A stretch of DNA of 64,000 bases from Thalassococcus halodurans (GTDB taxonomy: Bacteria > Pseudomonadota > Alphaproteobacteria > Rhodobacterales > Rhodobacteraceae). The position numbers and the translations under genes are program-made. The stretch spans positions 104,943 through 168,942 of the forward strand of contig CATNDK010000001.1 of assembly GCA_950096585.1 (NCBI GenBank), read 5' to 3'. Shown piece after piece: positions 1 through 64,000 of the stretch. The notes below the pieces were generated by a model. It saw nothing but the letters and a program-made list of their open reading frames with translations, was not told the DNA's origin and ran no database searches. The stretch's first letter is position 1. Every line of letters begins with the position of its first letter.

Positions 1-292
1 GAACCGCAGGCGCCGTGTTCCGGCCCGAGGGTTCGATCATCACTGTGCCCGGATCAATCCCGACTTCGGTCAGTTGCTCGGTCACGATGAAGCGGAAGTC
101 CGAATTGGCGACCACGACAGGCTTTTCGAACCTGATCTTACCTGCAGTGCCGTGCAAACGGCGGGCCGTTGCCTGAAACAGCGAAGTGTCGCCAATCAGG
201 GGCGAAAACTGCTTCGGATAGCTTTTGCGGGACAAAGGCCAAAGCCGTGTGCCCGATCCGCCGGCAAGAATGACAGGTGTGATGCTCTGCAT
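1..292 (-). CDS. manC: Mannose-1-phosphate guanylyltransferase/mannose-6-phosphate isomerase, N-terminal part (runs off the window edge)
   Basis: Not in the ORF track. Manual minus-strand translation from ATG at 292 gives MQSITPVILAGGSGTRLWPLSRKSYPKQF...IEPSGRNTAPAV, the ManC nucleotidyltransferase signature. Confidence 0.93.
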   Translation of the reverse strand, partial: MQSITPVILAGGSGTRLWPLSRKSYPKQFSPLIGDTSLFQATARRLHGTAGKIRFEKPVVVANSDFRFIVTEQLTEVGIDPGTVMIEPSGRNTAPAV

Positions 293-485
293 GATGCGCA
301 AGCCTTTGACTGTAATGGTTACCAAGTGGTGAACATTTCTGAGAACAGAGGCCACATTAAGGAAATACGGGTCAAAAACCAGTTCTCTTCCAAGGCGTTG
401 CGAATGCGCATCAAAAATTTAACGATTTGGAAACCTCTCTAAACCCTGAGTACAGCATCCGGATCTAGATCAGAGTGGGTGCGTT

Positions 486-1556
486 GTGCGGAACGCCTTG
501 GACAATCTGGCAATCAACGGCCGCTTCCTGACGCGGACGCCCACAGGTGTTGATCGGACGGCTTATGAAATGACCTGCGCGTTGGCGGATATGTCTGCGC
601 AAAATGGCGTGCAGCCGCCCAAGATCGTGGTGCCAACGGATGCCCAAACGATCATTCCGTTTCCCGACGCGATGCCCGTTCAGGCGCTTGGAAAGGTCCG
701 GCGCGGGGGTGGCGCGTTTTGGGAACAGAGCAGTCTTGCGGCCCTTCCCAAAGATCAGATGCTTCTCAATTTTTGCAATACGGGGCCTATGCTGCGCAGG
801 CATCAGGCGGTGATGATCCATGACGCACAAGTCTGGTCCTCACCCGAAAGCTACAGCGCGTCCTTCCGGAATTGGTACCGGCTGTTGTTGCCAATACTCG
901 CCCGCCGCGCCGATGTGGTTTTCACGGTATCGGATTATTCCCGCAAGACGTTGGAACACTTCGGCGTCGTCCCTCGGGGAAAGGCAAATGTCATTGCGAA
1001 CGGCGCGGATCATATTCTGCGTGTCCAACCTGACACCACCGTTTTGGCGCGGCACGGGTTGACCAATAGGGGCTATTTTCTGGCGATTGCCAGCAATCAT
1101 AAACATAAGAACATCGACCTGCTGGAAACCCTGCCGACAGACCGTCCTATAGTTCTCGCAGGCGGCGCACAGCGCGCGGACAAGGGAAATCTGGTCTCAA
1201 TCGGGCGCGTTTCAGAAGGCGAGCTGAGGGCACTTTATGCGTTCGCTCAAGCCCTTTTGTTTCCGTCACTCACCGAAGGTTTCGGGCTGCCCCCGCTTGA
1301 GGCGATGGCGCTGGGCACGCCTGTTATTTCATCGACCGGCGGGGCATTGCCGGACACGTGCGGCCAAGCGGCTATGTTCGCAAACCCCTCGGATGCCAAT
1401 GAATGGACCACGTGCATCCGAAGGCTGAATGGCTCCAGCCAGCTTTGGGATGAACTGTCAGCCATGGGAACTGAACACGCGGCCAAATACACATGGGCCA
1501 GATCAGCAGACCTGATCCGGCACCATCTGTCCGAAGCCAGCGGGATTAGCCGATAG
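486..1556 (+). CDS. Glycosyltransferase family 4 (GT-B, WbpY/MtfA-like mannosyltransferase type)
   Basis: N-terminal INGRFL..PTGV and C-terminal FPSLTEGFGLPPLEAMALGTPVI motif; lies next to manC. Confidence 0.9.
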   Translation: MRNALDNLAINGRFLTRTPTGVDRTAYEMTCALADMSAQNGVQPPKIVVPTDAQTIIPFPDAMPVQALGKVRRGGGAFWEQSSLAALPKDQMLLNFCNTGPMLRRHQAVMIHDAQVWSSPESYSASFRNWYRLLLPILARRADVVFTVSDYSRKTLEHFGVVPRGKANVIANGADHILRVQPDTTVLARHGLTNRGYFLAIASNHKHKNIDLLETLPTDRPIVLAGGAQRADKGNLVSIGRVSEGELRALYAFAQALLFPSLTEGFGLPPLEAMALGTPVISSTGGALPDTCGQAAMFANPSDANEWTTCIRRLNGSSQLWDELSAMGTEHAAKYTWARSADLIRHHLSEASGISR

Positions 1557-3870
1557 GCCCGTATCCAGCAGGTGCAGTTCCCGCAATCCTGTCAGAGGAC
1601 CCGTGCAATTCCACCCGCGCAGCGGCGTCATTTTTAAGGTTCACGTAGGGATAGATCGCTCCGGTCATGCCCGAGCAACTGAAACCACTTGTCGATGTTG
1701 CGGGATCTGCCGCGGCGTTGTTGTTCCAGACAATGTCTCCGGACTTTCGCAGCCAGAACTGGCTTGTCGTCGTGTCGACGGCGATCTGGATGATGTCGCC
1801 GTCCGCGATGGTATTCCCGCTGCCCATAAAGGACGCTCCGCCGGTGTGAAAAACATATGCACCCGACCAATAGCAACGGGACACACCGTTTTGGCCGCCG
1901 GTTGCGTAGTCGATTGTATCGCCGGAAATACCCAACCCGTTTACGCCGAAAGTTGCGCCAACCTCAAAGTAGACCGTTCCGCTAATCGCGGTCGCACCCC
2001 GCGTATGGCGCATACCATTGATCGCGGCAGTAGCCGACACTGTCCTGTCGCTATCGCTGTAAGCCAGCTGCTCGGGCGCAGGGCTGTTGATCTGGCTGTC
2101 CCAAGCGACGATTGCGCTCGCCACCGGCGCGGTCACCGCCGAAGTTGCGGCAGAAACCGCAGGCGCACTTTGGCCATCGGCGTTTGTTGCAATAACAGAG
2201 ACTGATACTGCAGTCCCTTCCAGTTCTGCCCCAACCGTCAAAATGTTCTCGGTTGCGCCGGATATCGCCACACCATCGGCCAGCCATTGGTACGCATATG
2301 CGGTGGGTGACCCGCTCCACGTTCCGTTCGAGGCCGTCAAAATATCACCTACTACCGGTGTCAGGCTGTCGATTTCTGGCAGGCTCGTGTTTGTCGGGGG
2401 CACCAAGATGACAGGCGTTGTTCCAAGGTCATAAACAACTTTGAAAAGCCCCGCTTTAGTCACCCGATATGTGACCGAACCCCCTGCTGCGACGGATAGT
2501 CTAAGAATTGCAGGTACGGTGGTTCTATCTGCAGTCAAGGCGACCAGTTTTGCATGCGGATACAAAGTCTCAGTAGGTGGATTTGTGACTGCGACGTCGA
2601 AATACCCACCCAGGATCGAGCCGTCGACTGTCAGCGTCTGGATGCCATTGAAACCGGTGCTGGCCGCATCGACAGACACCTCAAAAATGCTGTCGAATAT
2701 TTCGCCTGTCGCGGCCTCCATTGTGACGTCGGCTCTAAGTTGTAGCTGACCTTTGTCCGGCGCATCGGTGATCGATACGATGAGATCGTTGTTGACGCCG
2801 CGTGAAATCGTCCAACTGCCAGTACCCACTGCGCGTGTAGCCTGCCAACCTGTCGGAACGATGCCCGAGACACCCGTTGCAGCGGCAGGTGTATCCCCGT
2901 CCAAAGTGGCAAGCGCACCCAAACGGTTCGCCGCATTGTCAATCCGGTTGCCCGACACAAGGCTGCGGATGGTGCTGGCAGTTTGCCCCGCTAGATAAGC
3001 GGCGCCATGGGACACATTGGGGTGTGTCCGGTCATCCTTCATGGTCACGGGATCAAAGCCAGAGACATCGACAGCAATCACTGACGGATTGAGCGCTGCG
3101 ATATCGCGAATGATTTGAGCCAGTTCGGCGTAATATGCGTCATTGCCATATGGGTCGACGTCTTCGGCACTGTTCCGGCCATCCGGTAAGGTCGGCACGG
3201 CAACGACCGTCGCGCCAGCCGCGACATAGCGGTCAAACAGCTCCTGAATCTGCGTTCGATGATCTTCAACAGTCGCGTTCAGTTCACGATTTGCACCAAT
3301 CGGTCCTACCACAACAATCGTATTGTCGGGGATAATCCGCTCAATCACGCTGCCCGCACTATCCAGCATATCGATGATCGTATGACCGCCGACCGCCTGA
3401 TTGTATTCCGGCGGAACCAGCGCGACATCCCCCGTAGCCGACACCAGAAGATCGCGAAATCCGGTATGCGCTATGACGCTGTCGCCATCGATCAAAAGCG
3501 TAGGCGGCGTGTCCGCTGAGAAGATTTCCGTCGTCACGCCCAAAAGGTTTTCCGGAAGAATGGTCGAACGGGACGTCAAGCTTCCGTACTGGACTAGCTC
3601 CTGCTCTCCGTTTGCAAGCAGCCAGATGTTGTAGACACAGCTTTGACCTTCGGGCAGTGCACCAAGATCGTCTGTAACAAGCACCGCTTGGCTGTCTTGC
3701 GTCACGTGTTGAAGAAGCGGCGATTGGTGGGAATGCTCGGCGATCGTGATGGCCACGCTTGCACCCGTCGGAACGCTGCCAAAGTGAAACGCCAGCGCTT
3801 CGCCGGTGAAAAATCGGACATCCTTACGTGCGACTTCGTTTCCGAATTGCACCATCACGTTCTCGGTCAT
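1546..3870 (-). CDS. Multidomain protein: N-terminal adaptor-like domain, SGNH/GDSL hydrolase, beta-sandwich, Ig-like repeat, C-terminal SPRY/B30.2-like domain
   Basis: 774-aa ORF with SGNH blocks GDS(131), NQAVGG, GAN(194), DRTH(280-283); Ig-like PTNTSLPEI..VGDILTASNGTWSGSPTAYAYQWLADG; SPRY-like VYFEV..GDIIQIAVD..FWLRKSG..IYPYV..TAPAGY. Confidence 0.7.
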   Translation of the reverse strand: MTENVMVQFGNEVARKDVRFFTGEALAFHFGSVPTGASVAITIAEHSHQSPLLQHVTQDSQAVLVTDDLGALPEGQSCVYNIWLLANGEQELVQYGSLTSRSTILPENLLGVTTEIFSADTPPTLLIDGDSVIAHTGFRDLLVSATGDVALVPPEYNQAVGGHTIIDMLDSAGSVIERIIPDNTIVVVGPIGANRELNATVEDHRTQIQELFDRYVAAGATVVAVPTLPDGRNSAEDVDPYGNDAYYAELAQIIRDIAALNPSVIAVDVSGFDPVTMKDDRTHPNVSHGAAYLAGQTASTIRSLVSGNRIDNAANRLGALATLDGDTPAAATGVSGIVPTGWQATRAVGTGSWTISRGVNNDLIVSITDAPDKGQLQLRADVTMEAATGEIFDSIFEVSVDAASTGFNGIQTLTVDGSILGGYFDVAVTNPPTETLYPHAKLVALTADRTTVPAILRLSVAAGGSVTYRVTKAGLFKVVYDLGTTPVILVPPTNTSLPEIDSLTPVVGDILTASNGTWSGSPTAYAYQWLADGVAISGATENILTVGAELEGTAVSVSVIATNADGQSAPAVSAATSAVTAPVASAIVAWDSQINSPAPEQLAYSDSDRTVSATAAINGMRHTRGATAISGTVYFEVGATFGVNGLGISGDTIDYATGGQNGVSRCYWSGAYVFHTGGASFMGSGNTIADGDIIQIAVDTTTSQFWLRKSGDIVWNNNAAADPATSTSGFSCSGMTGAIYPYVNLKNDAAARVELHGSSDRIAGTAPAGYGPIG

Positions 3871-3978
3871 ATCGCACCCCTTATGAAAAAGCTGACCGCG
3901 AATTTTGTGGCGTTTGGCTAAAAAGCCTTTAGGCCGCCGTGCGCTACCGCATCGGAAGCAACGGATTGTCTGCGCTGC

Positions 3979-3994
3979 TTAAGGGGCTGTTAAC
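3979..3994. promoter_or_regulatory. Putative CtrA binding site
   Basis: TTAA-GGGGCTG-TTAAC, an exact match to the TTAA-N7-TTAAC consensus, in a divergent intergenic region. Confidence 0.65.
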
Positions 3995-4044
3995 CTTGCT
4001 CAAGAATTAATGAGGCCAGCTCTTAACCTGCCTCCGGTTCTTTT

Positions 4045-5244
4045 ATGGTCACTCTGAAACCAGCACTCTTAACGGCTCTCACCCTTGCACTGCCAAGTAT
4101 GGTGGTGGCTGGCGACTATCAGTTGATCGTCGGTGACGAGGTGCAGTTGCTTTTGCCCGGCGATACCGAGCCGTCTGTTATGAAGGTCGATCTGGATGGC
4201 GAAATCCGGTTGCCCGGTTTGGGCGGGGTCGCCGTTTCAGGGTTCAGTCTGGATCAAGCGGAACAGACAATCGAAACGGCTCTCGCGGACCGTGGTCTAT
4301 ACTCAAACCCTGACATCACTATCGACATTGCAAACTATGCGCATGTGACGGTCGTCGGCGATGTCGCGCGTCCGGGCCGCTATGATTTCACGCCGGGAAT
4401 GACCGTTGCCACCGCTTTGGCCATGTCTGGGGGCCATCAGGAATGGGGCGTCAGCAAAATCGAACTCGAGCGGGCGCAGATCGATCTGGAAAGCCAGCGA
4501 AAGGCGTCCAACTACGAATTGGCGACGCTCGTTCTGCAAGAAGCTCAGCTGAGCGCAAAATTGCAGGATTTGGCTAAATTAGAGCCTGTTATTTCCCGTA
4601 TCCCTCAACCGACTGCGGTCAATTTCAATACCAGATTGGATCAGGCCACAGCACTTTTTACGCAAGAGCGCTCCTACTACGCTGAAACCCTTGCCTTCAT
4701 GGAAAAAGAGATCGGCGACCTGTTGCGCCAAAAGGAACTGTTCGATCAGAAGCTGGCCGTACAGAACGAAATTCTGGATGCGGCTGAACAGGGAATGGCG
4801 CGTTCGAAAGAGCTGCTGGCAAAGGGTCTACAGACCTCGACCCAGCAGGCGATTACGCAACAGCGCTACGCAGATGCGCGGGCGAAAAAGCTGGAACTCG
4901 AACAGGCAATATTGCTGGCAGACCGCGCATGGTCGGACGTGTTGAAGGCGAAGTCTTCTTTTGTCGAAGACCGCCGTCAAAAAGCGATGACTGAGTTGAT
5001 GCAGACACAGGCCAAGCTGGATCAAGAAACGCTGAACTACCGCCGTTTGGTTAAACAACTGGCATTGCTCAGCGGCGGGGAATTCGCCGCAGCCCTACTG
5101 TCAGAAGATGCGACCCAAACCGTCAGTGTTCAAAGCTCGCGCTCAGGGCGCGAATTGCTGGAGGTTGCGGATACCAACCTGTCTCTGATGCCCGGTGATA
5201 CGGTGATTATCAGCCTTAACGACCCAAGCTTTTTCGACGGATAA
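4045..5244 (+). CDS. Polysaccharide export protein (OPX, ExoF/Wza-like with SLBB domain and coiled coil)
   Basis: Signal peptide; DYQLIVGDEV, VDLDGEIRLPGLGGV, VTVVGDVARPGRYDFTPGMTVATALAMSGG, C-terminal LMPGDTVII. Confidence 0.88.
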   Translation: MVTLKPALLTALTLALPSMVVAGDYQLIVGDEVQLLLPGDTEPSVMKVDLDGEIRLPGLGGVAVSGFSLDQAEQTIETALADRGLYSNPDITIDIANYAHVTVVGDVARPGRYDFTPGMTVATALAMSGGHQEWGVSKIELERAQIDLESQRKASNYELATLVLQEAQLSAKLQDLAKLEPVISRIPQPTAVNFNTRLDQATALFTQERSYYAETLAFMEKEIGDLLRQKELFDQKLAVQNEILDAAEQGMARSKELLAKGLQTSTQQAITQQRYADARAKKLELEQAILLADRAWSDVLKAKSSFVEDRRQKAMTELMQTQAKLDQETLNYRRLVKQLALLSGGEFAAALLSEDATQTVSVQSSRSGRELLEVADTNLSLMPGDTVIISLNDPSFFDG

Positions 5245-5247
5245 CCG

Positions 5248-6417
5248 ATGTACATCAGGTCCAGAAAAGCACCTCGGGTCGCGTTGATCCACTACTGGCT
5301 GGTGGGGATGCGTGGTGGCGAAAAGGTTCTGGAATCGCTGTGCCAGATGTTCCCACAAGCGGATATTTTCACGCATGTTGCTATTCCTGAAAAGCTTAGT
5401 CCGACACTGCGCCGCCATAGAATAATAGAGACTAACATTTCCCAATATCCGTTCTCGAGGCGCCACTATCAGAACTACCTCCCCTTAATGCCTCGCGCTC
5501 TCGAGGCGCTGGATCTCAGGGGATACGACTTGGTGATTTCGTCTGAATCGGGTCCTGCCAAGGGTGTGCTGCCCCCGCCTGATGCGCCGCACCTGTGCTA
5601 CTGTCACTCACCGATGCGCTACATCTGGGATCAGTTCCATGTGTACCGCGAACAGGCCAGCCCGTTGCAACGGGCCGTGATGCCCCTGTTCGCTCATGGC
5701 TTGCGTCAGTGGGACGTCTCTTCGTCCGCGCGCGTCGATGGTTTTGTTGCGAACTCGACTCATGTGTCCAAACGCATCCGTAAATACTGGCGCCGAGAGG
5801 CTACCGTCGTCTCGCCACCGGTAAACGTTTCCTCGTTCCAGCCCGCCCCGAAAGAAGAAATCAGTGATAGCTATCTATGGGTTGGCGATCTTGCCTCGTA
5901 CAAACGGCCTGACCTGATGCTTCAGGCCTTTAAACAGATGAATTTGCCATTGAACATCATCGGCGGATCTAAGGCGCAGATACGCCAATTGTCCTCTTTG
6001 GCAGGGCAACGCACGAAATTTCTGGGTCACGTCGATGCTCAAACTTTGCGCGATTATCTCAGCCGCTGTCGGGCGCTGATTTTTCCCGGCGAGGAAGACT
6101 TCGGCATCGTGCCTGTCGAGGCTATGGCCGCGGGTCGTCCCGTAATTGCCTATGGTCGCGGTGGTGTCCTTGATACGGTTGTCGACGGACATACAGGAAT
6201 TTTCTTTGATGATCCCACCGTCGACAGTCTGGTCGGCGCAATAGACAGGTTCCAAAAATCCGGTTTGGCGTCGGCGGACTCGGCAGTGTTCACCACCCAA
6301 GCTGGTAAATTCACCGAGGCCCGGTTTCACGCGGGCATTGTCAAAGCGCTGAAAAACATTGGAATTGACGAAAACGTTTGCGACTTCCCTTTGCCGGTCA
6401 GGCTTGCATCAGTTTAG
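5248..6417 (+). CDS. Glycosyltransferase family 4 (WbaZ-like)
   Basis: VALIHYWLVGMRGGEKVL, CYCHSPMRYIWD, EEDFGIVPVEAMAAGRPVIAYGRGG. Confidence 0.92.
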   Translation: MYIRSRKAPRVALIHYWLVGMRGGEKVLESLCQMFPQADIFTHVAIPEKLSPTLRRHRIIETNISQYPFSRRHYQNYLPLMPRALEALDLRGYDLVISSESGPAKGVLPPPDAPHLCYCHSPMRYIWDQFHVYREQASPLQRAVMPLFAHGLRQWDVSSSARVDGFVANSTHVSKRIRKYWRREATVVSPPVNVSSFQPAPKEEISDSYLWVGDLASYKRPDLMLQAFKQMNLPLNIIGGSKAQIRQLSSLAGQRTKFLGHVDAQTLRDYLSRCRALIFPGEEDFGIVPVEAMAAGRPVIAYGRGGVLDTVVDGHTGIFFDDPTVDSLVGAIDRFQKSGLASADSAVFTTQAGKFTEARFHAGIVKALKNIGIDENVCDFPLPVRLASV

Positions 6418-6451
6418 ATAAGATCTGAATGCAGTAAATCGTGGGGTTTTT

Positions 6452-7825
6452 ATGTCACCAAAGTTTGGAACCAGCGGGCTTCGTGGATTGGTAACGGAAC
6501 TGACGCCGGAATTGGTGACATCCTACGTTCAGGCCTTCCTGCGATCCTGCGATGTCGGAAGTAAGCTCTTTGTCGGCCGTGATTTGCGGCCGTCTTCTCC
6601 GAACCTAGCCGACATTGTCATGACTGCGGCCCAAAACATGGGAATGACCGCAATCGACGCGGGCGAAGTGCCGACGCCTGCATTGGCGCTCACGGCCCAA
6701 CAGCAGGACGCCAGCGCAATCATGATCACCGGCAGCCACATACCTGCGGATCGCAATGGGCTGAAATTCTATTCCCGCGCGGGCGAAATCGCCAAAAAGG
6801 ATGAAACAGCGATCTGTGCGGCTTTGGAGAAGCCGGTGCAGGCTGTTGCCCCAGGTCAGCGTGTCAACGATCCGGAAGTGAACTCTCGCTATGTGTTGCG
6901 ATACGTGACGGCTTTTGGAAGTGCGGCGTTGGCCGGAAAAAGGATCGGACTTTACTCACATTCTGCCGTTGGTCGCGACGTGCTGGCCAGTATCCTGCGG
7001 CTACTCGGTGCCGAGGTGACTGAACTCGGACGCTCTGAAACCTTCATTCCTGTTGATACCGAAGCGGTTGATAGCGCAACGCGTGACAGCATCCGTACAT
7101 GGGTTCAGTTGAACGGTTTCGATGCGGTGATGTCGATGGATGGCGATTCCGACAGGCCGCTGCTTGCTGATGAAAACGGAAAGATCGTTCCCGGCGACGT
7201 CATGGGCCAGATCACCGCCGAGGCATTGGATGCCGACACTGTCGTCACGCCCATTTCCTCGAACAGCGGTGTTTCTGCCAAAGGCTTTGCGAACGTGCAT
7301 TTAACCCGTATCGGATCGCCGTTTGTGATTGCTGGTATGGAAGCGGCTGGCGGCAAGGTTATCGGCTACGAGGCGAACGGCGGTTTCCTTTTGGGGTTCG
7401 AGGCCACGGCCCTTATCGGAACCTTGTCGCCGCTTATCACGCGTGACTGCGTTTTGCCTTTGATCATGACATTGGTCGCGGCGGGTGATGGCCCTGTTTC
7501 CCAGCGTGTCGCCCATGAACCGCGCGTTATCACGGTCGCTGACCGGCTTCAGGATGTTGCGCAGGTCCGCTCTTCTGCTTTTGTTGGCAAACTGGCGCAA
7601 GATCCGGAGGCGCGCGCGCGTTTTCTGACGGCGCTAGGTTCGACCGAACGGAAAACCGATCTGACCGATGGCGTGCGTATGTATCTGACAGATGGTCGGG
7701 TCGTGCACGTTAGACCATCGGGAAATGCCCCCGAATTGCGCCTTTACGTCGAAGCGCAGGACGAGGACGCAGCAAACGCGACTTTGGCACTCGGGCTTGA
7801 CGTATTACGCTCGAATCTTGCTTGA
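6452..7825 (+). CDS. manB: Phosphomannomutase
   Basis: KFGTSGLRG, ITGSHIPADRNGLK (catalytic Ser), DGDSDRP metal loop, GYEANGG, VRPSGNAPELR. Confidence 0.93.
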   Translation: MSPKFGTSGLRGLVTELTPELVTSYVQAFLRSCDVGSKLFVGRDLRPSSPNLADIVMTAAQNMGMTAIDAGEVPTPALALTAQQQDASAIMITGSHIPADRNGLKFYSRAGEIAKKDETAICAALEKPVQAVAPGQRVNDPEVNSRYVLRYVTAFGSAALAGKRIGLYSHSAVGRDVLASILRLLGAEVTELGRSETFIPVDTEAVDSATRDSIRTWVQLNGFDAVMSMDGDSDRPLLADENGKIVPGDVMGQITAEALDADTVVTPISSNSGVSAKGFANVHLTRIGSPFVIAGMEAAGGKVIGYEANGGFLLGFEATALIGTLSPLITRDCVLPLIMTLVAAGDGPVSQRVAHEPRVITVADRLQDVAQVRSSAFVGKLAQDPEARARFLTALGSTERKTDLTDGVRMYLTDGRVVHVRPSGNAPELRLYVEAQDEDAANATLALGLDVLRSNLA

Positions 7826-7915
7826 TTCGCTGAATTCTGTTGCTTTCATGGGCAAGGAACGGCAATTTTTGCCAATCTTTTGAGCATCTTTGAAGTTTTT
7901 TCCCGATTTCAAAAA

Positions 7916-7931
7916 TTTACCGTTTGATAAA
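7916..7931. promoter_or_regulatory. Putative degenerate RutR/PydR operator upstream of preT
   Basis: TTTACC-GTTT-GATAAA, resembling the TTGACC-N4-GGTCAA RutR box. Confidence 0.45.
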
Positions 7932-7995
7932 AAAATGAATTGAAGCAAGCTGAGTGCAGCTAAAACACCCAAAATAAAATTAGCAGGGAAAGCCA

Positions 7996-9330
7996 ATGAA
8001 CAGTCCGACAACATCCGGAATTGTTGCGGGACGGTTAAGTGAACAGCAGCTTGCTGACAATTTTTCCGACCTGCATGCCCCCCTTGATCCACACGAAGCA
8101 TCAGTTGCCGCAGACCGATGCTATTTCTGCCACGACGCCCCTTGCGTCACGGCTTGTCCCACCGACATCGACATCCCGCTGTTCATCCGACAGATCGCCA
8201 CAGGCCAGCCCGAAGGCGCGGCAAAAACGATCCTGTCGCAGAACATCCTTGGTGGCATGTGCGCCCGTGTGTGCCCGACTGAAACGCTGTGCGAACAGGC
8301 ATGTGTGCGGGAAGAGGCCGAGGGCAAACCGGTCATCATCGGCCAGCTTCAGCGCTTTGCAACCGACACGCTGATGGCGCAGGGCATTCATCCGTTTGCT
8401 CGCGAAGACAGTACGGGTAAGCGCGTGGCTGTTGTCGGGGCCGGCCCGTCCGGTCTTGCCTGTGCGCACCGTTTGGCGATGCGCGGCCATGATGTGGTCA
8501 TCTACGAGGCCAGTACAAAGGCCGGTGGCCTGAACGAATTTGGCATCGCCGCTTACAAATCCACCGATGATTTCGCCGCGAAAGAGGTCGACTGGCTTCT
8601 TAAAATCGGTGGTATCACCATCGAAACTGGAAAGGCACTTGGTCAGGGCCTGAACCTGTCTGACCTGACCTCGGAATTTGACGCGGTCTTCCTTTCCATC
8701 GGCTTGGGTGGTGTGAATGATCTGGCAGCAAGCGGCGCCGAAAAAATCGGCGTAACCGATGCAGTCGATTTCATCAGCCTGCTACGCCAGACAGATGATT
8801 TGAAAACACTGCCAATCGGTCGAAACGTCGTTGTGATCGGCGGTGGCATGACGGCTGTTGATGCGGCTGTTCAGTCCAAACTTCTTGGCGCTGAAAACGT
8901 TACCATCGCCTACCGCCGTGGCCGAGATCGGATGGCAGCGAGCGAGTTTGAACAGGACCTTGCGACCACGAAGGGCGTTCGAATTCTCTATAACCTGCAG
9001 CCCGTTGCCTTCCACGGAAACGGATCGGTGGTCGAGGTTGAATTTGAATACACCGCCGACACGCCAAACGGATTGCAGGGCACCGGCGAAACCATGCGTA
9101 TTCCGGCAGACCAGGTGTTCAAGGCCATCGGCCAAACGCTCGAAACTTCGGAACAGCTGAAAATCGAACGCGGCAAGATCGCTGTCACCGGCGCTGGTCG
9201 TACCAGTGTGGACGACGTCTGGGCCGGTGGCGATTGCGCGCTGGGCGGCGAAGACCTGACAGTGACCGCCGTCGCAGAAGGCCGCGATGCTGCAGAAGAC
9301 ATTCATCAAACTCTGATGGGAAAGGCGTAA
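7996..9330 (+). CDS. preT: Dihydropyrimidine dehydrogenase, NAD(P)H/FAD subunit (PreT/PydX)
   Basis: RCYFCHDAPCVTACP and CARVCPTETLCEQAC Fe-S motifs, GAGPSG and GGGMTA dinucleotide folds; adjacent to preA. Confidence 0.92.
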   Translation: MNSPTTSGIVAGRLSEQQLADNFSDLHAPLDPHEASVAADRCYFCHDAPCVTACPTDIDIPLFIRQIATGQPEGAAKTILSQNILGGMCARVCPTETLCEQACVREEAEGKPVIIGQLQRFATDTLMAQGIHPFAREDSTGKRVAVVGAGPSGLACAHRLAMRGHDVVIYEASTKAGGLNEFGIAAYKSTDDFAAKEVDWLLKIGGITIETGKALGQGLNLSDLTSEFDAVFLSIGLGGVNDLAASGAEKIGVTDAVDFISLLRQTDDLKTLPIGRNVVVIGGGMTAVDAAVQSKLLGAENVTIAYRRGRDRMAASEFEQDLATTKGVRILYNLQPVAFHGNGSVVEVEFEYTADTPNGLQGTGETMRIPADQVFKAIGQTLETSEQLKIERGKIAVTGAGRTSVDDVWAGGDCALGGEDLTVTAVAEGRDAAEDIHQTLMGKA

Positions 9331-9333
9331 ACC

Positions 9334-10638
9334 ATGGCTGATCTTACGACCAATTTCTTGGGCATCACTTCGCCGAACCCGTTCTGGCTGGCCTCTGCCC
9401 CTCCCACGGACAAAGAATACAACGTCCGTCGCGCATTCGAGGCCGGCTGGGGCGGTGTTGTCTGGAAAACGCTGGGATCGGAAGGCCCCCCAATCGTCAA
9501 CGTGAACGGCCCCCGCTATGGCGCGATCTATGGTGCTGATCGCCGCCTTCTGGGCCTGAACAACATTGAACTGATCACAGACCGTCCCTTGGAAACTAAC
9601 CTTGAGGAAATGGCCCGCGTCAAAGCCGATTACCCGGACCGCGCGCTGATCGCGTCCATCATGGTCCCGTGTGAGGAGGAAGCGTGGAAAGCGATCCTGC
9701 CCCGCGTGGCCGAAACCAACGCCGACGGGATTGAGCTGAACTTCGGATGTCCCCACGGGATGAGCGAGCGGGGCATGGGTGCTGCCGTCGGTCAGGTGCC
9801 CGAGTACATCGAGATGGTCACGCGCTGGTGCAAAAAATACTACGACCGCCCTGTCATCGTGAAGCTGACGCCGAACATCACTGACGTTCGTTATCCTGCG
9901 CGAGCCGCAAAGAACGGTGGTGCGGATGCGGTCAGCCTGATCAACACGATCTCGTCCATCACGTCCGTTAACCTCGATAACTTCAGCCCTGAACCGTCGA
10001 TTGACGGCAAAGGCAGCCACGGTGGCTATTGTGGCCCGGCGGTGAAGCCTATCGCGATGAACATGGTTGCCGAAATTGCCCGTGATCCGGAAACGCATGG
10101 TCTGCCCATCAGCGGCATTGGTGGGGTCACCACATGGCGCGACGCGGCTGAATTCATGTCGCTAGGCGCTGGCAACGTCCAGGTTTGCACGGCAGCGATG
10201 ACCTATGGCTTCAAGATCGTGCAGGAAATGATCACTGGTCTATCTGAATGGATGGACAAAAAGGGCTACACATCGACATCTGACTTCATCGGTCAGGCCG
10301 TGCCCAACGTGACCGACTGGCAGTACCTGAACCTGAACTACATCGCCAAGGCCAAGATCGATCAGGACGCCTGCATCAAATGCGGTCGCTGCTATATCGC
10401 GTGCGAAGATACCAGCCATCAGGCGATCTGGATGAAGGAAGGCCGCGTGTTCGAGGTCAACGATGCCGAATGCGTGGCATGCAACCTTTGCGTCGATGTT
10501 TGCCCGATCGAAGGCTGCATCACGATGGAACGGATGCCAGCAGGCGCAACAGACCCGCGTACAGGCCAGACCGTTCAGGAAGAATACGCCAACTGGACGA
10601 TGCACCCGAACAACCCGTCCTCGCAGGCGGCGGAATAA
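9334..10638 (+). CDS. preA: Dihydropyrimidine dehydrogenase, FMN subunit (PreA/PydA)
   Basis: NPFWLASAPPT, ELNFGCPHGM, KLTPNITD, and C-terminal CIKCGRC / CVACNLC ferredoxin motifs. Confidence 0.96.
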   Translation: MADLTTNFLGITSPNPFWLASAPPTDKEYNVRRAFEAGWGGVVWKTLGSEGPPIVNVNGPRYGAIYGADRRLLGLNNIELITDRPLETNLEEMARVKADYPDRALIASIMVPCEEEAWKAILPRVAETNADGIELNFGCPHGMSERGMGAAVGQVPEYIEMVTRWCKKYYDRPVIVKLTPNITDVRYPARAAKNGGADAVSLINTISSITSVNLDNFSPEPSIDGKGSHGGYCGPAVKPIAMNMVAEIARDPETHGLPISGIGGVTTWRDAAEFMSLGAGNVQVCTAAMTYGFKIVQEMITGLSEWMDKKGYTSTSDFIGQAVPNVTDWQYLNLNYIAKAKIDQDACIKCGRCYIACEDTSHQAIWMKEGRVFEVNDAECVACNLCVDVCPIEGCITMERMPAGATDPRTGQTVQEEYANWTMHPNNPSSQAAE

Positions 10639-10642
10639 AAAT

Positions 10643-10685
10643 CGGGGCGCTGCATGGCTTTGATGCAGATTTGTGCAGCGCCCCG
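10643..10685 (+). terminator. 12-bp GC-rich stem-loop after preA (terminator or mRNA-stabilising hairpin)
   Basis: CGGGGCGCTGCA...TGCAGCGCCCCG inverted repeat; no U-tract. Confidence 0.5.
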
Positions 10686-10724
10686 CTCAAACCATTCTCA
10701 GGCCAGAAGCGCACAGAATAAATC

Positions 10725-10740
10725 TTGACCGGCTGGTCAG
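10725..10740. promoter_or_regulatory. Putative RutR/PydR operator
   Basis: TTGACC-GGCT-GGTCAG, near-perfect RutR box, upstream of the carbamoylase-hydA-ABC operon. Confidence 0.75.
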
Positions 10741-10823
10741 TTTCTGTTCGCCTAGTGGCGATCCAGTGATCCAAGCCCGACCAAGCCAAAAGGCGTAGGG
10801 CACGACAACAGGGAGACATGCTT

Positions 10824-12074
10824 ATGCCCGCACCCGGTGAAAACCTGCGGATCAATGGCGACCGTCTTTGGGACAGTCTGATGGATATGGCCAAAATCGG
10901 CCCCGGTGTTGCGGGCGGTAACAACCGCCAGACTCTGACCGACGCCGACGGCGAAGGCCGCGCGCTATTTAAGCAATGGTGCGATGACGCGGGCTGTACG
11001 ATGGGTGTCGATTCCATGGGCAACATGTTCGCCCGCCGCGAAGGCACCGATCCGGACGCGCTGCCTGTTTACGTCGGCTCTCACCTTGATACGCAACCCA
11101 CCGGCGGCAAATACGACGGTGTTCTGGGCGTTCTAGGCGGGCTAGAGGTGATCCGGTCGCTCAATGACATGGGCATCAAAACCAAACACCCGATTGTTGT
11201 GACCAATTGGACCAACGAAGAAGGCACGCGCTTTGCCCCCGCCATGCTGGCCTCGGGTGTGTTTGCCGGTGTTCACACTCAAGACTGGGCCGAAGACCGT
11301 ACGGATGCTCAGGGAAAACGGTTTGGCGATGAACTGGACCGGATCGGCTGGCGCGGGGATGAACCCGTCGGCGCCCGCAAGATGCACGCGTTTTTCGAAC
11401 TGCACATCGAACAGGGCCCGATCCTAGAAGCGGAAGGCAAAGACATCGGTGTCGTGACACATGGTCAGGGTCTGGCGTGGATTCAGGTGACGATCACCGG
11501 CAAAGATGCGCACACAGGCTCTACCCCCATGCCGATGCGCAAGAACGCGGGCCTTGGAATGGCGCGCATTCTGGAAAAGGTCGATGAAATCGCATGGTCC
11601 CACAAACCCCACGCCGTGGGCGCCGCGGGGCACATCGATGTCTACCCGAACTCGCGCAATGTGATCCCCGGTAAGGTTGTCTTTACTGTCGATTTCCGTT
11701 CACCCGATCTGGCCGTCATTCAGGACATGGAAAAGCGCCTGTATGAAGAGGGCGAAAAGATCGCCGCTGACATGGGCCTGACGATTGAATTTGAAAAGGT
11801 TGGCGGTTTTGACCCCGTCGCCTTTGACGATGGCTGTGTCAGCGCCATTCGCGGCGCGGCGGAACGTCTGGGTTATTCCCACATGAATATCATTTCGGGC
11901 GCTGGGCACGATGCCTGCTGGATCAATCAGGTGGCCCCGACCGCAATGGTGATGTGCCCTTGTGTCGATGGCCTAAGCCACAACGAAGCCGAAGAGATTT
12001 CGAAAGAATGGGCGACAGCAGGCGCTGACGTTCTTCTGCACGCCGTGGTCGAAACGGCCGAGATCGTATCGTGA
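10824..12074 (+). CDS. Beta-ureidopropionase / N-carbamoyl-L-amino-acid hydrolase (M20 Zn hydrolase, PydC-like)
   Basis: GSHLDTQPTGGKYDG, WTNEEGTRF, ELHIEQGP, SGAGHDA, SHNEAE; pyrimidine cluster context. Alternative start at 10818. Confidence 0.93.
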   Translation: MPAPGENLRINGDRLWDSLMDMAKIGPGVAGGNNRQTLTDADGEGRALFKQWCDDAGCTMGVDSMGNMFARREGTDPDALPVYVGSHLDTQPTGGKYDGVLGVLGGLEVIRSLNDMGIKTKHPIVVTNWTNEEGTRFAPAMLASGVFAGVHTQDWAEDRTDAQGKRFGDELDRIGWRGDEPVGARKMHAFFELHIEQGPILEAEGKDIGVVTHGQGLAWIQVTITGKDAHTGSTPMPMRKNAGLGMARILEKVDEIAWSHKPHAVGAAGHIDVYPNSRNVIPGKVVFTVDFRSPDLAVIQDMEKRLYEEGEKIAADMGLTIEFEKVGGFDPVAFDDGCVSAIRGAAERLGYSHMNIISGAGHDACWINQVAPTAMVMCPCVDGLSHNEAEEISKEWATAGADVLLHAVVETAEIVS

Positions 12075-12129
12075 CAGAACGGCACAAACCGATAAGCTAT
12101 ACGAATTCAATGATCCGAGGAGTATTTCC

Positions 12130-13584
12130 ATGACCACTGTGATCAAGAACGGAACGGTCGTCACCCATGACCTGACCTACAATGCAGATGTTCTGATTGA
12201 GAACGGCCAGATCATTGAAATCGGGCAGGGATTGTCGGGCAACGAAGTGTTGGACGCCACGGGTTGCTACGTAATGCCGGGTGGTATCGATCCGCACACC
12301 CACCTTGAGATGCCGTTCATGGGCACATACTCGAGCGATGATTTCGAAAGCGGCACACGCGCGGCGCTGTCCGGTGGCACCACGATGGTTGTCGACTTCG
12401 CGCTGCCGTCGCCGGGTCAGGGCCTGCTGGACGCGATCCAGATGTGGGACAACAAATCGACCCGCGCGAATTGTGACTATTCCTTCCACATGGCCGTCAC
12501 ATGGTGGAGCGAACAGGTCTTTGATGAAATGGAAACCGTGATCAAGGATCGCGGGATCAACACGTTCAAACACTTCATGGCCTACAAAGGCGCGTTGATG
12601 GTCAACGATGATGAACTTTACGCATCGTTCAACCGTCTCGCCGATCTGGGCGGCATCGCCATGGTGCACGCCGAAAACGGCGATGTGGTTGCAGAATTGT
12701 CCGCCAAGCTTCTGGCAGAGGGCAACACAGGCCCCGAAGCACACGCCTATTCCCGCCCCCCGCAGGTCGAAGGCGAAGCAACCAACCGCGCGATCATGAT
12801 CGCCGACATGGCGGGTGTTCCGCTCTATGTTGTCCACACGTCTTGCGAAGAATCCCACGAGGCCATCCGCCGCGCCCGCCAGCAGGGCAAGCGCGTTTGG
12901 GGTGAACCGCTGATCCAGCACCTGACCTTGGACGACAGCGAATACTTCAACACTGATTGGGACCATGCCGCGCGCCGCGTCATGTCGCCCCCGTTCCGCA
13001 ACAAACAGCATCAGGATAGCCTGTGGGCGGGGCTTCAGTCCGGCTCTCTTTCCGTCGTGGCAACCGACCACTGTGCATTCACGACCGAGCAGAAACGCTA
13101 TGGCGTTGGCGACTTTACAAAGATCCCGAACGGAACCGGCGGGCTCGAGGACCGTATGCCAATGCTCTGGACATACGGCGTAGGCACGGGTCGACTGACC
13201 CCGAACGAATTCGTCGCCGTTACGTCGACCAACATTGCGAAAATCCTGAATTGTTATCCGAAAAAGGGTGCGGTTCTGGTCGGCGCGGATGCGGACCTTG
13301 TTGTCTGGGATCCCGAGAAGGAAAAAACGATCACAAGCAGCACACAGCAGTCTGCAATCGATTACAACGTGTTCGAGGGCAAAAAGGTCAAAGGCCTGCC
13401 GCGCTACACGCTGACCCGTGGGCAGGTCGCCGTGATGGATGGTGAAATCAAAACCCAAGAAGGCCATGGCGAGTTCGTCAAACGTGAACCCAACACGCCT
13501 GTGAATCGCGCCCTCAGCACTTGGAAAGAACTGACCTCGCCCCGTCCGGTCGAGCGAACAGGAATACCCGCAACCGGTGTTTGA
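12130..13584 (+). CDS. hydA: Dihydropyrimidinase
   Basis: PGGIDPHTHL, FKHFMAYKG, VHAENG, ATDHCAF, IPNGTGGLEDRM. Confidence 0.96.
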   Translation: MTTVIKNGTVVTHDLTYNADVLIENGQIIEIGQGLSGNEVLDATGCYVMPGGIDPHTHLEMPFMGTYSSDDFESGTRAALSGGTTMVVDFALPSPGQGLLDAIQMWDNKSTRANCDYSFHMAVTWWSEQVFDEMETVIKDRGINTFKHFMAYKGALMVNDDELYASFNRLADLGGIAMVHAENGDVVAELSAKLLAEGNTGPEAHAYSRPPQVEGEATNRAIMIADMAGVPLYVVHTSCEESHEAIRRARQQGKRVWGEPLIQHLTLDDSEYFNTDWDHAARRVMSPPFRNKQHQDSLWAGLQSGSLSVVATDHCAFTTEQKRYGVGDFTKIPNGTGGLEDRMPMLWTYGVGTGRLTPNEFVAVTSTNIAKILNCYPKKGAVLVGADADLVVWDPEKEKTITSSTQQSAIDYNVFEGKKVKGLPRYTLTRGQVAVMDGEIKTQEGHGEFVKREPNTPVNRALSTWKELTSPRPVERTGIPATGV

Positions 13585-13629
13585 TCTGTAAACCCATACC
13601 CAGCCAGACACCCAAGCAAGGAAGACCCT

Positions 13630-14406
13630 ATGAAGACCCCTGTGATTCAGGCCAAGGACCTGAACCTCACGTTTGAAACGAATGACGGACCTGTCCATGC
13701 GCTGAAAGGCGTGAACCTTGATATCCAGCAGGGCGATTTCGTTTCCTTCATCGGGCCGTCTGGTTGCGGCAAGACCACGTTTCTACGCTGTATCGCTGGC
13801 TTGGAAACGCCCACCGGCGGGTCACTGACCGTTAATGGCATGTCGCCCGATGACGCACGTAAGGCACGCGCTTACGGATATGTGTTTCAGGCGGCGGGCC
13901 TGTACCCGTGGCGCACCATTGGCGGCAACATCCGCTTGCCGCTGGAAATCATGGGCTATTCCAAACAGAAGCAGGCCGAGCAGGTTCAGCGCACGCTGGA
14001 GTTGGTCGACCTTGCGGGTTTTGAAAAGAAGTTCCCATGGCAGTTGTCAGGCGGCATGCAGCAACGCGCGTCAATCGCGCGCGCACTCGCTTTTGATGCC
14101 GATATCCTGCTGATGGACGAACCCTTTGGCGCACTGGATGAAATTGTGCGCGACCACCTGAACGCAGAACTGCTTAAGCTGTGGGATCGCACAGGTAAAA
14201 CCGTGGGCTTTGTCACCCACTCGATCCCCGAGGCGGTGTTCCTGTCGACCAAGATCGTCGTGATGTCGCCGCGTCCGGGTCGGATCACCGATGTGATTGA
14301 AAGCACGCTGCCCCGTGAACGCCCCTTGGAAATTCGCGATTCAAAGGAATTCATCGAAATCGCTCACCGTGTCCGCGAAGGCCTGAAGGCAGGATCAGAG
14401 GTCTAG
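13630..14406 (+). CDS. Pyrimidine/NitT-TauT family ABC transporter ATP-binding protein
   Basis: Walker A GPSGCGKT, LSGGMQQR signature, LLMDEPF. Confidence 0.93.
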   Translation: MKTPVIQAKDLNLTFETNDGPVHALKGVNLDIQQGDFVSFIGPSGCGKTTFLRCIAGLETPTGGSLTVNGMSPDDARKARAYGYVFQAAGLYPWRTIGGNIRLPLEIMGYSKQKQAEQVQRTLELVDLAGFEKKFPWQLSGGMQQRASIARALAFDADILLMDEPFGALDEIVRDHLNAELLKLWDRTGKTVGFVTHSIPEAVFLSTKIVVMSPRPGRITDVIESTLPRERPLEIRDSKEFIEIAHRVREGLKAGSEV

Positions 14407-14407
14407 G

Positions 14408-15355
14408 ATGAAGCACCTTTTGCCAGTCCTGACCGTGGTGATCGCGCTTCTGGCGGTGTGGTACATTGCCTGTATCCCGATGAACGTGAAAGAGGTGCTG
14501 ACAACCGCCGAACGCGCAGGTGTTCCCATCGACCCACCCAGCGCGGCTGAACGGCGCGATATGGGCCATCTGGCGCTGGTTCTGCGCAACACCGATGCCT
14601 TAGGCGGAAGCTGGTCACAGGACCGCGCACGCCTGCCATCGCCGCACCAGATCACCGCCGAGCTTTGGAAAAGCACGTGGGAGGAAGAGGTCAACGGCCG
14701 TCGCGGCATCGTCCGCTCGGGCAGCCTGTCAAATCGGTCCTTGATCTATCACGGCTGGATCACGCTAAGCGCTACGTTTGTGGGTTTTCTGATCGGTGCT
14801 GGTCTGGGCGTATTGCTGGCCGTCGGCATCGTGCATTCCCGCGTCATGGACATGAGCGTGATGCCATGGGCTATCATCAGCCAGACCATTCCCATCGTCG
14901 CGCTCGCGCCCATGATTATTGTCGTGCTGTATTCTGTTGGCATCAACGGACTGATCCCCAAAGCCATTATCAGTGCGTACCTCAGCTTTTTCCCTGTCGT
15001 CGTCGGTATGGTCAAAGGCCTACGCGCTCCGGATCACATGCAGCTTGATCTTCTGAAAACCTACAACGCCACAAAGTCCCAGACCTTCTGGAAATTGCGC
15101 CTGCCATCCTCGGTGCCTTATCTGTTCACTTCGCTGAAAATCGGCATCGCGGCATCGTTGGTGGGTGCCATCGTGGGCGAACTGCCGGTTCAGCGCGGCG
15201 GCCTTGGCGCACGCATGTTGGGCGGGTCTTACTATGGTCAAACAGAACAAATCTGGGCAGCACTGTTTGTGGCTGCGGGTATGGCCGCGCTGCTGGTATG
15301 GCTGATCGGCTGGCTTGAAAAGCGGACGCTGACAAGAATGGGGATGCTGACATGA
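14408..15355 (+). CDS. ABC transporter permease (NitT/TauT family)
   Basis: Multiple TM segments; QTIPIVALAP and KLRLPSSVPYLFTSLKI motifs. Confidence 0.9.
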   Translation: MKHLLPVLTVVIALLAVWYIACIPMNVKEVLTTAERAGVPIDPPSAAERRDMGHLALVLRNTDALGGSWSQDRARLPSPHQITAELWKSTWEEEVNGRRGIVRSGSLSNRSLIYHGWITLSATFVGFLIGAGLGVLLAVGIVHSRVMDMSVMPWAIISQTIPIVALAPMIIVVLYSVGINGLIPKAIISAYLSFFPVVVGMVKGLRAPDHMQLDLLKTYNATKSQTFWKLRLPSSVPYLFTSLKIGIAASLVGAIVGELPVQRGGLGARMLGGSYYGQTEQIWAALFVAAGMAALLVWLIGWLEKRTLTRMGMLT

Positions 15356-16203
15356 TCCTTGTTGTTCTTGCCTTCGTCTTCTGGATCGCCGCATGGGGCC
15401 TGAACGGCTATCTGGCCAACGGACCCTTCGCGAAACAGCCTTGGGTGTCGATTGCTGTGCCCGCGATTTTTGGCATTACCATACTCGTGTGCTGGGAACT
15501 GATCGTGCGTGGTGCCGGGGTTCCGGCTGTGATCCTGCCGCCGCCTACCCAGATTGCCAGCACTCTGGTTGCCAATCTGGACGTGATCTGGGGCGATTTC
15601 GTTCAGACCTTCATCAAGGGTGCGCTGTCCGGCTATTTGATCGGTTGCGGCGCGGGATTCCTTCTGGCGATCCTCGTGGACCGCTACCAGTTCCTTCGCA
15701 AAGGTCTGCTGCCTGTTGGCAACTTCATGGCCGCACTTCCCATCGTTGGTACGGCGCCCATCCTTGTGATGTGGTTCGGTTTCGACTGGCAGTCCAAGGC
15801 GGCAGTTGTTGTCATCATGGTGTTCTTCCCGATGCTGGTGAACACCGTTGCGGGCCTACGGGACACGACGGCCATGCAGCGCGATCTGATGCGCACCTAT
15901 GGCGCGGGCTATTTCCAGACGCTGTTCAAACTGCGCCTGCCCGCTGCGATGCCGTTCATTTTCAACGGTCTGAAAATTACAACTACCTTGGCCCTGATCG
16001 GTGCGATCGTGGCCGAGTTCTTTGGATCACCGACACGAGGCATGGGGTTCCGTATCTCGACTTCGGTCGGTCAACTGGCGCTGGACATGGTCTGGGCCGA
16101 AATTGTCGCCGCTGCGATAGCAGGCAGCCTTTTCTATGGCGCGGTGACTTTCCTCGAACAACGGGTGACATTCTGGCACCCCAGTCAGAGGGCAAAACAA
16201 TAA
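15352..16203 (+). CDS. ABC transporter permease (NitT/TauT family)
   Basis: TM segments; KLRLPAAMPFIFNGLKI, GAIVAEFFG; ATGA overlap with the previous gene. Confidence 0.9.
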   Translation: MILVVLAFVFWIAAWGLNGYLANGPFAKQPWVSIAVPAIFGITILVCWELIVRGAGVPAVILPPPTQIASTLVANLDVIWGDFVQTFIKGALSGYLIGCGAGFLLAILVDRYQFLRKGLLPVGNFMAALPIVGTAPILVMWFGFDWQSKAAVVVIMVFFPMLVNTVAGLRDTTAMQRDLMRTYGAGYFQTLFKLRLPAAMPFIFNGLKITTTLALIGAIVAEFFGSPTRGMGFRISTSVGQLALDMVWAEIVAAAIAGSLFYGAVTFLEQRVTFWHPSQRAKQ

Positions 16204-16248
16204 GTTCAGGCTGCGATGCTAAAACGCATATCCGACTAGGAGGTCGAC

Positions 16249-17244
16249 ATGAAAAATTACATCTACGCGGCAGCGGCTGCACTGGGGTTGGCAAGCCCCG
16301 CTATGGCTGCAAGTCATCTCGAAGACGTCACGCTTCAGCTGAAATGGGTCACGCAGGCCCAGTTCGCGGGCTACTATGTGGCGCTTGAACAGGGCTTCTA
16401 CGAAGAAGAGGGTCTGAACGTCACCGTCCTGCCCGGTGGCCCTGATATCGCACCCACCCAAGTCATCGCCGGTGGTGGTGCCGATGTAACCGTTGAATGG
16501 ATGCCCGCCGCGCTGGCCGCCCGTGAAAAGGGCCTGCCGCTGGTGAACATCGCCCAGCCGTTCAAATCCTCTGGCATGATGCTGACCTGCTGGGGCGATG
16601 TTGGCATCGAAGGACCCGAGTCGCTTGCAAACCGCACGCTGGGCGTCTGGTTCTTCGGCAACGAATTCCCGTTCCTTAGCTGGATGGCACAGCTTGGTAT
16701 CGAAACCGATGGCAAAGACGAAAACGGTGTCGAGGTTCTGAAGCAGGGCTTCAACGTCGATCCGCTGCTTCAGCGTCAGGCGGACTGCATTTCCACCATG
16801 ACGTATAACGAATACTGGCAGGTCATCGACTCGGGCGTGTCGCCGGATGAACTGGTGACCTTCAAGTACGAAGATCAGGGCGTCGCTACACTCGAAGACG
16901 GCCTTTACGTGCTGGAAGAAAACCTTGCCGATCCGGCCTTCAAAGACAAAATGGTGCGTTTCGTGAAGGCCTCGATGAAGGGCTGGAAGTGGGCCGAAGA
17001 AAACCCCGAAGACGCTGCCATGATCGTTCTGGATTATGACGAGGCCGGCGCACAGACCGAAGAACATCAGATCCGCATGATGGGCGAAGTGGCCAAGCTG
17101 ACAGCAGGCTCGAACGGCGCGCTTGATCCGGCGGACTATGAGCGCACTGTTCAGACGCTTCTGGCGGGTGGTTCCGATCCGGTTATCACGGCAGAGCCGA
17201 CCGGCGCTTACACGCTGGATATCACAGACGCTGCTCTGGAATAA
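16249..17244 (+). CDS. ABC transporter substrate-binding protein (NMT1/THI5-like; pyrimidine)
   Basis: Signal peptide; LQLKWVTQAQFAGYYVA. Confidence 0.92.
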   Translation: MKNYIYAAAAALGLASPAMAASHLEDVTLQLKWVTQAQFAGYYVALEQGFYEEEGLNVTVLPGGPDIAPTQVIAGGGADVTVEWMPAALAAREKGLPLVNIAQPFKSSGMMLTCWGDVGIEGPESLANRTLGVWFFGNEFPFLSWMAQLGIETDGKDENGVEVLKQGFNVDPLLQRQADCISTMTYNEYWQVIDSGVSPDELVTFKYEDQGVATLEDGLYVLEENLADPAFKDKMVRFVKASMKGWKWAEENPEDAAMIVLDYDEAGAQTEEHQIRMMGEVAKLTAGSNGALDPADYERTVQTLLAGGSDPVITAEPTGAYTLDITDAALE

Positions 17245-17262
17245 TCAGCGACCAAGAAAAAC

Positions 17263-17291
17263 AAAAACGCCCCGATTGTTCGGGGCGTTTT
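17263..17291. terminator. Bidirectional intrinsic terminator
   Basis: AAAAACGCCCCGA-TTGT-TCGGGGCGTTTT between convergent genes. Confidence 0.85.
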
Positions 17292-17296
17292 GCGTT

Positions 17297-17914
17297 TCAG
17301 GTGTTCGGATCAAGAAGTTTGCGGAACACCATATCCAGGAAAATTTCTGCCCCTTTGAACGGGTCTTTCTTGCCCAGGATTGCCCTGATCTGCACTTCGA
17401 AATCCGCATAGTGCTGTGTCAGCGCCCAGATGGAAAAGATCAGGTGCACGGGATCGACCTTGGCGATTTTGCCCTCTGCGATCCAGCCTTCGATAATTGC
17501 GGCCTTTTCGTCGACCAAGTCTTTCAGCCCGCCTTCCATGATTTCAGTCAGGCGCGGCGCACCTTGCAGAGTTTCGTTTGCAAACAGGCGGCTTTCGCGC
17601 GGCATCTCTTTGCTCATCTGCAGTTTGCGTTGAACGTATTGCAGCAATTCTTCGCGCGGCTCGCCGTTCGCATCGATGTCGCGAAGCGGTTGTAGCCAGA
17701 TATCCAGCAAGTCCACCAGAAGGGTGCGGTGGATGTCTTCTTTGCTTGAGAAATAGTAGATCAGGTTCGGCTTGGACAGGCCCGCCTCAGAAGCGATTTG
17801 ATCAAGCGTAGAACCGCGAAACCCGTTCTGGGAAAAAACCTCAAGCGCGGCATCCAGAATACGTTTGCGGTTGCGCAACTGAATGCGGCTAAAGGTTTTT
17901 TCGGGTTCTGTCAT
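17297..17914 (-). CDS. rutR: TetR-family regulator RutR/PydR
   Basis: HTH ILDAALEVFSQNGFRGSTLDQIASEAGLSKPNLIYYF; TetR_C_3-type PRESRLFANE and IFSIWALTQHYADF; start set at MTEPEK. Confidence 0.88.
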   Translation of the reverse strand: MTEPEKTFSRIQLRNRKRILDAALEVFSQNGFRGSTLDQIASEAGLSKPNLIYYFSSKEDIHRTLLVDLLDIWLQPLRDIDANGEPREELLQYVQRKLQMSKEMPRESRLFANETLQGAPRLTEIMEGGLKDLVDEKAAIIEGWIAEGKIAKVDPVHLIFSIWALTQHYADFEVQIRAILGKKDPFKGAEIFLDMVFRKLLDPNT

Positions 17915-17980
17915 AGGTCTATTCCATACAAGTAGGCAAAATCTAACAGCCCATCCGCCCAAGCGCGAGACCTAACAAAG

Positions 17981-18009
17981 AAAAACGCCCTGCCAGTGTG
18001 GCAGAGCGT
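17981..18009 (-). terminator. Intrinsic terminator after the peptide ABC substrate-binding gene
   Basis: AAAAACGCCCTGCCA-GTG-TGGCAGAGCGT; U-tract on the minus strand. Confidence 0.7.
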
Positions 18010-18038
18010 CCTATCATTTCAGCAATCAGGTCGCGAAA

Positions 18039-19583
18039 TCAGGCATTCCACCAGCGTTCTGCCAGACGCGAGTTGTCCATCTGCCAAAGGTTGCCGACGT
18101 TCTCGGGTGTCGCGATCTTGTTCGATACGGCCTGAACCCAGTTGGCAAACATCGGGATAATCACGCCACCTTCGTCACGCAGGATCATCTGCATTTCGGT
18201 GTATTGATCGCGGCGTTTGCCACTGTCGAGTTCGGCACGAGCGGTGATCAACAGTTCCTGGAAACGCGGGTGATCCCAGTGGCTGTCATTCCACGGTGCG
18301 CCGGCGGCATAGGCGGATGTGAACATCCAGTCCTCGGTCGCCCGACCGGACCAGTAGCAGGCGCACCACGGCTTTTTCAGCCAAACGTTCGACCAGTAGC
18401 CATCTGCCGGTTCCTGAACCACGTTGATGTTGACGCCAGCCCGCGCAGCCGATGCCTGATACAGTTGGGCCGCATCAACCGCGCCTTCAAAGGCAGCCGA
18501 GGATGCGGAAAGATCGACGTTGATGGAATCCAGACCGGCCTGCTTCAGATAGAACTTGGCCTGATCAGGATCGTAGGGGATCGGGTCCAGTTCGGCCATA
18601 TACTGGTTTGCAGGGCCGATCGGGCTGTCTGCCGCGACGCGGCCGTGACCCATCAGGATCTTATCCAGCATTTCCTGACGGTTGATGCCGTATTTCAGCG
18701 CCTTGCGTACGTTCACATCATTGAACGGGGCAAGGTCGGTCAGCATCGGGAAGGTAAAGTGCTGGTTGCCGGTCACTTCCTGAATGCGGACGTTCGGGTT
18801 CGCTTTCAGCAGCGCTTCGGTTTTGAAATCGATCCGGTTGATCGCATCCACCTGCCCGGTCAGCAGGGCATTCATCCGTGCTGTATTGTCATTAATCGCG
18901 ATGTATTCGATTTCGTCGAACCAACCGGCGCGCCCGTCTTTGTAGTGGTTTTCCACCCGTTCACCGACAAACCGCACACCGGGGTCAAAGGATTTCACGC
19001 GGTAGATACCTGTGCCGATGCCTTGGGCAATCGCCTCTTCGATTTGACCCGCAGGATAGATCAGCAGGTGATAATCCGACATCAGGTAGGGGAAGTCGGC
19101 ATTGCCTGCTTCCAGCGTGAATTGCACCTGATGCTCGGTGATCTTTTTCATTTCCGTGATCGGGGCGACCAGCGGCTGCGCACCGGATTTCGCGCCTTCT
19201 GCGACGTGCATCTGAAGGCTTTCGATCACATCGTCTGCGCCAAAGGACTTGCCATTATGGAAGGTCACGCCCTTGCGCAGGTTGAACGTCCAGACTTTTG
19301 CGTCAGGCGTTGCTTCCCAATCTGTCGCTAGTTCGCCAATCAGGCTGCCGTCGGCGGCGACTTCGGTCAGGCTATCGAACACCGCACCCTGTGCCGAGGC
19401 GTTCATGAACAGGTCGGAATGCGTACGACCGTCCCAGCTGTCGGATGTGTTGGCACCGGACAGACCGGCAACCAGACGACCACCACGCTTTGCGGTTTGG
19501 GCGCGTACCGGAAAACCGGTTGCTGCCAGAACACCGGCTGCGGCACCGGACTTAAGCAATCCGCGTCTACTAATTCGTGTCAT
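18039..19583 (-). CDS. Dpp/Opp family-5 ABC substrate-binding protein with Tat signal
   Basis: SRRGLLK twin-arginine motif; WTFNLRKGVTFHNG family-5 motif. Confidence 0.92.
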   Translation of the reverse strand: MTRISRRGLLKSGAAAGVLAATGFPVRAQTAKRGGRLVAGLSGANTSDSWDGRTHSDLFMNASAQGAVFDSLTEVAADGSLIGELATDWEATPDAKVWTFNLRKGVTFHNGKSFGADDVIESLQMHVAEGAKSGAQPLVAPITEMKKITEHQVQFTLEAGNADFPYLMSDYHLLIYPAGQIEEAIAQGIGTGIYRVKSFDPGVRFVGERVENHYKDGRAGWFDEIEYIAINDNTARMNALLTGQVDAINRIDFKTEALLKANPNVRIQEVTGNQHFTFPMLTDLAPFNDVNVRKALKYGINRQEMLDKILMGHGRVAADSPIGPANQYMAELDPIPYDPDQAKFYLKQAGLDSINVDLSASSAAFEGAVDAAQLYQASAARAGVNINVVQEPADGYWSNVWLKKPWCACYWSGRATEDWMFTSAYAAGAPWNDSHWDHPRFQELLITARAELDSGKRRDQYTEMQMILRDEGGVIIPMFANWVQAVSNKIATPENVGNLWQMDNSRLAERWWNA

Positions 19584-19652
19584 TTATCGTCTCCCTGTTT
19601 TTCCTCGGCGGGGGTCTCCCGCAATTTTGGTGCACTTCTTGGGAAGCGTCTT

Positions 19653-21302
19653 TCAGGCCATCTTATCGGTGGCCATATCTCCTACGTTGTCACGACCGCG
19701 CTCTTCTAGCAGGTTGCTAAGCCAGTCCGGATCCATTTCGGGAACCGAACTCAGCAGCAGGTCAGTGTACGGATGGTGCGGCGGCGTGAACATGTCTGCT
19801 TTGGGGCCCTGTTCGATCACGCGTCCATCCTTCATCACGACAACATCATCCGCGATTGCGCGCACTGTGGCTAGGTCGTGCGTGATAAACATATAGGACA
19901 GTTTTAGCTCATCTTGTAGCTGTGCCAACAATTTAAGGATGCCTTCGGCGACAAGTTGATCAAGCGCCGAGGTCACTTCGTCGCAAATAATGAACTTGGG
20001 TTCGGCCGCCAAAGCACGCGCAATGCCCACGCGCTGCTTCTGTCCGCCGGACAATTCGCTTGGCAGGCGATCATAAAATTCAGAGGCCGGAAGTTCGATC
20101 TGGTCCATCAACTGATCAACGCGCTTGCGCTTTTCACGGCCTTTCAGCCCCATGTAGAATTCCACCGGTCGGGCGATGATTTCACCCACGGATTTGCGCG
20201 GGTTCAGTGCCGTGTCCGCCATCTGATAGATCATCTGGATTTGCCGTAACTGGTCTTTGGACCGTTTCCGGAAATCGGCGGGTAATGCGCTGCCATCCAG
20301 TTCGACTGTACCGTTCGTGGGCGGCAACAGCCCCGTGATGCAGCGCGCGGCCGTGGACTTGCCCGATCCGGATTCACCAACCACGGCAACAGTCCGGCCT
20401 TCGTGGATGTCAAAGCTTACGTCATGCAGAACGGGCGTCTGGCCATACGAAGCATTTACGTCTTTCAGGCGGATCACCGGTGTGGTGTCTGTCTGAATGG
20501 CCGGCTTGGCGGGGCGCTTAAAGCTGCGGACCGACCACAGGCTTTTGGTGTATTCTTCTTTGGGATGGGACAGCATTTCTTCTGTGCTGGCCTCTTCCAC
20601 CTCTTCCCCGCGCAGCAGTACTTTGATCCGGTCGGCCATCTGCGCCACAACCGCCAGATCGTGGGTGATATAGATCGCAGCGGTTCCGAACTGATCCACG
20701 ATATCGCGGATTGCTGCCAGCACCTCGATCTGTGTGGTCACGTCCAGCGCCGTGGTGGGTTCGTCAAAGATGATCAGGTCAGGACGACAAGACATCGCCA
20801 TTGCGGTCATCGCCCTTTGCAATTGCCCGCCCGATACCTGATGCGGATAGCGAAAGCCGATTTCCTGCGGGTTCGGCAGGCGCAGGCGTTCGTACAAACG
20901 AATGGCGTCTTCTTCGCTTTCGGCACGGCTCATAACGCCATGGCGCACAGGGCCTTCGACATGCTGGTTGATCAGCTTGTGCGCGGGGTTAAAGCTCGCG
21001 GCCGCGGACTGCGCGACATAGGCGATCCGTTTGCCCAAAAGCGCGCGTTTGTCTGGTAGCGATGCTTTGACCAGATCGACACCGTCGAACAGAACCTCAC
21101 CATCGGTGATGCGTACGCCGTCACGGGTATATCCCATCGCGGCAAGTCCCACGGTGGATTTGCCCGCACCGGATTCCCCGATTAGGCCCAGCACCTCGCC
21201 CTTTTTCAGTTCAAGGTCGATGCCTTTGATGATCGGCATCCATGTTTCATCCGACCGGCCTTCGATCTTCAGATTGGATATGCGCAGAAGGGTGTCAGAC
21301 AT
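19653..21302 (-). CDS. Peptide ABC transporter ATP-binding protein (two fused ABC domains)
   Basis: Two Walker A motifs (GESGAGKS, GESGSGKS) and two signature motifs. Confidence 0.93.
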   Translation of the reverse strand: MSDTLLRISNLKIEGRSDETWMPIIKGIDLELKKGEVLGLIGESGAGKSTVGLAAMGYTRDGVRITDGEVLFDGVDLVKASLPDKRALLGKRIAYVAQSAAASFNPAHKLINQHVEGPVRHGVMSRAESEEDAIRLYERLRLPNPQEIGFRYPHQVSGGQLQRAMTAMAMSCRPDLIIFDEPTTALDVTTQIEVLAAIRDIVDQFGTAAIYITHDLAVVAQMADRIKVLLRGEEVEEASTEEMLSHPKEEYTKSLWSVRSFKRPAKPAIQTDTTPVIRLKDVNASYGQTPVLHDVSFDIHEGRTVAVVGESGSGKSTAARCITGLLPPTNGTVELDGSALPADFRKRSKDQLRQIQMIYQMADTALNPRKSVGEIIARPVEFYMGLKGREKRKRVDQLMDQIELPASEFYDRLPSELSGGQKQRVGIARALAAEPKFIICDEVTSALDQLVAEGILKLLAQLQDELKLSYMFITHDLATVRAIADDVVVMKDGRVIEQGPKADMFTPPHHPYTDLLLSSVPEMDPDWLSNLLEERGRDNVGDMATDKMA

Positions 21303-21305
21303 CGC

Positions 21306-22478
21306 TTACTCCTTCAGCCCAGATGATTTGTGCAGCATCCAGTCCACCACAAAGTTCACCGCAACGGTCAACAATGCAATCGCGCCAGCGGCCATCAGCG
21401 GCAGCGCAGCAGCAAGCGGAGAGAAGGCGGCAAAGTTGATGAACTGCGCCAGATCACGCACCATCGTACCCCAATCGGCCAAGGGCGGCTGGATTCCGAT
21501 GCCTAGAAACGACAGCGCGGAAATCGTCAGGAAGACAAAGCAGAACCGTAGGCCCAACTCCGCCAGCAAAGGGGCCGTGGCATTGGGTAGAATTTCACGG
21601 AAAATCAGATAACCCAGACCTTCACCACGTAGTTTGGCGGCCTCGACGTAATCCATCACAACAATCGACTGCCCGACCGCGCGGGCAAGGCGGAACACGC
21701 GGGTGGAATCGATCAATGCGATGATCAGAACCATGTAAACGGTCAGCAACCATTGCTGCGAACCAGCCCATGCACTGGCGATGGTCATCAGCAGCAGGGC
21801 GAAGATCAAAGACGGGATTGCCATCAGAACATCGACGATGCGCGACAGGATATTGTCCAACCACCCGCCAAAAACAGCCGCTAAAAACCCGAGGCTGCCG
21901 CCGACAAGGAAGGCTAGGCAGACCGTCGCAAAGGCGATACCGACGGTGTTCTGCGCGCCATAGATCAGGCGCGTCAGCAGGTCGCGACCGATCTGGTCGG
22001 TTCCCAGTAGATGCGCAGGGTCACCGCCCGTTGCGGGGTTGCCGCCGGGTAGGACGTTGACGTTCTGGAACACCTCGGCCTGACCGTAGGGCGCGAGTAC
22101 GCCCGCAAAGATGGCGCAGATTGCGTAAATCAGGATCACCAAAAAGCCAAAGCTGGCGGTCAGAGGCATCTGGCGGAAAGCTTTCTTAGTCGTCTTGGTG
22201 CCGACGGTCCGACCCAGCCAGCGGAAAATAAATGCCGCGACCACAGAAATGGCCAAGCCTTGCACAAACCAGCGGAAGAACACTGCGTTGGGCTGGAACC
22301 AGAGCCAGACGCCAAACGCCAGAACAACAACGCCCAGCACATATCCAAGCGCAACTGCCAATGGCATATCGCGGAACCGCGGCTTGTTTCCGGTCACCAC
22401 CTGCGCCAGCTTTCGCAACACCCAGCTGATCGCCAAAAGGGCCAAAAGCCCACCTATGATCCAAAGCAACGTGATCAT
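21306..22478 (-). CDS. Peptide ABC permease (DppC-like) with extended N-terminal membrane region
   Basis: LLGTDQIGRD, YVEAAKLRG (EAA loop), EILPN, LSFLGIGIQPP. Confidence 0.9.
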   Translation of the reverse strand: MITLLWIIGGLLALLAISWVLRKLAQVVTGNKPRFRDMPLAVALGYVLGVVVLAFGVWLWFQPNAVFFRWFVQGLAISVVAAFIFRWLGRTVGTKTTKKAFRQMPLTASFGFLVILIYAICAIFAGVLAPYGQAEVFQNVNVLPGGNPATGGDPAHLLGTDQIGRDLLTRLIYGAQNTVGIAFATVCLAFLVGGSLGFLAAVFGGWLDNILSRIVDVLMAIPSLIFALLLMTIASAWAGSQQWLLTVYMVLIIALIDSTRVFRLARAVGQSIVVMDYVEAAKLRGEGLGYLIFREILPNATAPLLAELGLRFCFVFLTISALSFLGIGIQPPLADWGTMVRDLAQFINFAAFSPLAAALPLMAAGAIALLTVAVNFVVDWMLHKSSGLKE

Positions 22479-23470
22479 TTCGGATGCCTCAGGCGCGGGT
22501 TCGACAGGATCGACAGGATGTCCGCCAGCAGGTTCAACAGGATGTAGACCGCTGCAAAGATCAGGCAGCAGGCCTGCACCACGGGAATGTCCCTGATCTT
22601 GACGCTATCGACGAACAATTGGCCCACGCCCGGATAGACGAACACCACCTCGACCACGACAACACCCGTGACAAGATAAGCAAGGTTCAGCGCGACCACA
22701 TTGATGATCGGCGCCAGCGCGTTGGGCAGGGCGTGATGCACGATCACGCGCATCGGCTTCATGCCCTTCAGTCGCGCCATTTCGATGTAGGGGCTGGCCA
22801 GCAGGTTGATGATCGCCGCACGCGTCATCCGCATCATGTGTGCTGTGACGACAAGGGTCAGCGCCAAAGCCGGCAACATGGTTTTTTCCAACCGGTCGCT
22901 GAACGCCATGCCGTCATAAATGTTGGACAGCGACGGTAGCCACGGGTTCAGAACTGCCAGAAACAGGATCAGGATGTAGGCGACGAAGAACTCGGGGCTT
23001 GAGATCGAGGTCAGCGTGAAAACGTTGCTGACCTTGTCAAAGGCCGAGTTACGATAAAGCGCGGCCAAGATGCCAAGCCCGATGGCAAAGGGCACGGCGA
23101 TGACGGCGGTGACGCCAGCCAAGAACAGGGTGTTTTTGATGCGCGGGGCGATTTGGTCTGCAACAGTGGTGCGTGTGCCTGAATCCTCGCCTACAAAGCT
23201 GGCAAAGTTCGCTTGGGCGAACGACGTGCCCAAATCCCCCTGCAAGACGCCCGCAAGCCACGTGAAGTATCGTGTGATCGGTGGTTGATCTAAACCGAGA
23301 TCGCGGCGGATGGCGGCGACAGCCTCGGGCGTAGCGCTTTGGCCAAGGATCGCTTGCGCAAAATCCCCTGGCAGCATGTTCACAGCGGTGAAGATGATGA
23401 TCGACACGACGAACAGCGTCAGCAGGCCCAACAGTAACCTTTGGGCGATGATTTTCGGTACCGAATTCAC
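22475..23470 (-). CDS. Peptide ABC permease (DppB-like)
   Basis: LPGDFAQAILG, GDLGTS, YIEMARLKG, HALPNA; GTG start at 23470 chosen. Confidence 0.9.
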   Translation of the reverse strand: MNSVPKIIAQRLLLGLLTLFVVSIIIFTAVNMLPGDFAQAILGQSATPEAVAAIRRDLGLDQPPITRYFTWLAGVLQGDLGTSFAQANFASFVGEDSGTRTTVADQIAPRIKNTLFLAGVTAVIAVPFAIGLGILAALYRNSAFDKVSNVFTLTSISSPEFFVAYILILFLAVLNPWLPSLSNIYDGMAFSDRLEKTMLPALALTLVVTAHMMRMTRAAIINLLASPYIEMARLKGMKPMRVIVHHALPNALAPIINVVALNLAYLVTGVVVVEVVFVYPGVGQLFVDSVKIRDIPVVQACCLIFAAVYILLNLLADILSILSNPRLRHPK

Positions 23471-23555
23471 GTGTTCTTCGTTGGTCTTGCCAATTGGGTT
23501 CTGGTGAACCCGCAGCGAAACACGGCAGGGATGGTACGTCAACGCAAAGACGACG

Positions 23556-23580
23556 AAAAGCGACTTTTAATGTCGCTTTT
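23556..23580. terminator. Intrinsic terminator after pip
   Basis: AAAAGCGAC-TTTTAAT-GTCGCTTTT. Confidence 0.65.
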
Positions 23581-23583
23581 AGA

Positions 23584-24564
23584 CTAAGAGGTGAGAGTCT
23601 GCGCAAATTCATCCATAGCGCGGACAAGTTCGGCGCTGATACCCGGCTCAGACAGGGCATGGCCCGCGTTGCGCACCATGCGCAGCTCGGACGCTTTCCA
23701 GCTTTCTGAAAGTTCCCACGCGCGCTGCGGCGGGCAGATCATGTCGTACCGGCCCTGCACAATGACGCCGGGAATGTGCTGGATCCGGTCGATGTTGTTC
23801 AGAATCCAACCGTCTTCTTCAAGGAAGCCGCGGTTGATGAAGTAGTGGTTTTCCAGCCGCGCAAAGGCGCGGGCATATTCACCGGGCGCATCGCCGCCAT
23901 TGCCGTTTGACGCAACTGAAGCCAAGGCATTTTCCCACGACGACCATGCGCGCGCGAAATGCGTTTCGATCCGCAAATCGCCACTGAACAGGCGGCGATG
24001 ATAAGCCCCGATCATATCGTCGCGCTCTTCAGGCGGGATCAGGCGGGCAAAGCGCGCCCAAGTTTCCGGCCAGAACTGTCCGGCACCGCCGCCGTAGAAC
24101 CAATCAAGCTCGGCCTGTGTCATCAGGAAGACACCGCGCAGAACAAGCGCACGAACCGACTCGGGATGACTGATGGCGTAAATCAGCGCCAAAGTCGCAC
24201 CCCATGACCCGCCAAAGACGATGAACTTTTCGATCCCCAGCTCTTCACGGATGTGTTCGATATCGGCAACCAGATCCCATGTGGTGTTCGCCGTGACGCT
24301 GGCATGGGGGCGCGACCGCCCGCAGCCGCGCTGGTCAAACAGGATCACGCGGTAGACAGAAGGATCGAAATAGCGACGCATCGCAGGGCTACAGCCCCCG
24401 CCCGGTCCGCCATGCAGAACGATCACGGGGATGCCCTCTGGATTTCCGCACTGTTCGACATAGATGGTGTGTCCATCAGAAACGGACATCATCCGCTGAT
24501 CGAACGGATCGATCGGCGAATAAAGATACTGAACTGCGCGTTTTTGGCCCAAGTCTTTGTCCAT
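23584..24564 (-). CDS. pip: Proline iminopeptidase
   Basis: LHGGPGGG, FDQRGCGRS, GGSWG nucleophile, QGRYD, AGHA. Confidence 0.95.
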   Translation of the reverse strand: MDKDLGQKRAVQYLYSPIDPFDQRMMSVSDGHTIYVEQCGNPEGIPVIVLHGGPGGGCSPAMRRYFDPSVYRVILFDQRGCGRSRPHASVTANTTWDLVADIEHIREELGIEKFIVFGGSWGATLALIYAISHPESVRALVLRGVFLMTQAELDWFYGGGAGQFWPETWARFARLIPPEERDDMIGAYHRRLFSGDLRIETHFARAWSSWENALASVASNGNGGDAPGEYARAFARLENHYFINRGFLEEDGWILNNIDRIQHIPGVIVQGRYDMICPPQRAWELSESWKASELRMVRNAGHALSEPGISAELVRAMDEFAQTLTS

Positions 24565-24613
24565 AGCCTAGCTATATGAGACAAGCAGGGCAGATGACCA
24601 TGGGATTCTCGAC

Positions 24614-25357
24614 ATGACCGACACTCAAACCACAGTTGACCCGGCAGAAGTTGCTAAATTCGAGGCAATGGCTGCCGAATGGTGGGACCCGAAGGGCAAG
24701 TTCAAGCCGCTTCATATGCTCAACCCCTGCCGGTTGGATTATATCACATCGCAGATCGCGGCTGAATTTGATCGTGATCTATCGGCGGAATCGCCCTTTG
24801 CCGGTCTTCGGTTGCTGGATATCGGCTGTGGTGGCGGCTTGCTTTCCGAACCCATGGCGCGTCTTGGTGCCACTGTCGTGGGTGTGGACGCTGCCGAACG
24901 GAATATTCCCGTGGCGCAGGCCCATGCTGCGCAGTCCGGTCTGGACATCGACTATCGTCACAACACGGCCGAGGCGCTGGCCGCAGCGGGTGAACAGTTC
25001 GACATCGTTCTGAACATGGAGGTCGTCGAACATGTGGCCGATCCGCTGGCCTATCTGACAGCCTGTGCACAGCTTTTGAAATCTGGCGGGCTGCACATCT
25101 GTTCGACCCTGAACCGCAATCCCAAAAGCTTTATGATGGCAATTGTCGGTGCCGAACATGTGATGCGCTGGCTGCCCAAGGGCACACATGAATGGTCCAA
25201 ATTCATCACGCCGGACGAACTGTTCGATCTTCTTTCGAAGTCGGGTGTCACGCCCGTGGATCGCAAAGGGATGGTGTTCAACCCGATCACGTGGTCATGG
25301 TCGCTTTCCGACCGCGATCTTAGCGTCAACTACGTGACGGCCTCGGTCAAACCCTAG
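24614..25357 (+). CDS. ubiG: Ubiquinone biosynthesis O-methyltransferase
   Basis: [38 protein letters not shown]. Confidence 0.96.
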
Positions 25358-25794
25358 GTCGTTGTTTCAAGTTTGACCCGCAGGTCGCGCAGCACCGGCA
25401 GCGCGGCCCGCACCTTGTCATCGCCCAGATCAGCCACAGTTTCGTTGATCAACGGCGTGATTGCCGCCAACGCCGCATCCCGCGCCTGTGCGCCCGCTGG
25501 GCTGATCGCAACCAACTTGCGCCGCGCATCATCCCAATCGGGGCGGATGTGCACGTAGCCCGCAATTTCCAGCTTGGACAGCGTGTTGGTCATCGCGCCA
25601 CGGGTGACGTGAAAGCTTTTGGCCAATTGGGCGGGCGTGCGTTCATCCCCGATGCCCGCCAAGTGGTTAAGTACCGAAAAGTGCGAGATTTCCATTTTGT
25701 TCGGCAAAACCCTCGTCAGCCTGTTTCGCAACAGCTGATCGGCAGTCAGGATTTCACTGATCAGCGAAATCGCAAGGGCGTTCTGTTCACTCAT
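25354..25794 (-). CDS. MarR-family transcriptional regulator
   Basis: [31 protein letters not shown]. Confidence 0.88.
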
Positions 25795-26626
25795 CAGGTC
25801 CTGAAAACGTCCTGTCGTGGGTCAAGGCGGGTATCTTACTCCGGGCTTTCTGCACGTCGCTGACGTCCAGATCAACCACGAAGACCCCGGTGTCGGTTCC
25901 GGCGTCCAACAAAACGTCGCCCCAAGGCGAAACCACCAAGGAATGCCCATAAGTTTTGCGGGTCGGGCCGCGGCCACTGCTATGCGTGCCTGTTTGGGCT
26001 GGGGCGATTACGAAACATCCGGTTTCTATCGCACGGGCGCGCAGCAGCGGTTCCCAGTGCGACGGGCCTGTCGCGGTCGAGAAGGCAGATGGTACTGTCA
26101 GGATGTCCGCGCCCGCTTTGGCCAGCGCGCGATACAGATAGGCAAAGCGCAGATCATAGCAGATCGACATGCCGACTTTGCCAAACGGCGTGTCCGCGAC
26201 AACCGCGCGGTCCCCCGGCGCATAGCCCGAAGATTCGCGGTAGGTCTCGGTTTCCGAGACTTGCACATCGAACATGTGCATCTTGTCGTAGTGCGCCGCG
26301 ATCTGGCCTTTGTCGTCGATCAGGAAAGACCTGTTGGCAAAGCGCGTCTCTGGTGGGTTGGATTTGATGGCAAGCGACCCCGCCAAAACCCACAGGCCCA
26401 TTTCACTGGCCGCATCGCGAAGGCCCGCTAAAACAGGGCAATCTGCTTGCGGCTTTAGCACTTCGTTCTGGTGGGTGCGCGAACCGGATAGGCAGTTTGT
26501 GACCTCGGGGGTCAACACCCACTCGGCACCTTGGGCTTTGGCGTCTGCCATCATGTCGCGAACCATGGTCAGGTTCGCGACGGGATCGTCCGAAGACGTG
26601 ATTTGTAGAAGGGCGACCTTGCTCAC
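25787..26626 (-). CDS. Carbon-nitrogen hydrolase (Nit1-like)
   Basis: TPE, YDKMHMFDV, ICYDLRF catalytic triad, ARAIET, YGHS. Confidence 0.92.
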   Translation of the reverse strand: MSKVALLQITSSDDPVANLTMVRDMMADAKAQGAEWVLTPEVTNCLSGSRTHQNEVLKPQADCPVLAGLRDAASEMGLWVLAGSLAIKSNPPETRFANRSFLIDDKGQIAAHYDKMHMFDVQVSETETYRESSGYAPGDRAVVADTPFGKVGMSICYDLRFAYLYRALAKAGADILTVPSAFSTATGPSHWEPLLRARAIETGCFVIAPAQTGTHSSGRGPTRKTYGHSLVVSPWGDVLLDAGTDTGVFVVDLDVSDVQKARSKIPALTHDRTFSGPDE

Positions 26627-26880
26627 GCGGCCAAAAGCGGATCGAGCTTGCCCGCGCGATCCAGCGCATAAAGGTCGTCACATCCGCCAACATGCGTTTC
26701 GCCGATAAAGATCTGCGGAACAGTGCGGCTGCCGTTGGCACGCTGAAGCATTTCAGGTTTGCGATCTGGGTTTGCGAAGACGTCGATTTCGGTGAATGTT
26801 ACGCCCTTATCCGTCAAAAGTTTTTTGGCGGCGTGGCAAAAGCCACAAAGAGGCGAGGTGTAGATTTCAACAGGCTGCAT
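26623..26880 (-). CDS. grxC: Glutaredoxin 3
   Basis: CGFC, TVPQIFIG, GGCDDL; start set at MQPVEIY. Confidence 0.93.
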   Translation of the reverse strand: MQPVEIYTSPLCGFCHAAKKLLTDKGVTFTEIDVFANPDRKPEMLQRANGSRTVPQIFIGETHVGGCDDLYALDRAGKLDPLLAA

Positions 26881-26908
26881 TGGGTTCTCCGTCACGGTTC
26901 CCCCTGAT

Positions 26909-27637
26909 TTAGGTATCTTTTCCCACGCGCGCTAGTGCGACAACGCGCACTTCGGCTGCTTTTGCTGTGAAACAGGCTTCGGTTGCGGCGGCCAGGGTCG
27001 CGCCGGATGTCATCACGTCATCCACAATCAGGATGTTTCGGGCTTCAATCATTGCGGCCCTTTTGGGGTTTGCTGTGATCGCATTGGTCAATGTCGCAAA
27101 GCGTGCATCGCGGTTTTTGCCATCAAGGCTTTCGGTGTGCCGAACACGCATCAATGCATCGCCACAGAATTGATGGCCGGAATGTTTGGCCAGTGCGTTT
27201 GCCAGAAGTCCCGACTGGTTGTAGCGCCGTTTCAACAGCCGCCATGGATGCAGAGGTACGGGTACGATCAGGGTGTCGTTTTCCAGCAATTCGCGGACCG
27301 CACGGGCCATCCAGATTGCAGCGGGGCCGACAATGTCGTGCCGATCACCATGTTTCAGCGCCAGAACCAGTTTGCGACCAGTGCCGCGGTACTGAAAAAC
27401 GCTGCGGCCGGCATCCCAAGGGCGGGATATCCGCAGGCAGTCATCACAGGTTTCGCCCGTGTCGCTTTCCCCAGGCAGCGGCGTTCCACACTTCCCGCAG
27501 GTCAGCCCCGCGATAAACGACGTATCGCGCCAGCAGTCGCCGCATAGACCCATGGTATTTTCCACCAAACCACCGCAGCCAAGACAGCGGGGCGGGTAGA
27601 TGATCGCAAGTGTCCTTTGCACCCAAGGGCTTTGCAT
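26909..27637 (-). CDS. comF: ComF family protein (double zinc ribbon plus PRTase domain)
   Basis: CxxC pairs, VPVPLH, RRYNQS, IVDDVMTSGAT. Confidence 0.9.
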   Translation of the reverse strand: MQSPWVQRTLAIIYPPRCLGCGGLVENTMGLCGDCWRDTSFIAGLTCGKCGTPLPGESDTGETCDDCLRISRPWDAGRSVFQYRGTGRKLVLALKHGDRHDIVGPAAIWMARAVRELLENDTLIVPVPLHPWRLLKRRYNQSGLLANALAKHSGHQFCGDALMRVRHTESLDGKNRDARFATLTNAITANPKRAAMIEARNILIVDDVMTSGATLAAATEACFTAKAAEVRVVALARVGKDT

Positions 27638-27652
27638 CCTATGTCCTTCGCC

Positions 27653-28474
27653 ATGTCAGACCAGAATCACATCACTGATCGCGCCGCTTTGCTGATGCAC
27701 CGCGCCCGTGTCACGGACCCGTCCGCTTTGTTCCTGCATCAGGCCGCAGCCGAGGATGTTCAGGATCGCCTGAGCATGATTAATAGAACCTTTACCAAGG
27801 TCGCTGTGGTCACGCCTTTTGCCGATGTGTGGCGCGCGGTGTTTCCGGATGCGGTATGTGTGGCCGACGATGACGTGCTGACGCTAGAGCCCGGCGCACA
27901 TGATCTGGTGATCCACGCCATGGCGCTGCATTGGGCGAATGATCCGGTCGGTCAACTGATCCAATGCCGTCGTTCGCTTCAACCTGATGGCCTGTGCCTT
28001 GTCCCCTGTTTCGGGGGCAACACGCTGACGGAATTGCGGGCTTCGCTTGGGCAGGCGGAAATCGAGGTGACAGGCGGCCTTAGCCCGCGTGTGGCCCCGA
28101 TGGGCGATATCCGTGATCTGGGTGCTTTGCTGCAACGTGCTGGCTTTGCCATGCCTGTGGCCGATTCCGCGACGATGACAGTTCACTACGACAGCGCCCT
28201 GCATCTGATGCGTGATCTTCGGGCGATGGGCGAAACGAATGCCCTGAACGCCCGCCTGAAAACGGTGACGCAGCGGGCCGTCCTGCTGAAAGCATCCGAG
28301 ATTTACGCAAATTCCTATAGCACTGAAGATGGCCGGATTCCTGCAAGCTTCGAAATCGTTATGCTGTCTGGATGGGCCCCTGATGAAAGCCAGCCAAAGC
28401 CACTTCGGCCTGGTTCTGCATCACAACGGCTCGCTGATAGCCTTGGAACCTTGGAAATTCCGTTGAAAGATTGA
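27653..28474 (+). CDS. SAM-dependent methyltransferase (NDUFAF5/BioC-like)
   Basis: LHWANDP, GGLSPRVAP, LQRAGFAMPVAD, LMRDLRAMGE; usual partner of comF. Confidence 0.8.
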   Translation: MSDQNHITDRAALLMHRARVTDPSALFLHQAAAEDVQDRLSMINRTFTKVAVVTPFADVWRAVFPDAVCVADDDVLTLEPGAHDLVIHAMALHWANDPVGQLIQCRRSLQPDGLCLVPCFGGNTLTELRASLGQAEIEVTGGLSPRVAPMGDIRDLGALLQRAGFAMPVADSATMTVHYDSALHLMRDLRAMGETNALNARLKTVTQRAVLLKASEIYANSYSTEDGRIPASFEIVMLSGWAPDESQPKPLRPGSASQRLADSLGTLEIPLKD

Positions 28475-28521
28475 CCCACACGTCAGGCAGTATACTTAGG
28501 CGTTAAAGGACAGGAAGGAAC

Positions 28522-29595
28522 ATGCCGCCCATGCTGGATGCATCGAACAAAGCCGTTTGCCCGGTACACGCACCCACCGACCACCCCAAGATTATGCCAG
28601 GTAAAGTCGGCATTCTGCTGGCGAACCTCGGGACGCCCGACAATTATGACTACTGGTCGATGCGTCGCTATCTGAACGAATTCCTGTCTGACCGTCGCGT
28701 CATCGACTACAGCCCGTGGCTCTGGCAGCCGCTGTTGCAGCTGATCATCCTGACCAAACGCCCGTTTTCATCGGGCGAGGCTTACAAATCGATCTGGAAC
28801 GAAGAGCAGGGCGAAAGCCCGTTGATGACGATCACCAAAGATCAGACATCCAAGATCGCCGAGTCGATGCAGGCCCGTTACGGCGATCAGGTCATGGTCG
28901 ATTTCTGCATGCGTTACGGCAATCCGTCCACGAAATCCAAAGTGCGCGAGATGATCGATGCGGGCTGCCGCCACATCCTGTTCTTCCCGCTGTATCCCCA
29001 CTACGCGGGCGCGACGTCAGCCACGGCGAATGACGAATTTTTCCGCGCCTTGATGGAAGAAAAATGGCAGCCGACGGTGCGTACCGTTGATCCGTATTTC
29101 GAACATCCGCTGTATATCGAGGCGTTGGCCCAGTCGATCGAGACGGCCTATGCCAAGCTTGAGAAAAAGCCCGATATTCTGGTCTGCTCCTACCACGGCG
29201 TGCCGAAACGCTATCTGATGGAGGGTGACCCCTATCACTGCCAGTGCCAGAAAACGACTCGTCTGCTGAAAGAGCGTCTGGGCTGGGATGACACGCAGAT
29301 CACCACGACCTTCCAGTCAAAGTTCGGTCCTGAAGAATGGCTGAAGCCCTACACCGTCGAAGAAGTCGCGCGTCTGGCTGAAGAAGACGGTAAGAAGAAT
29401 ATCGCCGTTTGTGCGCCTGCCTTCTCGGCCGATTGCATCGAAACGCTGGAAGAGATCAACGAAGAGATCAAGGAAAGCTTCGAAGAGGCTGGCGGTGAAC
29501 ATTTCACCTATATTCCCTGCCTGAATGACGATGCCGCGCATATCAAAGCGCTGTCTGCCGTGATCGAAGAAAACCTGAAGGGTTGGCTGGACTAA
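28522..29595 (+). CDS. hemH: Ferrochelatase
   Basis: LLANLGTP, MRYGNPS, SYHGVP, FQSKFGPEEWLKPYT, FSADCIETLEEI. Confidence 0.96.
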   Translation: MPPMLDASNKAVCPVHAPTDHPKIMPGKVGILLANLGTPDNYDYWSMRRYLNEFLSDRRVIDYSPWLWQPLLQLIILTKRPFSSGEAYKSIWNEEQGESPLMTITKDQTSKIAESMQARYGDQVMVDFCMRYGNPSTKSKVREMIDAGCRHILFFPLYPHYAGATSATANDEFFRALMEEKWQPTVRTVDPYFEHPLYIEALAQSIETAYAKLEKKPDILVCSYHGVPKRYLMEGDPYHCQCQKTTRLLKERLGWDDTQITTTFQSKFGPEEWLKPYTVEEVARLAEEDGKKNIAVCAPAFSADCIETLEEINEEIKESFEEAGGEHFTYIPCLNDDAAHIKALSAVIEENLKGWLD

Positions 29596-29661
29596 ATCCA
29601 AAATGAGAGTCGCTGGCGCTTAATTTTTAGGCGCCGCGTTTCATTTCCGCATCCGGAAAAG

Positions 29662-29694
29662 AAAAAAGGCGGCGCATACGCACCGCCTTTCTTT
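29662..29694. terminator. Bidirectional intrinsic terminator
   Basis: AAAAAAGGCGGCGC-ATAC-GCACCGCCTTTCTTT. Confidence 0.8.
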
Positions 29695-29711
29695 GTCTTT
29701 GATCGCGCTGA

Positions 29712-29906
29712 TTAGTCAGCGGAGATCGCAGCAGCAACCAGAGCCAGCAGGATCAGCGGGACCAGGATGCCAGCAGAGGACGATGCCTGAGCTGTTTCTT
29801 CAACAACAACAACGGGTTCCATAACCACGTCGTCTTTTGCGTAGGAACCGGCCATTGCGGATGTGCCAGCTGCTGTCAGTGCGACTGCGAGAGCGAGTTT
29901 CTTCAT
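29712..29906 (-). CDS. Small (64 aa) exported protein with signal peptide and C-terminal hydrophobic anchor
   Basis: GGAGGA RBS; MKKLALAVALTAAGTSAMA|GSYAKDDVVMEPVVVVEETAQASSSAGILVPLILLALVAAAISAD; own terminator. Confidence 0.8.
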   Translation of the reverse strand: MKKLALAVALTAAGTSAMAGSYAKDDVVMEPVVVVEETAQASSSAGILVPLILLALVAAAISAD

Positions 29907-30055
29907 TTTATCCTCCAGATAATTGCCTGCCATTCCAAACAATTTTGCGGAATAAGCAAGCCCCAAGACTTACCTCGTACTTTGTACTAAGCAGCAATCC
30001 GAGGTGATTGCAAACCCAACTTTATCCCTTCGGATAGAGCGCTGCCGATATGTCG

Positions 30056-30658
30056 TCAAATTAGCAACACCTGAGTGCCGACTTTCGCCAATTCGTACAG
30101 CTCTTCAATGTGTTCGTTGTACAGGCCAATGCAGCCGTTGGACGAACGACGACCGATTTTGCGTGTGTCGTGGGTGCCGTGAATACGGTAATACTGCCAG
30201 CTCAGGTGCATAGAGCGCGTGCCCAGGGGGTTATCGGGACCTGGACCCACGTAATCAGGCCATTCAGGATTACGCTTCTTCATCGACGGTGTCGGGCGCC
30301 AATCGGGCGACGGATCTTTCAGCGTGATCGTTGTGCGGCCAACACGGGTCAGATCTTCAGTCAGCGGGACCGATGTCGGGTACAGTTTGTAGATTGTCTG
30401 ATCTTCCGACCAGAAGTGCAGGGCGCGGCTGCGGATATCGACCAGAATCGCCCCGTTCTTCGTGTTCGAGAAAAACGGCTGCCAATCCAAAGACCGGAAG
30501 CTGGACGCGTTACGGCGCACGATGTTGCCAATGTCGCGTTCGATTTCTGTTGTCGCAGTGCTGTTTACGTCCTGTGCCAGCGCTGGCGCGGCAATAACCG
30601 ATGCGGTGCCTGCCATGAACGCGCGGCGGCTGAGTCGTGATTTTGCTGACTGTGTCAT
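30056..30658 (-). CDS. L,D-transpeptidase (YkuD/ErfK family), Tat signal
   Basis: SRRAFM; GPDNPLG, YRIHGT...SSNGCIGL catalytic motif. Confidence 0.93.
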   Translation of the reverse strand: MTQSAKSRLSRRAFMAGTASVIAAPALAQDVNSTATTEIERDIGNIVRRNASSFRSLDWQPFFSNTKNGAILVDIRSRALHFWSEDQTIYKLYPTSVPLTEDLTRVGRTTITLKDPSPDWRPTPSMKKRNPEWPDYVGPGPDNPLGTRSMHLSWQYYRIHGTHDTRKIGRRSSNGCIGLYNEHIEELYELAKVGTQVLLI

Positions 30659-30832
30659 TGCAAAAACTCCGTCAAATGAACTTTACTAGTGTCTTACATA
30701 TGGCCCGAAAGCCTCAGTCGCAATTCAAACCCCTGTCATCAGGCATGCTCACGATCAAGTGGGTTTGAATAGCAACGCATGTCACGCTATTGCGTTCCAA
30801 TAGCAGAATTCTCTCACTGTGGGAAATTGACC

Positions 30833-31411
30833 ATGAAACTATTCGCCGTTCTTGCACTTTCAGTCGCTGTTGCCGTTGCTGGATGTGCGCCCACAGTTAC
30901 ACAGCCGGTCGAGCAGCCGCTTGGCCCTGATGGCAAACCTTTGCCGAAGCTTTACAGAATTCGCGCAGCTGACGAGTCGCGGATCGAATTCCGTATGTTT
31001 GATTCCGTCAATTCGCTGCGGCAGGCGGCGGGCGTTGCCCCGCTGACACTGAACGCCCAGCTGAAAGCCGCCGCTGCCACACACGCCCGCGACATGGCCG
31101 TTCAAAACCGCCCGTGGCACTTTGGTTCGGACGGGTCTTCTCCGATCATCCGCGCGCAGCGTGTCGGCTATTCGGGCCGTGTTCTGGGTGAAAACATTTC
31201 GGAAACCTACGAGACCGAGCTTGAGACTCTGGGTGCATGGATGGAAGATCCGGGCACCAAAGAAGTGATCATCGATCCGGAAGCGACCGAGATGGGCTTT
31301 GCGTGGTATCAGGAAGAAAACGGCAAGATCTGGTGGACAATGGTCACGGGTACGTCGACAGCGGCACCTGTCCAGATCGACGTCTCTGATACATTCTCGA
31401 CAGCGTTCTAA
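30833..31411 (+). CDS. CAP/SCP-domain lipoprotein
   Basis: Lipobox VAGC; VNSLRQAAG..L..NAQLKAAAATHARDMA, GENISE. Confidence 0.87.
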   Translation: MKLFAVLALSVAVAVAGCAPTVTQPVEQPLGPDGKPLPKLYRIRAADESRIEFRMFDSVNSLRQAAGVAPLTLNAQLKAAAATHARDMAVQNRPWHFGSDGSSPIIRAQRVGYSGRVLGENISETYETELETLGAWMEDPGTKEVIIDPEATEMGFAWYQEENGKIWWTMVTGTSTAAPVQIDVSDTFSTAF

Positions 31412-31438
31412 GCAGTTTGTCCGATCCGGCCGCCCGAT

Positions 31439-31939
31439 TTACGGGCGGATCAGGATCGGTGTGCCGTTCTTCACCATCGCATAGATGTCTTCGATTTGCG
31501 CGTCGCTGACCGCAATGCAGCCCCATGTCCAATCAGTGAAACGCTTGTAGCCGCTGCCTTTCGGCGGACCGCCGTGGATAAAGATGTCGCCGCCCGCGCT
31601 TTTGCCCAATTCAGCCGCCAAAGCGCGGTCCTGTGGATTGGGGTACGAGATGCCCAGCGACAAATGGAACCTTGAATTCGCGTTGCGGCGGTTGATGAAA
31701 TACAGCCCTTCGGGTGTCTTTCCGTCGCCTTCGATGGCCTTGTGCCCCTGCGGTTCAAAGCCAAGGTCGATCCGGTAGGACTTCAACACTTCGCTTCCGT
31801 GCAAAAGGTACATTCTGCGTTCGCCCTTTTTCACCAGAACCTGAGTGACTTCGGGGCCATTGTACGTTTTGAATTTGCTCGCGCAGCCTGACAGCGTCAG
31901 GGCAAGTGCGATGACCATGAAAATTCTGAAAACGGGCAT
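31439..31939 (-). CDS. L,D-transpeptidase family lipoprotein (YafK/DpaA-like)
   Basis: Lipobox LSGC; GDGKTPEG, ISYPN, IFIHG...WTWGCIAV; start set at MPVFRIF. Confidence 0.87.
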   Translation of the reverse strand: MPVFRIFMVIALALTLSGCASKFKTYNGPEVTQVLVKKGERRMYLLHGSEVLKSYRIDLGFEPQGHKAIEGDGKTPEGLYFINRRNANSRFHLSLGISYPNPQDRALAAELGKSAGGDIFIHGGPPKGSGYKRFTDWTWGCIAVSDAQIEDIYAMVKNGTPILIRP

Positions 31940-32029
31940 GCTGCTGCTCAATATGTTTTTTCTGTTCTTACACGATTTGCCCGATCCGGAACAGAACGAC
32001 TGTGCTGGATTCACAAACCAGTGAACGGA

Positions 32030-33250
32030 TCACTTTCGTTTCGTAAGACACCCGACAACTTCCACATGCGTGGACCACCGGAACTGGTCGACCGTCTGCA
32101 CCCAATCAAGCTGATAACCGGCTGCAATTAGTGTGCCGCAGTCGCGGGCGAAGGTGGTCGGGTTACAGGACACGTGGGCAATCACAGGCACGTTGCTTTT
32201 GGCAATCTGCGCCACTTGGGCTTCTGCACCGGCGCGGGGCGGGTCGATGACAAGGGCATCCATTTTGGCCAGCTCGTCGGGCAGCAACGGATTGCGGAAC
32301 AGGTCGCGCGCAAGGGGTGTCAGCTTTTTCAGGTTCTTGCCCTGACGCCAGCCTTCTTCCAACGCGTGGGTCATCGCCTTGTCGCCCTCGACGGCCAAAA
32401 CTTCGGCCTTTTCGGCAAGGGGCAGGGCAAAGGTGCCGCAGCCCGCGAAAAGATCAGCCACGCGTTTGCCAGAGCCTACAATTTCCTGCACCGCGGCAAC
32501 CAGCGCGGCCTCGCCATCCTTTGTCGCCTGAAGAAAGGCACCGGGTGGCGGGGACACGGGCGCATTGCCCAGCCGTAGGATCGGCTTTTCCCGCTGAAGT
32601 GCGATTTCGTCATCCCACGAAATGCGCGCGATGTTATATTTTCGGGTCAGGTCGGACAGCGTGATGCGCAACGCGTCATCGATCGGCTTGCCGCCCGATA
32701 CGGACAGATCAAGCCCGCTGTCCGTCAGCGTGACCAACACACTGATTTCGCCTTTTCGGCTGCCACCCACGACGGCCAGTTCCTCGACCAAGGGCAGGGC
32801 GGCCATGACATCGGGGTGCACCAACTGGCAGTTTGGAATTGCGATGACGATGTCGGATTGCTTCTTGTGAAAGCCCGCAATCGCCGCCTTCTTGGTGCGC
32901 TTGGCGGAAAAGGCAGCACGTCGGCGCGATTGGGCGGGCGATGTCAGGATCGGGCGCATTTGGGTTGTGATGCCATGCGCGGCCAAAGCGCGTTCGACCA
33001 CTTCCATTTTCCACTTTGCGACAAAGTCGTCACTGGCGTGTTGCAACTGGCAACCACCGCAGGATTTGGCATGGGAACACGGCGGTCGAACACGATCTGA
33101 TGACGGCTCGATGATTTTCGCGTCACGCAAAACGCTTCCGTCCAGCGTGCCCTGAACGATTTCACCGGGCAGCGCGCCGGGCACATAAACGGGGCCTTCG
33201 GCGATGCCATCGCCTTGGTGGCCCAAGCGGTCGATCTTGTACTGTTCCAT
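32030..33250 (-). CDS. rlmD: 23S rRNA m5U methyltransferase (RlmD/TrmA family)
   Basis: CSHAKSCGGC Fe-S motif, FLQA, DLFAGCG, DPPRAG, VSCNP, DQFRWSTHVE. Confidence 0.85.
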   Translation of the reverse strand: MEQYKIDRLGHQGDGIAEGPVYVPGALPGEIVQGTLDGSVLRDAKIIEPSSDRVRPPCSHAKSCGGCQLQHASDDFVAKWKMEVVERALAAHGITTQMRPILTSPAQSRRRAAFSAKRTKKAAIAGFHKKQSDIVIAIPNCQLVHPDVMAALPLVEELAVVGGSRKGEISVLVTLTDSGLDLSVSGGKPIDDALRITLSDLTRKYNIARISWDDEIALQREKPILRLGNAPVSPPPGAFLQATKDGEAALVAAVQEIVGSGKRVADLFAGCGTFALPLAEKAEVLAVEGDKAMTHALEEGWRQGKNLKKLTPLARDLFRNPLLPDELAKMDALVIDPPRAGAEAQVAQIAKSNVPVIAHVSCNPTTFARDCGTLIAAGYQLDWVQTVDQFRWSTHVEVVGCLTKRK

Positions 33251-33304
33251 GCCTGCCTATTGCGCGAAATCGCCTCGCACGTCGAGTGGGCATTTGGTTA
33301 GCGC

Positions 33305-35137
33305 CTATTCGGCGGCATCCTGCGTTGCGACAAAGCCGCCAGACTGCCGATCCCAATAGCGCGCATATAGCCCGCCTTTGGCCAGCAGTTCGTCATGCGT
33401 GCCCTCTTCGGCCAAGCGACCCTGATCCAGCACCAAAATGCGATCCATGTGCGAAATAGTCGACAGTCGGTGGGCGATTGCCAGAACGGTTTTTCCCTCC
33501 ATCACGCGTTCCAAAGCAGACTGGATCGATGCCTCGACCTCGGAATCCAGCGCCGATGTCGCTTCGTCCAGAATGAAGATCGGCGCATCTTTCAGGATGG
33601 CGCGGGCAAGGGCGATCCGCTGGCGTTGGCCACCCGACAGCTTGACCCCGCGTTCCCCCAGGTGCGCGTCGTATCCAGTGCGTCCCTTGTGATCCTGCAT
33701 CGCGGTGATGAAGTCATGCGCTTCTGCCTTTTCGGCAGCGGCAATCACCTCGTCCAGCGTTGCGTCCGGCTTGCCGTAGCGGATATTTTCAAAGGCCGAG
33801 CGATTGAACATCGCGGTTTCCTGCGTGACCATGCCGATCTTGCTGCGCAGACTGTTTTGCGACACCTCGGAAATATCCGTGCCGTCGATTTCGATCTTAC
33901 CGCTCTCGGGATCATAAAGCCGCAGCAGCAAAGCGACGAGCGTCGACTTTCCCGCGCCGGATGCCCCGACGATACCCAGCTTTTCTCCCGGCTTGATCGA
34001 CAGGGAAATCTTTTCGATCCCGCCTGTTTTTTGTCCGTAAGCAAAGGACAGGTCGGTGATGTCGATCTGCCCGTGTGGAACGACCAGTTCTTTGGGATTT
34101 TCCGGATCCATCAGCGTGTGTTGCGGCGTAAGTGTACGCATGCCGTCTTCGACTTCGCCCAGATTGGCATAAAGACCCATCAGCGTGAAACTGACCCATC
34201 CTGTCATCTGCGCCAATCGCAAGGAAACAGCACCTGTCGCAGCAATGTCGCCCGCGGAAATAAGGCCACGCGACCAGTACCAAAGCGCGCCGCCAATCAG
34301 CAGCACAGGCAGGAACCCCGCCAGCGCCATCAGCGTAAAGCGGAAACTGGCCGAAACGCGGCCAAAGGCGATGAACTTGCTTCGATATGACCCCATCGCA
34401 TCCAGCGCCGCGCGGTCTTCGTGGTCGTCATGGGCGAACAGCTTGACCGTTTTGATATTGGTGACCGTGTCCACGATCTGGCCCGTCACCATCGCCCGCG
34501 CCGAGGCCCGCGCCTGTGACCGCGTCCGAATGCGCGGCATGAAAAACCGCAGCAAGAACACATAGGCGACCATCCAGACAACCAGACCGCCTGCAATGCG
34601 AATATCGACGGTGCCCAGCATCAAAACCGCACCAACGACCGACGCCAGCGCAAACAGGACGGTATGGATGATCTCGGTCACGACATCATTCAGCGCACGG
34701 GCCGTCTGCATTTCTTTCTGCGCGATGCGACCGGCGAAATCGTTGTCAAAAAACGTAACCGCCTGCCCCAGAGTGTAACGGTGCAGGCGAGACAGGATCA
34801 GGTTCAGCACATTGGGTTGGACAATGATCGTCTGGGAATAGGCCGTCATGCCGAACAGGATGGGGCGGAACAGGGCGAAGAAAACAAACGCACCCAACAG
34901 CAATCCCATACCGTCTGAAAAAATCTGGCTGGGTTCCAGAGCAAGCGCCTTGTCGATCACCATGCCAAGCAAGATGGCCGCAAAAACTTCGGCCACGCCC
35001 GCAACAACAGACAGGATCCCGGCCGCCCAAAGCGCGGGCCATGCGCCTTTGACCGCCCACAGAATGAACTTGAACAGTTTGTTCGGCGGCGACCCGTCGG
35101 CGGGCGCGTTGTGGGGAATCCAATCGGATAAAAACAT
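33305..35137 (-). CDS. ABC exporter, fused permease/ATPase
   Basis: Six TM segments, GASGAGKS, LSGGQRQR, ILDEATSALD. Confidence 0.92.
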   Translation of the reverse strand: MFLSDWIPHNAPADGSPPNKLFKFILWAVKGAWPALWAAGILSVVAGVAEVFAAILLGMVIDKALALEPSQIFSDGMGLLLGAFVFFALFRPILFGMTAYSQTIIVQPNVLNLILSRLHRYTLGQAVTFFDNDFAGRIAQKEMQTARALNDVVTEIIHTVLFALASVVGAVLMLGTVDIRIAGGLVVWMVAYVFLLRFFMPRIRTRSQARASARAMVTGQIVDTVTNIKTVKLFAHDDHEDRAALDAMGSYRSKFIAFGRVSASFRFTLMALAGFLPVLLIGGALWYWSRGLISAGDIAATGAVSLRLAQMTGWVSFTLMGLYANLGEVEDGMRTLTPQHTLMDPENPKELVVPHGQIDITDLSFAYGQKTGGIEKISLSIKPGEKLGIVGASGAGKSTLVALLLRLYDPESGKIEIDGTDISEVSQNSLRSKIGMVTQETAMFNRSAFENIRYGKPDATLDEVIAAAEKAEAHDFITAMQDHKGRTGYDAHLGERGVKLSGGQRQRIALARAILKDAPIFILDEATSALDSEVEASIQSALERVMEGKTVLAIAHRLSTISHMDRILVLDQGRLAEEGTHDELLAKGGLYARYWDRQSGGFVATQDAAE

Positions 35138-35180
35138 CAGTCGTGCTTCCTACTCGGCCAAGCCGGATTTCTACGCGACG

Positions 35181-36344
35181 CTACTCAATCTCGGGATGGT
35201 CCAATAATTCTTGGCGGGTCAGCTGGAATTTGGATTTGACCCAAGTTCGTTCAAGCGACCTAAGGCGTTGTCCTAAACTTGGGCCGGAATAGTCAGGTTG
35301 CAAGTCTTTTGCTGAAATCGGGAATTTTTGTTCCGCCCCTGTTCGGATTTCCACAATCACATCGGGCGATAGCGGCTGTTCCAGCATCGCGGCGCGCAGC
35401 AGGCAGCCGTTCACCGCCATGTCCTCACCATACCAATAGCCGAGGTCCCCTGCGCTGTCGGGCCGCGCGACGATTTCCTGAAGCGTGGCAATGCGCCGTT
35501 GTTCCGCTTTGGACAGGCGCAGATCTGCCGCATCGGAAATGCCCAAAGACACCAAGCGCCGGATAGCGTCAGGCGCAATGACCAACCCCCGTTCCAGATG
35601 AACCAGCGGCGGCAGAGCCTTGGCGCTGGAACCCGGGCACACCCGCATCAGAACGCCGGTTTGCTCCATCACAGCGACAGCTTGGGATGGGTCCGCTGCA
35701 CACAGAAGCTTTTTCATTTCGGTGCCGACCCGTTCACGGGAAAGCGTCTCTAACCCGTCAAGATTTGCGGCAATAGCGGCAAGTGTGTCTGCCTCGAAGC
35801 CTGCGTCGGGATCAGCGTAAAAGGCCGAGAACCGAAAGAACCGCAGGATGCGCAGGTAGTCTTCGCGGATGCGTTTGTCCGGGTCTTGGATAAACCGGAT
35901 ACGGCGTGCCTTCAGGTCAGGAAGGCCGCCGAGCGGATCAATGACATTGCCCTGCGCATCGCAATAAAGCGCGTTCACTGTGAAATCACGACGCACCGCA
36001 TCGTCGGCAACATTCTTGGAAAACCGAACGATCGCATGGCGCCCGTCGGTTTCAACATCAGCGCGGAACGTCGTGACCTCAAACGTGGCGCGATCCACCA
36101 CCAATGTCACTGTCCCATGATCAATGCCTGTCGGAACCGCCTTAATACCGGCCGCTTCCGCCAAAGCGATGGTTTGATCCGGCGTCGCGTCGGTCGAGAT
36201 GTCGACGTCGTCAACCGCTACGCCCAACAGGCTGTTGCGCACACAGCCGCCCACCGCAAAGGCCTGATGACCGGCCGCATCGAACATCGCAAAAACGCGC
36301 TGGGCGGCGGGGTCTGTCAGCCAATCGGCGGTGATGGTGTTCAT
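35181..36344 (-). CDS. cca: CCA tRNA nucleotidyltransferase
   Basis: VGGCVRNSL, DVDIST, RRDFTVNAL, EDYLRILR. Confidence 0.92.
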   Translation of the reverse strand: MNTITADWLTDPAAQRVFAMFDAAGHQAFAVGGCVRNSLLGVAVDDVDISTDATPDQTIALAEAAGIKAVPTGIDHGTVTLVVDRATFEVTTFRADVETDGRHAIVRFSKNVADDAVRRDFTVNALYCDAQGNVIDPLGGLPDLKARRIRFIQDPDKRIREDYLRILRFFRFSAFYADPDAGFEADTLAAIAANLDGLETLSRERVGTEMKKLLCAADPSQAVAVMEQTGVLMRVCPGSSAKALPPLVHLERGLVIAPDAIRRLVSLGISDAADLRLSKAEQRRIATLQEIVARPDSAGDLGYWYGEDMAVNGCLLRAAMLEQPLSPDVIVEIRTGAEQKFPISAKDLQPDYSGPSLGQRLRSLERTWVKSKFQLTRQELLDHPEIE

Positions 36345-36958
36345 GGGCTCATCCGGTCTGCAAGTGAGCGTAAGATACGCGCAGTTGCGCCCCAGATGTA
36401 ATAGGGACCGTAGGGGACCGTGTAGTAATATCGCCGTTGTCCGCGCCAGCGGCGGTACTGCACTGCAAATCTGGTTGCAGACAGAACGTGTTCAAAAGGA
36501 ACTGTGAACACCTCGTCTACCTCGCCCGGTTCCGGGATCGGATCGAAAGGTTCCTTGATCAGGCCGATCACAGGCGTCATTTCAAAGCTGGTTACGGTTT
36601 CATGCGACGGCAGTCGGCCGATGATGTCGACTTGATCAGACGGCAGCCCGATCTCTTCCCGTGCTTCGCGCAGCGCGGTTGCCACAACGTCGGCGTCCCC
36701 TTCGTCAACCTTGCCGCCGGGAAAGGCGATCTGGCCGGGATGATGTTTCAGGCGCGAGCTGCGCTTGGTCAGGACAAGCCGCATTTCGCCTTGATGTTCA
36801 ATCAACGGCACCAACACGCCCGCAGGTCGCAAAACGCGGTTTGCGGGCAGGACAACGTCAGGGTTCAGATCATAGTCGGTCGACATGCCCGCCGGTTTCG
36901 ACAGGGCATGTCGCACACGATCCAGAATGTCGCCGGAGGTTTGATTAGTCGGCGTCAT
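36341..36958 (-). CDS. CoA pyrophosphatase (NudL-like Nudix)
   Basis: LTKRSSRLKHHPGQIAFPGG, ALREAREEIG, IWGATA. Confidence 0.9.
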   Translation of the reverse strand: MTPTNQTSGDILDRVRHALSKPAGMSTDYDLNPDVVLPANRVLRPAGVLVPLIEHQGEMRLVLTKRSSRLKHHPGQIAFPGGKVDEGDADVVATALREAREEIGLPSDQVDIIGRLPSHETVTSFEMTPVIGLIKEPFDPIPEPGEVDEVFTVPFEHVLSATRFAVQYRRWRGQRRYYYTVPYGPYYIWGATARILRSLADRMSP

Positions 36959-37949
36959 TCGCCTCCGCCTCAAATCCGACTGTCTTTGGGTCCAACACAT
37001 AGTGCGCGCCACAGAACTGACAGTCTGCGGTGACGGTGTTTTCCGGCGTTGTCATCTTTTCGATGTCTTTGGCCGAATAGATCGACAGCGACTGGCGCAC
37101 GCGGTCTTCCGAACAGGTACAGCCAAACGCCACCGGAAGCGGATCAAAGATACGCGGCGTTTCTTCGTGGAACAGGCGCAGCAACAGGTTGGTCGGCGGA
37201 ACAGACGGGCCGATCAGCTCAAGCTCTTCGACCGTGTCCAGATGGATGTTCACGCGGTTCCAGTTTTCTTCATCGTCATCCGACACCAGATCGTTTGCCG
37301 ACAAAAGACCGCCTTCGCCACTGCCGCCTTCTTCCGAACCCGCAAACTGCGAGAAAGGCGATGCCTTGGGCATGTGTTGCAGCATGATGCCGCCAGCGCG
37401 CCAGTGTTCGGCACCGCCCGCTTCGGTCGACCGGCCAAAGCGCAGGCTAAACCGTGTTGGCAACTGTTCGGACTGTGCAAAATACGCCTCGGCCGCAGCG
37501 GCAAGCGATGTTGTGACCAGCGGTGTGATCCCCTGATACGGCGTCGTGCCTTTGCCCTGATCCATCAGGATTGCAAAATAGCCTTCGCCGACCTGCTTCA
37601 TCGGGTCTTCATCGGTGATACGATCTGCGTCAAAGCTTGCGTATGCGCGAATGCGGGCGGGTTGGCCCTCTTTTTCAGGCGCGTAGAAGTCCGTTGCAAT
37701 CATGCGGACCGGACCTTTGGTCTGGATTTGCAGAGACAGTTTCCAACGCAGCTTGATTGTCTGGCCGATCAGAGCGGTCAGCAAAGCCATTTCGGCCACC
37801 AACGCCTCGACCGCTGGCGGGTAGTTGTGCTGTTTCAGCACTGCGTCCAATACGCCGTCCAGACGCGCAACGCGGCCGCGGATGTCGGCGCCGTCAAGTT
37901 GGAAGGGCAGGACTGTATCGTCCCAGTCGAGTTTTGTAGCAGACGTCAT
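36945..37949 (-). CDS. hslO: Hsp33 redox chaperone
   Basis: YQGITPL, YFAQSEQLPT, CTCS...CQFC zinc motif. Confidence 0.93.
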   Translation of the reverse strand: MTSATKLDWDDTVLPFQLDGADIRGRVARLDGVLDAVLKQHNYPPAVEALVAEMALLTALIGQTIKLRWKLSLQIQTKGPVRMIATDFYAPEKEGQPARIRAYASFDADRITDEDPMKQVGEGYFAILMDQGKGTTPYQGITPLVTTSLAAAAEAYFAQSEQLPTRFSLRFGRSTEAGGAEHWRAGGIMLQHMPKASPFSQFAGSEEGGSGEGGLLSANDLVSDDDEENWNRVNIHLDTVEELELIGPSVPPTNLLLRLFHEETPRIFDPLPVAFGCTCSEDRVRQSLSIYSAKDIEKMTTPENTVTADCQFCGAHYVLDPKTVGFEAEANDAD

Positions 37950-38049
37950 GAGGTTTCCTTGTTTGCCATTCGCTGGCATCTCGCCATCATATAGGTATCA
38001 GTTCGCCGGGTCCAAGCACCGGTTGAAGCAAAGAACCAAAGGGGGTCAC

Positions 38050-38493
38050 GTGACGCGTCGCTACGGGGAAGTTCCTAGAAACGGTCAGCGCTATACATTC
38101 AGGCGCGGCGTGTACGCGATTCTTGAACGGAATGGCCAGCTTTTGATCACGCATCAGATCGATCCAGAGCCTGAATTCCAGTTACCGGGGGGTGGAATCG
38201 ATCCGGGAGAGCCACCGATCGTGGCTCTTCACCGCGAGGTGATTGAGGAAACGGGTTGGAAGATGGCTGATCCGATACGGCTCGGCGCGTTCCGGCGGTT
38301 TACCTACATGCCAGAGTACGATTTGTGGGCGGAAAAGATGTGTGTCGTGTACCTTGCCCGTCCGACACTGCAGGTCGGCCCCCCGACCGAACCCGGACAC
38401 ACCGCGCATTGGGTCGATCCCTATGATGCGGTGCAGTCCTTGGGCAATCCCGGGGACCGGGCGATGTTGGTCAACCTGCTTCGTCGGCGTTAA
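38050..38493 (+). CDS. NUDIX hydrolase
   Basis: Nudix box GGGIDPGEPPIVALHREVIEETGW; GTG start at 38050 chosen. Confidence 0.85.
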   Translation: MTRRYGEVPRNGQRYTFRRGVYAILERNGQLLITHQIDPEPEFQLPGGGIDPGEPPIVALHREVIEETGWKMADPIRLGAFRRFTYMPEYDLWAEKMCVVYLARPTLQVGPPTEPGHTAHWVDPYDAVQSLGNPGDRAMLVNLLRRR

Positions 38494-39758
38494 AGCACCT
38501 CTAGCAAAACGGCCGAGATGTCGTCATCGCGCACGTCCCCCACGATTTTAAGCAAGTTGTCGTACAGGGCATCGAGATACGCAGGACCAGATCCGTGGGT
38601 TTCCGCGATCAGGCCGAGCAACCCGCGATCGTCCAACAGCGACCCGTCGGGCATTTCGGCCTCAACAAATCCGTCGGAATAAATCAAAAGCCGATCGCCC
38701 GCGTTCAGGGAACATTCCAACTGATGCTGGCTCGCGTCGTTGATCAACCCGATGGGCAGCCCGCCCTTGCCGATGAATTCAGGCGCCTGCCCTTTGCGCA
38801 ATAGTAAAGGAGGCGGATGGCCGGCCTGAACCATTTTAAGATAGCGCCCCTCGGGATCTACTGTGCAAAACGCCATCGTCAGATATTCTTCGACGCCTGC
38901 ATCTGACACCAAACGGGAATTTAGCGCCTCTGCCACCTCGGCGGGTTCCTTCAGCGTGAAGGAGGCGCCATGCCGGTTTACCGCGATGTTTTGCTCTTTG
39001 AACTGATCGCTCAGGTACCCCGCAACACGGGCGGCAACCATGGCCGAGCAAATCCCGTGACCCGAAACATCAATACCGTACAGCCCGACACCCGCGCCTG
39101 TATCGAACATGCCGACCAGATCGCCCCCGACATGGCCGCATGGATGCAGCAGCATGCTGACCTGAACATTGCCCACCCGCCTTGTGCGTTCGGGGACAAG
39201 CGAATCCTGAATTCTGCGTGCCTGTTTCAGGTCGCGGTCGATTGCATCATATGCTTTGCGAAGTTCAGCGAGCGTGTCGCTGACCATACCGTTTTTGCGG
39301 GTCAGTTCGCGCTGCATATAGACGATCCGCGAGGCGGCATTGATGCGCGCGCGCAATTCATTGGCATGGACAGGTTTCGTCAGAAAATCATCCGCCCCCG
39401 CATCCAGCCCTTCGGCGATTTCGCCCTTGTCGCTTTTTGAGGAAAGAAGGATGAAATAGCCGAACTGCGATGTGCTGTTTTCCCGAAAGGCACGGCAAAA
39501 TTCCAGCCCGTCCATTTCGGGCATCACCCAGTCGGACAGGATCAGGTCCGGCGGATTTTCTTTCGCGATATCCAGCGCGTCCTTTGCGGATGTTGCCACG
39601 GATACGTTCAGGCCCCAGCGACCCAACAAGCGTGACAGCATCATAACCTGGGCACGGCTGTCATCCACAACCAATACGTGGCGCAATGCCCGCGACGGGT
39701 CCATTGCGATGTCAGGTGGCGTGACCTGCGAAACGTGGGTGGCCTGATCCATAAGCAT
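38490..39758 (-). CDS. Response regulator with PP2C/SpoIIE phosphatase domain (RbaY/RsbU-like)
   Basis: REC domain (VLVVDD, SDWVMP, FLTKP); PP2C VGGD, DVSGHG, AGHPPP, YSDG, DDIS. Confidence 0.9.
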   Translation of the reverse strand: MLMDQATHVSQVTPPDIAMDPSRALRHVLVVDDSRAQVMMLSRLLGRWGLNVSVATSAKDALDIAKENPPDLILSDWVMPEMDGLEFCRAFRENSTSQFGYFILLSSKSDKGEIAEGLDAGADDFLTKPVHANELRARINAASRIVYMQRELTRKNGMVSDTLAELRKAYDAIDRDLKQARRIQDSLVPERTRRVGNVQVSMLLHPCGHVGGDLVGMFDTGAGVGLYGIDVSGHGICSAMVAARVAGYLSDQFKEQNIAVNRHGASFTLKEPAEVAEALNSRLVSDAGVEEYLTMAFCTVDPEGRYLKMVQAGHPPPLLLRKGQAPEFIGKGGLPIGLINDASQHQLECSLNAGDRLLIYSDGFVEAEMPDGSLLDDRGLLGLIAETHGSGPAYLDALYDNLLKIVGDVRDDDISAVLLEVL

Positions 39759-39783
39759 GCCTCAGCTTATGCGGATGGCAACC

Positions 39784-39799
39784 TTAACAGCACCTGAAC
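39784..39799. promoter_or_regulatory. Putative CtrA site (one mismatch)
   Basis: TTAA-CAGCACC-TGAAC between the divergent PP2C and Hpt genes. Confidence 0.45.
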
Positions 39800-39880
39800 C
39801 TTCAAATTTTCATAACTAAACTTGTATCTTTCAGTTTTTGTTCACCGTCGGCTTTCATGGTGCACGAGAGAGGATGCGAT

Positions 39881-40186
39881 ATGATTGATTGGGACCGCGT
39901 AGCAGCATTGAAAGAAGACTTCGGCGAAGAAGATTTCGACGAATTGGTGGGTGTTTTTCTGGAAGAGGTGGAAGGCGCCATCACCGGTTTGCAGGATGTC
40001 TCCGGAACCGATGATACGGTGAAAAACCAGATGCATTTCTTAAAGGGATGCGCCTCGAACGTAGGGTTCCGCGATCTGGCAGAGCTGGCTGCATCAATCG
40101 AGGACGGCGGCGGGTTTGATGGTATGGCGCAATCGGTAAGAAACGTTTTTGAGCAATCTCGGGCCCAGTTGCTGGCCGGTGCCTGA
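39881..40186 (+). CDS. Hpt domain protein
   Basis: MIDWDRVAAL...HFLKGCASNVG phosphoacceptor motif. Confidence 0.87.
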   Translation: MIDWDRVAALKEDFGEEDFDELVGVFLEEVEGAITGLQDVSGTDDTVKNQMHFLKGCASNVGFRDLAELAASIEDGGGFDGMAQSVRNVFEQSRAQLLAGA

Positions 40187-40195
40187 ATGCTGCTT

Positions 40196-41008
40196 TCAAA
40201 GAAGTTTGTGGAAGTCTTTCAGGTCGCTGCTGCCGCTGGCGTCCACCTTTGCCTTCAGCTTTTGCATGCCCTTAATCCAGCGTTCCATGTCGGTCGCACG
40301 TTTCAGGGCGTAATCGTGGACTTCCGGATGTGGAAGGATCAGAAAACGGTCGTACTGCAGGCCTTCGATCAGGCAATCTGCAACATTTCGGGGGCTAAGG
40401 ATGCGCCCGCTCTGATCGCCGTCAGCGGCGTCATCGTAGCCCAGCAGGGCCGTCGCCACATATTGCGGGCAGACGACAGACACGTGAATCCCTTGCGATC
40501 CGTGTTCGATGGCCAAGGATTGCGCCAGACTGACGGCCGCATATTTCGTCGCTGAATAAGCGGCATCGCCGATCTGGCTTAGCAAACCGGCGGCAGAGGC
40601 GACATTCACAAGGCAACCTTCGCCGCGTTCCAGCATCTCGGGCAGCGCCAAACGGGACAGCCGCAGATGCGCCATCACGTGGACATCAAAGCTTTGCTGC
40701 CAGTGGTCGTCGCTGGCCGATGTCGGGCCTTCGGGTTCACCCTTTGCGAAACCCGCGTTCGAGCAGACCAGATCAACGCGACCTTTCCAGTCGCGGGCCT
40801 TTTCGAAAAGTCCCGTAATCGCCTTTGGATCGGTGACATCACAGGGAACAGAAAGGCCGTCGACCTCTGCTGCGACCTGATTGGATGCTGTTTCGTTGAT
40901 GTCCGAAACGACGACCTCGGCGCCTTGATCCCGAAGGGCATGGGCGATCGCCCGTCCGATGCCGCTTCCGGCGCCTGTGACGATGCAAATGCGCCCCGCG
41001 ACCTGCAT
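40196..41008 (-). CDS. Short-chain dehydrogenase/reductase
   Basis: TGAGSGIG, SNAG, YSATK. Confidence 0.9.
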   Translation of the reverse strand: MQVAGRICIVTGAGSGIGRAIAHALRDQGAEVVVSDINETASNQVAAEVDGLSVPCDVTDPKAITGLFEKARDWKGRVDLVCSNAGFAKGEPEGPTSASDDHWQQSFDVHVMAHLRLSRLALPEMLERGEGCLVNVASAAGLLSQIGDAAYSATKYAAVSLAQSLAIEHGSQGIHVSVVCPQYVATALLGYDDAADGDQSGRILSPRNVADCLIEGLQYDRFLILPHPEVHDYALKRATDMERWIKGMQKLKAKVDASGSSDLKDFHKLL

Positions 41009-42234
41009 CAGATCAGGAACTGGGCCAGTGTTTCATCCTCGGTGATATCCTGAAACGTGAATCCGTTTTCGTTCAGGCGGGCAAAGAGGATGTCAAAATT
41101 CGAGGCGTGCGATGTTTCGATACCGATGAGGACCGAACCAAAGTTGCGCGCGGATTTTTTGAGGTACTCGAACCGCGCGATGTCGTCGTCGGGGCCGAGA
41201 ATGCCCAAAAAGTCCTTCAACGCGCCGGGACGTTGGGGAAGGCGCAGGATGAAGTATTTCTTGATGCCGGAATAGCGCTGGGCGCGTTCTTTGACTTCGG
41301 GCAGGCGTTCGAAATCAAAGTTGCCGCCGGATGCGATACACACAACGGTTTTGCCGCGAATGGCCTGCCCCAGATCCTTGAGCGCGTCGATAGACAATGC
41401 GCCGGCAGGCTCCAGAACGATGCCTTCGACGTTCAGCATGTCCAGAATGGTGGTGCACAAACGATCCTCGGGGATCGTCAGGGACGATGCCAGCCCGACA
41501 TCTTTCAGAACGTTGAAAGTGTTCTGGCCGATCTGGGCGACCGCCGCGCCATCCGCGAAGGTGTTTACCTTTTCCAAGGGAACAGGCTTGCCCGCACGCA
41601 GTGCCGCGTTCAGGCAGGCGCCGCCAAGTGGTTCTACAAAGGTCCACTGGCTGTCCGTACCGAAGTAGCTGAGCATGCCTGAAGACAGGCCGCCACCACC
41701 AACAGGAACGACGATATGCTCGGGTGCCTTGCCCAGCGTCTGTTCGATCTCGACCGCGACAGAGGCTTGACCTTCGATGACATCGGTATCGTCGAAAGGC
41801 GACAGGAAATGGCCACCAGCCTCTTTGCAGTAGGCTTGCGCAGACCGCAGCGTGTCGTCGAAGTAGTCGCCGACCAGACGGATTTCGATTGCATCGCCGC
41901 CGAACATCCGCGTTTTCTGGATTTTCTGGGCAGGTGTCGTCACGGGCATAAAGATGACGCCCGACTTGCCAAAGTGGCGGCACATATAGGCCACGCCCTG
42001 CGCGTGATTGCCGGCACTTGCGCAGACGAACAGTTCCGCATCCGGGCGCTTGCGCATGGCATTGAACGCGCCGCGCAGTTTGTAAGACCGTACAGGCGAC
42101 AGGTCTTCGCGCTTCAACCAGATATCTGCGCCATACATGTCGGACAGATGCGCATTGCGCAGAAGGGGCGTTTCAGGAAACACCTGACGCATTTCGCGTG
42201 TGGCGGCTTTGGCAAGGTCTTTGAAATCACTCAT
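41008..42234 (-). CDS. ilvA: Threonine dehydratase (short IlvA type)
   Basis: LKREDLSPVRSYKLRGA, SAGNHAQG, VGGGGL, SGGNFD, C-terminal LPQRPGAL ACT-like domain. Confidence 0.93.
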   Translation of the reverse strand: MSDFKDLAKAATREMRQVFPETPLLRNAHLSDMYGADIWLKREDLSPVRSYKLRGAFNAMRKRPDAELFVCASAGNHAQGVAYMCRHFGKSGVIFMPVTTPAQKIQKTRMFGGDAIEIRLVGDYFDDTLRSAQAYCKEAGGHFLSPFDDTDVIEGQASVAVEIEQTLGKAPEHIVVPVGGGGLSSGMLSYFGTDSQWTFVEPLGGACLNAALRAGKPVPLEKVNTFADGAAVAQIGQNTFNVLKDVGLASSLTIPEDRLCTTILDMLNVEGIVLEPAGALSIDALKDLGQAIRGKTVVCIASGGNFDFERLPEVKERAQRYSGIKKYFILRLPQRPGALKDFLGILGPDDDIARFEYLKKSARNFGSVLIGIETSHASNFDILFARLNENGFTFQDITEDETLAQFLI

Positions 42235-42273
42235 GGCATCTGAGTGGCGCAAGAGCGCCGTTCTGGCAAGCCG

Positions 42274-43029
42274 TCACTCGACACCGCGACCTTCGACCAC
42301 GTGCCCGTATACCGTGGTCAGCGTGGAAATACCGACCATCGTGACAAGCCAGCCGATGGCCAGATCATACACTAGCCCAATGATGGACTCTGTCCCTGCC
42401 GCAAGCAGGGAAGGCGTCATGATCAGAAGAAACGCGGCAACCACAATCGCCGACAGCTGCAGGATCACCTTCGCAAACGGGGCGGTTTCGGACCAAGCCG
42501 CCCTTAGTGACACAGTCTGCCCAAGCGCCGCTGCGGGCAGAACGGGGGACAGACGGAAAAACACCCAGACCCCGAACAGGATGATCACAACCGGCATGGC
42601 GGGCAGAAGGAAGGGAAGCAGCGCGGCCATCAGGCCCAAGGGCAGCGAAATCACCAAACATCCGACCGTGATCAGCAGACCGATCAAAATCGAGCGCCCG
42701 AGATACCCCAACATGTTCGCACCATGCCATTTCGGCATCCAGCCCGACGGGTATTCCTCATTCAGCACAAACCGGTGCCAGGCCACGGCGATCCACAGGC
42801 TGGCGACAACGGAAAAGATGCTCAGCAGCAGGAAGGCAAAGCTGTCTTCCAGAGCCATAACAGGCATCTCAATCCCATCTGGCAGAACTTCGGTGTCCAT
42901 GTTCTGGAACAGGTAAATCTGGGTGATGGCTTGGACCAGATAGAGCACGCCCGATATCCGCAGGGCAGATTCGAAATTGTTCACGATCAGGCGCACCGAA
43001 TGCACAAAAAGCTGCCAAGCCTTCATCAT
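42274..43029 (-). CDS. Hypothetical multi-pass membrane protein
   Basis: About six TM segments; WIAVAWHRFVL motif. Confidence 0.7.
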   Translation of the reverse strand: MMKAWQLFVHSVRLIVNNFESALRISGVLYLVQAITQIYLFQNMDTEVLPDGIEMPVMALEDSFAFLLLSIFSVVASLWIAVAWHRFVLNEEYPSGWMPKWHGANMLGYLGRSILIGLLITVGCLVISLPLGLMAALLPFLLPAMPVVIILFGVWVFFRLSPVLPAAALGQTVSLRAAWSETAPFAKVILQLSAIVVAAFLLIMTPSLLAAGTESIIGLVYDLAIGWLVTMVGISTLTTVYGHVVEGRGVE

Positions 43030-43154
43030 TTTCCCCCAGTTGGTCAAACTTTCATAAGGCTTATCACTGGTTCGGCGGTTCTGATAGCTGCAAACCTTGC
43101 CCCTGACGCCAAAACCCTATAATCGCGCCGCCAACCCAGACAGAGGATTTGATG

Positions 43155-44381
43155 ATGTCCGCGCCTAAAAAAGTTGTTCTCGCCTATTCCGGTGGTCTTG
43201 ATACGTCGATCATTCTGAAGTGGCTCCAGACGGAATACGGTTGCGAGGTTGTGACCTTCACCGCCGATCTTGGCCAAGGGGAAGAACTTGAACCGGCACG
43301 CGCCAAAGCCGAAATGCTGGGGATCAAGCCGGAAAACATCTACATTGAAGACGTGCGCGAAGAATTCGTTCGTGATTTCGTCTTCCCGATGTTCCGCGCG
43401 AACGCGGTTTATGAAGGCCTGTATCTGCTGGGCACATCCATCGCACGCCCGCTTATTTCCAAGCGTCTGGTCGAGATCGCCGAAGAAACCGGAGCCGATG
43501 CGGTGGCGCACGGTGCGACCGGTAAGGGCAACGATCAGGTGCGTTTCGAACTGGCAGCCTATGCGCTGAACCCCGAAATCAAGGTGATCGCGCCATGGCG
43601 TGAGTGGGACCTGTCTTCGCGGACCAAACTGCTGGCCTTTGCCGAAGAAAACCAGATCCCGATCGCCAAGGATAAGCGCGGCGAAGCGCCGTTCTCGGTT
43701 GATGCGAACCTGTTGCACACATCGTCCGAAGGTAAGGTTCTGGAAGATCCGGCCGAAAATGCACCGGATTACGTCTACCAGCGTACCGTGAACCCCGAGG
43801 ATGCGCCGGACACACCGGAATTCATCGAAGTCACCTTTGAAAAAGGTGACGCGGTTGCGATCAATGGTCAGGCAATGTCGCCCGCGACCATCCTGACCGA
43901 GCTGAACGAATATGGCCGCAAGCACGGCATCGGCCGTCTTGATCTGGTCGAAGGCCGTTTTGTTGGCATGAAGTCCCGCGGGATCTACGAAACGCCAGGC
44001 GGCACCATCCTGCTTGAGGCACACCGCGGTATCGAACAGATCACTCTGGACCGTGGCGCAGCACACCTGAAGGATGAGCTGATGCCGAAATATGCCGAGC
44101 TGATCTACAACGGCTTCTGGTATTCGCCCGAGCGCGAGATGCTGCAGGCGCTGATCGACAAGTCGCAGGAACACGTCACCGGTACTGTTCGCTTGAAGCT
44201 GTATAAAGGTCTGGCACGTACAGTGGGCCGCTGGTCGGATCACTCGCTCTACTCCGAGGCGCACGTGACCTTCGAAGACGACGCAGGTGCCTACGATCAG
44301 AAAGACGCGGCTGGCTTCATCCAGCTGAACGCGCTGCGCCTGAAGCTGTTGGGCGCGCGGGAGCGTCGCCTGAAAGGCTAA
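43155..44381 (+). CDS. argG: Argininosuccinate synthase
   Basis: [40 protein letters not shown]. Confidence 0.97.
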
Positions 44382-44458
44382 AGCTTTCCGTTACGTTTCA
44401 CTTGTTTGCAGGGGTTCGGCCAGATAGCCGGACCCCGCATCGTTTGTGGAGGAACGTT

Positions 44459-44743
44459 ATGGGGTTGGAAGAAATCGCTGGGATGCTGCGCAAGGGGCTT
44501 GAGGCCAAGCCACTGTCCGACAGCATCAAATTTGACTGCGGTTCAGATGGTCAGCTGGTTCTTTCTGGCGATCAGGCCACGCTTCAGGACATTCCCGCCG
44601 ATTGCACAATCAGCCTTTCGCTGCCGAATCTTGAAAAGCTGATCAAGGGCAAGCTGAACCCGATGATGGCTTTCGCCACGGGAAAGCTGAAAGTGGCAGG
44701 CGATATGACCGTTGCGATGAAGCTCAGCCAGCTTCTGAAGTAG
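44459..44743 (+). CDS. SCP2 sterol/lipid-binding domain protein
   Basis: GKLNPMMAFATGKLKVAGDMTVAMKL. Confidence 0.88.
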   Translation: MGLEEIAGMLRKGLEAKPLSDSIKFDCGSDGQLVLSGDQATLQDIPADCTISLSLPNLEKLIKGKLNPMMAFATGKLKVAGDMTVAMKLSQLLK

Positions 44744-44750
44744 CGCTTTT

Positions 44751-45368
44751 CTAGTTCTTCTCCTGAGTGATGGCGTTTGCGTTGCGTCCGGCCAGAACCA
44801 CGCTGATCGTATAGGCGGCCTGCGGGCTTAGCCCGGCCATGATCGAGGCTGCCGCGTCGGGTTTCATGCGGCCAAGGAAACCGGCTGCGAACTTCGGTTC
44901 CATCTGTTCGAACAGCAGCGCCGCGTCTTTAGGCTTCATCTTGGCGTAGACGGTCGTCAGTTGGGTCAGATCTTCTTCTGCGGCGGTGTTCGACTGCGCC
45001 ATTCTGGACCGCAGCATCGCCTCGGCTTCCCTCAACTGGACAACCTTTTCATCGATGCGGGCTTCGGTATCGTGAAGAAACGCCAGTCGTTCCTCGATGT
45101 CCTGCTCTTGTGCTGCGATGTTTTTCTCGCGCTCGCGAAGCGCATCCAGAACGTGTTTGATCGCCTCGCGATCATAGCCCGAGGATTCATCAGAGCTTGT
45201 CGCCTCGGAGGCGGATGCAGAGGCTTGCGCCGCCGCAATCCAACCCTCCGCGCCATCCGTCAGGCGCACGATGATCGACATGAAAAACAGGGACGCAATC
45301 ACCGCCAACGTGCTTTTGGGCGCTTTGCGTTTCGATCTTCGCCCTTTCCCTTTGAACAGGTTTTTCAT
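44751..45368 (-). CDS. motE: MotE family flagellar motility protein
   Basis: TM, coiled coil, then VYAKMKPKDAA..F..M...FAAGFLGRMKPDAAA (MgtE-N-like). Confidence 0.8.
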   Translation of the reverse strand: MKNLFKGKGRRSKRKAPKSTLAVIASLFFMSIIVRLTDGAEGWIAAAQASASASEATSSDESSGYDREAIKHVLDALREREKNIAAQEQDIEERLAFLHDTEARIDEKVVQLREAEAMLRSRMAQSNTAAEEDLTQLTTVYAKMKPKDAALLFEQMEPKFAAGFLGRMKPDAAASIMAGLSPQAAYTISVVLAGRNANAITQEKN

Positions 45369-45889
45369 CACGCGGCCCCGAATCGAATTCTTGGGGTGAA
45401 CACCGGATCAGACGGGGGTTCGGGTGCTTGCTCTTCCGGTTCGACCACCTCCGCAACGGCCGCCTCTGGCACAGGTGCGGGGGTGACAGCCGCCACTTGG
45501 GGCGCTGCGGGTGCTGCCGGTGCCGCGACAGGTGCGCTGACGGGGGGCGTTGGCGTCTGTGGTGCTGGCGCAGGCGATTGGGCCGGAGCCTGCTGTTGGG
45601 GAATGTCGTGCAGCGACGCAACCATCAGCTCTAACCGGCGGGACGCATCTTCGGCCCTTTCAGTCACCTCAAGCAACTTCTTTGAGGAATCGCCCGCAGA
45701 ATTCTGTGCGGCCTGCAGGTTGCGCGTCATGTCATCGACCTGTGCAGAGAGCACCGCAATCGCGCCGCCAACGCCTTTGTCCAAGTCGCTGAACCGCGAC
45801 AGGCGGCGGGACAAAACAAAGCAATAGATACCAGCGGTCGCCGCCGCCAGAATCAACAAAATGTCGGAAATCAGTGCCATCAAATCCAC
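45368..45889 (-). CDS. Flagellar-cluster membrane-anchored coiled-coil protein with Pro/Ala-rich tail
   Basis: N-terminal TM (YCFVLSRRL), GGAIAVLSAQVDDM; between fliL and motE. Confidence 0.7.
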   Translation of the reverse strand: MDLMALISDILLILAAATAGIYCFVLSRRLSRFSDLDKGVGGAIAVLSAQVDDMTRNLQAAQNSAGDSSKKLLEVTERAEDASRRLELMVASLHDIPQQQAPAQSPAPAPQTPTPPVSAPVAAPAAPAAPQVAAVTPAPVPEAAVAEVVEPEEQAPEPPSDPVFTPRIRFGAA

Positions 45890-45890
45890 C

Positions 45891-46421
45891 TCAGGTCAGT
45901 ACAAATTCCATGATCATCAGGTCGCGAACCACATCGGGCCCCAACACCAGATATAGCCGGTGCGCCAAATGGGTGCGGATGTTGTGAAGCGATCCCGGAC
46001 TATCGATGTCCGAAGGCTCCAACGCGCGCAGATACGAATTAAAGGCGTCCAGAACCCTTGGTTCCAGATCGACAACGTGCTGCACGTGGGGCTTATAAAC
46101 CTCGATCGCGGCCGAGAACCGCAGAAGCCTGTTATTGCCGCCGCTGATCGAGACGGCGATTGGTGGCAATCGCACAAATTCGACCTCATCGGGCCCGGGC
46201 GGACGTGGCTGCTTTTCATAAAAGGCGCGGTCTTCGCCGACCGGATCAGGTTCGCGTTCGACGTGTTCGGTCGTGGCCGCGCCGAAGGGCAGCATGCCCT
46301 TGCTGACCGCAAAAAACCCGCCCGCGCCGCCAACAATCGCCAGCACGATGCCCACAATCAGACCGGCCATCCCGCCACGCTTTTTTCCGGCGGCTTTATT
46401 AGGTTCGGAGGTGTCAGTCAT
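45891..46421 (-). CDS. fliL: Flagellar basal-body associated protein FliL
   Basis: N-terminal TM with GGAGGFF, PRVLDAFNSYLRAL, C-terminal EFVL. Confidence 0.85.
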   Translation of the reverse strand: MTDTSEPNKAAGKKRGGMAGLIVGIVLAIVGGAGGFFAVSKGMLPFGAATTEHVEREPDPVGEDRAFYEKQPRPPGPDEVEFVRLPPIAVSISGGNNRLLRFSAAIEVYKPHVQHVVDLEPRVLDAFNSYLRALEPSDIDSPGSLHNIRTHLAHRLYLVLGPDVVRDLMIMEFVLT

Positions 46422-46465
46422 TTTTCATTCCTTTCTGCCCTGAAATTCAAATTAGGCGGAATGGG

Positions 46466-46480
46466 CTAACCGATTGTTAA
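46466..46480. promoter_or_regulatory. Putative CtrA site in the fliL/fliF divergent region
   Basis: Minus strand reads TTAA-CAATCGG-TTAG. Confidence 0.55.
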
Positions 46481-46519
46481 GTCGCGTGGACCATTTTCAC
46501 CTTTGTCGAAGAAATTGAC

Positions 46520-48121
46520 TTGGCGAAGGAGACAGGGTTGCAGCAACTACTGGCAATCTGGAAATCGCTCAGCGCGGGACGGCGCTTGGTTGTGGTGGGC
46601 GCAACCGTGGCGATGTTTGTCGCTGTACTGGGCATGACCCGCGTTGCGACTGCACCGTCGCTTTCGCTTTTGTACTCTGGTCTGGATGAACGTTCGGCTG
46701 GCGACGTTATTTCGGCGCTGGAAAGTCGGAACATCATCTATGAAGTCGAAGGAACGTCGATCTATGTGCCGATGGCGGAACGTGACAGCCTAAGGCTGTC
46801 ATTGGCCAGCGAAGGCCTGCCCAGCGTCGGGGACAGTGGCTATGAACTGCTTGATTCCCTGACGGGATTTGGCACGACATCACAAATGTTTGACGCGGCT
46901 TACTGGCGCGCAAAAGAGGGCGAACTGGCCAGAACGCTGGTCGCTGGGGCACATATTTCCAAGGCCCGCGTACACATCGCGGTCGGGTCGTCCAAGCCGT
47001 TTCAACGCGAATCAAAGCCGTCGGCATCTGTTTCGGTGACCGGAACCAATGGGCCGATCTCGGGAAAGGAAGCCCGAGCAGTCCGCCATCTGGTGGCTTC
47101 TGCGGTTCAGGGATTGCTTCCTGATGATGTGTCGGTCGTCGATGCAGAAGGCGGTTTGATCGGCGACGGTACATCCAGCGCGGCGAACGTGCATGAAACC
47201 ATGGTCAAATCGCTGCGCGAAAGGGTTTTGCGGCTGGTAGAGGCCCGCGTTGGGGCAGGCAACGCTGTTGTCGAGGTCAGTGTAAATGCAGTTCACGAAA
47301 GCGAATCCGTGTTCGAGCGGCGCTTTGATCCGGACAGTCGGTTCGTCATCAGTTCCGAGACCGAAGAGCGGACAGGTCAAAGTCAGGATGAAGGCGGGGC
47401 GGGTGTTACAGTTGCCTCGAACCTGCCGGATGGCGCGGGCGGCAGCGGGGCGGGCTCTTCCAATCAGGAAAGCGAAACGCGCGAGCGTGTGAACTATGAG
47501 GTGTCCGAAACCACGCGCGAGGTCACCAGAACGCCGGATGCTGTCAGGCGGGTGACCGTTGCGGTTCTGGTCAATGGCACGTTCGAACAGAACGCCGATG
47601 GACAGCAGGCCTTTGTTCCTATGCCAGCAGAAGATCAGGCCGCGCTTCGTGAGCTCGTCTCTTCCGCCGTGGGTTTTGACGAAGCGCGCGGCGATGTGAT
47701 CACTGTGCATTCTATGCCCTTCAAGCAGACCGAAGGCCTGGGTTCTGTCGCGGCTGTTCCGGGGTTCTTTGAACGGTTTTCGCCAGAGATTATGAAGATC
47801 GCGCGGATTGGTGTTCTGGGCCTGATCATCGTTGCGGTTGGGGCCTTTGTTTTGCGTCCGATTCTGACCAACACGGCACCCGCGTTGCCGGATCGGATTG
47901 CGCTTGAACCTACTCAATCACCCCTTCGTCCGATGCAGCCCGCATTGGATGGCGAGATTGATTCAGTCCGCGCGTTCAACGGGACGGACAGCGCTATTGC
48001 GACCGTCGCGCCCCCTTTGGACCCTGCGCAGCGTTTGCGCGGCTTGGTGGATGAGCGGCGCGAAGAAGCGGTCGAAATACTCAGATCGTGGCTGGATGAG
48101 CCAGAGGAGCAAAGACGATGA
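46520..48121 (+). CDS. fliF: Flagellar MS-ring protein
   Basis: LLYSGLD, GYELLD..GFGTTSQMF, AKEGELART, ARVHI, VASNLP, GFDEARGD. Confidence 0.93.
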   Translation: MAKETGLQQLLAIWKSLSAGRRLVVVGATVAMFVAVLGMTRVATAPSLSLLYSGLDERSAGDVISALESRNIIYEVEGTSIYVPMAERDSLRLSLASEGLPSVGDSGYELLDSLTGFGTTSQMFDAAYWRAKEGELARTLVAGAHISKARVHIAVGSSKPFQRESKPSASVSVTGTNGPISGKEARAVRHLVASAVQGLLPDDVSVVDAEGGLIGDGTSSAANVHETMVKSLRERVLRLVEARVGAGNAVVEVSVNAVHESESVFERRFDPDSRFVISSETEERTGQSQDEGGAGVTVASNLPDGAGGSGAGSSNQESETRERVNYEVSETTREVTRTPDAVRRVTVAVLVNGTFEQNADGQQAFVPMPAEDQAALRELVSSAVGFDEARGDVITVHSMPFKQTEGLGSVAAVPGFFERFSPEIMKIARIGVLGLIIVAVGAFVLRPILTNTAPALPDRIALEPTQSPLRPMQPALDGEIDSVRAFNGTDSAIATVAPPLDPAQRLRGLVDERREEAVEILRSWLDEPEEQRR

Positions 48122-48720
48122 AGCTCGTGGATTTTCTTGAGGAATTCGCTGACGGCAACGGAGCCAAAGGGCAGATGCCCAGCCAGTTGAAGGGCGCGGA
48201 TATTCAGGCCTTTGAGCTGTCTGCCTACGAACAGGGCTATAAGGCAGGGTGGGAGGATGCGCTTCAGTCGCAAAACAATAGCATCGATGCGATCTCGGCC
48301 GAGTTTGCCCAGAACCTGAAGGATTTGTCCTTCACTTACCACGAGGCATACACGCACGTGCTGAGGTCGCTTGAACCTCTTTTCGAGCAGATTTCAAAAA
48401 CCCTTCTGCCGGTCATTCTGCACGAAAGCCTTGGTATGCAGGTCTCGGATGTTTTGATGCGACAGGGACGCCGCATTGCGCCGATGAGCGCCGAAATCGC
48501 GGTGTCGCCGTCACAGCTTGCTGTGGTCGAACCGCTTGTGGCGCATGATTTCGGATTCCCGGTGACGGTGGCTGAAGACGGGTCGCTGAAAGAGGGACAG
48601 GCAGATATCCGGCTGGGCGCTGTCGAGGAGCACATCGATCTTTCCGAGATTGTTGATGGCATCCGCGCGGCGATCGTCAGCTTTTCACGAGAAAACCGAC
48701 GGGCTGTAATGAATGGATAA
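48118..48720 (+). CDS. fliH: FliH-like flagellar export protein
   Basis: AYEQGYKAGWEDA (GxxxG repeat); between fliF and fliN. Confidence 0.7.
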   Translation: MKLVDFLEEFADGNGAKGQMPSQLKGADIQAFELSAYEQGYKAGWEDALQSQNNSIDAISAEFAQNLKDLSFTYHEAYTHVLRSLEPLFEQISKTLLPVILHESLGMQVSDVLMRQGRRIAPMSAEIAVSPSQLAVVEPLVAHDFGFPVTVAEDGSLKEGQADIRLGAVEEHIDLSEIVDGIRAAIVSFSRENRRAVMNG

Positions 48721-49003
48721 GACGACACAAAACGGAATGTTCCGCCCCGAACTGCAATCCTTGTCGAGCGTACCGATTGAAATCACGGTTTCAGTCGGCC
48801 GCGCCCGACCGACCGTGCGGGATCTGACCCAGTTCGGTGTCGGATCGGTGCTGATGTTGGACAAGCAGGTGGATGATCCTGTCGATCTCTACGTCGGCGA
48901 CCGGTTGATCGGGCAGGGCGTGCTGGAAGTCAGCGAAGAGGATGGCCGTGCTCAGCTTTCGGTAAGGTTGGTGGATATCGCCGAACTCAAGGATGCCACC
49001 TGA
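48713..49003 (+). CDS. fliN: Flagellar motor switch FliN (SpoA domain)
   Basis: VPIEITVSVGR, GSVLMLDK..DDPVDLYVGDRLIGQG. Confidence 0.87.
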   Translation: MDKTTQNGMFRPELQSLSSVPIEITVSVGRARPTVRDLTQFGVGSVLMLDKQVDDPVDLYVGDRLIGQGVLEVSEEDGRAQLSVRLVDIAELKDAT

Positions 49004-49748
49004 TATGGGCAAAGCCGGTTTGGCGTTGCGGTATGTTTGGCTCACGATCATGCTCGTGTTGCTTCCGCATGTCGCCAGCGCTCAGGAACTATCGCTGAAC
49101 CTTGGGGAAGAAGGATCGCTGACGGCCACCAGCCTTCAGCTTATTCTGGTTATCACCTTGCTCAGTCTGGCGCCCGGGCTGGCGATCATGGTGACGTGCT
49201 TTCCGTTCATCGTGACCGTTCTGGCGATCTTGCGACAGGGGCTCGGCCTGCAACAATCGCCACCCAACATGTTGATCGTCAGTCTGGCGCTTTTCCTGAC
49301 GTACTTCGTGATGGAGCCGGTCTTTCAAGAGGCATATTCCGCAGGAATAGAGCCACTTATGAACAATACGCTGGCTACGTCCGAGGCGATTGAGGCAGGC
49401 TTGCAGCCGTTTCGTATATTCATGGCCGGCCGTGTCGACCCTGACACTTTCGCCGCGATCGCCGATCTGCGGCCAGACACAGTGGGCGCGACGGTGGGCG
49501 ATGACGCGGCATATTCTGTTCTTGTTCCCAGTTTCATGCTGTCGGAAATCGCCCGCGCCTTTCAGGTGGGCTTTCTGGTTTTCCTGCCATTTCTGATCAT
49601 CGACCTTGTCGTCGCGGCGATTTTGATGTCGATGGGCATGATGATGGTGCCGCCCGCGATTGTGTCACTTCCGTTTAAGCTGGCGTTCTTCGTGGTGGCC
49701 GATGGGTGGTCTTTGCTTGCTGGCAGTCTGGTGCGCAGTTACTTCTAG
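48993..49748 (+). CDS. fliP: Flagellar export protein FliP
   Basis: QQSPPNM, PSFMLSE, MGMMMVPP, LPFKL..FVVADGW. Confidence 0.95.
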   Translation: MPPDMGKAGLALRYVWLTIMLVLLPHVASAQELSLNLGEEGSLTATSLQLILVITLLSLAPGLAIMVTCFPFIVTVLAILRQGLGLQQSPPNMLIVSLALFLTYFVMEPVFQEAYSAGIEPLMNNTLATSEAIEAGLQPFRIFMAGRVDPDTFAAIADLRPDTVGATVGDDAAYSVLVPSFMLSEIARAFQVGFLVFLPFLIIDLVVAAILMSMGMMMVPPAIVSLPFKLAFFVVADGWSLLAGSLVRSYF

Positions 49749-49805
49749 CGGTGTGGCTTGGCCTATTGCCCCGCCACGACACGTAAAACCGGTACGAGGG
49801 CGCGC

Positions 49806-50777
49806 ATGACGAACATCACACTCCGCAGACATTTGACGGATAAAGGGCACGACCCCGATCTGATTTTCCTGCTGGAAGATATCGCCAGCGCCTGCCGGTC
49901 CACCGCGTATGAAGTCCGGAATGGCCCGCTGAAAGGCAACCTCGGGCTGGCGGATTCGACCAATGTTCAGGGCGAAGATCAGAAACCGCTGGATATCATC
50001 GCTAACGATATCTTTGTTGAAACCTGCGCGAACTCGCCCCGTCTGGCTGCACTGGTGTCCGAAGAGATTGAGGAAGTCGTCTGGCTGAAAGAGCCGGAAG
50101 AAGGCGACTACCTGCTGTTCTTTGATCCGCTGGACGGGTCGTCGAATCTTGATACCAACCTGTCTGTTGGCACGATCTTTTCGATCATGCGCGTGACCAA
50201 GGACGGCGATCGGAATGTGCTGAAAAAAGGTCGTGATCAAATCGTGGCGGGATATGCGCTATATGGTCCGGCGACGATGCTGGTTCTGGCGCATGGGCAC
50301 GGGGTGCAGTCCTTTACCCTGCATCAGGGCAGTGGCATTTTCCGCCTCACGCACCCGTCCCTGACGATCAAACAGGACACGCCGGAATTTGCGATCAACG
50401 CATCGCGCCAGCGGTTCTGGGATGCGCCTGTCCAGCAGTATGTTGATGAATGTCTGCAGGGCAAAGACGGCCCCCGCGGCAAGGACTTCAACATGCGTTG
50501 GGTGGCGTCGATGGTGGCTGAGGTGCACCGCATCCTCATGCGCGGTGGTGTGTTTCTGTATCCGCTGGATGATGCGAACCGCGCCAAAGGCGGACGTTTG
50601 CGGTTGCTTTATGAAGTGGCGCCCATGGCCATGGTGATCGAGGCTGCTGGCGGCGCTGGCAGTACGGGTACAGAGCGTATCCTTGATTTGTTGCCGAGCG
50701 AGCCCCACCAACGCGTCGCAACGATCCTTGGGTCCAAAAGCGAAGTCGATTACATCGTCGATCTGCACACCAAATGA
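49806..50777 (+). CDS. fbp: Class I fructose-1,6-bisphosphatase (CbbF-like)
   Basis: NVQGEDQKPLD, VSEE, FDPLDGSSN, MRWVASMVAEVHR, GRLRLLYE, HQR. Confidence 0.93.
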   Translation: MTNITLRRHLTDKGHDPDLIFLLEDIASACRSTAYEVRNGPLKGNLGLADSTNVQGEDQKPLDIIANDIFVETCANSPRLAALVSEEIEEVVWLKEPEEGDYLLFFDPLDGSSNLDTNLSVGTIFSIMRVTKDGDRNVLKKGRDQIVAGYALYGPATMLVLAHGHGVQSFTLHQGSGIFRLTHPSLTIKQDTPEFAINASRQRFWDAPVQQYVDECLQGKDGPRGKDFNMRWVASMVAEVHRILMRGGVFLYPLDDANRAKGGRLRLLYEVAPMAMVIEAAGGAGSTGTERILDLLPSEPHQRVATILGSKSEVDYIVDLHTK

Positions 50778-50808
50778 AAAACGGGCCCGCTTGGGCCCGT
50801 TTTCTTTT
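50778..50808. terminator. Bidirectional intrinsic terminator
   Basis: AAAACGGGCCC-GCTT-GGGCCCGTTTTCTTTT between convergent fbp and xylG. Confidence 0.85.
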
Positions 50809-50809
50809 G

Positions 50810-51577
50810 TCAGACTGCCGGAGTGTCCTCTCCGGGCCGTTTGCCCAGAATGATCATGCTCAGCAGGTCGTCGTCGGTGACATCTTTGACATCGACCGTG
50901 CCGACAAGTTTGCCGTTCTTCATGACCGATGCACGATCACACAGTTCCATGACGTCGTGGATGTCGTGGCTGATCAGGAAGATGCCGATGCCTTCGGCTT
51001 TCAGCTGCTGGATCAGTTCCGACACCATCTGCGTTTCGTGGGGTCCAAGAGCAGCAGTCGGTTCGTCCATGATCAGGATGCGCGCGTTGAAATAGACCGC
51101 GCGGGCAATCGCGACGGACTGGCGCTGACCACCGGACAGGGCCGATACCGGATCCTTGAACTTTTTAAAGTTCGGGTTCAGGCGTGCCATGATCTTACGG
51201 GTCTCGGCCTCCATCGCGTCGTCATCCACCATGCCCAGCGGCGTGGTAAGTTCGCGACCCAAGAACAGGTTGGACGCCGCATCAAGGTTATCTGCCAGCG
51301 CAAGCGTCTGATAGATCGTCTCGATGTTGTGGGCGCGGGCATCGCGGGGGTTACGGATAACCGCCTGCTTGCCGTCCACGTAAATTTCGCCCGAGTCCAT
51401 CTGGTACGCGCCGGACAGGATTTTGATCAGCGTGGATTTACCGGCACCGTTGTGGCCCAACAGGCCCACAACTTCGCCCGGATACAGATCAACGCTGACG
51501 TCATCGACCGCATGAACCCCGCCGAACGAGATCCGGATGTTGCGCATGTCGACCAAGGGTGTCTGAGAGTTTGTCAT
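50810..51577 (-). CDS. xylG: Sugar (xylose-type) ABC ATP-binding protein, single domain
   Basis: [23 protein letters not shown]; GAGGAG RBS before ATG 51577. Confidence 0.85.
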
Positions 51578-51588
51578 TGTCTGGCTCC

Positions 51589-52917
51589 TCACTTGGCCGC
51601 GCGGCGGTACAGGTTATCAAGGTACACAGCGAGAACGAGCACCGAACCCACAACGATTTGCTGAATGGCCGCATCAAAGCCGATCAGAACCATGCCGGTC
51701 TGCAGCGACTGCATGACCAAGGCCCCCAGAACAGCGCCATAGATCGTGCCGACACCCCCGGCCAGTGACGTGCCGCCAATAACAGCCGCCGCGATGACAT
51801 AGAGTTCGTCCAGCGTACCCAGAGCGTTGGTGGCCGATCCCAGTCGGGCGGATGCCACGGCAGCAGACAGACCAGCCAAGAAACCCATCAAGGCAAAGAT
51901 TTTCACGGTCATCAGCTTGGTGTTGATACCGGCCAGAGCGGCGGCCTCGGGGTTGCCACCGATGGCATAGACATAGCGGCCAAAGCGCGTGCGGCTCATG
52001 ACGATGGTCATGATGATGGCCACAGCAACCAGGATCAGAACGGGGATGGCAAAGCCGTGGCTGATGAACAGACCACCTTCAGGGATGATGATGTTGTTTT
52101 CGGCAGCGTAGCGCTTCACGATGCCTTTGGGCCAAGGGTAAGAGTTTACCAGCAGGACCGCACCAATGATGGCCGAGCAGCTGAGGCCGGCAATGAACAC
52201 GTCGGCCCAGACAGGGCGCAGGGCAAAGCCAAAGCGCAGGCGTTGACGACGACCGAAGAAAACCATCGCAATTGCCGCGGCACAGCCAATCAGACCAACA
52301 ATCCAGCTGCCAGTCGCGCCAATCGCACCGAAGGGGCCACCGCCCAGCAGCTTGAATGTCTCATCAACAGGGGAAATTGTTTCACCGCGGGCGATCAGGA
52401 AGGCAGCACCGCGCCAGACCAGAAGACCGCCCAGTGTCACGATGAACGCGGGGATATTGCGGTAGGCCACGAGCCAGCCGTGCAGCGCGCCAACCAGCGT
52501 GCCGGTGATCAGGCCAACGATGACCGCGATAATCCAGATCAGCGGATGACCGATGCCAAGCAGGCCGGGAAGAATCCAAACCTGCGTGACGCCCATTGTC
52601 ACCGCACAGAAACCCAACAGCGAACCGACCGACAGGTCGATATGGCGCGTGATGATGACCAAAACCATACCGCAGGCCATGATGCCTACAGATGCGGTCT
52701 GAACCGACAGGTTCCACAGGTTGCGCGGCGTCAGGAAGGCGCCGAAGCCATTCACAAGTTGGCCGTACAGGTGGAAGCCGATCCAGATCAGGGCCAAGGC
52801 ACCGATCATACCGATCAGGCGTGTGTCCAGTTCAGTTGCTTGAAGGAAACGGGACACAGCGCTTTTGGCCGGTTGCCTCGTATCGGTGGATGTCGGTGTG
52901 GTTGTGGAATCGCTCAT
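51589..52917 (-). CDS. xylH: Sugar (xylose-type) ABC permease
   Basis: [47 protein letters not shown]. Confidence 0.88.
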
Positions 52918-52996
52918 CACGTCCTCTTTCATACCCTGATCATACGCGCACAAGGCACGTGGAGGGAGCAGTGATTTTCGGGAGAAGGATTAGGGG

Positions 52997-53026
52997 GTGA
53001 CCCGGCAGATGCATCCGCCGGGTCAC
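52997..53026. other. Stem-loop between xylF and xylH (likely mRNA-stabilising/partial terminator)
   Basis: GTGACCCGGC...GCCGGGTCAC inverted repeat. Confidence 0.55.
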
Positions 53027-53035
53027 GATATCAGA

Positions 53036-54067
53036 TCAGCAGCCAGCTACGCCGTCCATGGCGCCTGCGCAGACCTTGTCTTTTGCAATGTGGCCAGCAT
53101 CGATGACCGCATTGATGTTGTCTTTGGTGACCGGTGTCGGAGCAAGGAAGATCGCGTTCATTTCAACGCCCTTTTCGCCACCGGACCATTTCACAGCACC
53201 GTCGATGTCAGCCATCGCTGTGCCGCCTGCCAGAGCAACGGCGATATCAGCAGCCGCCGCGCCCAGCTGACGCGAGTCTTTCCAGACGGATACTGTCTGG
53301 GTGCCACGTGCAACACGGTTCAGAGCAGCATGGTCGCCGTCCTGACCGCCAACCGGAACATTCAGGCCCTGTGCTTCCAGAGCGGCGATAACGCCACCAG
53401 CCATACCGTCGTTTTCGGCCAGTACGGCGTCAACGTTGTTGTTATTGGCTGTCAGGATCTGTTCCATGTTTTTCTGAGCGTTGTCAGGCTTCCAACCGTC
53501 GGTGAATGCTTCGCCAACGATCTTGATTTTGCCGGACTCAACGTCGTCACCGATGACTTCCATCATGCCTTCCAGCAGGAACAGCGCGTTCGGGTCACCC
53601 TTGTCGCCTTTGATGATCGCGAAGTTACCTTCGGGCTGAGCCGCTGTAACTGTTTCCGCGATGATGCGGCCAACGCCTTTGTTGTCGAAGGTCAGGTAGA
53701 AGGTGCGGTCGTCTTCGATCAGACGGTCATAACCAACAACCGGAATGCCTTCTGCGTCTGCCTGGTCAATTGCCGGGCCGATCGCGTCTTTGTCCATCGC
53801 AAGGATGATCAGCGCGTCTGCGCCTTGTGTGATCAGGGCTTCGATGTCTGTCAGCTGTTTGGCAGCAGATGCCTGCGCGTCAGCCGAAATGTAGGATGCG
53901 CCAGCGGCTTCCAGAGCTGCTTTGATTGCGGCTTCGTCGGTTTTCCAGCGTTCTTCCTGGAAGTTCGACCAGCTCACACCAACAGTGACGCCGTGGCTTT
54001 CTGCCATCGCCATTGTGGATGCCGCCATAGTGAACGTAGCCGCTGCAGCGGCGATAAACTTTTTCAT
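53036..54067 (-). CDS. xylF: D-xylose/glucose ABC substrate-binding protein
   Basis: Signal peptide; NFQEERWKTD, YDRLI, FDN, NDGMAGG, GQDGD, QTVSVWK. Confidence 0.9.
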   Translation of the reverse strand: MKKFIAAAAATFTMAASTMAMAESHGVTVGVSWSNFQEERWKTDEAAIKAALEAAGASYISADAQASAAKQLTDIEALITQGADALIILAMDKDAIGPAIDQADAEGIPVVGYDRLIEDDRTFYLTFDNKGVGRIIAETVTAAQPEGNFAIIKGDKGDPNALFLLEGMMEVIGDDVESGKIKIVGEAFTDGWKPDNAQKNMEQILTANNNNVDAVLAENDGMAGGVIAALEAQGLNVPVGGQDGDHAALNRVARGTQTVSVWKDSRQLGAAAADIAVALAGGTAMADIDGAVKWSGGEKGVEMNAIFLAPTPVTKDNINAVIDAGHIAKDKVCAGAMDGVAGC

Positions 54068-54145
54068 AATTTCCTCCCAACAGTAACAACACCCCGATTC
54101 CTTTTTGCGGTTTGAGGTGCGTGTTCCCGAATGATGCCGTGTTTA

Positions 54146-54162
54146 AATTTGAAAATCAAATT
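54146..54162. promoter_or_regulatory. Putative ROK (XylR) operator overlapping the xylF -35 element
   Basis: Perfect palindrome AATTTGA-AAA-TCAAATT; minus strand TTGATT-N17-CATCAT. Confidence 0.65.
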
Positions 54163-54264
54163 AAATCTTTCGGCAGGCCAAAATCGCTCGATTCCGCTGG
54201 CGTCATGAAAATTGATTTAGTGGAAAAAATAAATTACGTCTTCTCGTCGGGAGAGAGACAAAAA

Positions 54265-55464
54265 ATGATCCAGGACCAGCGTGGCCTAAGCAGAAAAGCC
54301 ATATTAGACGCGATTCGTTCAGCCGGACGAATCGCACGTATCGACGTGGCTCAGGCTACAGGAATCTCTCAGGCGACGGTTACAACCGTCACCGCCGAAA
54401 TGCTGCGCGACGGTCTGATCGAAGAGATCGCAGCCCCTGCATCCGACCGTGGAACCAAGCGGGGTCGGCCAAGGGTCGATCTGGCGATTCGAGGTCAGGC
54501 GCATCTGGTTGCAGGGGTCAAAGTTGCCCACGACACGCTGTCGATTGCGCTCATGGATTTTGCAGGCGAATTGATCGGCGAATATGAAACGCCACTTAGC
54601 GCGTCAGTGCTGTCTTCGGCTGATATGGCGGGGGAATTGCGCATCGCCCTAGAGGCGGCGTTGGACAAATACGCGATGCCCTATTCGCGGCTATCCGGGG
54701 TCGGGATCGGGCTTGCCGGTTTTATCGACGCATCGCGTGGTTTTGTGCATTGGTCACCGTCGTTGACCGAACGCAATATCCCGCTTCAGGACATCATCTC
54801 GGAAAAGATCGAAGTCCCTGTTTTTATTGACAATGATGCCAACCTTGTCGCCGTGGCCGAGCAGTATTTCGGGCGCGGAACAGAGCATACCGATTTCATC
54901 GTTGTGACCATCGAATCCGGTGTTGGTATGGGCATCGTTCTTAACGGTCAGCTATACCGTGGCGACCGCGGGTGCGGCGCCGAATTCGGTCATACAAAGG
55001 TACAGCTGGATGGCGCGATGTGCCGCTGCGGTCAGCGCGGTTGCCTCGAGGCTTATGTCGCCGACTACGCGATCGAGCGTGAGGCGGCAATTTCAGCGCC
55101 CCATATTGAAGAAAATGACAGGCGCGTCGCAACGGTTTTGCAGGCGGCCAAAGATGGCGACGAAGCCGCACTGAAGATCGTGAACCGTGCAGGCCGCATG
55201 TTTGCCATGGGGCTGGCAAACCTTGTGAATGTGTTTGATCCGCAATTGATCATTCTTGCGGGCGAACGGATGCAGTTCGACCATCTGTTCGAAGAGTCCG
55301 TTTTCGAAGATGTGCGCCGTCAGGTCGTTCACGTCGACTTGCCACCGCCGGAAATCGTCACCCATAAGTGGGGCGATTTGATGTGGGCCAAAGGGGCCGC
55401 TGCCTATGCAATTGATCAGGTTGCCGAACGGTCCCTGCGCGAGATCGGCGAAAATGCAGGCTAA
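54265..55464 (+). CDS. xylR: ROK-family transcriptional regulator (XylR-like)
   Basis: N-terminal HTH (ARIDVAQATGISQATVT, RGRP); IDNDAN, GAEFGH, CRCGQRGCLE zinc motif. Confidence 0.88.
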   Translation: MIQDQRGLSRKAILDAIRSAGRIARIDVAQATGISQATVTTVTAEMLRDGLIEEIAAPASDRGTKRGRPRVDLAIRGQAHLVAGVKVAHDTLSIALMDFAGELIGEYETPLSASVLSSADMAGELRIALEAALDKYAMPYSRLSGVGIGLAGFIDASRGFVHWSPSLTERNIPLQDIISEKIEVPVFIDNDANLVAVAEQYFGRGTEHTDFIVVTIESGVGMGIVLNGQLYRGDRGCGAEFGHTKVQLDGAMCRCGQRGCLEAYVADYAIEREAAISAPHIEENDRRVATVLQAAKDGDEAALKIVNRAGRMFAMGLANLVNVFDPQLIILAGERMQFDHLFEESVFEDVRRQVVHVDLPPPEIVTHKWGDLMWAKGAAAYAIDQVAERSLREIGENAG

Positions 55465-56989
55465 GCTTTGCGTTCTTCTGCTGGCCGCATCACCTGCGAT
55501 TGCCGGACCAAAATTCGAACCTGTCGCTATTCCCGAACATCAGTACGTCGGCGGATGGGATCATTTTGTAGGCGGCGGTCTGGCTGTGTTCGATTGCAGC
55601 GGCGACGGCCTGCCCGAGCTGTTCGCAGCAGGGGGTGAGGCACCGGCAGGTTTGTTCAGGAATACCTCAAGCAGCGAAGTTGTCTCTTTCGAACTGGATA
55701 CGCCCGCAGCCATCGCGCTGACGGGTCTTAGCGGGGCGTATCCCGTCGATGTGGATAGCGACGGTGTCACCGACCTTGTGCTGATCGGCACGGGAAAGAA
55801 CCGCTTGATGAAGGGTGGTCCCGACTGCGCGTTTTCCGACTTTGTAGACCTCGGGTTTATATCAGACGACCGCTGGACCACGGCGTTTTCAGCCACATGG
55901 GAAAACGCCCAGACACTGCCGACTTTGGCCTTTGGAAACTATGTGGATCGTAACGATCCAAACGGGCCGTTCGAGGCCTGTGATGACAACACCCTCTATC
56001 GACCCAAAGGCGCAATTTACGCTGAATCAGAGACACTTTCTCCGGGCTTCTGCGCGCTGTCGATATTGTTTTCGGATTGGTCACGCTCGGGGAAAGCCGA
56101 CCTGCGTGTCAGCAATGATCGGCACTACTATGTCCGTGGTGGATCAGAACAGCTTTGGCGTCTGGATGACACACCCCGCCTGCTGACCGAAGAGGATGGC
56201 TGGCACGAATACGAGCTGTGGGGCATGGGCATTGCGAGCCGCGATGTGACGGGCGATGGTCTGCCGGATGTCATGTTGTCGTCAATGGGTGACCAGCGGC
56301 TTCAGGTGATGGAACGCGCTGGATCGCCGTCTTGGGTTGATGCGCCCTATGGTTGGGGCACAACGGCGCAGCGGCCCTACACCGGCGAAGATGGCCGTCC
56401 CTCGACCGGTTGGCACACGGCGTTTGGTGACGTCCAAAACGACGGGCTGGATGACATCTTTATTTCCAAGGGCAACGTCGAACAGATGCCCGGAAACGCG
56501 ATGTTGGATCCGAATTCTCTGCTGATCGCTGAAGGCCAGCGCAATTGGACAGAAGCCGGCGACACTGCTGGTATTGCGTCGACGCATCGCGGACGCGGTG
56601 CTGCACTGGTTGATCTGAACAAGGACGGTCTGCTGGATCTGGCCGTCGTAAATCGCCGCGCGCCGGTTGAGGTTTGGCAAAACGTGACCGCTGGAACGGG
56701 GGCTTACCTGACTGTCGATCTGCAACAGTCTGGCACCAACCGCGACGCGGTTGGTGCGTGGATCGAGCTTGATACAGGCACCCGTGTGATCGCGCGGGAA
56801 ATCACCGTAGGTGGTGGCCATGCAGGCGGCAGCCTTGTGCCCGAGCATTTCGGGCTGGGTAAATCGCAGGGCGTGAAGCTGCGCGTGATCTGGCCGGACG
56901 GCGTTGCCAGCGATTGGGCCTACGCTGCGACCAATCAGAACATCAAAGTCGTGCGGAACGGCAAGCTGCTTCGAATTAGGCCGGAATAG
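55454..56989 (+). CDS. CRTAC1-family secreted FG-GAP/VCBS beta-propeller with C-terminal ASPIC/UnbV domain
   Basis: Signal peptide; repeats DCSGDGLPEL, DVDSDGVTDL, DVTGDGLPDV, DVQNDGLDDI, DLNKDGLLDL; NRDAVGA...HFGLG..RVIWPDG. Confidence 0.85.
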   Translation: MQAKLCVLLLAASPAIAGPKFEPVAIPEHQYVGGWDHFVGGGLAVFDCSGDGLPELFAAGGEAPAGLFRNTSSSEVVSFELDTPAAIALTGLSGAYPVDVDSDGVTDLVLIGTGKNRLMKGGPDCAFSDFVDLGFISDDRWTTAFSATWENAQTLPTLAFGNYVDRNDPNGPFEACDDNTLYRPKGAIYAESETLSPGFCALSILFSDWSRSGKADLRVSNDRHYYVRGGSEQLWRLDDTPRLLTEEDGWHEYELWGMGIASRDVTGDGLPDVMLSSMGDQRLQVMERAGSPSWVDAPYGWGTTAQRPYTGEDGRPSTGWHTAFGDVQNDGLDDIFISKGNVEQMPGNAMLDPNSLLIAEGQRNWTEAGDTAGIASTHRGRGAALVDLNKDGLLDLAVVNRRAPVEVWQNVTAGTGAYLTVDLQQSGTNRDAVGAWIELDTGTRVIAREITVGGGHAGGSLVPEHFGLGKSQGVKLRVIWPDGVASDWAYAATNQNIKVVRNGKLLRIRPE

Positions 56990-56992
56990 AGC

Positions 56993-58294
56993 CTAGTTCG
57001 GTACCGCAAGGCCGCTTGGAACGCTGTCCGGAACGCCCAGTTTGCCCGCCATTGAGGCCTCGTCGGTCAAAGTCTCCAGAAAGGCCAGAATATCTGCGAC
57101 TTGTTCATCAGACAGCGTCAGCGAGGGCAGTTCGTTTGCCTCGGCAATGGCCAGAACCTCGTCCGTGTCATCCATGACACGCCAGTCACTTGCGCGCTCT
57201 AGTGTCGGCAGAACGGCCTGTGTTCTGTCGTAGGACATCAACGATCCGACAGGGTTCAGGTGGTGGCGCACAGTGGCTTCTAGCGATGAATAGGCCCCTG
57301 TGTGGCCATATGGCCCGGTTTCTGTGATGTTGCGCAGCGACGGCGTGCGGAAGGCATAGGCATCGTCCACGCGGCCTGTGACGCGCATCCGGCCCTCATC
57401 ACGCGCATGGCGTTCGTAAGGCGCGGCCTTGCCCGGCCCGATCTGGGGCATGGCGATTGCGTGGAAATCGTGATCAGTCTGGAACTGGCCCGAATGGCAT
57501 GTGCCGCAACCAGCATCGCCATAGAACAGTTCCATGCCCCGCATGGCATCGTCACCAAGCGCAGCTCCGCCTTTCAGATACTGATCAAACGGGCTGTTAT
57601 CCGCACGCCATTCCCAAGCCATAAATGCGGCCAGCGCGTCAGAGATGTGGGTAAAGCCGATCCGCTGGTCTTTTCCCAAAACCTCGGCAAACCCGTCGCG
57701 GTAAGCGGGGATCGCGGCCACACGGTCCGAAATAATCTGCCATGCCCCGCCTTCACCGGTCAGGAAACCCTGCCTTACAGCCTGTGACACGTCGCTTTCC
57801 GAATAGTGCCCGGCCATCTCGTGGCCCGACAACACAGGAAACATGGATTGCGCGGACAGAACGCCGCTGAACCCGTGCACCATTTCAGCGCCCAGCGGTG
57901 TGCGGATGCCGTCGGGGTGGTCAGGGTTTCGTTCCAACCGCCCGTCATGGAACATCACGCCGAATTCTTCCGCGCCAAGGTTGAACAGGGCCGGGGCATT
58001 GCGGGGAATGCGCTGTTCGGGCGGGTTTTTAACGCTGGCTACACGGTCGGGGCCCAAACCGCGTCCGCCATCGCCCAAACCCAAAGACAAGCCATCACTC
58101 GTGCCGTGCTTCGGATGATGGCAGGTCGCGCAGGCAACCTCTTTGTTGCCGCTTAGGATGGGGTCGTAAAACAGGTGCCAACCAAGTTTGACCAATCGCT
58201 GGTCCTGTTCCGGAAAAACTGCATCAGCCGTTGGCAAAGGGCCAGCGGCAAGCGGTGTTGCCAATGCGAACAGGGCAGCGGTCCAACGTGTCAT
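56993..58294 (-). CDS. Diheme cytochrome c peroxidase/MauG-family protein (atypical)
   Basis: Signal peptide; LFYDPILSGN..CATCH, RNAPAL, CGTCH, FRTPSLRN..TGPYGHTG. Confidence 0.88.
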   Translation of the reverse strand: MTRWTAALFALATPLAAGPLPTADAVFPEQDQRLVKLGWHLFYDPILSGNKEVACATCHHPKHGTSDGLSLGLGDGGRGLGPDRVASVKNPPEQRIPRNAPALFNLGAEEFGVMFHDGRLERNPDHPDGIRTPLGAEMVHGFSGVLSAQSMFPVLSGHEMAGHYSESDVSQAVRQGFLTGEGGAWQIISDRVAAIPAYRDGFAEVLGKDQRIGFTHISDALAAFMAWEWRADNSPFDQYLKGGAALGDDAMRGMELFYGDAGCGTCHSGQFQTDHDFHAIAMPQIGPGKAAPYERHARDEGRMRVTGRVDDAYAFRTPSLRNITETGPYGHTGAYSSLEATVRHHLNPVGSLMSYDRTQAVLPTLERASDWRVMDDTDEVLAIAEANELPSLTLSDEQVADILAFLETLTDEASMAGKLGVPDSVPSGLAVPN

Positions 58295-59274
58295 TCCATC
58301 CTCGGTGCGATCTCGACTGTGGTGACGTGTTTATACGGTTTTTCTGGCGTGCAAATCACTGATGGAAAATTGGGTTGGTTGACAGCGTCCGGAAAACCCT
58401 GCGGTTCAAGTGCGATGCCGTGGCAGGGCGCGTGTGTTTGACCGTCTAGCGGTTTTGCACCTGCTGTGATGCCTTGACCGGTGTAAAACTGCAGCCCCGG
58501 CTGATCGGTCCACATACGCAACTGAAGACCGTTTTCGGCAAGAACAGAGACTGCTTCGTCCCTTTCGCCATTCAGGGCAAAGTTGATGTCGCTGACCCCG
58601 CGCGCGGGATCGGCATCGGCAATGCGCCGCATCTGCCGGTAGTCGTATTTCGTGCCTTCAACAGGGGCGATGTCGCCGGTTGGAAGCAGATCGCCGCCCG
58701 TAGGCGTAAAGCGATTTGCGCTCACTTTCATCTGGTGATCCCAGATCGGCCCGTTGCCCATCAGGTTGTAGTAGTTATGGTTCGCCAGATTGATCGGTGT
58801 TGGCCGGTCGCAGGTGGCAGACATGTCGTAAGTCAGGCGATGTCCATCCAGAGAAATGGTGATTTGGGCCTGAACAGAGCCTGGAAACCCCATGTCACCG
58901 TCGGGCGAGGACAGCGTCAACTGCACAGCCCGATCGCCGTCGGCTTCCAGTGTCCAGTTCTTGGCCCACCACCCTTTGGGACCACCATGCAGCTGGTTCG
59001 GCCCTTCGTTCGGCGTCACATGGTGTGTGACGCCGTCCAAGGTAAAGGTCGATCCGGCGATGCGGTTGGCTATCCGCCCGACGATCACACCCAGAAATCC
59101 GCCTTGGCTGGCATAAGCCGCAGGGTCGGAATAGCCCAGAACAACGGGAACGCGCCGCCCCGAGCCGTCAGGCACACGCCAGTCTTGCGTGGCTGCGCCC
59201 ATCGACAGGATGGTTACGGACACATCGCCATCAGACAGGGTGTGGCTGCGGATTTCTGGGACGGCGCTGGTCAT
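58291..59274 (-). CDS. galM: Aldose 1-epimerase (mutarotase)
   Basis: GRIANRI, LHGG, GFPG, NLANHNYYNL, LQFYTG, ALEPQGFPD. Confidence 0.9.
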   Translation of the reverse strand: MTSAVPEIRSHTLSDGDVSVTILSMGAATQDWRVPDGSGRRVPVVLGYSDPAAYASQGGFLGVIVGRIANRIAGSTFTLDGVTHHVTPNEGPNQLHGGPKGWWAKNWTLEADGDRAVQLTLSSPDGDMGFPGSVQAQITISLDGHRLTYDMSATCDRPTPINLANHNYYNLMGNGPIWDHQMKVSANRFTPTGGDLLPTGDIAPVEGTKYDYRQMRRIADADPARGVSDINFALNGERDEAVSVLAENGLQLRMWTDQPGLQFYTGQGITAGAKPLDGQTHAPCHGIALEPQGFPDAVNQPNFPSVICTPEKPYKHVTTVEIAPRME

Positions 59275-60581
59275 CAGACGAACTTGTTGATGTAGTTTTC
59301 CAGACGCTCCTGACGGCCCGAACGCGGTTCGGGGTTCAGGTTGTCGGACAACACGCGGTTCGAAATGGTTTCCAGATCGCTGTTGAGCATCGCCTGTGCC
59401 TCGGGTGTTTCCCAACCAGCGTAGCGATCCTTCAGCGCATCTTCCATACCGCCGTCTTCCAGCATGGCCGCCGCCGCTTTCAGGCCGCGCGCACAGACAT
59501 CCATGCCACCAACGTGACCGGCGATCAGATCGACGGGATCCAACGACTGACGACGCAGTTTGGCGTCAAAGTTCGTGCCGCCTGTGGTGAAACCACCCGC
59601 CTTCAGAACCTGATAATAGGCCAGCGCCACTTCGGGCACATTGTTCGGGAATTGGTCGGTGTCCCAACCGGACTGATAGTCGTTCCGGTTCATGTCGATC
59701 GACCCCAGCATGCCCTCGGCACCCGCAACTGCCAGTTCGTGTTCAAAGGAATGACCGGCCAGAATGGCGTGACCTTGTTCAAGGTTCAGCTTTACCTCGT
59801 TTTCCAGACCGTATTTGCGCAGGAAGCCGATGCAGGTTGCAGCGTCATAGTCATACTGGTGCTTGGACGGTTCCTGCGGTTTGGGTTCAACCAGAATGGT
59901 GCCTTTGAAGCCGATCTTGTGCTTGTACTCGACGACCATGTTCAGGAAGCGGCCCATGTGGTCCAGTTCCTGGTTCAGGTCGGTGTTCAACAGCGTTTCA
60001 TAGCCTTCACGACCGCCCCACAGCACATAGTTTTCCCCGCCCAGTTTGTGCGTCGCATCCATGCAGCCTTTCACCGTGGCTGCCGCATAGGCAAAGACGT
60101 CCGGATCGGGGTTTGTGGATGCGCCAGACATCCAGCGACGGTGGCTGAACATGTTGGCTGTGCCCCACAGCAGCTTGGTGCCCGTGGCTTCCTGTTTTTC
60201 GCCCATGTAGTCGGTGATTTCGTTCAGCGTCGACAGGTTTTCTGCGTAGCTGCCCTGTTCGGGGCGGATATCGGCATCGTGCCAGCAATAGTAAGGCTGG
60301 CCGAGGATTTCGAACATCTCGAACGCGACATCGGCCTTCATCTTGGCGCGGCCCATGTCGTCTTGGGGGTGCCACGGGCGTTCAAAGGTCTGACCGCCGA
60401 ACGGGTCGCCGCCCTCCCATGCAAAGCTGTGCCAGTAGGCGACGGCAAAGCGCAGGTGATCTTCCATGCGTTTGCCCATCACAACCTCGTCGGGGTTGTA
60501 GTGACGGAAGCTCAGATCACCGTCGCCATCAGCGCCTTTGTAGGTGACTTTTGACAGGCCTTCGAAAAATCCGGTGCTCAT
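59274..60581 (-). CDS. xylA: Xylose isomerase (class II)
   Basis: [43 protein letters not shown]; start set at MSTGFF. Confidence 0.96.
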
Positions 60582-60795
60582 GGCGGTTCCTTTAACTTTG
60601 CGACGCGGCGCGCAGGTTGAAGCCTGCGTTTTCCGCTGAATTAGACTCTGATTGGGGATGTTCGGTGATGCCGGTTGATGGCCTATCGGGGCGTCGCCTT
60701 TGGTGGCGGAACCTTTAGTGGCCGCGCAAACGCGCGGCACAGGACCATACCTGCATCCTTACTATCCTCCCATTGGGGGGATAGTCGGCGGTATT

Positions 60796-60812
60796 AATTC
60801 GAATGTCAAATT
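60796..60812. promoter_or_regulatory. Putative ROK (XylR) operator overlapping the xylA -35 element
   Basis: AATTCGA-ATG-TCAAATT; minus strand TTGACA-N17-GACTAT. Confidence 0.65.
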
Positions 60813-60858
60813 TAATTATGCATCACGCCGAAAATTCATGTATCGACGCGGGATCCAC

Positions 60859-61779
60859 CTAGCTTTCGTCGGTCACATCCGCATGCATGTGCCGTTCGCC
60901 ACGGGCCTTTGCCAAAGCGATCTGTTTTTGCCGCTCGCGGAAGCGTTCCTTGTCCTCATCCGAGGTCTCGGAAATGCACTGATGACAGGACACGCCTTCT
61001 TCGAATTCAGCGCGGTTTTTGTCTTCCGGCAGGATTGGGCGGCGGCACGCATGGCACAGCTCGTGCGGGCCTTCTTTCAGGCCGTGACCCACGGAGACAC
61101 GCCCGTCAAAAACGAAACATTCGCCGTTCCACGTGCTGTTTTCTTCCGGCACTTCCTCAAGGTATTTCAGGATGCCGCCCTTCAGGTGATACACCTCTGG
61201 CACGCCCTGACCCAGCAGGTAGTTCGTCGACTTTTCACAACGGATACCGCCGGTGCAGAACATCGCGATTTTCTTGTTGTGGAAGCGGTCTTTGTTCGCT
61301 TCCCACCATGCCGGAAATTCGCGGAAGCTGGCGGTTTCGGGATCGACCGCACCCTCAAAGGTGCCGATGGCGACCTCATAATCATTGCGCGTATCAATCA
61401 CTGCCACGTCGGGGCTTAGGATCAGTTCGTTCCAGTCCTGCGGATCGACATAGTTGCCGACGCGTGCCTTGGGGTCCACGTCGGGCTGGCCCATGGTCAC
61501 GATCTCTTTCTTCAGGCGCACTTTCATGCGCGCGAAAGGCCGTTCGCTGGCGGTCGAGAATTTGACCTCAAGATCATCGCAACCCGGTAGCGCGCGGATA
61601 TGCGCTAGCACCGCATCAATGCCCGCTTTGGGGCCTGCGATGGTGCCATTGATCCCTTCGTTCGCAAGCAAAAGGGTGCCCGTGATTTTCTGCTCGGTGC
61701 AAAGCTGCTTCAGCGGCTCTTGCAGGCTGGCGGGCGAGGCGAATCGGGTGAAGTGGTATAGGGCTGCGACTGTAAACAT
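60859..61779 (-). CDS. trhO: tRNA U34 hydroxylase TrhO (rhodanese-domain, UPF0176)
   Basis: [44 protein letters not shown]. Confidence 0.9.
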
Positions 61780-61823
61780 GCCGTTCCGATACGCCTGTCG
61801 GCCTTTTTGGGCAAGAGGGCGGG

Positions 61824-63041
61824 CTATTTCGCCGCAATCGCCAGCCCGTGAACCACCGCTGTGAAGACTTCGGAGTAGACAAGGCGACTGTCGGTAAATC
61901 GTCTGGCCAGACCCTGTTTGACGACGGATAGCAAACTACTGCCGCCCACAAACACGACCTGATCCACTTTGTCCGGCGTCAGGCCAGCGTCCTGTACGGT
62001 CAACAGCGCCTCTTCCCCGATCATATCCGCGTAAGCCGCAAATTCCTGCGTCAGAATCTGGTCGCGTAGTGCTGCGGTCAGCCCGCGTTCGACCACGCCC
62101 AATTCAATCTGCGCTTCGCCTGTTTCGTTGGCCGCAATCTTACCGGCTTCCACCGCATAGGCGACGTCATGCCCCAGATGCAGATCAAGGATGGTCGCCA
62201 GCCGTTCGAACAAAACCGGATGATCGGCCAGACGGATCCATTTCTGCACATCGCGCAGCAAGGCCGGGTCGTAAACGAAAGCGATCTTTTCCCAGCTTGC
62301 CAGATCATGGAACAACGCACGCGGCGCGGGGTGTTTACGCGATCCGATTTCGGCGTTGATATCCGCGCCCATGCCGAACAGAGGCATCGCGTGCGCAAGG
62401 CTGAGCGTGCGGTCGAAATCGGTTCCGCCCAAACGCAAACCACGGCTGGTGATCACGTCCGTCTGATCGCCCTTGCGCGTGCAGAGTGTGAAGTCCGACG
62501 TACCACCGCCAATATCGACGATCAGCATCGTGCCGTCCCCTTCGACCGCCAAAGCGGCAGCTTCGGGTTCAGGCAGGAAAGATACGTCTTTGAAGCCCGC
62601 AAATTCGTAGGCCTGCCGTAAATCCAGTTCCGCCTGCGCATCCTTTTCGGGTGATTGGGAATGGAATTTGACCGGACGGCCCGACAGCGCGGTTTCAAAC
62701 GTTTGGCCCGTGGCCTTTTCAGAGCGCGATTTCACTTCGGCCAGAAAGCGGGCGATGATTTCGATTAGGGTCAGGCGTTCGTTCAGGAACATACGCGGTT
62801 CTTGGGCGATGGGCGTGCCGAGGATCGACTTCAACGCGCGCATGAAGCGACCTTCCAGACCTTCCTGCATCGCCGTCGCGGCTGCTGATCCGTAGATATA
62901 CTGGCGATCTGCGAAATCGACGAACACAGCGGTCGGGATCGTGTCTTTGCCTGGTTCCAGCGGGATCGACACAGGGCGGTTGCCGTCAAACGCACCTGCT
63001 GCGGTGTTTGAAGTTCCAAAGTCCAATCCCAGCGTGGTCAT
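61824..63041 (-). CDS. Hsp70-family protein (YegD-like)
   Basis: [34 protein letters not shown]. Confidence 0.88.
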
Positions 63042-63148
63042 CGCGGCACCCCTTTTCAGAAAGGGCGTGGATTATCCCGCGCATCACCCCGTGGCAATCG
63101 GGAAATCTACGGTTTATGACTGTTCACAACGCTACAGGAGCAAGTGAT

Positions 63149-63757
63149 ATGCACGCATTGCTGGTCATCGACATCCAGAATGATTTCTGCCCCGGCGGTG
63201 CGCTGGCCGTGCCGGAAGGCGATCAGATCGTCGCGCCGGTGAATGATCTGATGGCGCAGTTCGATGCCGTGATCCTGACCCAAGATTGGCATCCTGCGGA
63301 TCATTCGTCTTTTGCCTCCCAACACGACGGTAAAGCGCCGTTTGAAACCACGGAAATGCCTTATGGCACGCAGGTGCTTTGGCCCGATCATTGTGTGCAG
63401 GGATCGGACGGGGCCACGTTTCATCCCGATCTGAACGCAGACCGCGCCGATCTGATCATCCGCAAGGGGTTTCGCAAAGGGATCGACAGCTACTCGGCCT
63501 TTTTCGAAAATGATCAGACAACGCCCACGGGGCTTGAAGGCTACCTGCACACCCGTGGCATCACGGCACTGACACTGGTCGGGCTTGCCACAGATTTCTG
63601 CGTCAATTTCTCGGCCCTTGATGCGGCGCGTCTGGGGTTTGATGTGACCGTCCGCCGTGATCTGTGTCGTGCGATTGATATGGGTGGTTCTTTAGAGGCC
63701 GCTCTGGATAGTTGGGCCAAGGCCGGTATATCCATTCAGGACGGCCCCGCCGCCTAA
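63149..63757 (+). CDS. pncA: Nicotinamidase/pyrazinamidase
   Basis: IDIQNDFCPGGAL, QDWHP, WPDHCVQG, DSYSAF, GLATDFCV. Confidence 0.94.
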   Translation: MHALLVIDIQNDFCPGGALAVPEGDQIVAPVNDLMAQFDAVILTQDWHPADHSSFASQHDGKAPFETTEMPYGTQVLWPDHCVQGSDGATFHPDLNADRADLIIRKGFRKGIDSYSAFFENDQTTPTGLEGYLHTRGITALTLVGLATDFCVNFSALDAARLGFDVTVRRDLCRAIDMGGSLEAALDSWAKAGISIQDGPAA

Positions 63758-63787
63758 GTGGACAGGCCCGCCTTAAGGAGAAGTCAG

Positions 63788-64000
63788 TTGGTCGATATCG
63801 CCACCCGCGTCTGGAACCACAAGTGGAAGATCGACCCGATTGTGCGGTCCTTGATCGACACGGATTTCTACAAACTTCTGATGTGCCAGTCGGTGTTTCG
63901 CAACAAACCCGATACGCAGGTTACTTTCAGCCTGATCAACAGGTCGTCGCATGTGCCATTGGCCAAGCTGATCGATGAAGGCGAGTTGCGGGAACAACTG
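63788..64000 (+). CDS. pncB: Nicotinate phosphoribosyltransferase, N-terminal part (runs off the window edge)
   Basis: Not in the ORF track. From TTG 63788 (AAGGAG RBS): [34 protein letters not shown]; DTDFYK motif; follows pncA. Confidence 0.88.

Follow-up and report, generated by a model that had tools for sequence, protein, structure and literature searches.

A predicted SGNH esterase with a phage baseplate-type N-terminal fold, encoded beside wza in a polysaccharide locus of Thalassococcus halodurans

In a 64-kb stretch of DNA from Thalassococcus halodurans (the window), a polysaccharide locus includes a gene on the opposite strand whose product combines a predicted esterase centre with an N-terminus that resembles the attachment domains of virion proteins. 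The question raised by this arrangement is whether the protein belongs to a phage-like particle or is an enzyme with which the cell modifies its own polymer. The first-pass annotation had seen in it a tailspike-type protein tied to the locus; the virion-type fold of the N-terminus and the tie to the locus were both recovered in our analysis, whereas the tailspike identity was not. The reading that we favor, with a probability of roughly 0.45, is that this protein (hereafter, the esterase) is an O-acyl esterase for the polysaccharide of its own locus, built on the plan of a phage baseplate protein and leaving the cell by a route other than Sec.

The gene and its polysaccharide locus

The esterase gene occupies positions 1546 to 3870 of the minus strand, starts with ATG and encodes 774 aa. 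An N-terminal extension is not possible given that the ORF begins at the first ATG, GTG or TTG of its open frame, and a Shine-Dalgarno-like AAGGGG run is located 5' of the start codon. The GC content of the gene (0.55-0.58) is similar to that of its neighbours; the window's own genome contains it only once, and a protein 96% identical to the esterase is found in the cultured relative T. halodurans DSM 26915. As the first-pass annotation had stated, the 774-aa product has no signal peptide: its first 30 residues include E3, E12, R15, K16, D17 and R19 and no hydrophobic run. The C-terminal residues given by that annotation, TAPAGY, are present as well, and the full end reads TAPAGYGPIG.

The gene is convergent with a GT4 glycosyltransferase gene (486 to 1556, plus strand; Glycos_transf_1, 7e-15), with an overlap of 11 bp at the 3' ends, and divergent from a wza-type polysaccharide export gene (4045 to 5244, plus strand; Poly_export, 5e-12, and SLBB), in agreement with the strand opposition described earlier. 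Another GT4 gene and a phosphomannomutase/phosphoglucomutase gene (5248 to 7825, plus strand; Pfam) form the end of the polysaccharide locus. A Pfam scan of 57 window ORFs (20 plus 37) detected no phage families, as expected from the initial remark that no other phage genes are in the window, and the scanned neighbours of the family loci had none either. An encoding among virion genes, as is the case for gp63.1 of phage G7C, was thus seen neither in the 57 ORFs nor in the eight loci described below, and viral contigs had no match.

Eight Rhodobacterales loci were compared, the one in the window plus L004 to L010. In all eight the esterase gene is located within a Wzx/Wzy polysaccharide locus, which confirms the proposed tie; a Wza gene is present in seven, an AT3 acyltransferase gene in seven (within a few kb of the esterase gene), and a sulfotransferase gene in six. 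The wza synteny (7/8) extends over four named genera (Thalassococcus, Limimaricola, Cognatishimia, Litorisediminicola) and an unclassified MAG, with identities of 30-43%. In L004, L005, L007, L008 and L009 the esterase gene has the same orientation as wza and starts about 55-75 bp after wza or wza-GT4. This same-strand arrangement is seen in loci outside Thalassococcus; in the window the esterase gene is a transcription unit of its own. In the reading that we favor, the gene is a long-standing resident beside wza and not part of a phage. The esterase had no match among PLSDB plasmids, yet L004 sits on a newer Limimaricola plasmid; it had no match in NCBIfam, and the PDB sequence search returned chance matches alone.

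Among 400 other genera sampled, the family was found in three, with one genome each, and it is tiny and restricted to Roseobacteraceae. Being this rare, the family does not count among the core components of these polysaccharide loci, and it does not follow the wide conservation of GTAs. G356, a relative in a different genus, shares the N-terminal domain, which is combined there with a He_PIG Ig domain and a SASA acetylesterase domain (PF03629, 1.9e-15), and its gene is also found at a polysaccharide locus (Bac_transf, sulfotransferase, PCP gene and GT4); the relative P0033 has a signal peptide where the N-terminal domain would be.

The genomic context bears on the idea that the protein is a surface or secreted lectin-esterase for foreign glycans (e.g. 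algal polysaccharides) that would serve adhesion or feeding, its placement in the locus being incidental. Adhesins and glycan-active enzymes typically carry Ig, CBM-like and SPRY modules such as those described below, the Ig module also occurs in giant repeat proteins, and a distant Chthoniobacter protein (L011; He_PIG plus GDSL_2) is encoded amid glycoside hydrolases. In contrast, the wza synteny is maintained across genera at low identity, and no transporter or glycoside hydrolase genes were found near the esterase gene in the Rhodobacterales loci; we therefore consider this explanation very improbable.

Domain architecture of the esterase

The domain order is the one proposed in the first-pass annotation, i.e. 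a beta-sandwich, the SGNH domain, a beta-rich domain, an Ig-like module and a SPRY fold. The N-terminal domain (aa 1-101; 3568 to 3870, minus strand) was modelled as a beta-sandwich (residues 2-101, pLDDT 92.6, pTM 0.84) and is followed by a flexible linker (aa 102-122; 3505 to 3567, minus strand) with pLDDT below 50 over residues 103-122; according to the alignment, this region in the relatives is the site of zero to two inserted Ig domains of the He_PIG type. The best PDB match of the N-terminal domain in Foldseek was BppU of mycobacteriophage Douge (8zdo_a; E 2e-6, TMq 0.68), and all of the best 16 among the PDB matches listed are chains of phage baseplates or connectors, so at the fold level the earlier comparison with virion-attachment domains was correct. 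With the same BppU, VIA wide gave Z 10.6 (rmsd 3.2, 95 aligned); the VIA matches below this best row have Z 7-8.5, a range that VIA calls common. In BFVD the domain had 176 matches at E ≤ 1e-3, with names that include BppU, distal tail protein, tailspike and baseplate, and 29 of its 30 Atlas feature matches are viral clusters of 107-121 aa. Small beta-sandwiches of this kind also occur in cupredoxins and carbohydrate-binding proteins.

By sequence, no phage family was found for this domain. PF10651 and PF23926 (BppU N-terminal/LtfC-like) were matched neither by the esterase nor by its N-terminal domain alone, and LtfC was matched by one of 12 relatives at 22.3 bits, under the 27-bit cut-off. 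As sole query, the domain had zero sequence matches among shorter proteins and only three, all close relatives, among proteins of near length; E24, L69, W83, L92, G96 and P106 are invariant across the 16 sequences of the N-terminal alignment. As modelled, the domain is predicted to have the fold of the BppU ring or tail-attachment domain, without membership in its sequence family. Features that would place the protein in the periplasm (a fusion, an anchor or a signal peptide) were not found, the N-terminus being a soluble beta-sandwich without hydrophobic segment.

The same fold suggests that the esterase could be an accessory of a GTA, or of another tail-like particle. It would be cytoplasmic in GTA-producing cells, dock by a BppU-type ring or be co-released, exit by lysis, and strip O-acyl groups from the polysaccharide of recipients to expose or create the receptor; residence in the locus would pair the enzyme with its cognate polymer and make the transfer kin-specific. 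The phage baseplate and connector matches headed by Douge BppU, the viral Atlas clusters, the relative with a sub-threshold LtfC-like match and the absence of a signal peptide are all consistent with this explanation. The exchange seen in P0033 makes the N-terminal domain and the signal peptide look like alternative delivery devices, and modules are swapped (SGNH versus SASA, variable Ig inserts) in a manner similar to phage receptor-binding proteins. GTA genes are found elsewhere in these genomes: GTA_TIM is present in the window's own genome, and the GTA distal tail protein in a same-genus genome and in five of five other carriers; the window's own genome, at a completeness of 80%, yielded no match to this last family, which is no proof of its absence. 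A PF12218 search for TspA-like caps gave no match in five carrier genomes; TspA, the tailspike of RcGTA, is itself 'PF12218-like' only. Precedents are TspA, which has no signal peptide and is encoded outside the GTA cluster (available part of bioRxiv 10.64898/2026.07.19.739414), and the phage SGNH deacetylase fibres G7C gp63.1 and Possum gp66 (available part of PMC9569702). However, the fold is a small beta-sandwich that is not confined to phages, its VIA scores other than the best one lie in the common range, and the domain could not be assigned to a phage family from its sequence; in five loci the gene trails wza or GT4 in the same orientation and at a short distance, in an operon-like manner, and the family is rare while GTAs are widespread. 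We regard a role as particle accessory, the main alternative to the favored reading, as rather unlikely.

The N-terminal, SGNH and SPRY parts have no sequence relative in 50,697 phage records or in IMG/VR, and for residues 1-452 none of 134 candidate stretches in IMG/VR was a relative; the matches to phage are those of the Ig module only. The proposed tailspike or trimeric fibre finds no counterpart in the model, which has neither coiled coil nor beta-helix. When the whole model was used in Foldseek, the top PDB matches were tail chains of phage N4, the SFP21A fibre and gp48/49 of Shigella phage B2; these were set aside because their TM is at most 0.24 (at most 0.20 when query-normalised) and they come with no ranges.

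The SGNH domain (aa 123-312; 2935 to 3504, minus strand) was delimited by VIA fold and alignment. Over residues ~120-310 it matches 4rw0 with Z 17.1 (rmsd 2.5, 169 aligned), the acetyl xylan esterase 7ddy with Z 16.8, and dozens of GDSL/CE3 esterases with Z 15-17. All SGNH blocks are present, i.e. the Ser of block I (GDS), the Gly of block II, the Asn of block III (GxN) and the DxxH of block V; D130-S131, G162, G192-x-N194 and D280-x-x-H283 are invariant in an alignment of 12 family sequences (30-69% identity), and the catalytic set S131, N194, D280 and H283 that had been reported as complete can be extended with G162. The Pfam model PF13472 (Lipase_GDSL_2) gave 22.9 bits for the esterase, under the gathering cut-off of 32.9 bits, and was matched at E ≤ 1 by three of the 12 family members, whose highest score, 31.5 bits, likewise fell short of it. 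These scores, together with a D280-H283 loop modelled at pLDDT below 50, count against the predicted esterase activity, and so does the near tie with SGNH acyltransferases (VIA Z 16.6, rmsd 2.4, 151 aligned for OatA-C; Z 15.6 for PatB).

This near tie is consistent with an acyl-transfer partner, in which the SGNH domain would accept the acyl group from the membrane protein AT3 and attach it to the polymer instead of removing it, in the manner of OafB, PatB or AlgX. The proximity of the AT3 gene points in the same direction, and in the window's own locus, L006, L008, L009 and L010 this AT3 is stand-alone, with no fused SGNH. However, the esterase has no signal peptide or membrane anchor that would set it beside AT3 in the periplasm, L004 and L005, both from Limimaricola, hold a fused AT3-SGNH (PF19040) yet retain the esterase gene, and G356 has its SASA domain in place of SGNH. 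The presence of two types of esterase domain on one scaffold favors hydrolysis over acyl transfer, which is improbable in our view.

The C-terminal half would bind carbohydrate. The beta-sandwich at aa ~320-480 (2431 to 2913, minus strand), possibly CBM4/9-like, has strands modelled at pLDDT 58-90 (in blocks of ten residues); aa 315-482 gave weak CBM_4_9 leads in Atlas (scores ≤0.90), and no Pfam match was found. The Ig-like module (aa ~490-582; 2125 to 2403, minus strand) matches phrog_26223 (4e-15) and phrog_12736 (3e-11), and 163 phage records match the esterase solely through it. It is shared by 11,338 proteins, with up to 44 copies per protein; it is a promiscuous, widespread repeat common to giant cell-surface proteins and phage virion proteins. 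The C-terminal domain (aa 586-774; 1549 to 2115, minus strand) adopts a SPRY fold in VIA, with Z 16.1 for SPRY7 (7ccb; rmsd 3.0, 156 aligned), and 15.9 and 15.8 for the SPRY domains of Ash2L and DDX1; the Pfam SPRY model had no match in the esterase and weak ones in two of 12 relatives.

Promoter region and proposed function

The intergenic region between the esterase gene and wza carries the sequence TTAA-N7-TTAAC (3979 to 3994, plus strand), the consensus for CtrA boxes as used in PMC4046655. It is the sole match in the window versus 0.11 expected, and it shares bases with the -35-like hexamer of the only promoter-like site that is directed at the esterase gene. Genome-wide, the motif had 10 matches versus 19 for the reversed control, i.e. 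no enrichment, and we take the box as a lead only. Its presence would suit a GTA accessory; the absence of enrichment argues against this, as does the fact that CtrA also controls exopolysaccharide and motility switching in Roseobacter, according to the part available of PMC13392355. Two seawater metatranscriptome runs contain contigs 95-99% identical over parts of the esterase gene (e.g. 2209-2414 and 3384-3607) and its neighbours. These were not taken as proof of transcription, given that DNA is possible in such libraries and that one contig (3674-4202) crosses the divergent intergenic region; stretches of the gene without a contig are not informative.

In the reading that we prefer, the AT3 acyltransferase of the locus would place O-acyl groups onto the polymer, and the esterase would bind this polymer via its CBM-like, Ig and SPRY modules. 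Hydrolysis of the esters would take place at the SGNH centre, with S131 as the nucleophile, G162 and N194 as the oxyanion hole, and D280/H283; the removal of esters would tune the properties of the polymer for the producing population. A writer and an eraser are encoded in one cluster in the peptidoglycan O-acetylation system patA-patB-ape1. The body plan would be that of a siphophage peripheral baseplate protein, with a ring-type N-terminal domain, a flexible linker, and enzyme and lectin modules. The signal peptide that replaces the N-terminal domain in P0033 suggests an extracytoplasmic site of action and, since the esterase has none, its exit would be non-Sec, by type I secretion or lysis. 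Our observations comprise the ORF, its folds, the invariant catalytic residues and the conserved synteny, whereas the substrate, the direction of the reaction (hydrolysis), the location and the export are inferred. Counted against this reading are the absence of a signal peptide and of a known export route, the separate transcription unit that the gene forms in the window, with a CtrA-consensus box in its promoter region, and the conserved phage baseplate-like N-terminal domain, for which a purely cellular enzyme has no need.

The esterase might also act from a particle: it would clip onto the tail or baseplate of the host GTA by its BppU-type ring, be released by lysis, and de-acylate the polysaccharide type of its own locus. 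Capsule type and GTA recognition would in this way be inherited as one unit, DNA exchange would be kin-specific, and the CtrA box would connect the gene with the GTA/motility regulon. We consider this proposal unlikely.

In Roseobacters, the enzymes that add or remove acyl marks on surface polysaccharides determine how biofilms behave, how phages and GTAs adsorb and how the cells interact with algae. Should the esterase be a phage part domesticated to modify the polymer of its own cell, it would clearly illustrate the recruitment of a receptor-destroying enzyme by a host; should it travel on GTAs, it would represent a genetic mechanism coupling capsule type to the specificity of gene exchange.

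Comparison with known systems

Full-text literature searches on GTAs and SGNH, and on BppU, SGNH and exopolysaccharide, found no description of such a protein; three features are not described together, namely an attachment fold of the phage baseplate type, an esterase centre in which no catalytic residue is missing, and a fixed place by wza without a signal peptide. Among cellular enzymes, Ape1/PatB, AlgX/AlgJ and the AT3-SGNH protein OafB combine, like the esterase, an SGNH domain with a carbohydrate-binding domain, beside the acyltransferase gene of the same polymer. Unlike the esterase, they have signal peptides or membrane anchors, and neither a BppU-like N-terminal domain nor a SPRY domain is known from any of them.

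As described in the available part of PMC13033339, the BppU proteins (mycobacteriophage Douge gp23 and TP901-1 ORF48) share with the esterase an N-terminal beta-sandwich of ~100 aa, a flexible linker and one or more carbohydrate-binding modules; in Douge, the ring domain (aa 1-100), the linker and the carbohydrate-binding module encircle the distal tail protein. The esterase differs in that it is not a member of this family by sequence, the likeness being known from the fold only, in its location in a phage-free cellular polysaccharide locus, and in its SGNH enzyme and SPRY domain. G7C gp63.1 and Possum gp66 are likewise composed of a module for attachment at the N-terminus, an SGNH esterase and a binding domain at the C-terminus, and their target is surface polysaccharide (PMC9569702, part available). 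These two are phage-encoded, whereas the SGNH domain of the esterase has no phage match, its N-terminal fold is of a different type, and it has no fibre-like region.

A further comparison is with TspA (rcc02623) of RcGTA, which in the available part of bioRxiv 10.64898/2026.07.19.739414 is, like the esterase, a Rhodobacterales protein of ~770 aa, without signal peptide, with an N-terminal beta-sandwich and encoded outside the GTA cluster. TspA is a proven polysaccharide-active depolymerase, a detachable tailspike loosely bound to the baseplate; the activity of the esterase is predicted. The same source describes TspA as a trimeric beta-helix, encoded beside lysS, regulated by GafA and present in almost all GTA-bearing Rhodobacterales, whereas the esterase has an SGNH domain, is encoded beside wza and is rare.

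The putative esterase gene, its product and its neighbours

The putative esterase gene (the esterase gene below) lies at positions 1546-3870 on the reverse strand and encodes a protein of 774 aa. Both of its neighbours are on the forward strand: a GT4 gene (486-1556), towards which it is transcribed, and a Poly_export/Wza gene (4045-5244), from which it is transcribed away. The open frame offers no start codon ahead of the one used, which follows an AAGGGG ribosome-binding-like run, and this excludes a hidden upstream signal peptide; residues 1-30 are charged and show no hydrophobic run. The GC content of the gene (0.55-0.58) matches that of its neighbours. Pfam assigned no phage family to any of the 57 window ORFs scanned, which comprise polysaccharide, pyrimidine-catabolism, ABC-transport, flagellar and housekeeping genes. 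The coordinates, the strand opposite to the flanking GT4 and export genes, the lack of a signal peptide and the lack of other phage genes in the window, all proposed in the first-pass annotation, were thus borne out.

Elsewhere in the window, a reductive pyrimidine-catabolism-like cluster (7996-13584 and 17297-17962) encodes a PydA-type two-subunit dehydrogenase, an M20 amidase and an amidohydrolase, accompanied by an ABC transporter and a YcdC/RutR-like TetR regulator. In a seawater RNA library, one contig of 529 nt matches positions 3674-4202 at 95-99% identity and bridges the starts of the esterase gene and wza across the intergenic region; this fits either DNA carry-over or overlapping divergent transcripts.

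A full-length AlphaFold model from a 7-sequence alignment reached a mean pLDDT of 72 and a pTM of 0.36, and with VIA-align as a second look two domains were secure, an SGNH fold (residues ~120-310) and a SPRY fold (586-774). The SGNH fold matched 4rw0 (Z 17.1, rmsd 2.5, 169 aligned), the acetyl xylan esterase 7ddy (Z 16.8), OatA-C (Z 16.6) and PatB (Z 15.6), and the SPRY fold matched SPRY7 (Z 16.1), Ash2L and DDX1 (both Z ~15.8). The Pfam GDSL_2 match scored 22.9 bits, under the 32.9-bit threshold, and the D280-H283 loop was poorly modelled. Residues D130-S131, G162, N194, D280 and H283 are invariant in a family alignment of 12 sequences with 30-69% identity; this confirms that the catalytic set read earlier from the sequence (S131, N194, D280, H283) is real and conserved. 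A beta-sandwich with weak CBM4/9 leads spans residues ~320-480 and is followed by an Ig-like module (~485-585). Phage matches are limited to this module (PHROGs at 4e-15 and 3e-11; 163 phage records, all inside residues 453-612), and given that it occurs in 11,338 proteins of a representative set of 1.84 billion, in as many as 44 tandem copies in one protein, it is not diagnostic of phage origin.

Polysaccharide loci and the distribution of the family

The window starts within a Wzx/Wzy-type polysaccharide locus that extends upstream of it. The upstream part contains a Wzy-like gene (sub-threshold) and genes for a sulfotransferase, GT2, Bac_transf, PCP/BY-kinase, Wzx, GT4, an AT3 acyltransferase and ManC; the part within the window comprises GT4, the esterase gene, wza, GT4 and PMM.

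The esterase family is tiny. A word-indexed search returned six true relatives, and an exhaustive search about ten more with shuffled architectures: 0-2 Ig inserts separate the N-terminal domain from SGNH, and He_PIG and Ig modules precede SPRY in some relatives and are absent from others. In the metagenomic relative P0033 (770 aa), a typical signal peptide (MLRSILVTVAALALLFGLAPASA...) replaces the N-terminal beta-sandwich. With each species represented by a single genome, 9 loci were recovered; homologues were found in Thalassococcus halodurans (Roseobacteraceae), Limimaricola (two loci, of which a 156-kb plasmid carries one), Cognatishimia (three), Litorisediminicola (one) and a MAG (one). 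The T. halodurans homologue, from the non-pathogenic marine strain DSM 26915, is 96% identical and is encoded at the same locus. The remaining locus encodes a Chthoniobacter protein (L011:8048-12916, from a MAG) that matches residues 154-479 only and has glycoside hydrolases as its neighbours, GH127 and GH38 among them. This protein of 1622 aa carries two GDSL_2 stretches along with three He_PIG domains, and has only the SGNH and beta-sandwich part in common with the family. Within the same taxonomic family, 4 of 401 genomes (one per genus) carry the gene, 3 of 400 genera besides the window's own. Searches with the esterase protein confirmed 0 of 134 candidate stretches in IMG/VR and gave no match among PLSDB plasmids.

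Context was counted over the window's own locus and those of homologues in other Rhodobacterales (L004-L010; n=8). Every one of them is a polysaccharide locus; Wza occurs in seven (not found in L010), AT3 in seven (not found in L007) and a sulfotransferase in six, and in 6/8 a convergent GT4 gene lies directly downstream of the homologue. Outside Thalassococcus, the homologue follows wza on the same strand in L004, L005 and L008, and wza-GT4 on the same strand in L007 and L009, with gaps of ~55-75 bp by longest-ORF calls; in Thalassococcus the gene has the opposite orientation and is transcribed away from wza. If the protein acted on foreign glycans, this synteny would be left unexplained, and we give that idea very little credence. 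In the Limimaricola plasmid locus, a 719-aa right-handed beta-helix protein (L004:17332-19491; PF13229, 5.9e-6), which may be a depolymerase, is encoded ~4.5 kb downstream of the homologue.

In a genome of another genus (G356:C478, L026:10817-12619), a 600-aa protein joins the same N-terminal domain to He_PIG and a SASA acetylesterase domain (1.9e-15), flanked on one side by a flagellar cluster (FliI, FlgB/C, FliE, FlhA, FliR, FlhB) and on the other by Bac_transf, sulfotransferase, PCP and GT4. That the SGNH and SASA esterase families share an N-terminal scaffold, and that both variants lie at polysaccharide loci, argues for a predicted catalytic job of ester hydrolysis on that polymer, and for an N-terminal domain that would be a separable delivery or docking module. 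An acyl-transfer role together with AT3 seems improbable in view of the SASA variant, the lack of periplasmic targeting and the AT3-SGNH fusions (L004, L005) that stand alongside the homologue in Limimaricola.

We favour, with a probability of about 0.45, a locus-dedicated O-acyl esterase: the AT3 enzyme of the locus would acylate the polymer, and the SGNH protein, built on the plan of a phage baseplate protein, would leave the cell by some non-Sec route and edit it. The main rival, which we regard as unlikely, is an enzyme associated with gene transfer agents (GTAs) and released by lysis. GTAs are encoded at other loci of these genomes, RcGTA carries the detachable tailspike TspA, a loosely bound depolymerase encoded outside the cluster and devoid of a signal peptide (bioRxiv 10.64898/2026.07.19.739414), and phage SGNH deacetylase fibres are established (PMC9569702); against it, the family is rare and has an operon-like position behind wza.

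A candidate CtrA box beside the putative esterase gene

The motif TTAA-N7-TTAA occurs once in the 64-kb window, against 0.11 expected, at 3979-3993 in the 174-bp region between the esterase gene and wza, and extends to TTAAC, the consensus used for CtrA sites in Dinoroseobacter (PMC4046655). The box shares bases with the -35-like hexamer of the sole promoter-like site, oriented toward the esterase gene, in a region where the count of such sites is not above chance. The window carries the flagellar genes FliL, FliF and FliP at 45891-49748; no perfect box was found at them, so that the only one in 64 kb is that beside the esterase gene. A second box lies ~4.8 kb upstream of the window start (L002:15203-15217, G000:C1), where wzx and the PCP/BY-kinase gene of the window's own polysaccharide locus diverge, in the intergenic region between them. 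Further boxes in intergenic or 5'-proximal positions were found in L007 (6609, 18283), L008 (5689) and L009 (19356), and none in L004, L005, L006, L010 or L026. The motif is not enriched genome-wide (10 matches vs 19 for the reversed control). We take the box as a lead, a candidate CtrA site that may regulate the gene. Because in Roseobacter CtrA controls both GTAs and the motility/exopolysaccharide switch (PMC13392355), the box does not separate the hypotheses.

The N-terminal domain and phage baseplate proteins

Residues 1-108, modelled alone from a 16-sequence alignment, gave a pLDDT of 92.6 and a pTM of 0.84. With Foldseek against the whole PDB, the best 16 among the matches listed were all phage baseplate or connector chains, headed by Douge 8zdo_a (E 2e-6, TMq 0.68) and including NF5, TP901-1 4v96, 80alpha 6v8i and Bas63, and non-phage sandwiches started only at E ~5e-4. 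VIA-align, independent of Foldseek and run on 48,161 representative chains, also placed the Douge chain first (Z 10.6, rmsd 3.2, 95 aligned), and 10 of its best 23 rows were phage tail, neck or baseplate proteins; cupredoxin-like proteins matched at Z 7-8.4, a range that VIA-align rates common. In BFVD, which is viral by construction, 176 matches had E<=1e-3, under the names BppU, distal tail protein, tailspike, baseplate and tail fibre, and in the ESM Atlas 29 of 30 matches fell in viral clusters of 107-121 aa (score 0.93), which is a lead only. Neither Pfam nor PHROGs matched the domain, and an LtfC-like match in one of 12 relatives scored 22.3 bits, under the 27-bit cut-off. The resemblance to a virion-attachment adaptor proposed in the first-pass annotation consequently stands for the fold, as the best structural matches attest, and not for a sequence family.

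The Douge chain is the baseplate upper protein BppU (gp23), in which a flexible linker (aa 101-115) joins the N-terminal ring domain (aa 1-100) to a carbohydrate-binding module, and 12 of its ring domains surround the distal tail protein (PMC13033339). Similarly, the N-terminal domain of the putative esterase stops near residue 101, and a linker modelled at low confidence (103-122) comes next. A full-text literature search returned no description of such a protein; further proteins co-produced with GTAs may appear in the supplements of the TspA preprint (Data S1, Tables S1-S4), which lie outside that search. Taken singly, BppU ring domains, phage SGNH fibres and SGNH esterases encoded in polysaccharide clusters are already known; what is new is their combination in a rare protein without a signal peptide, fixed beside wza.
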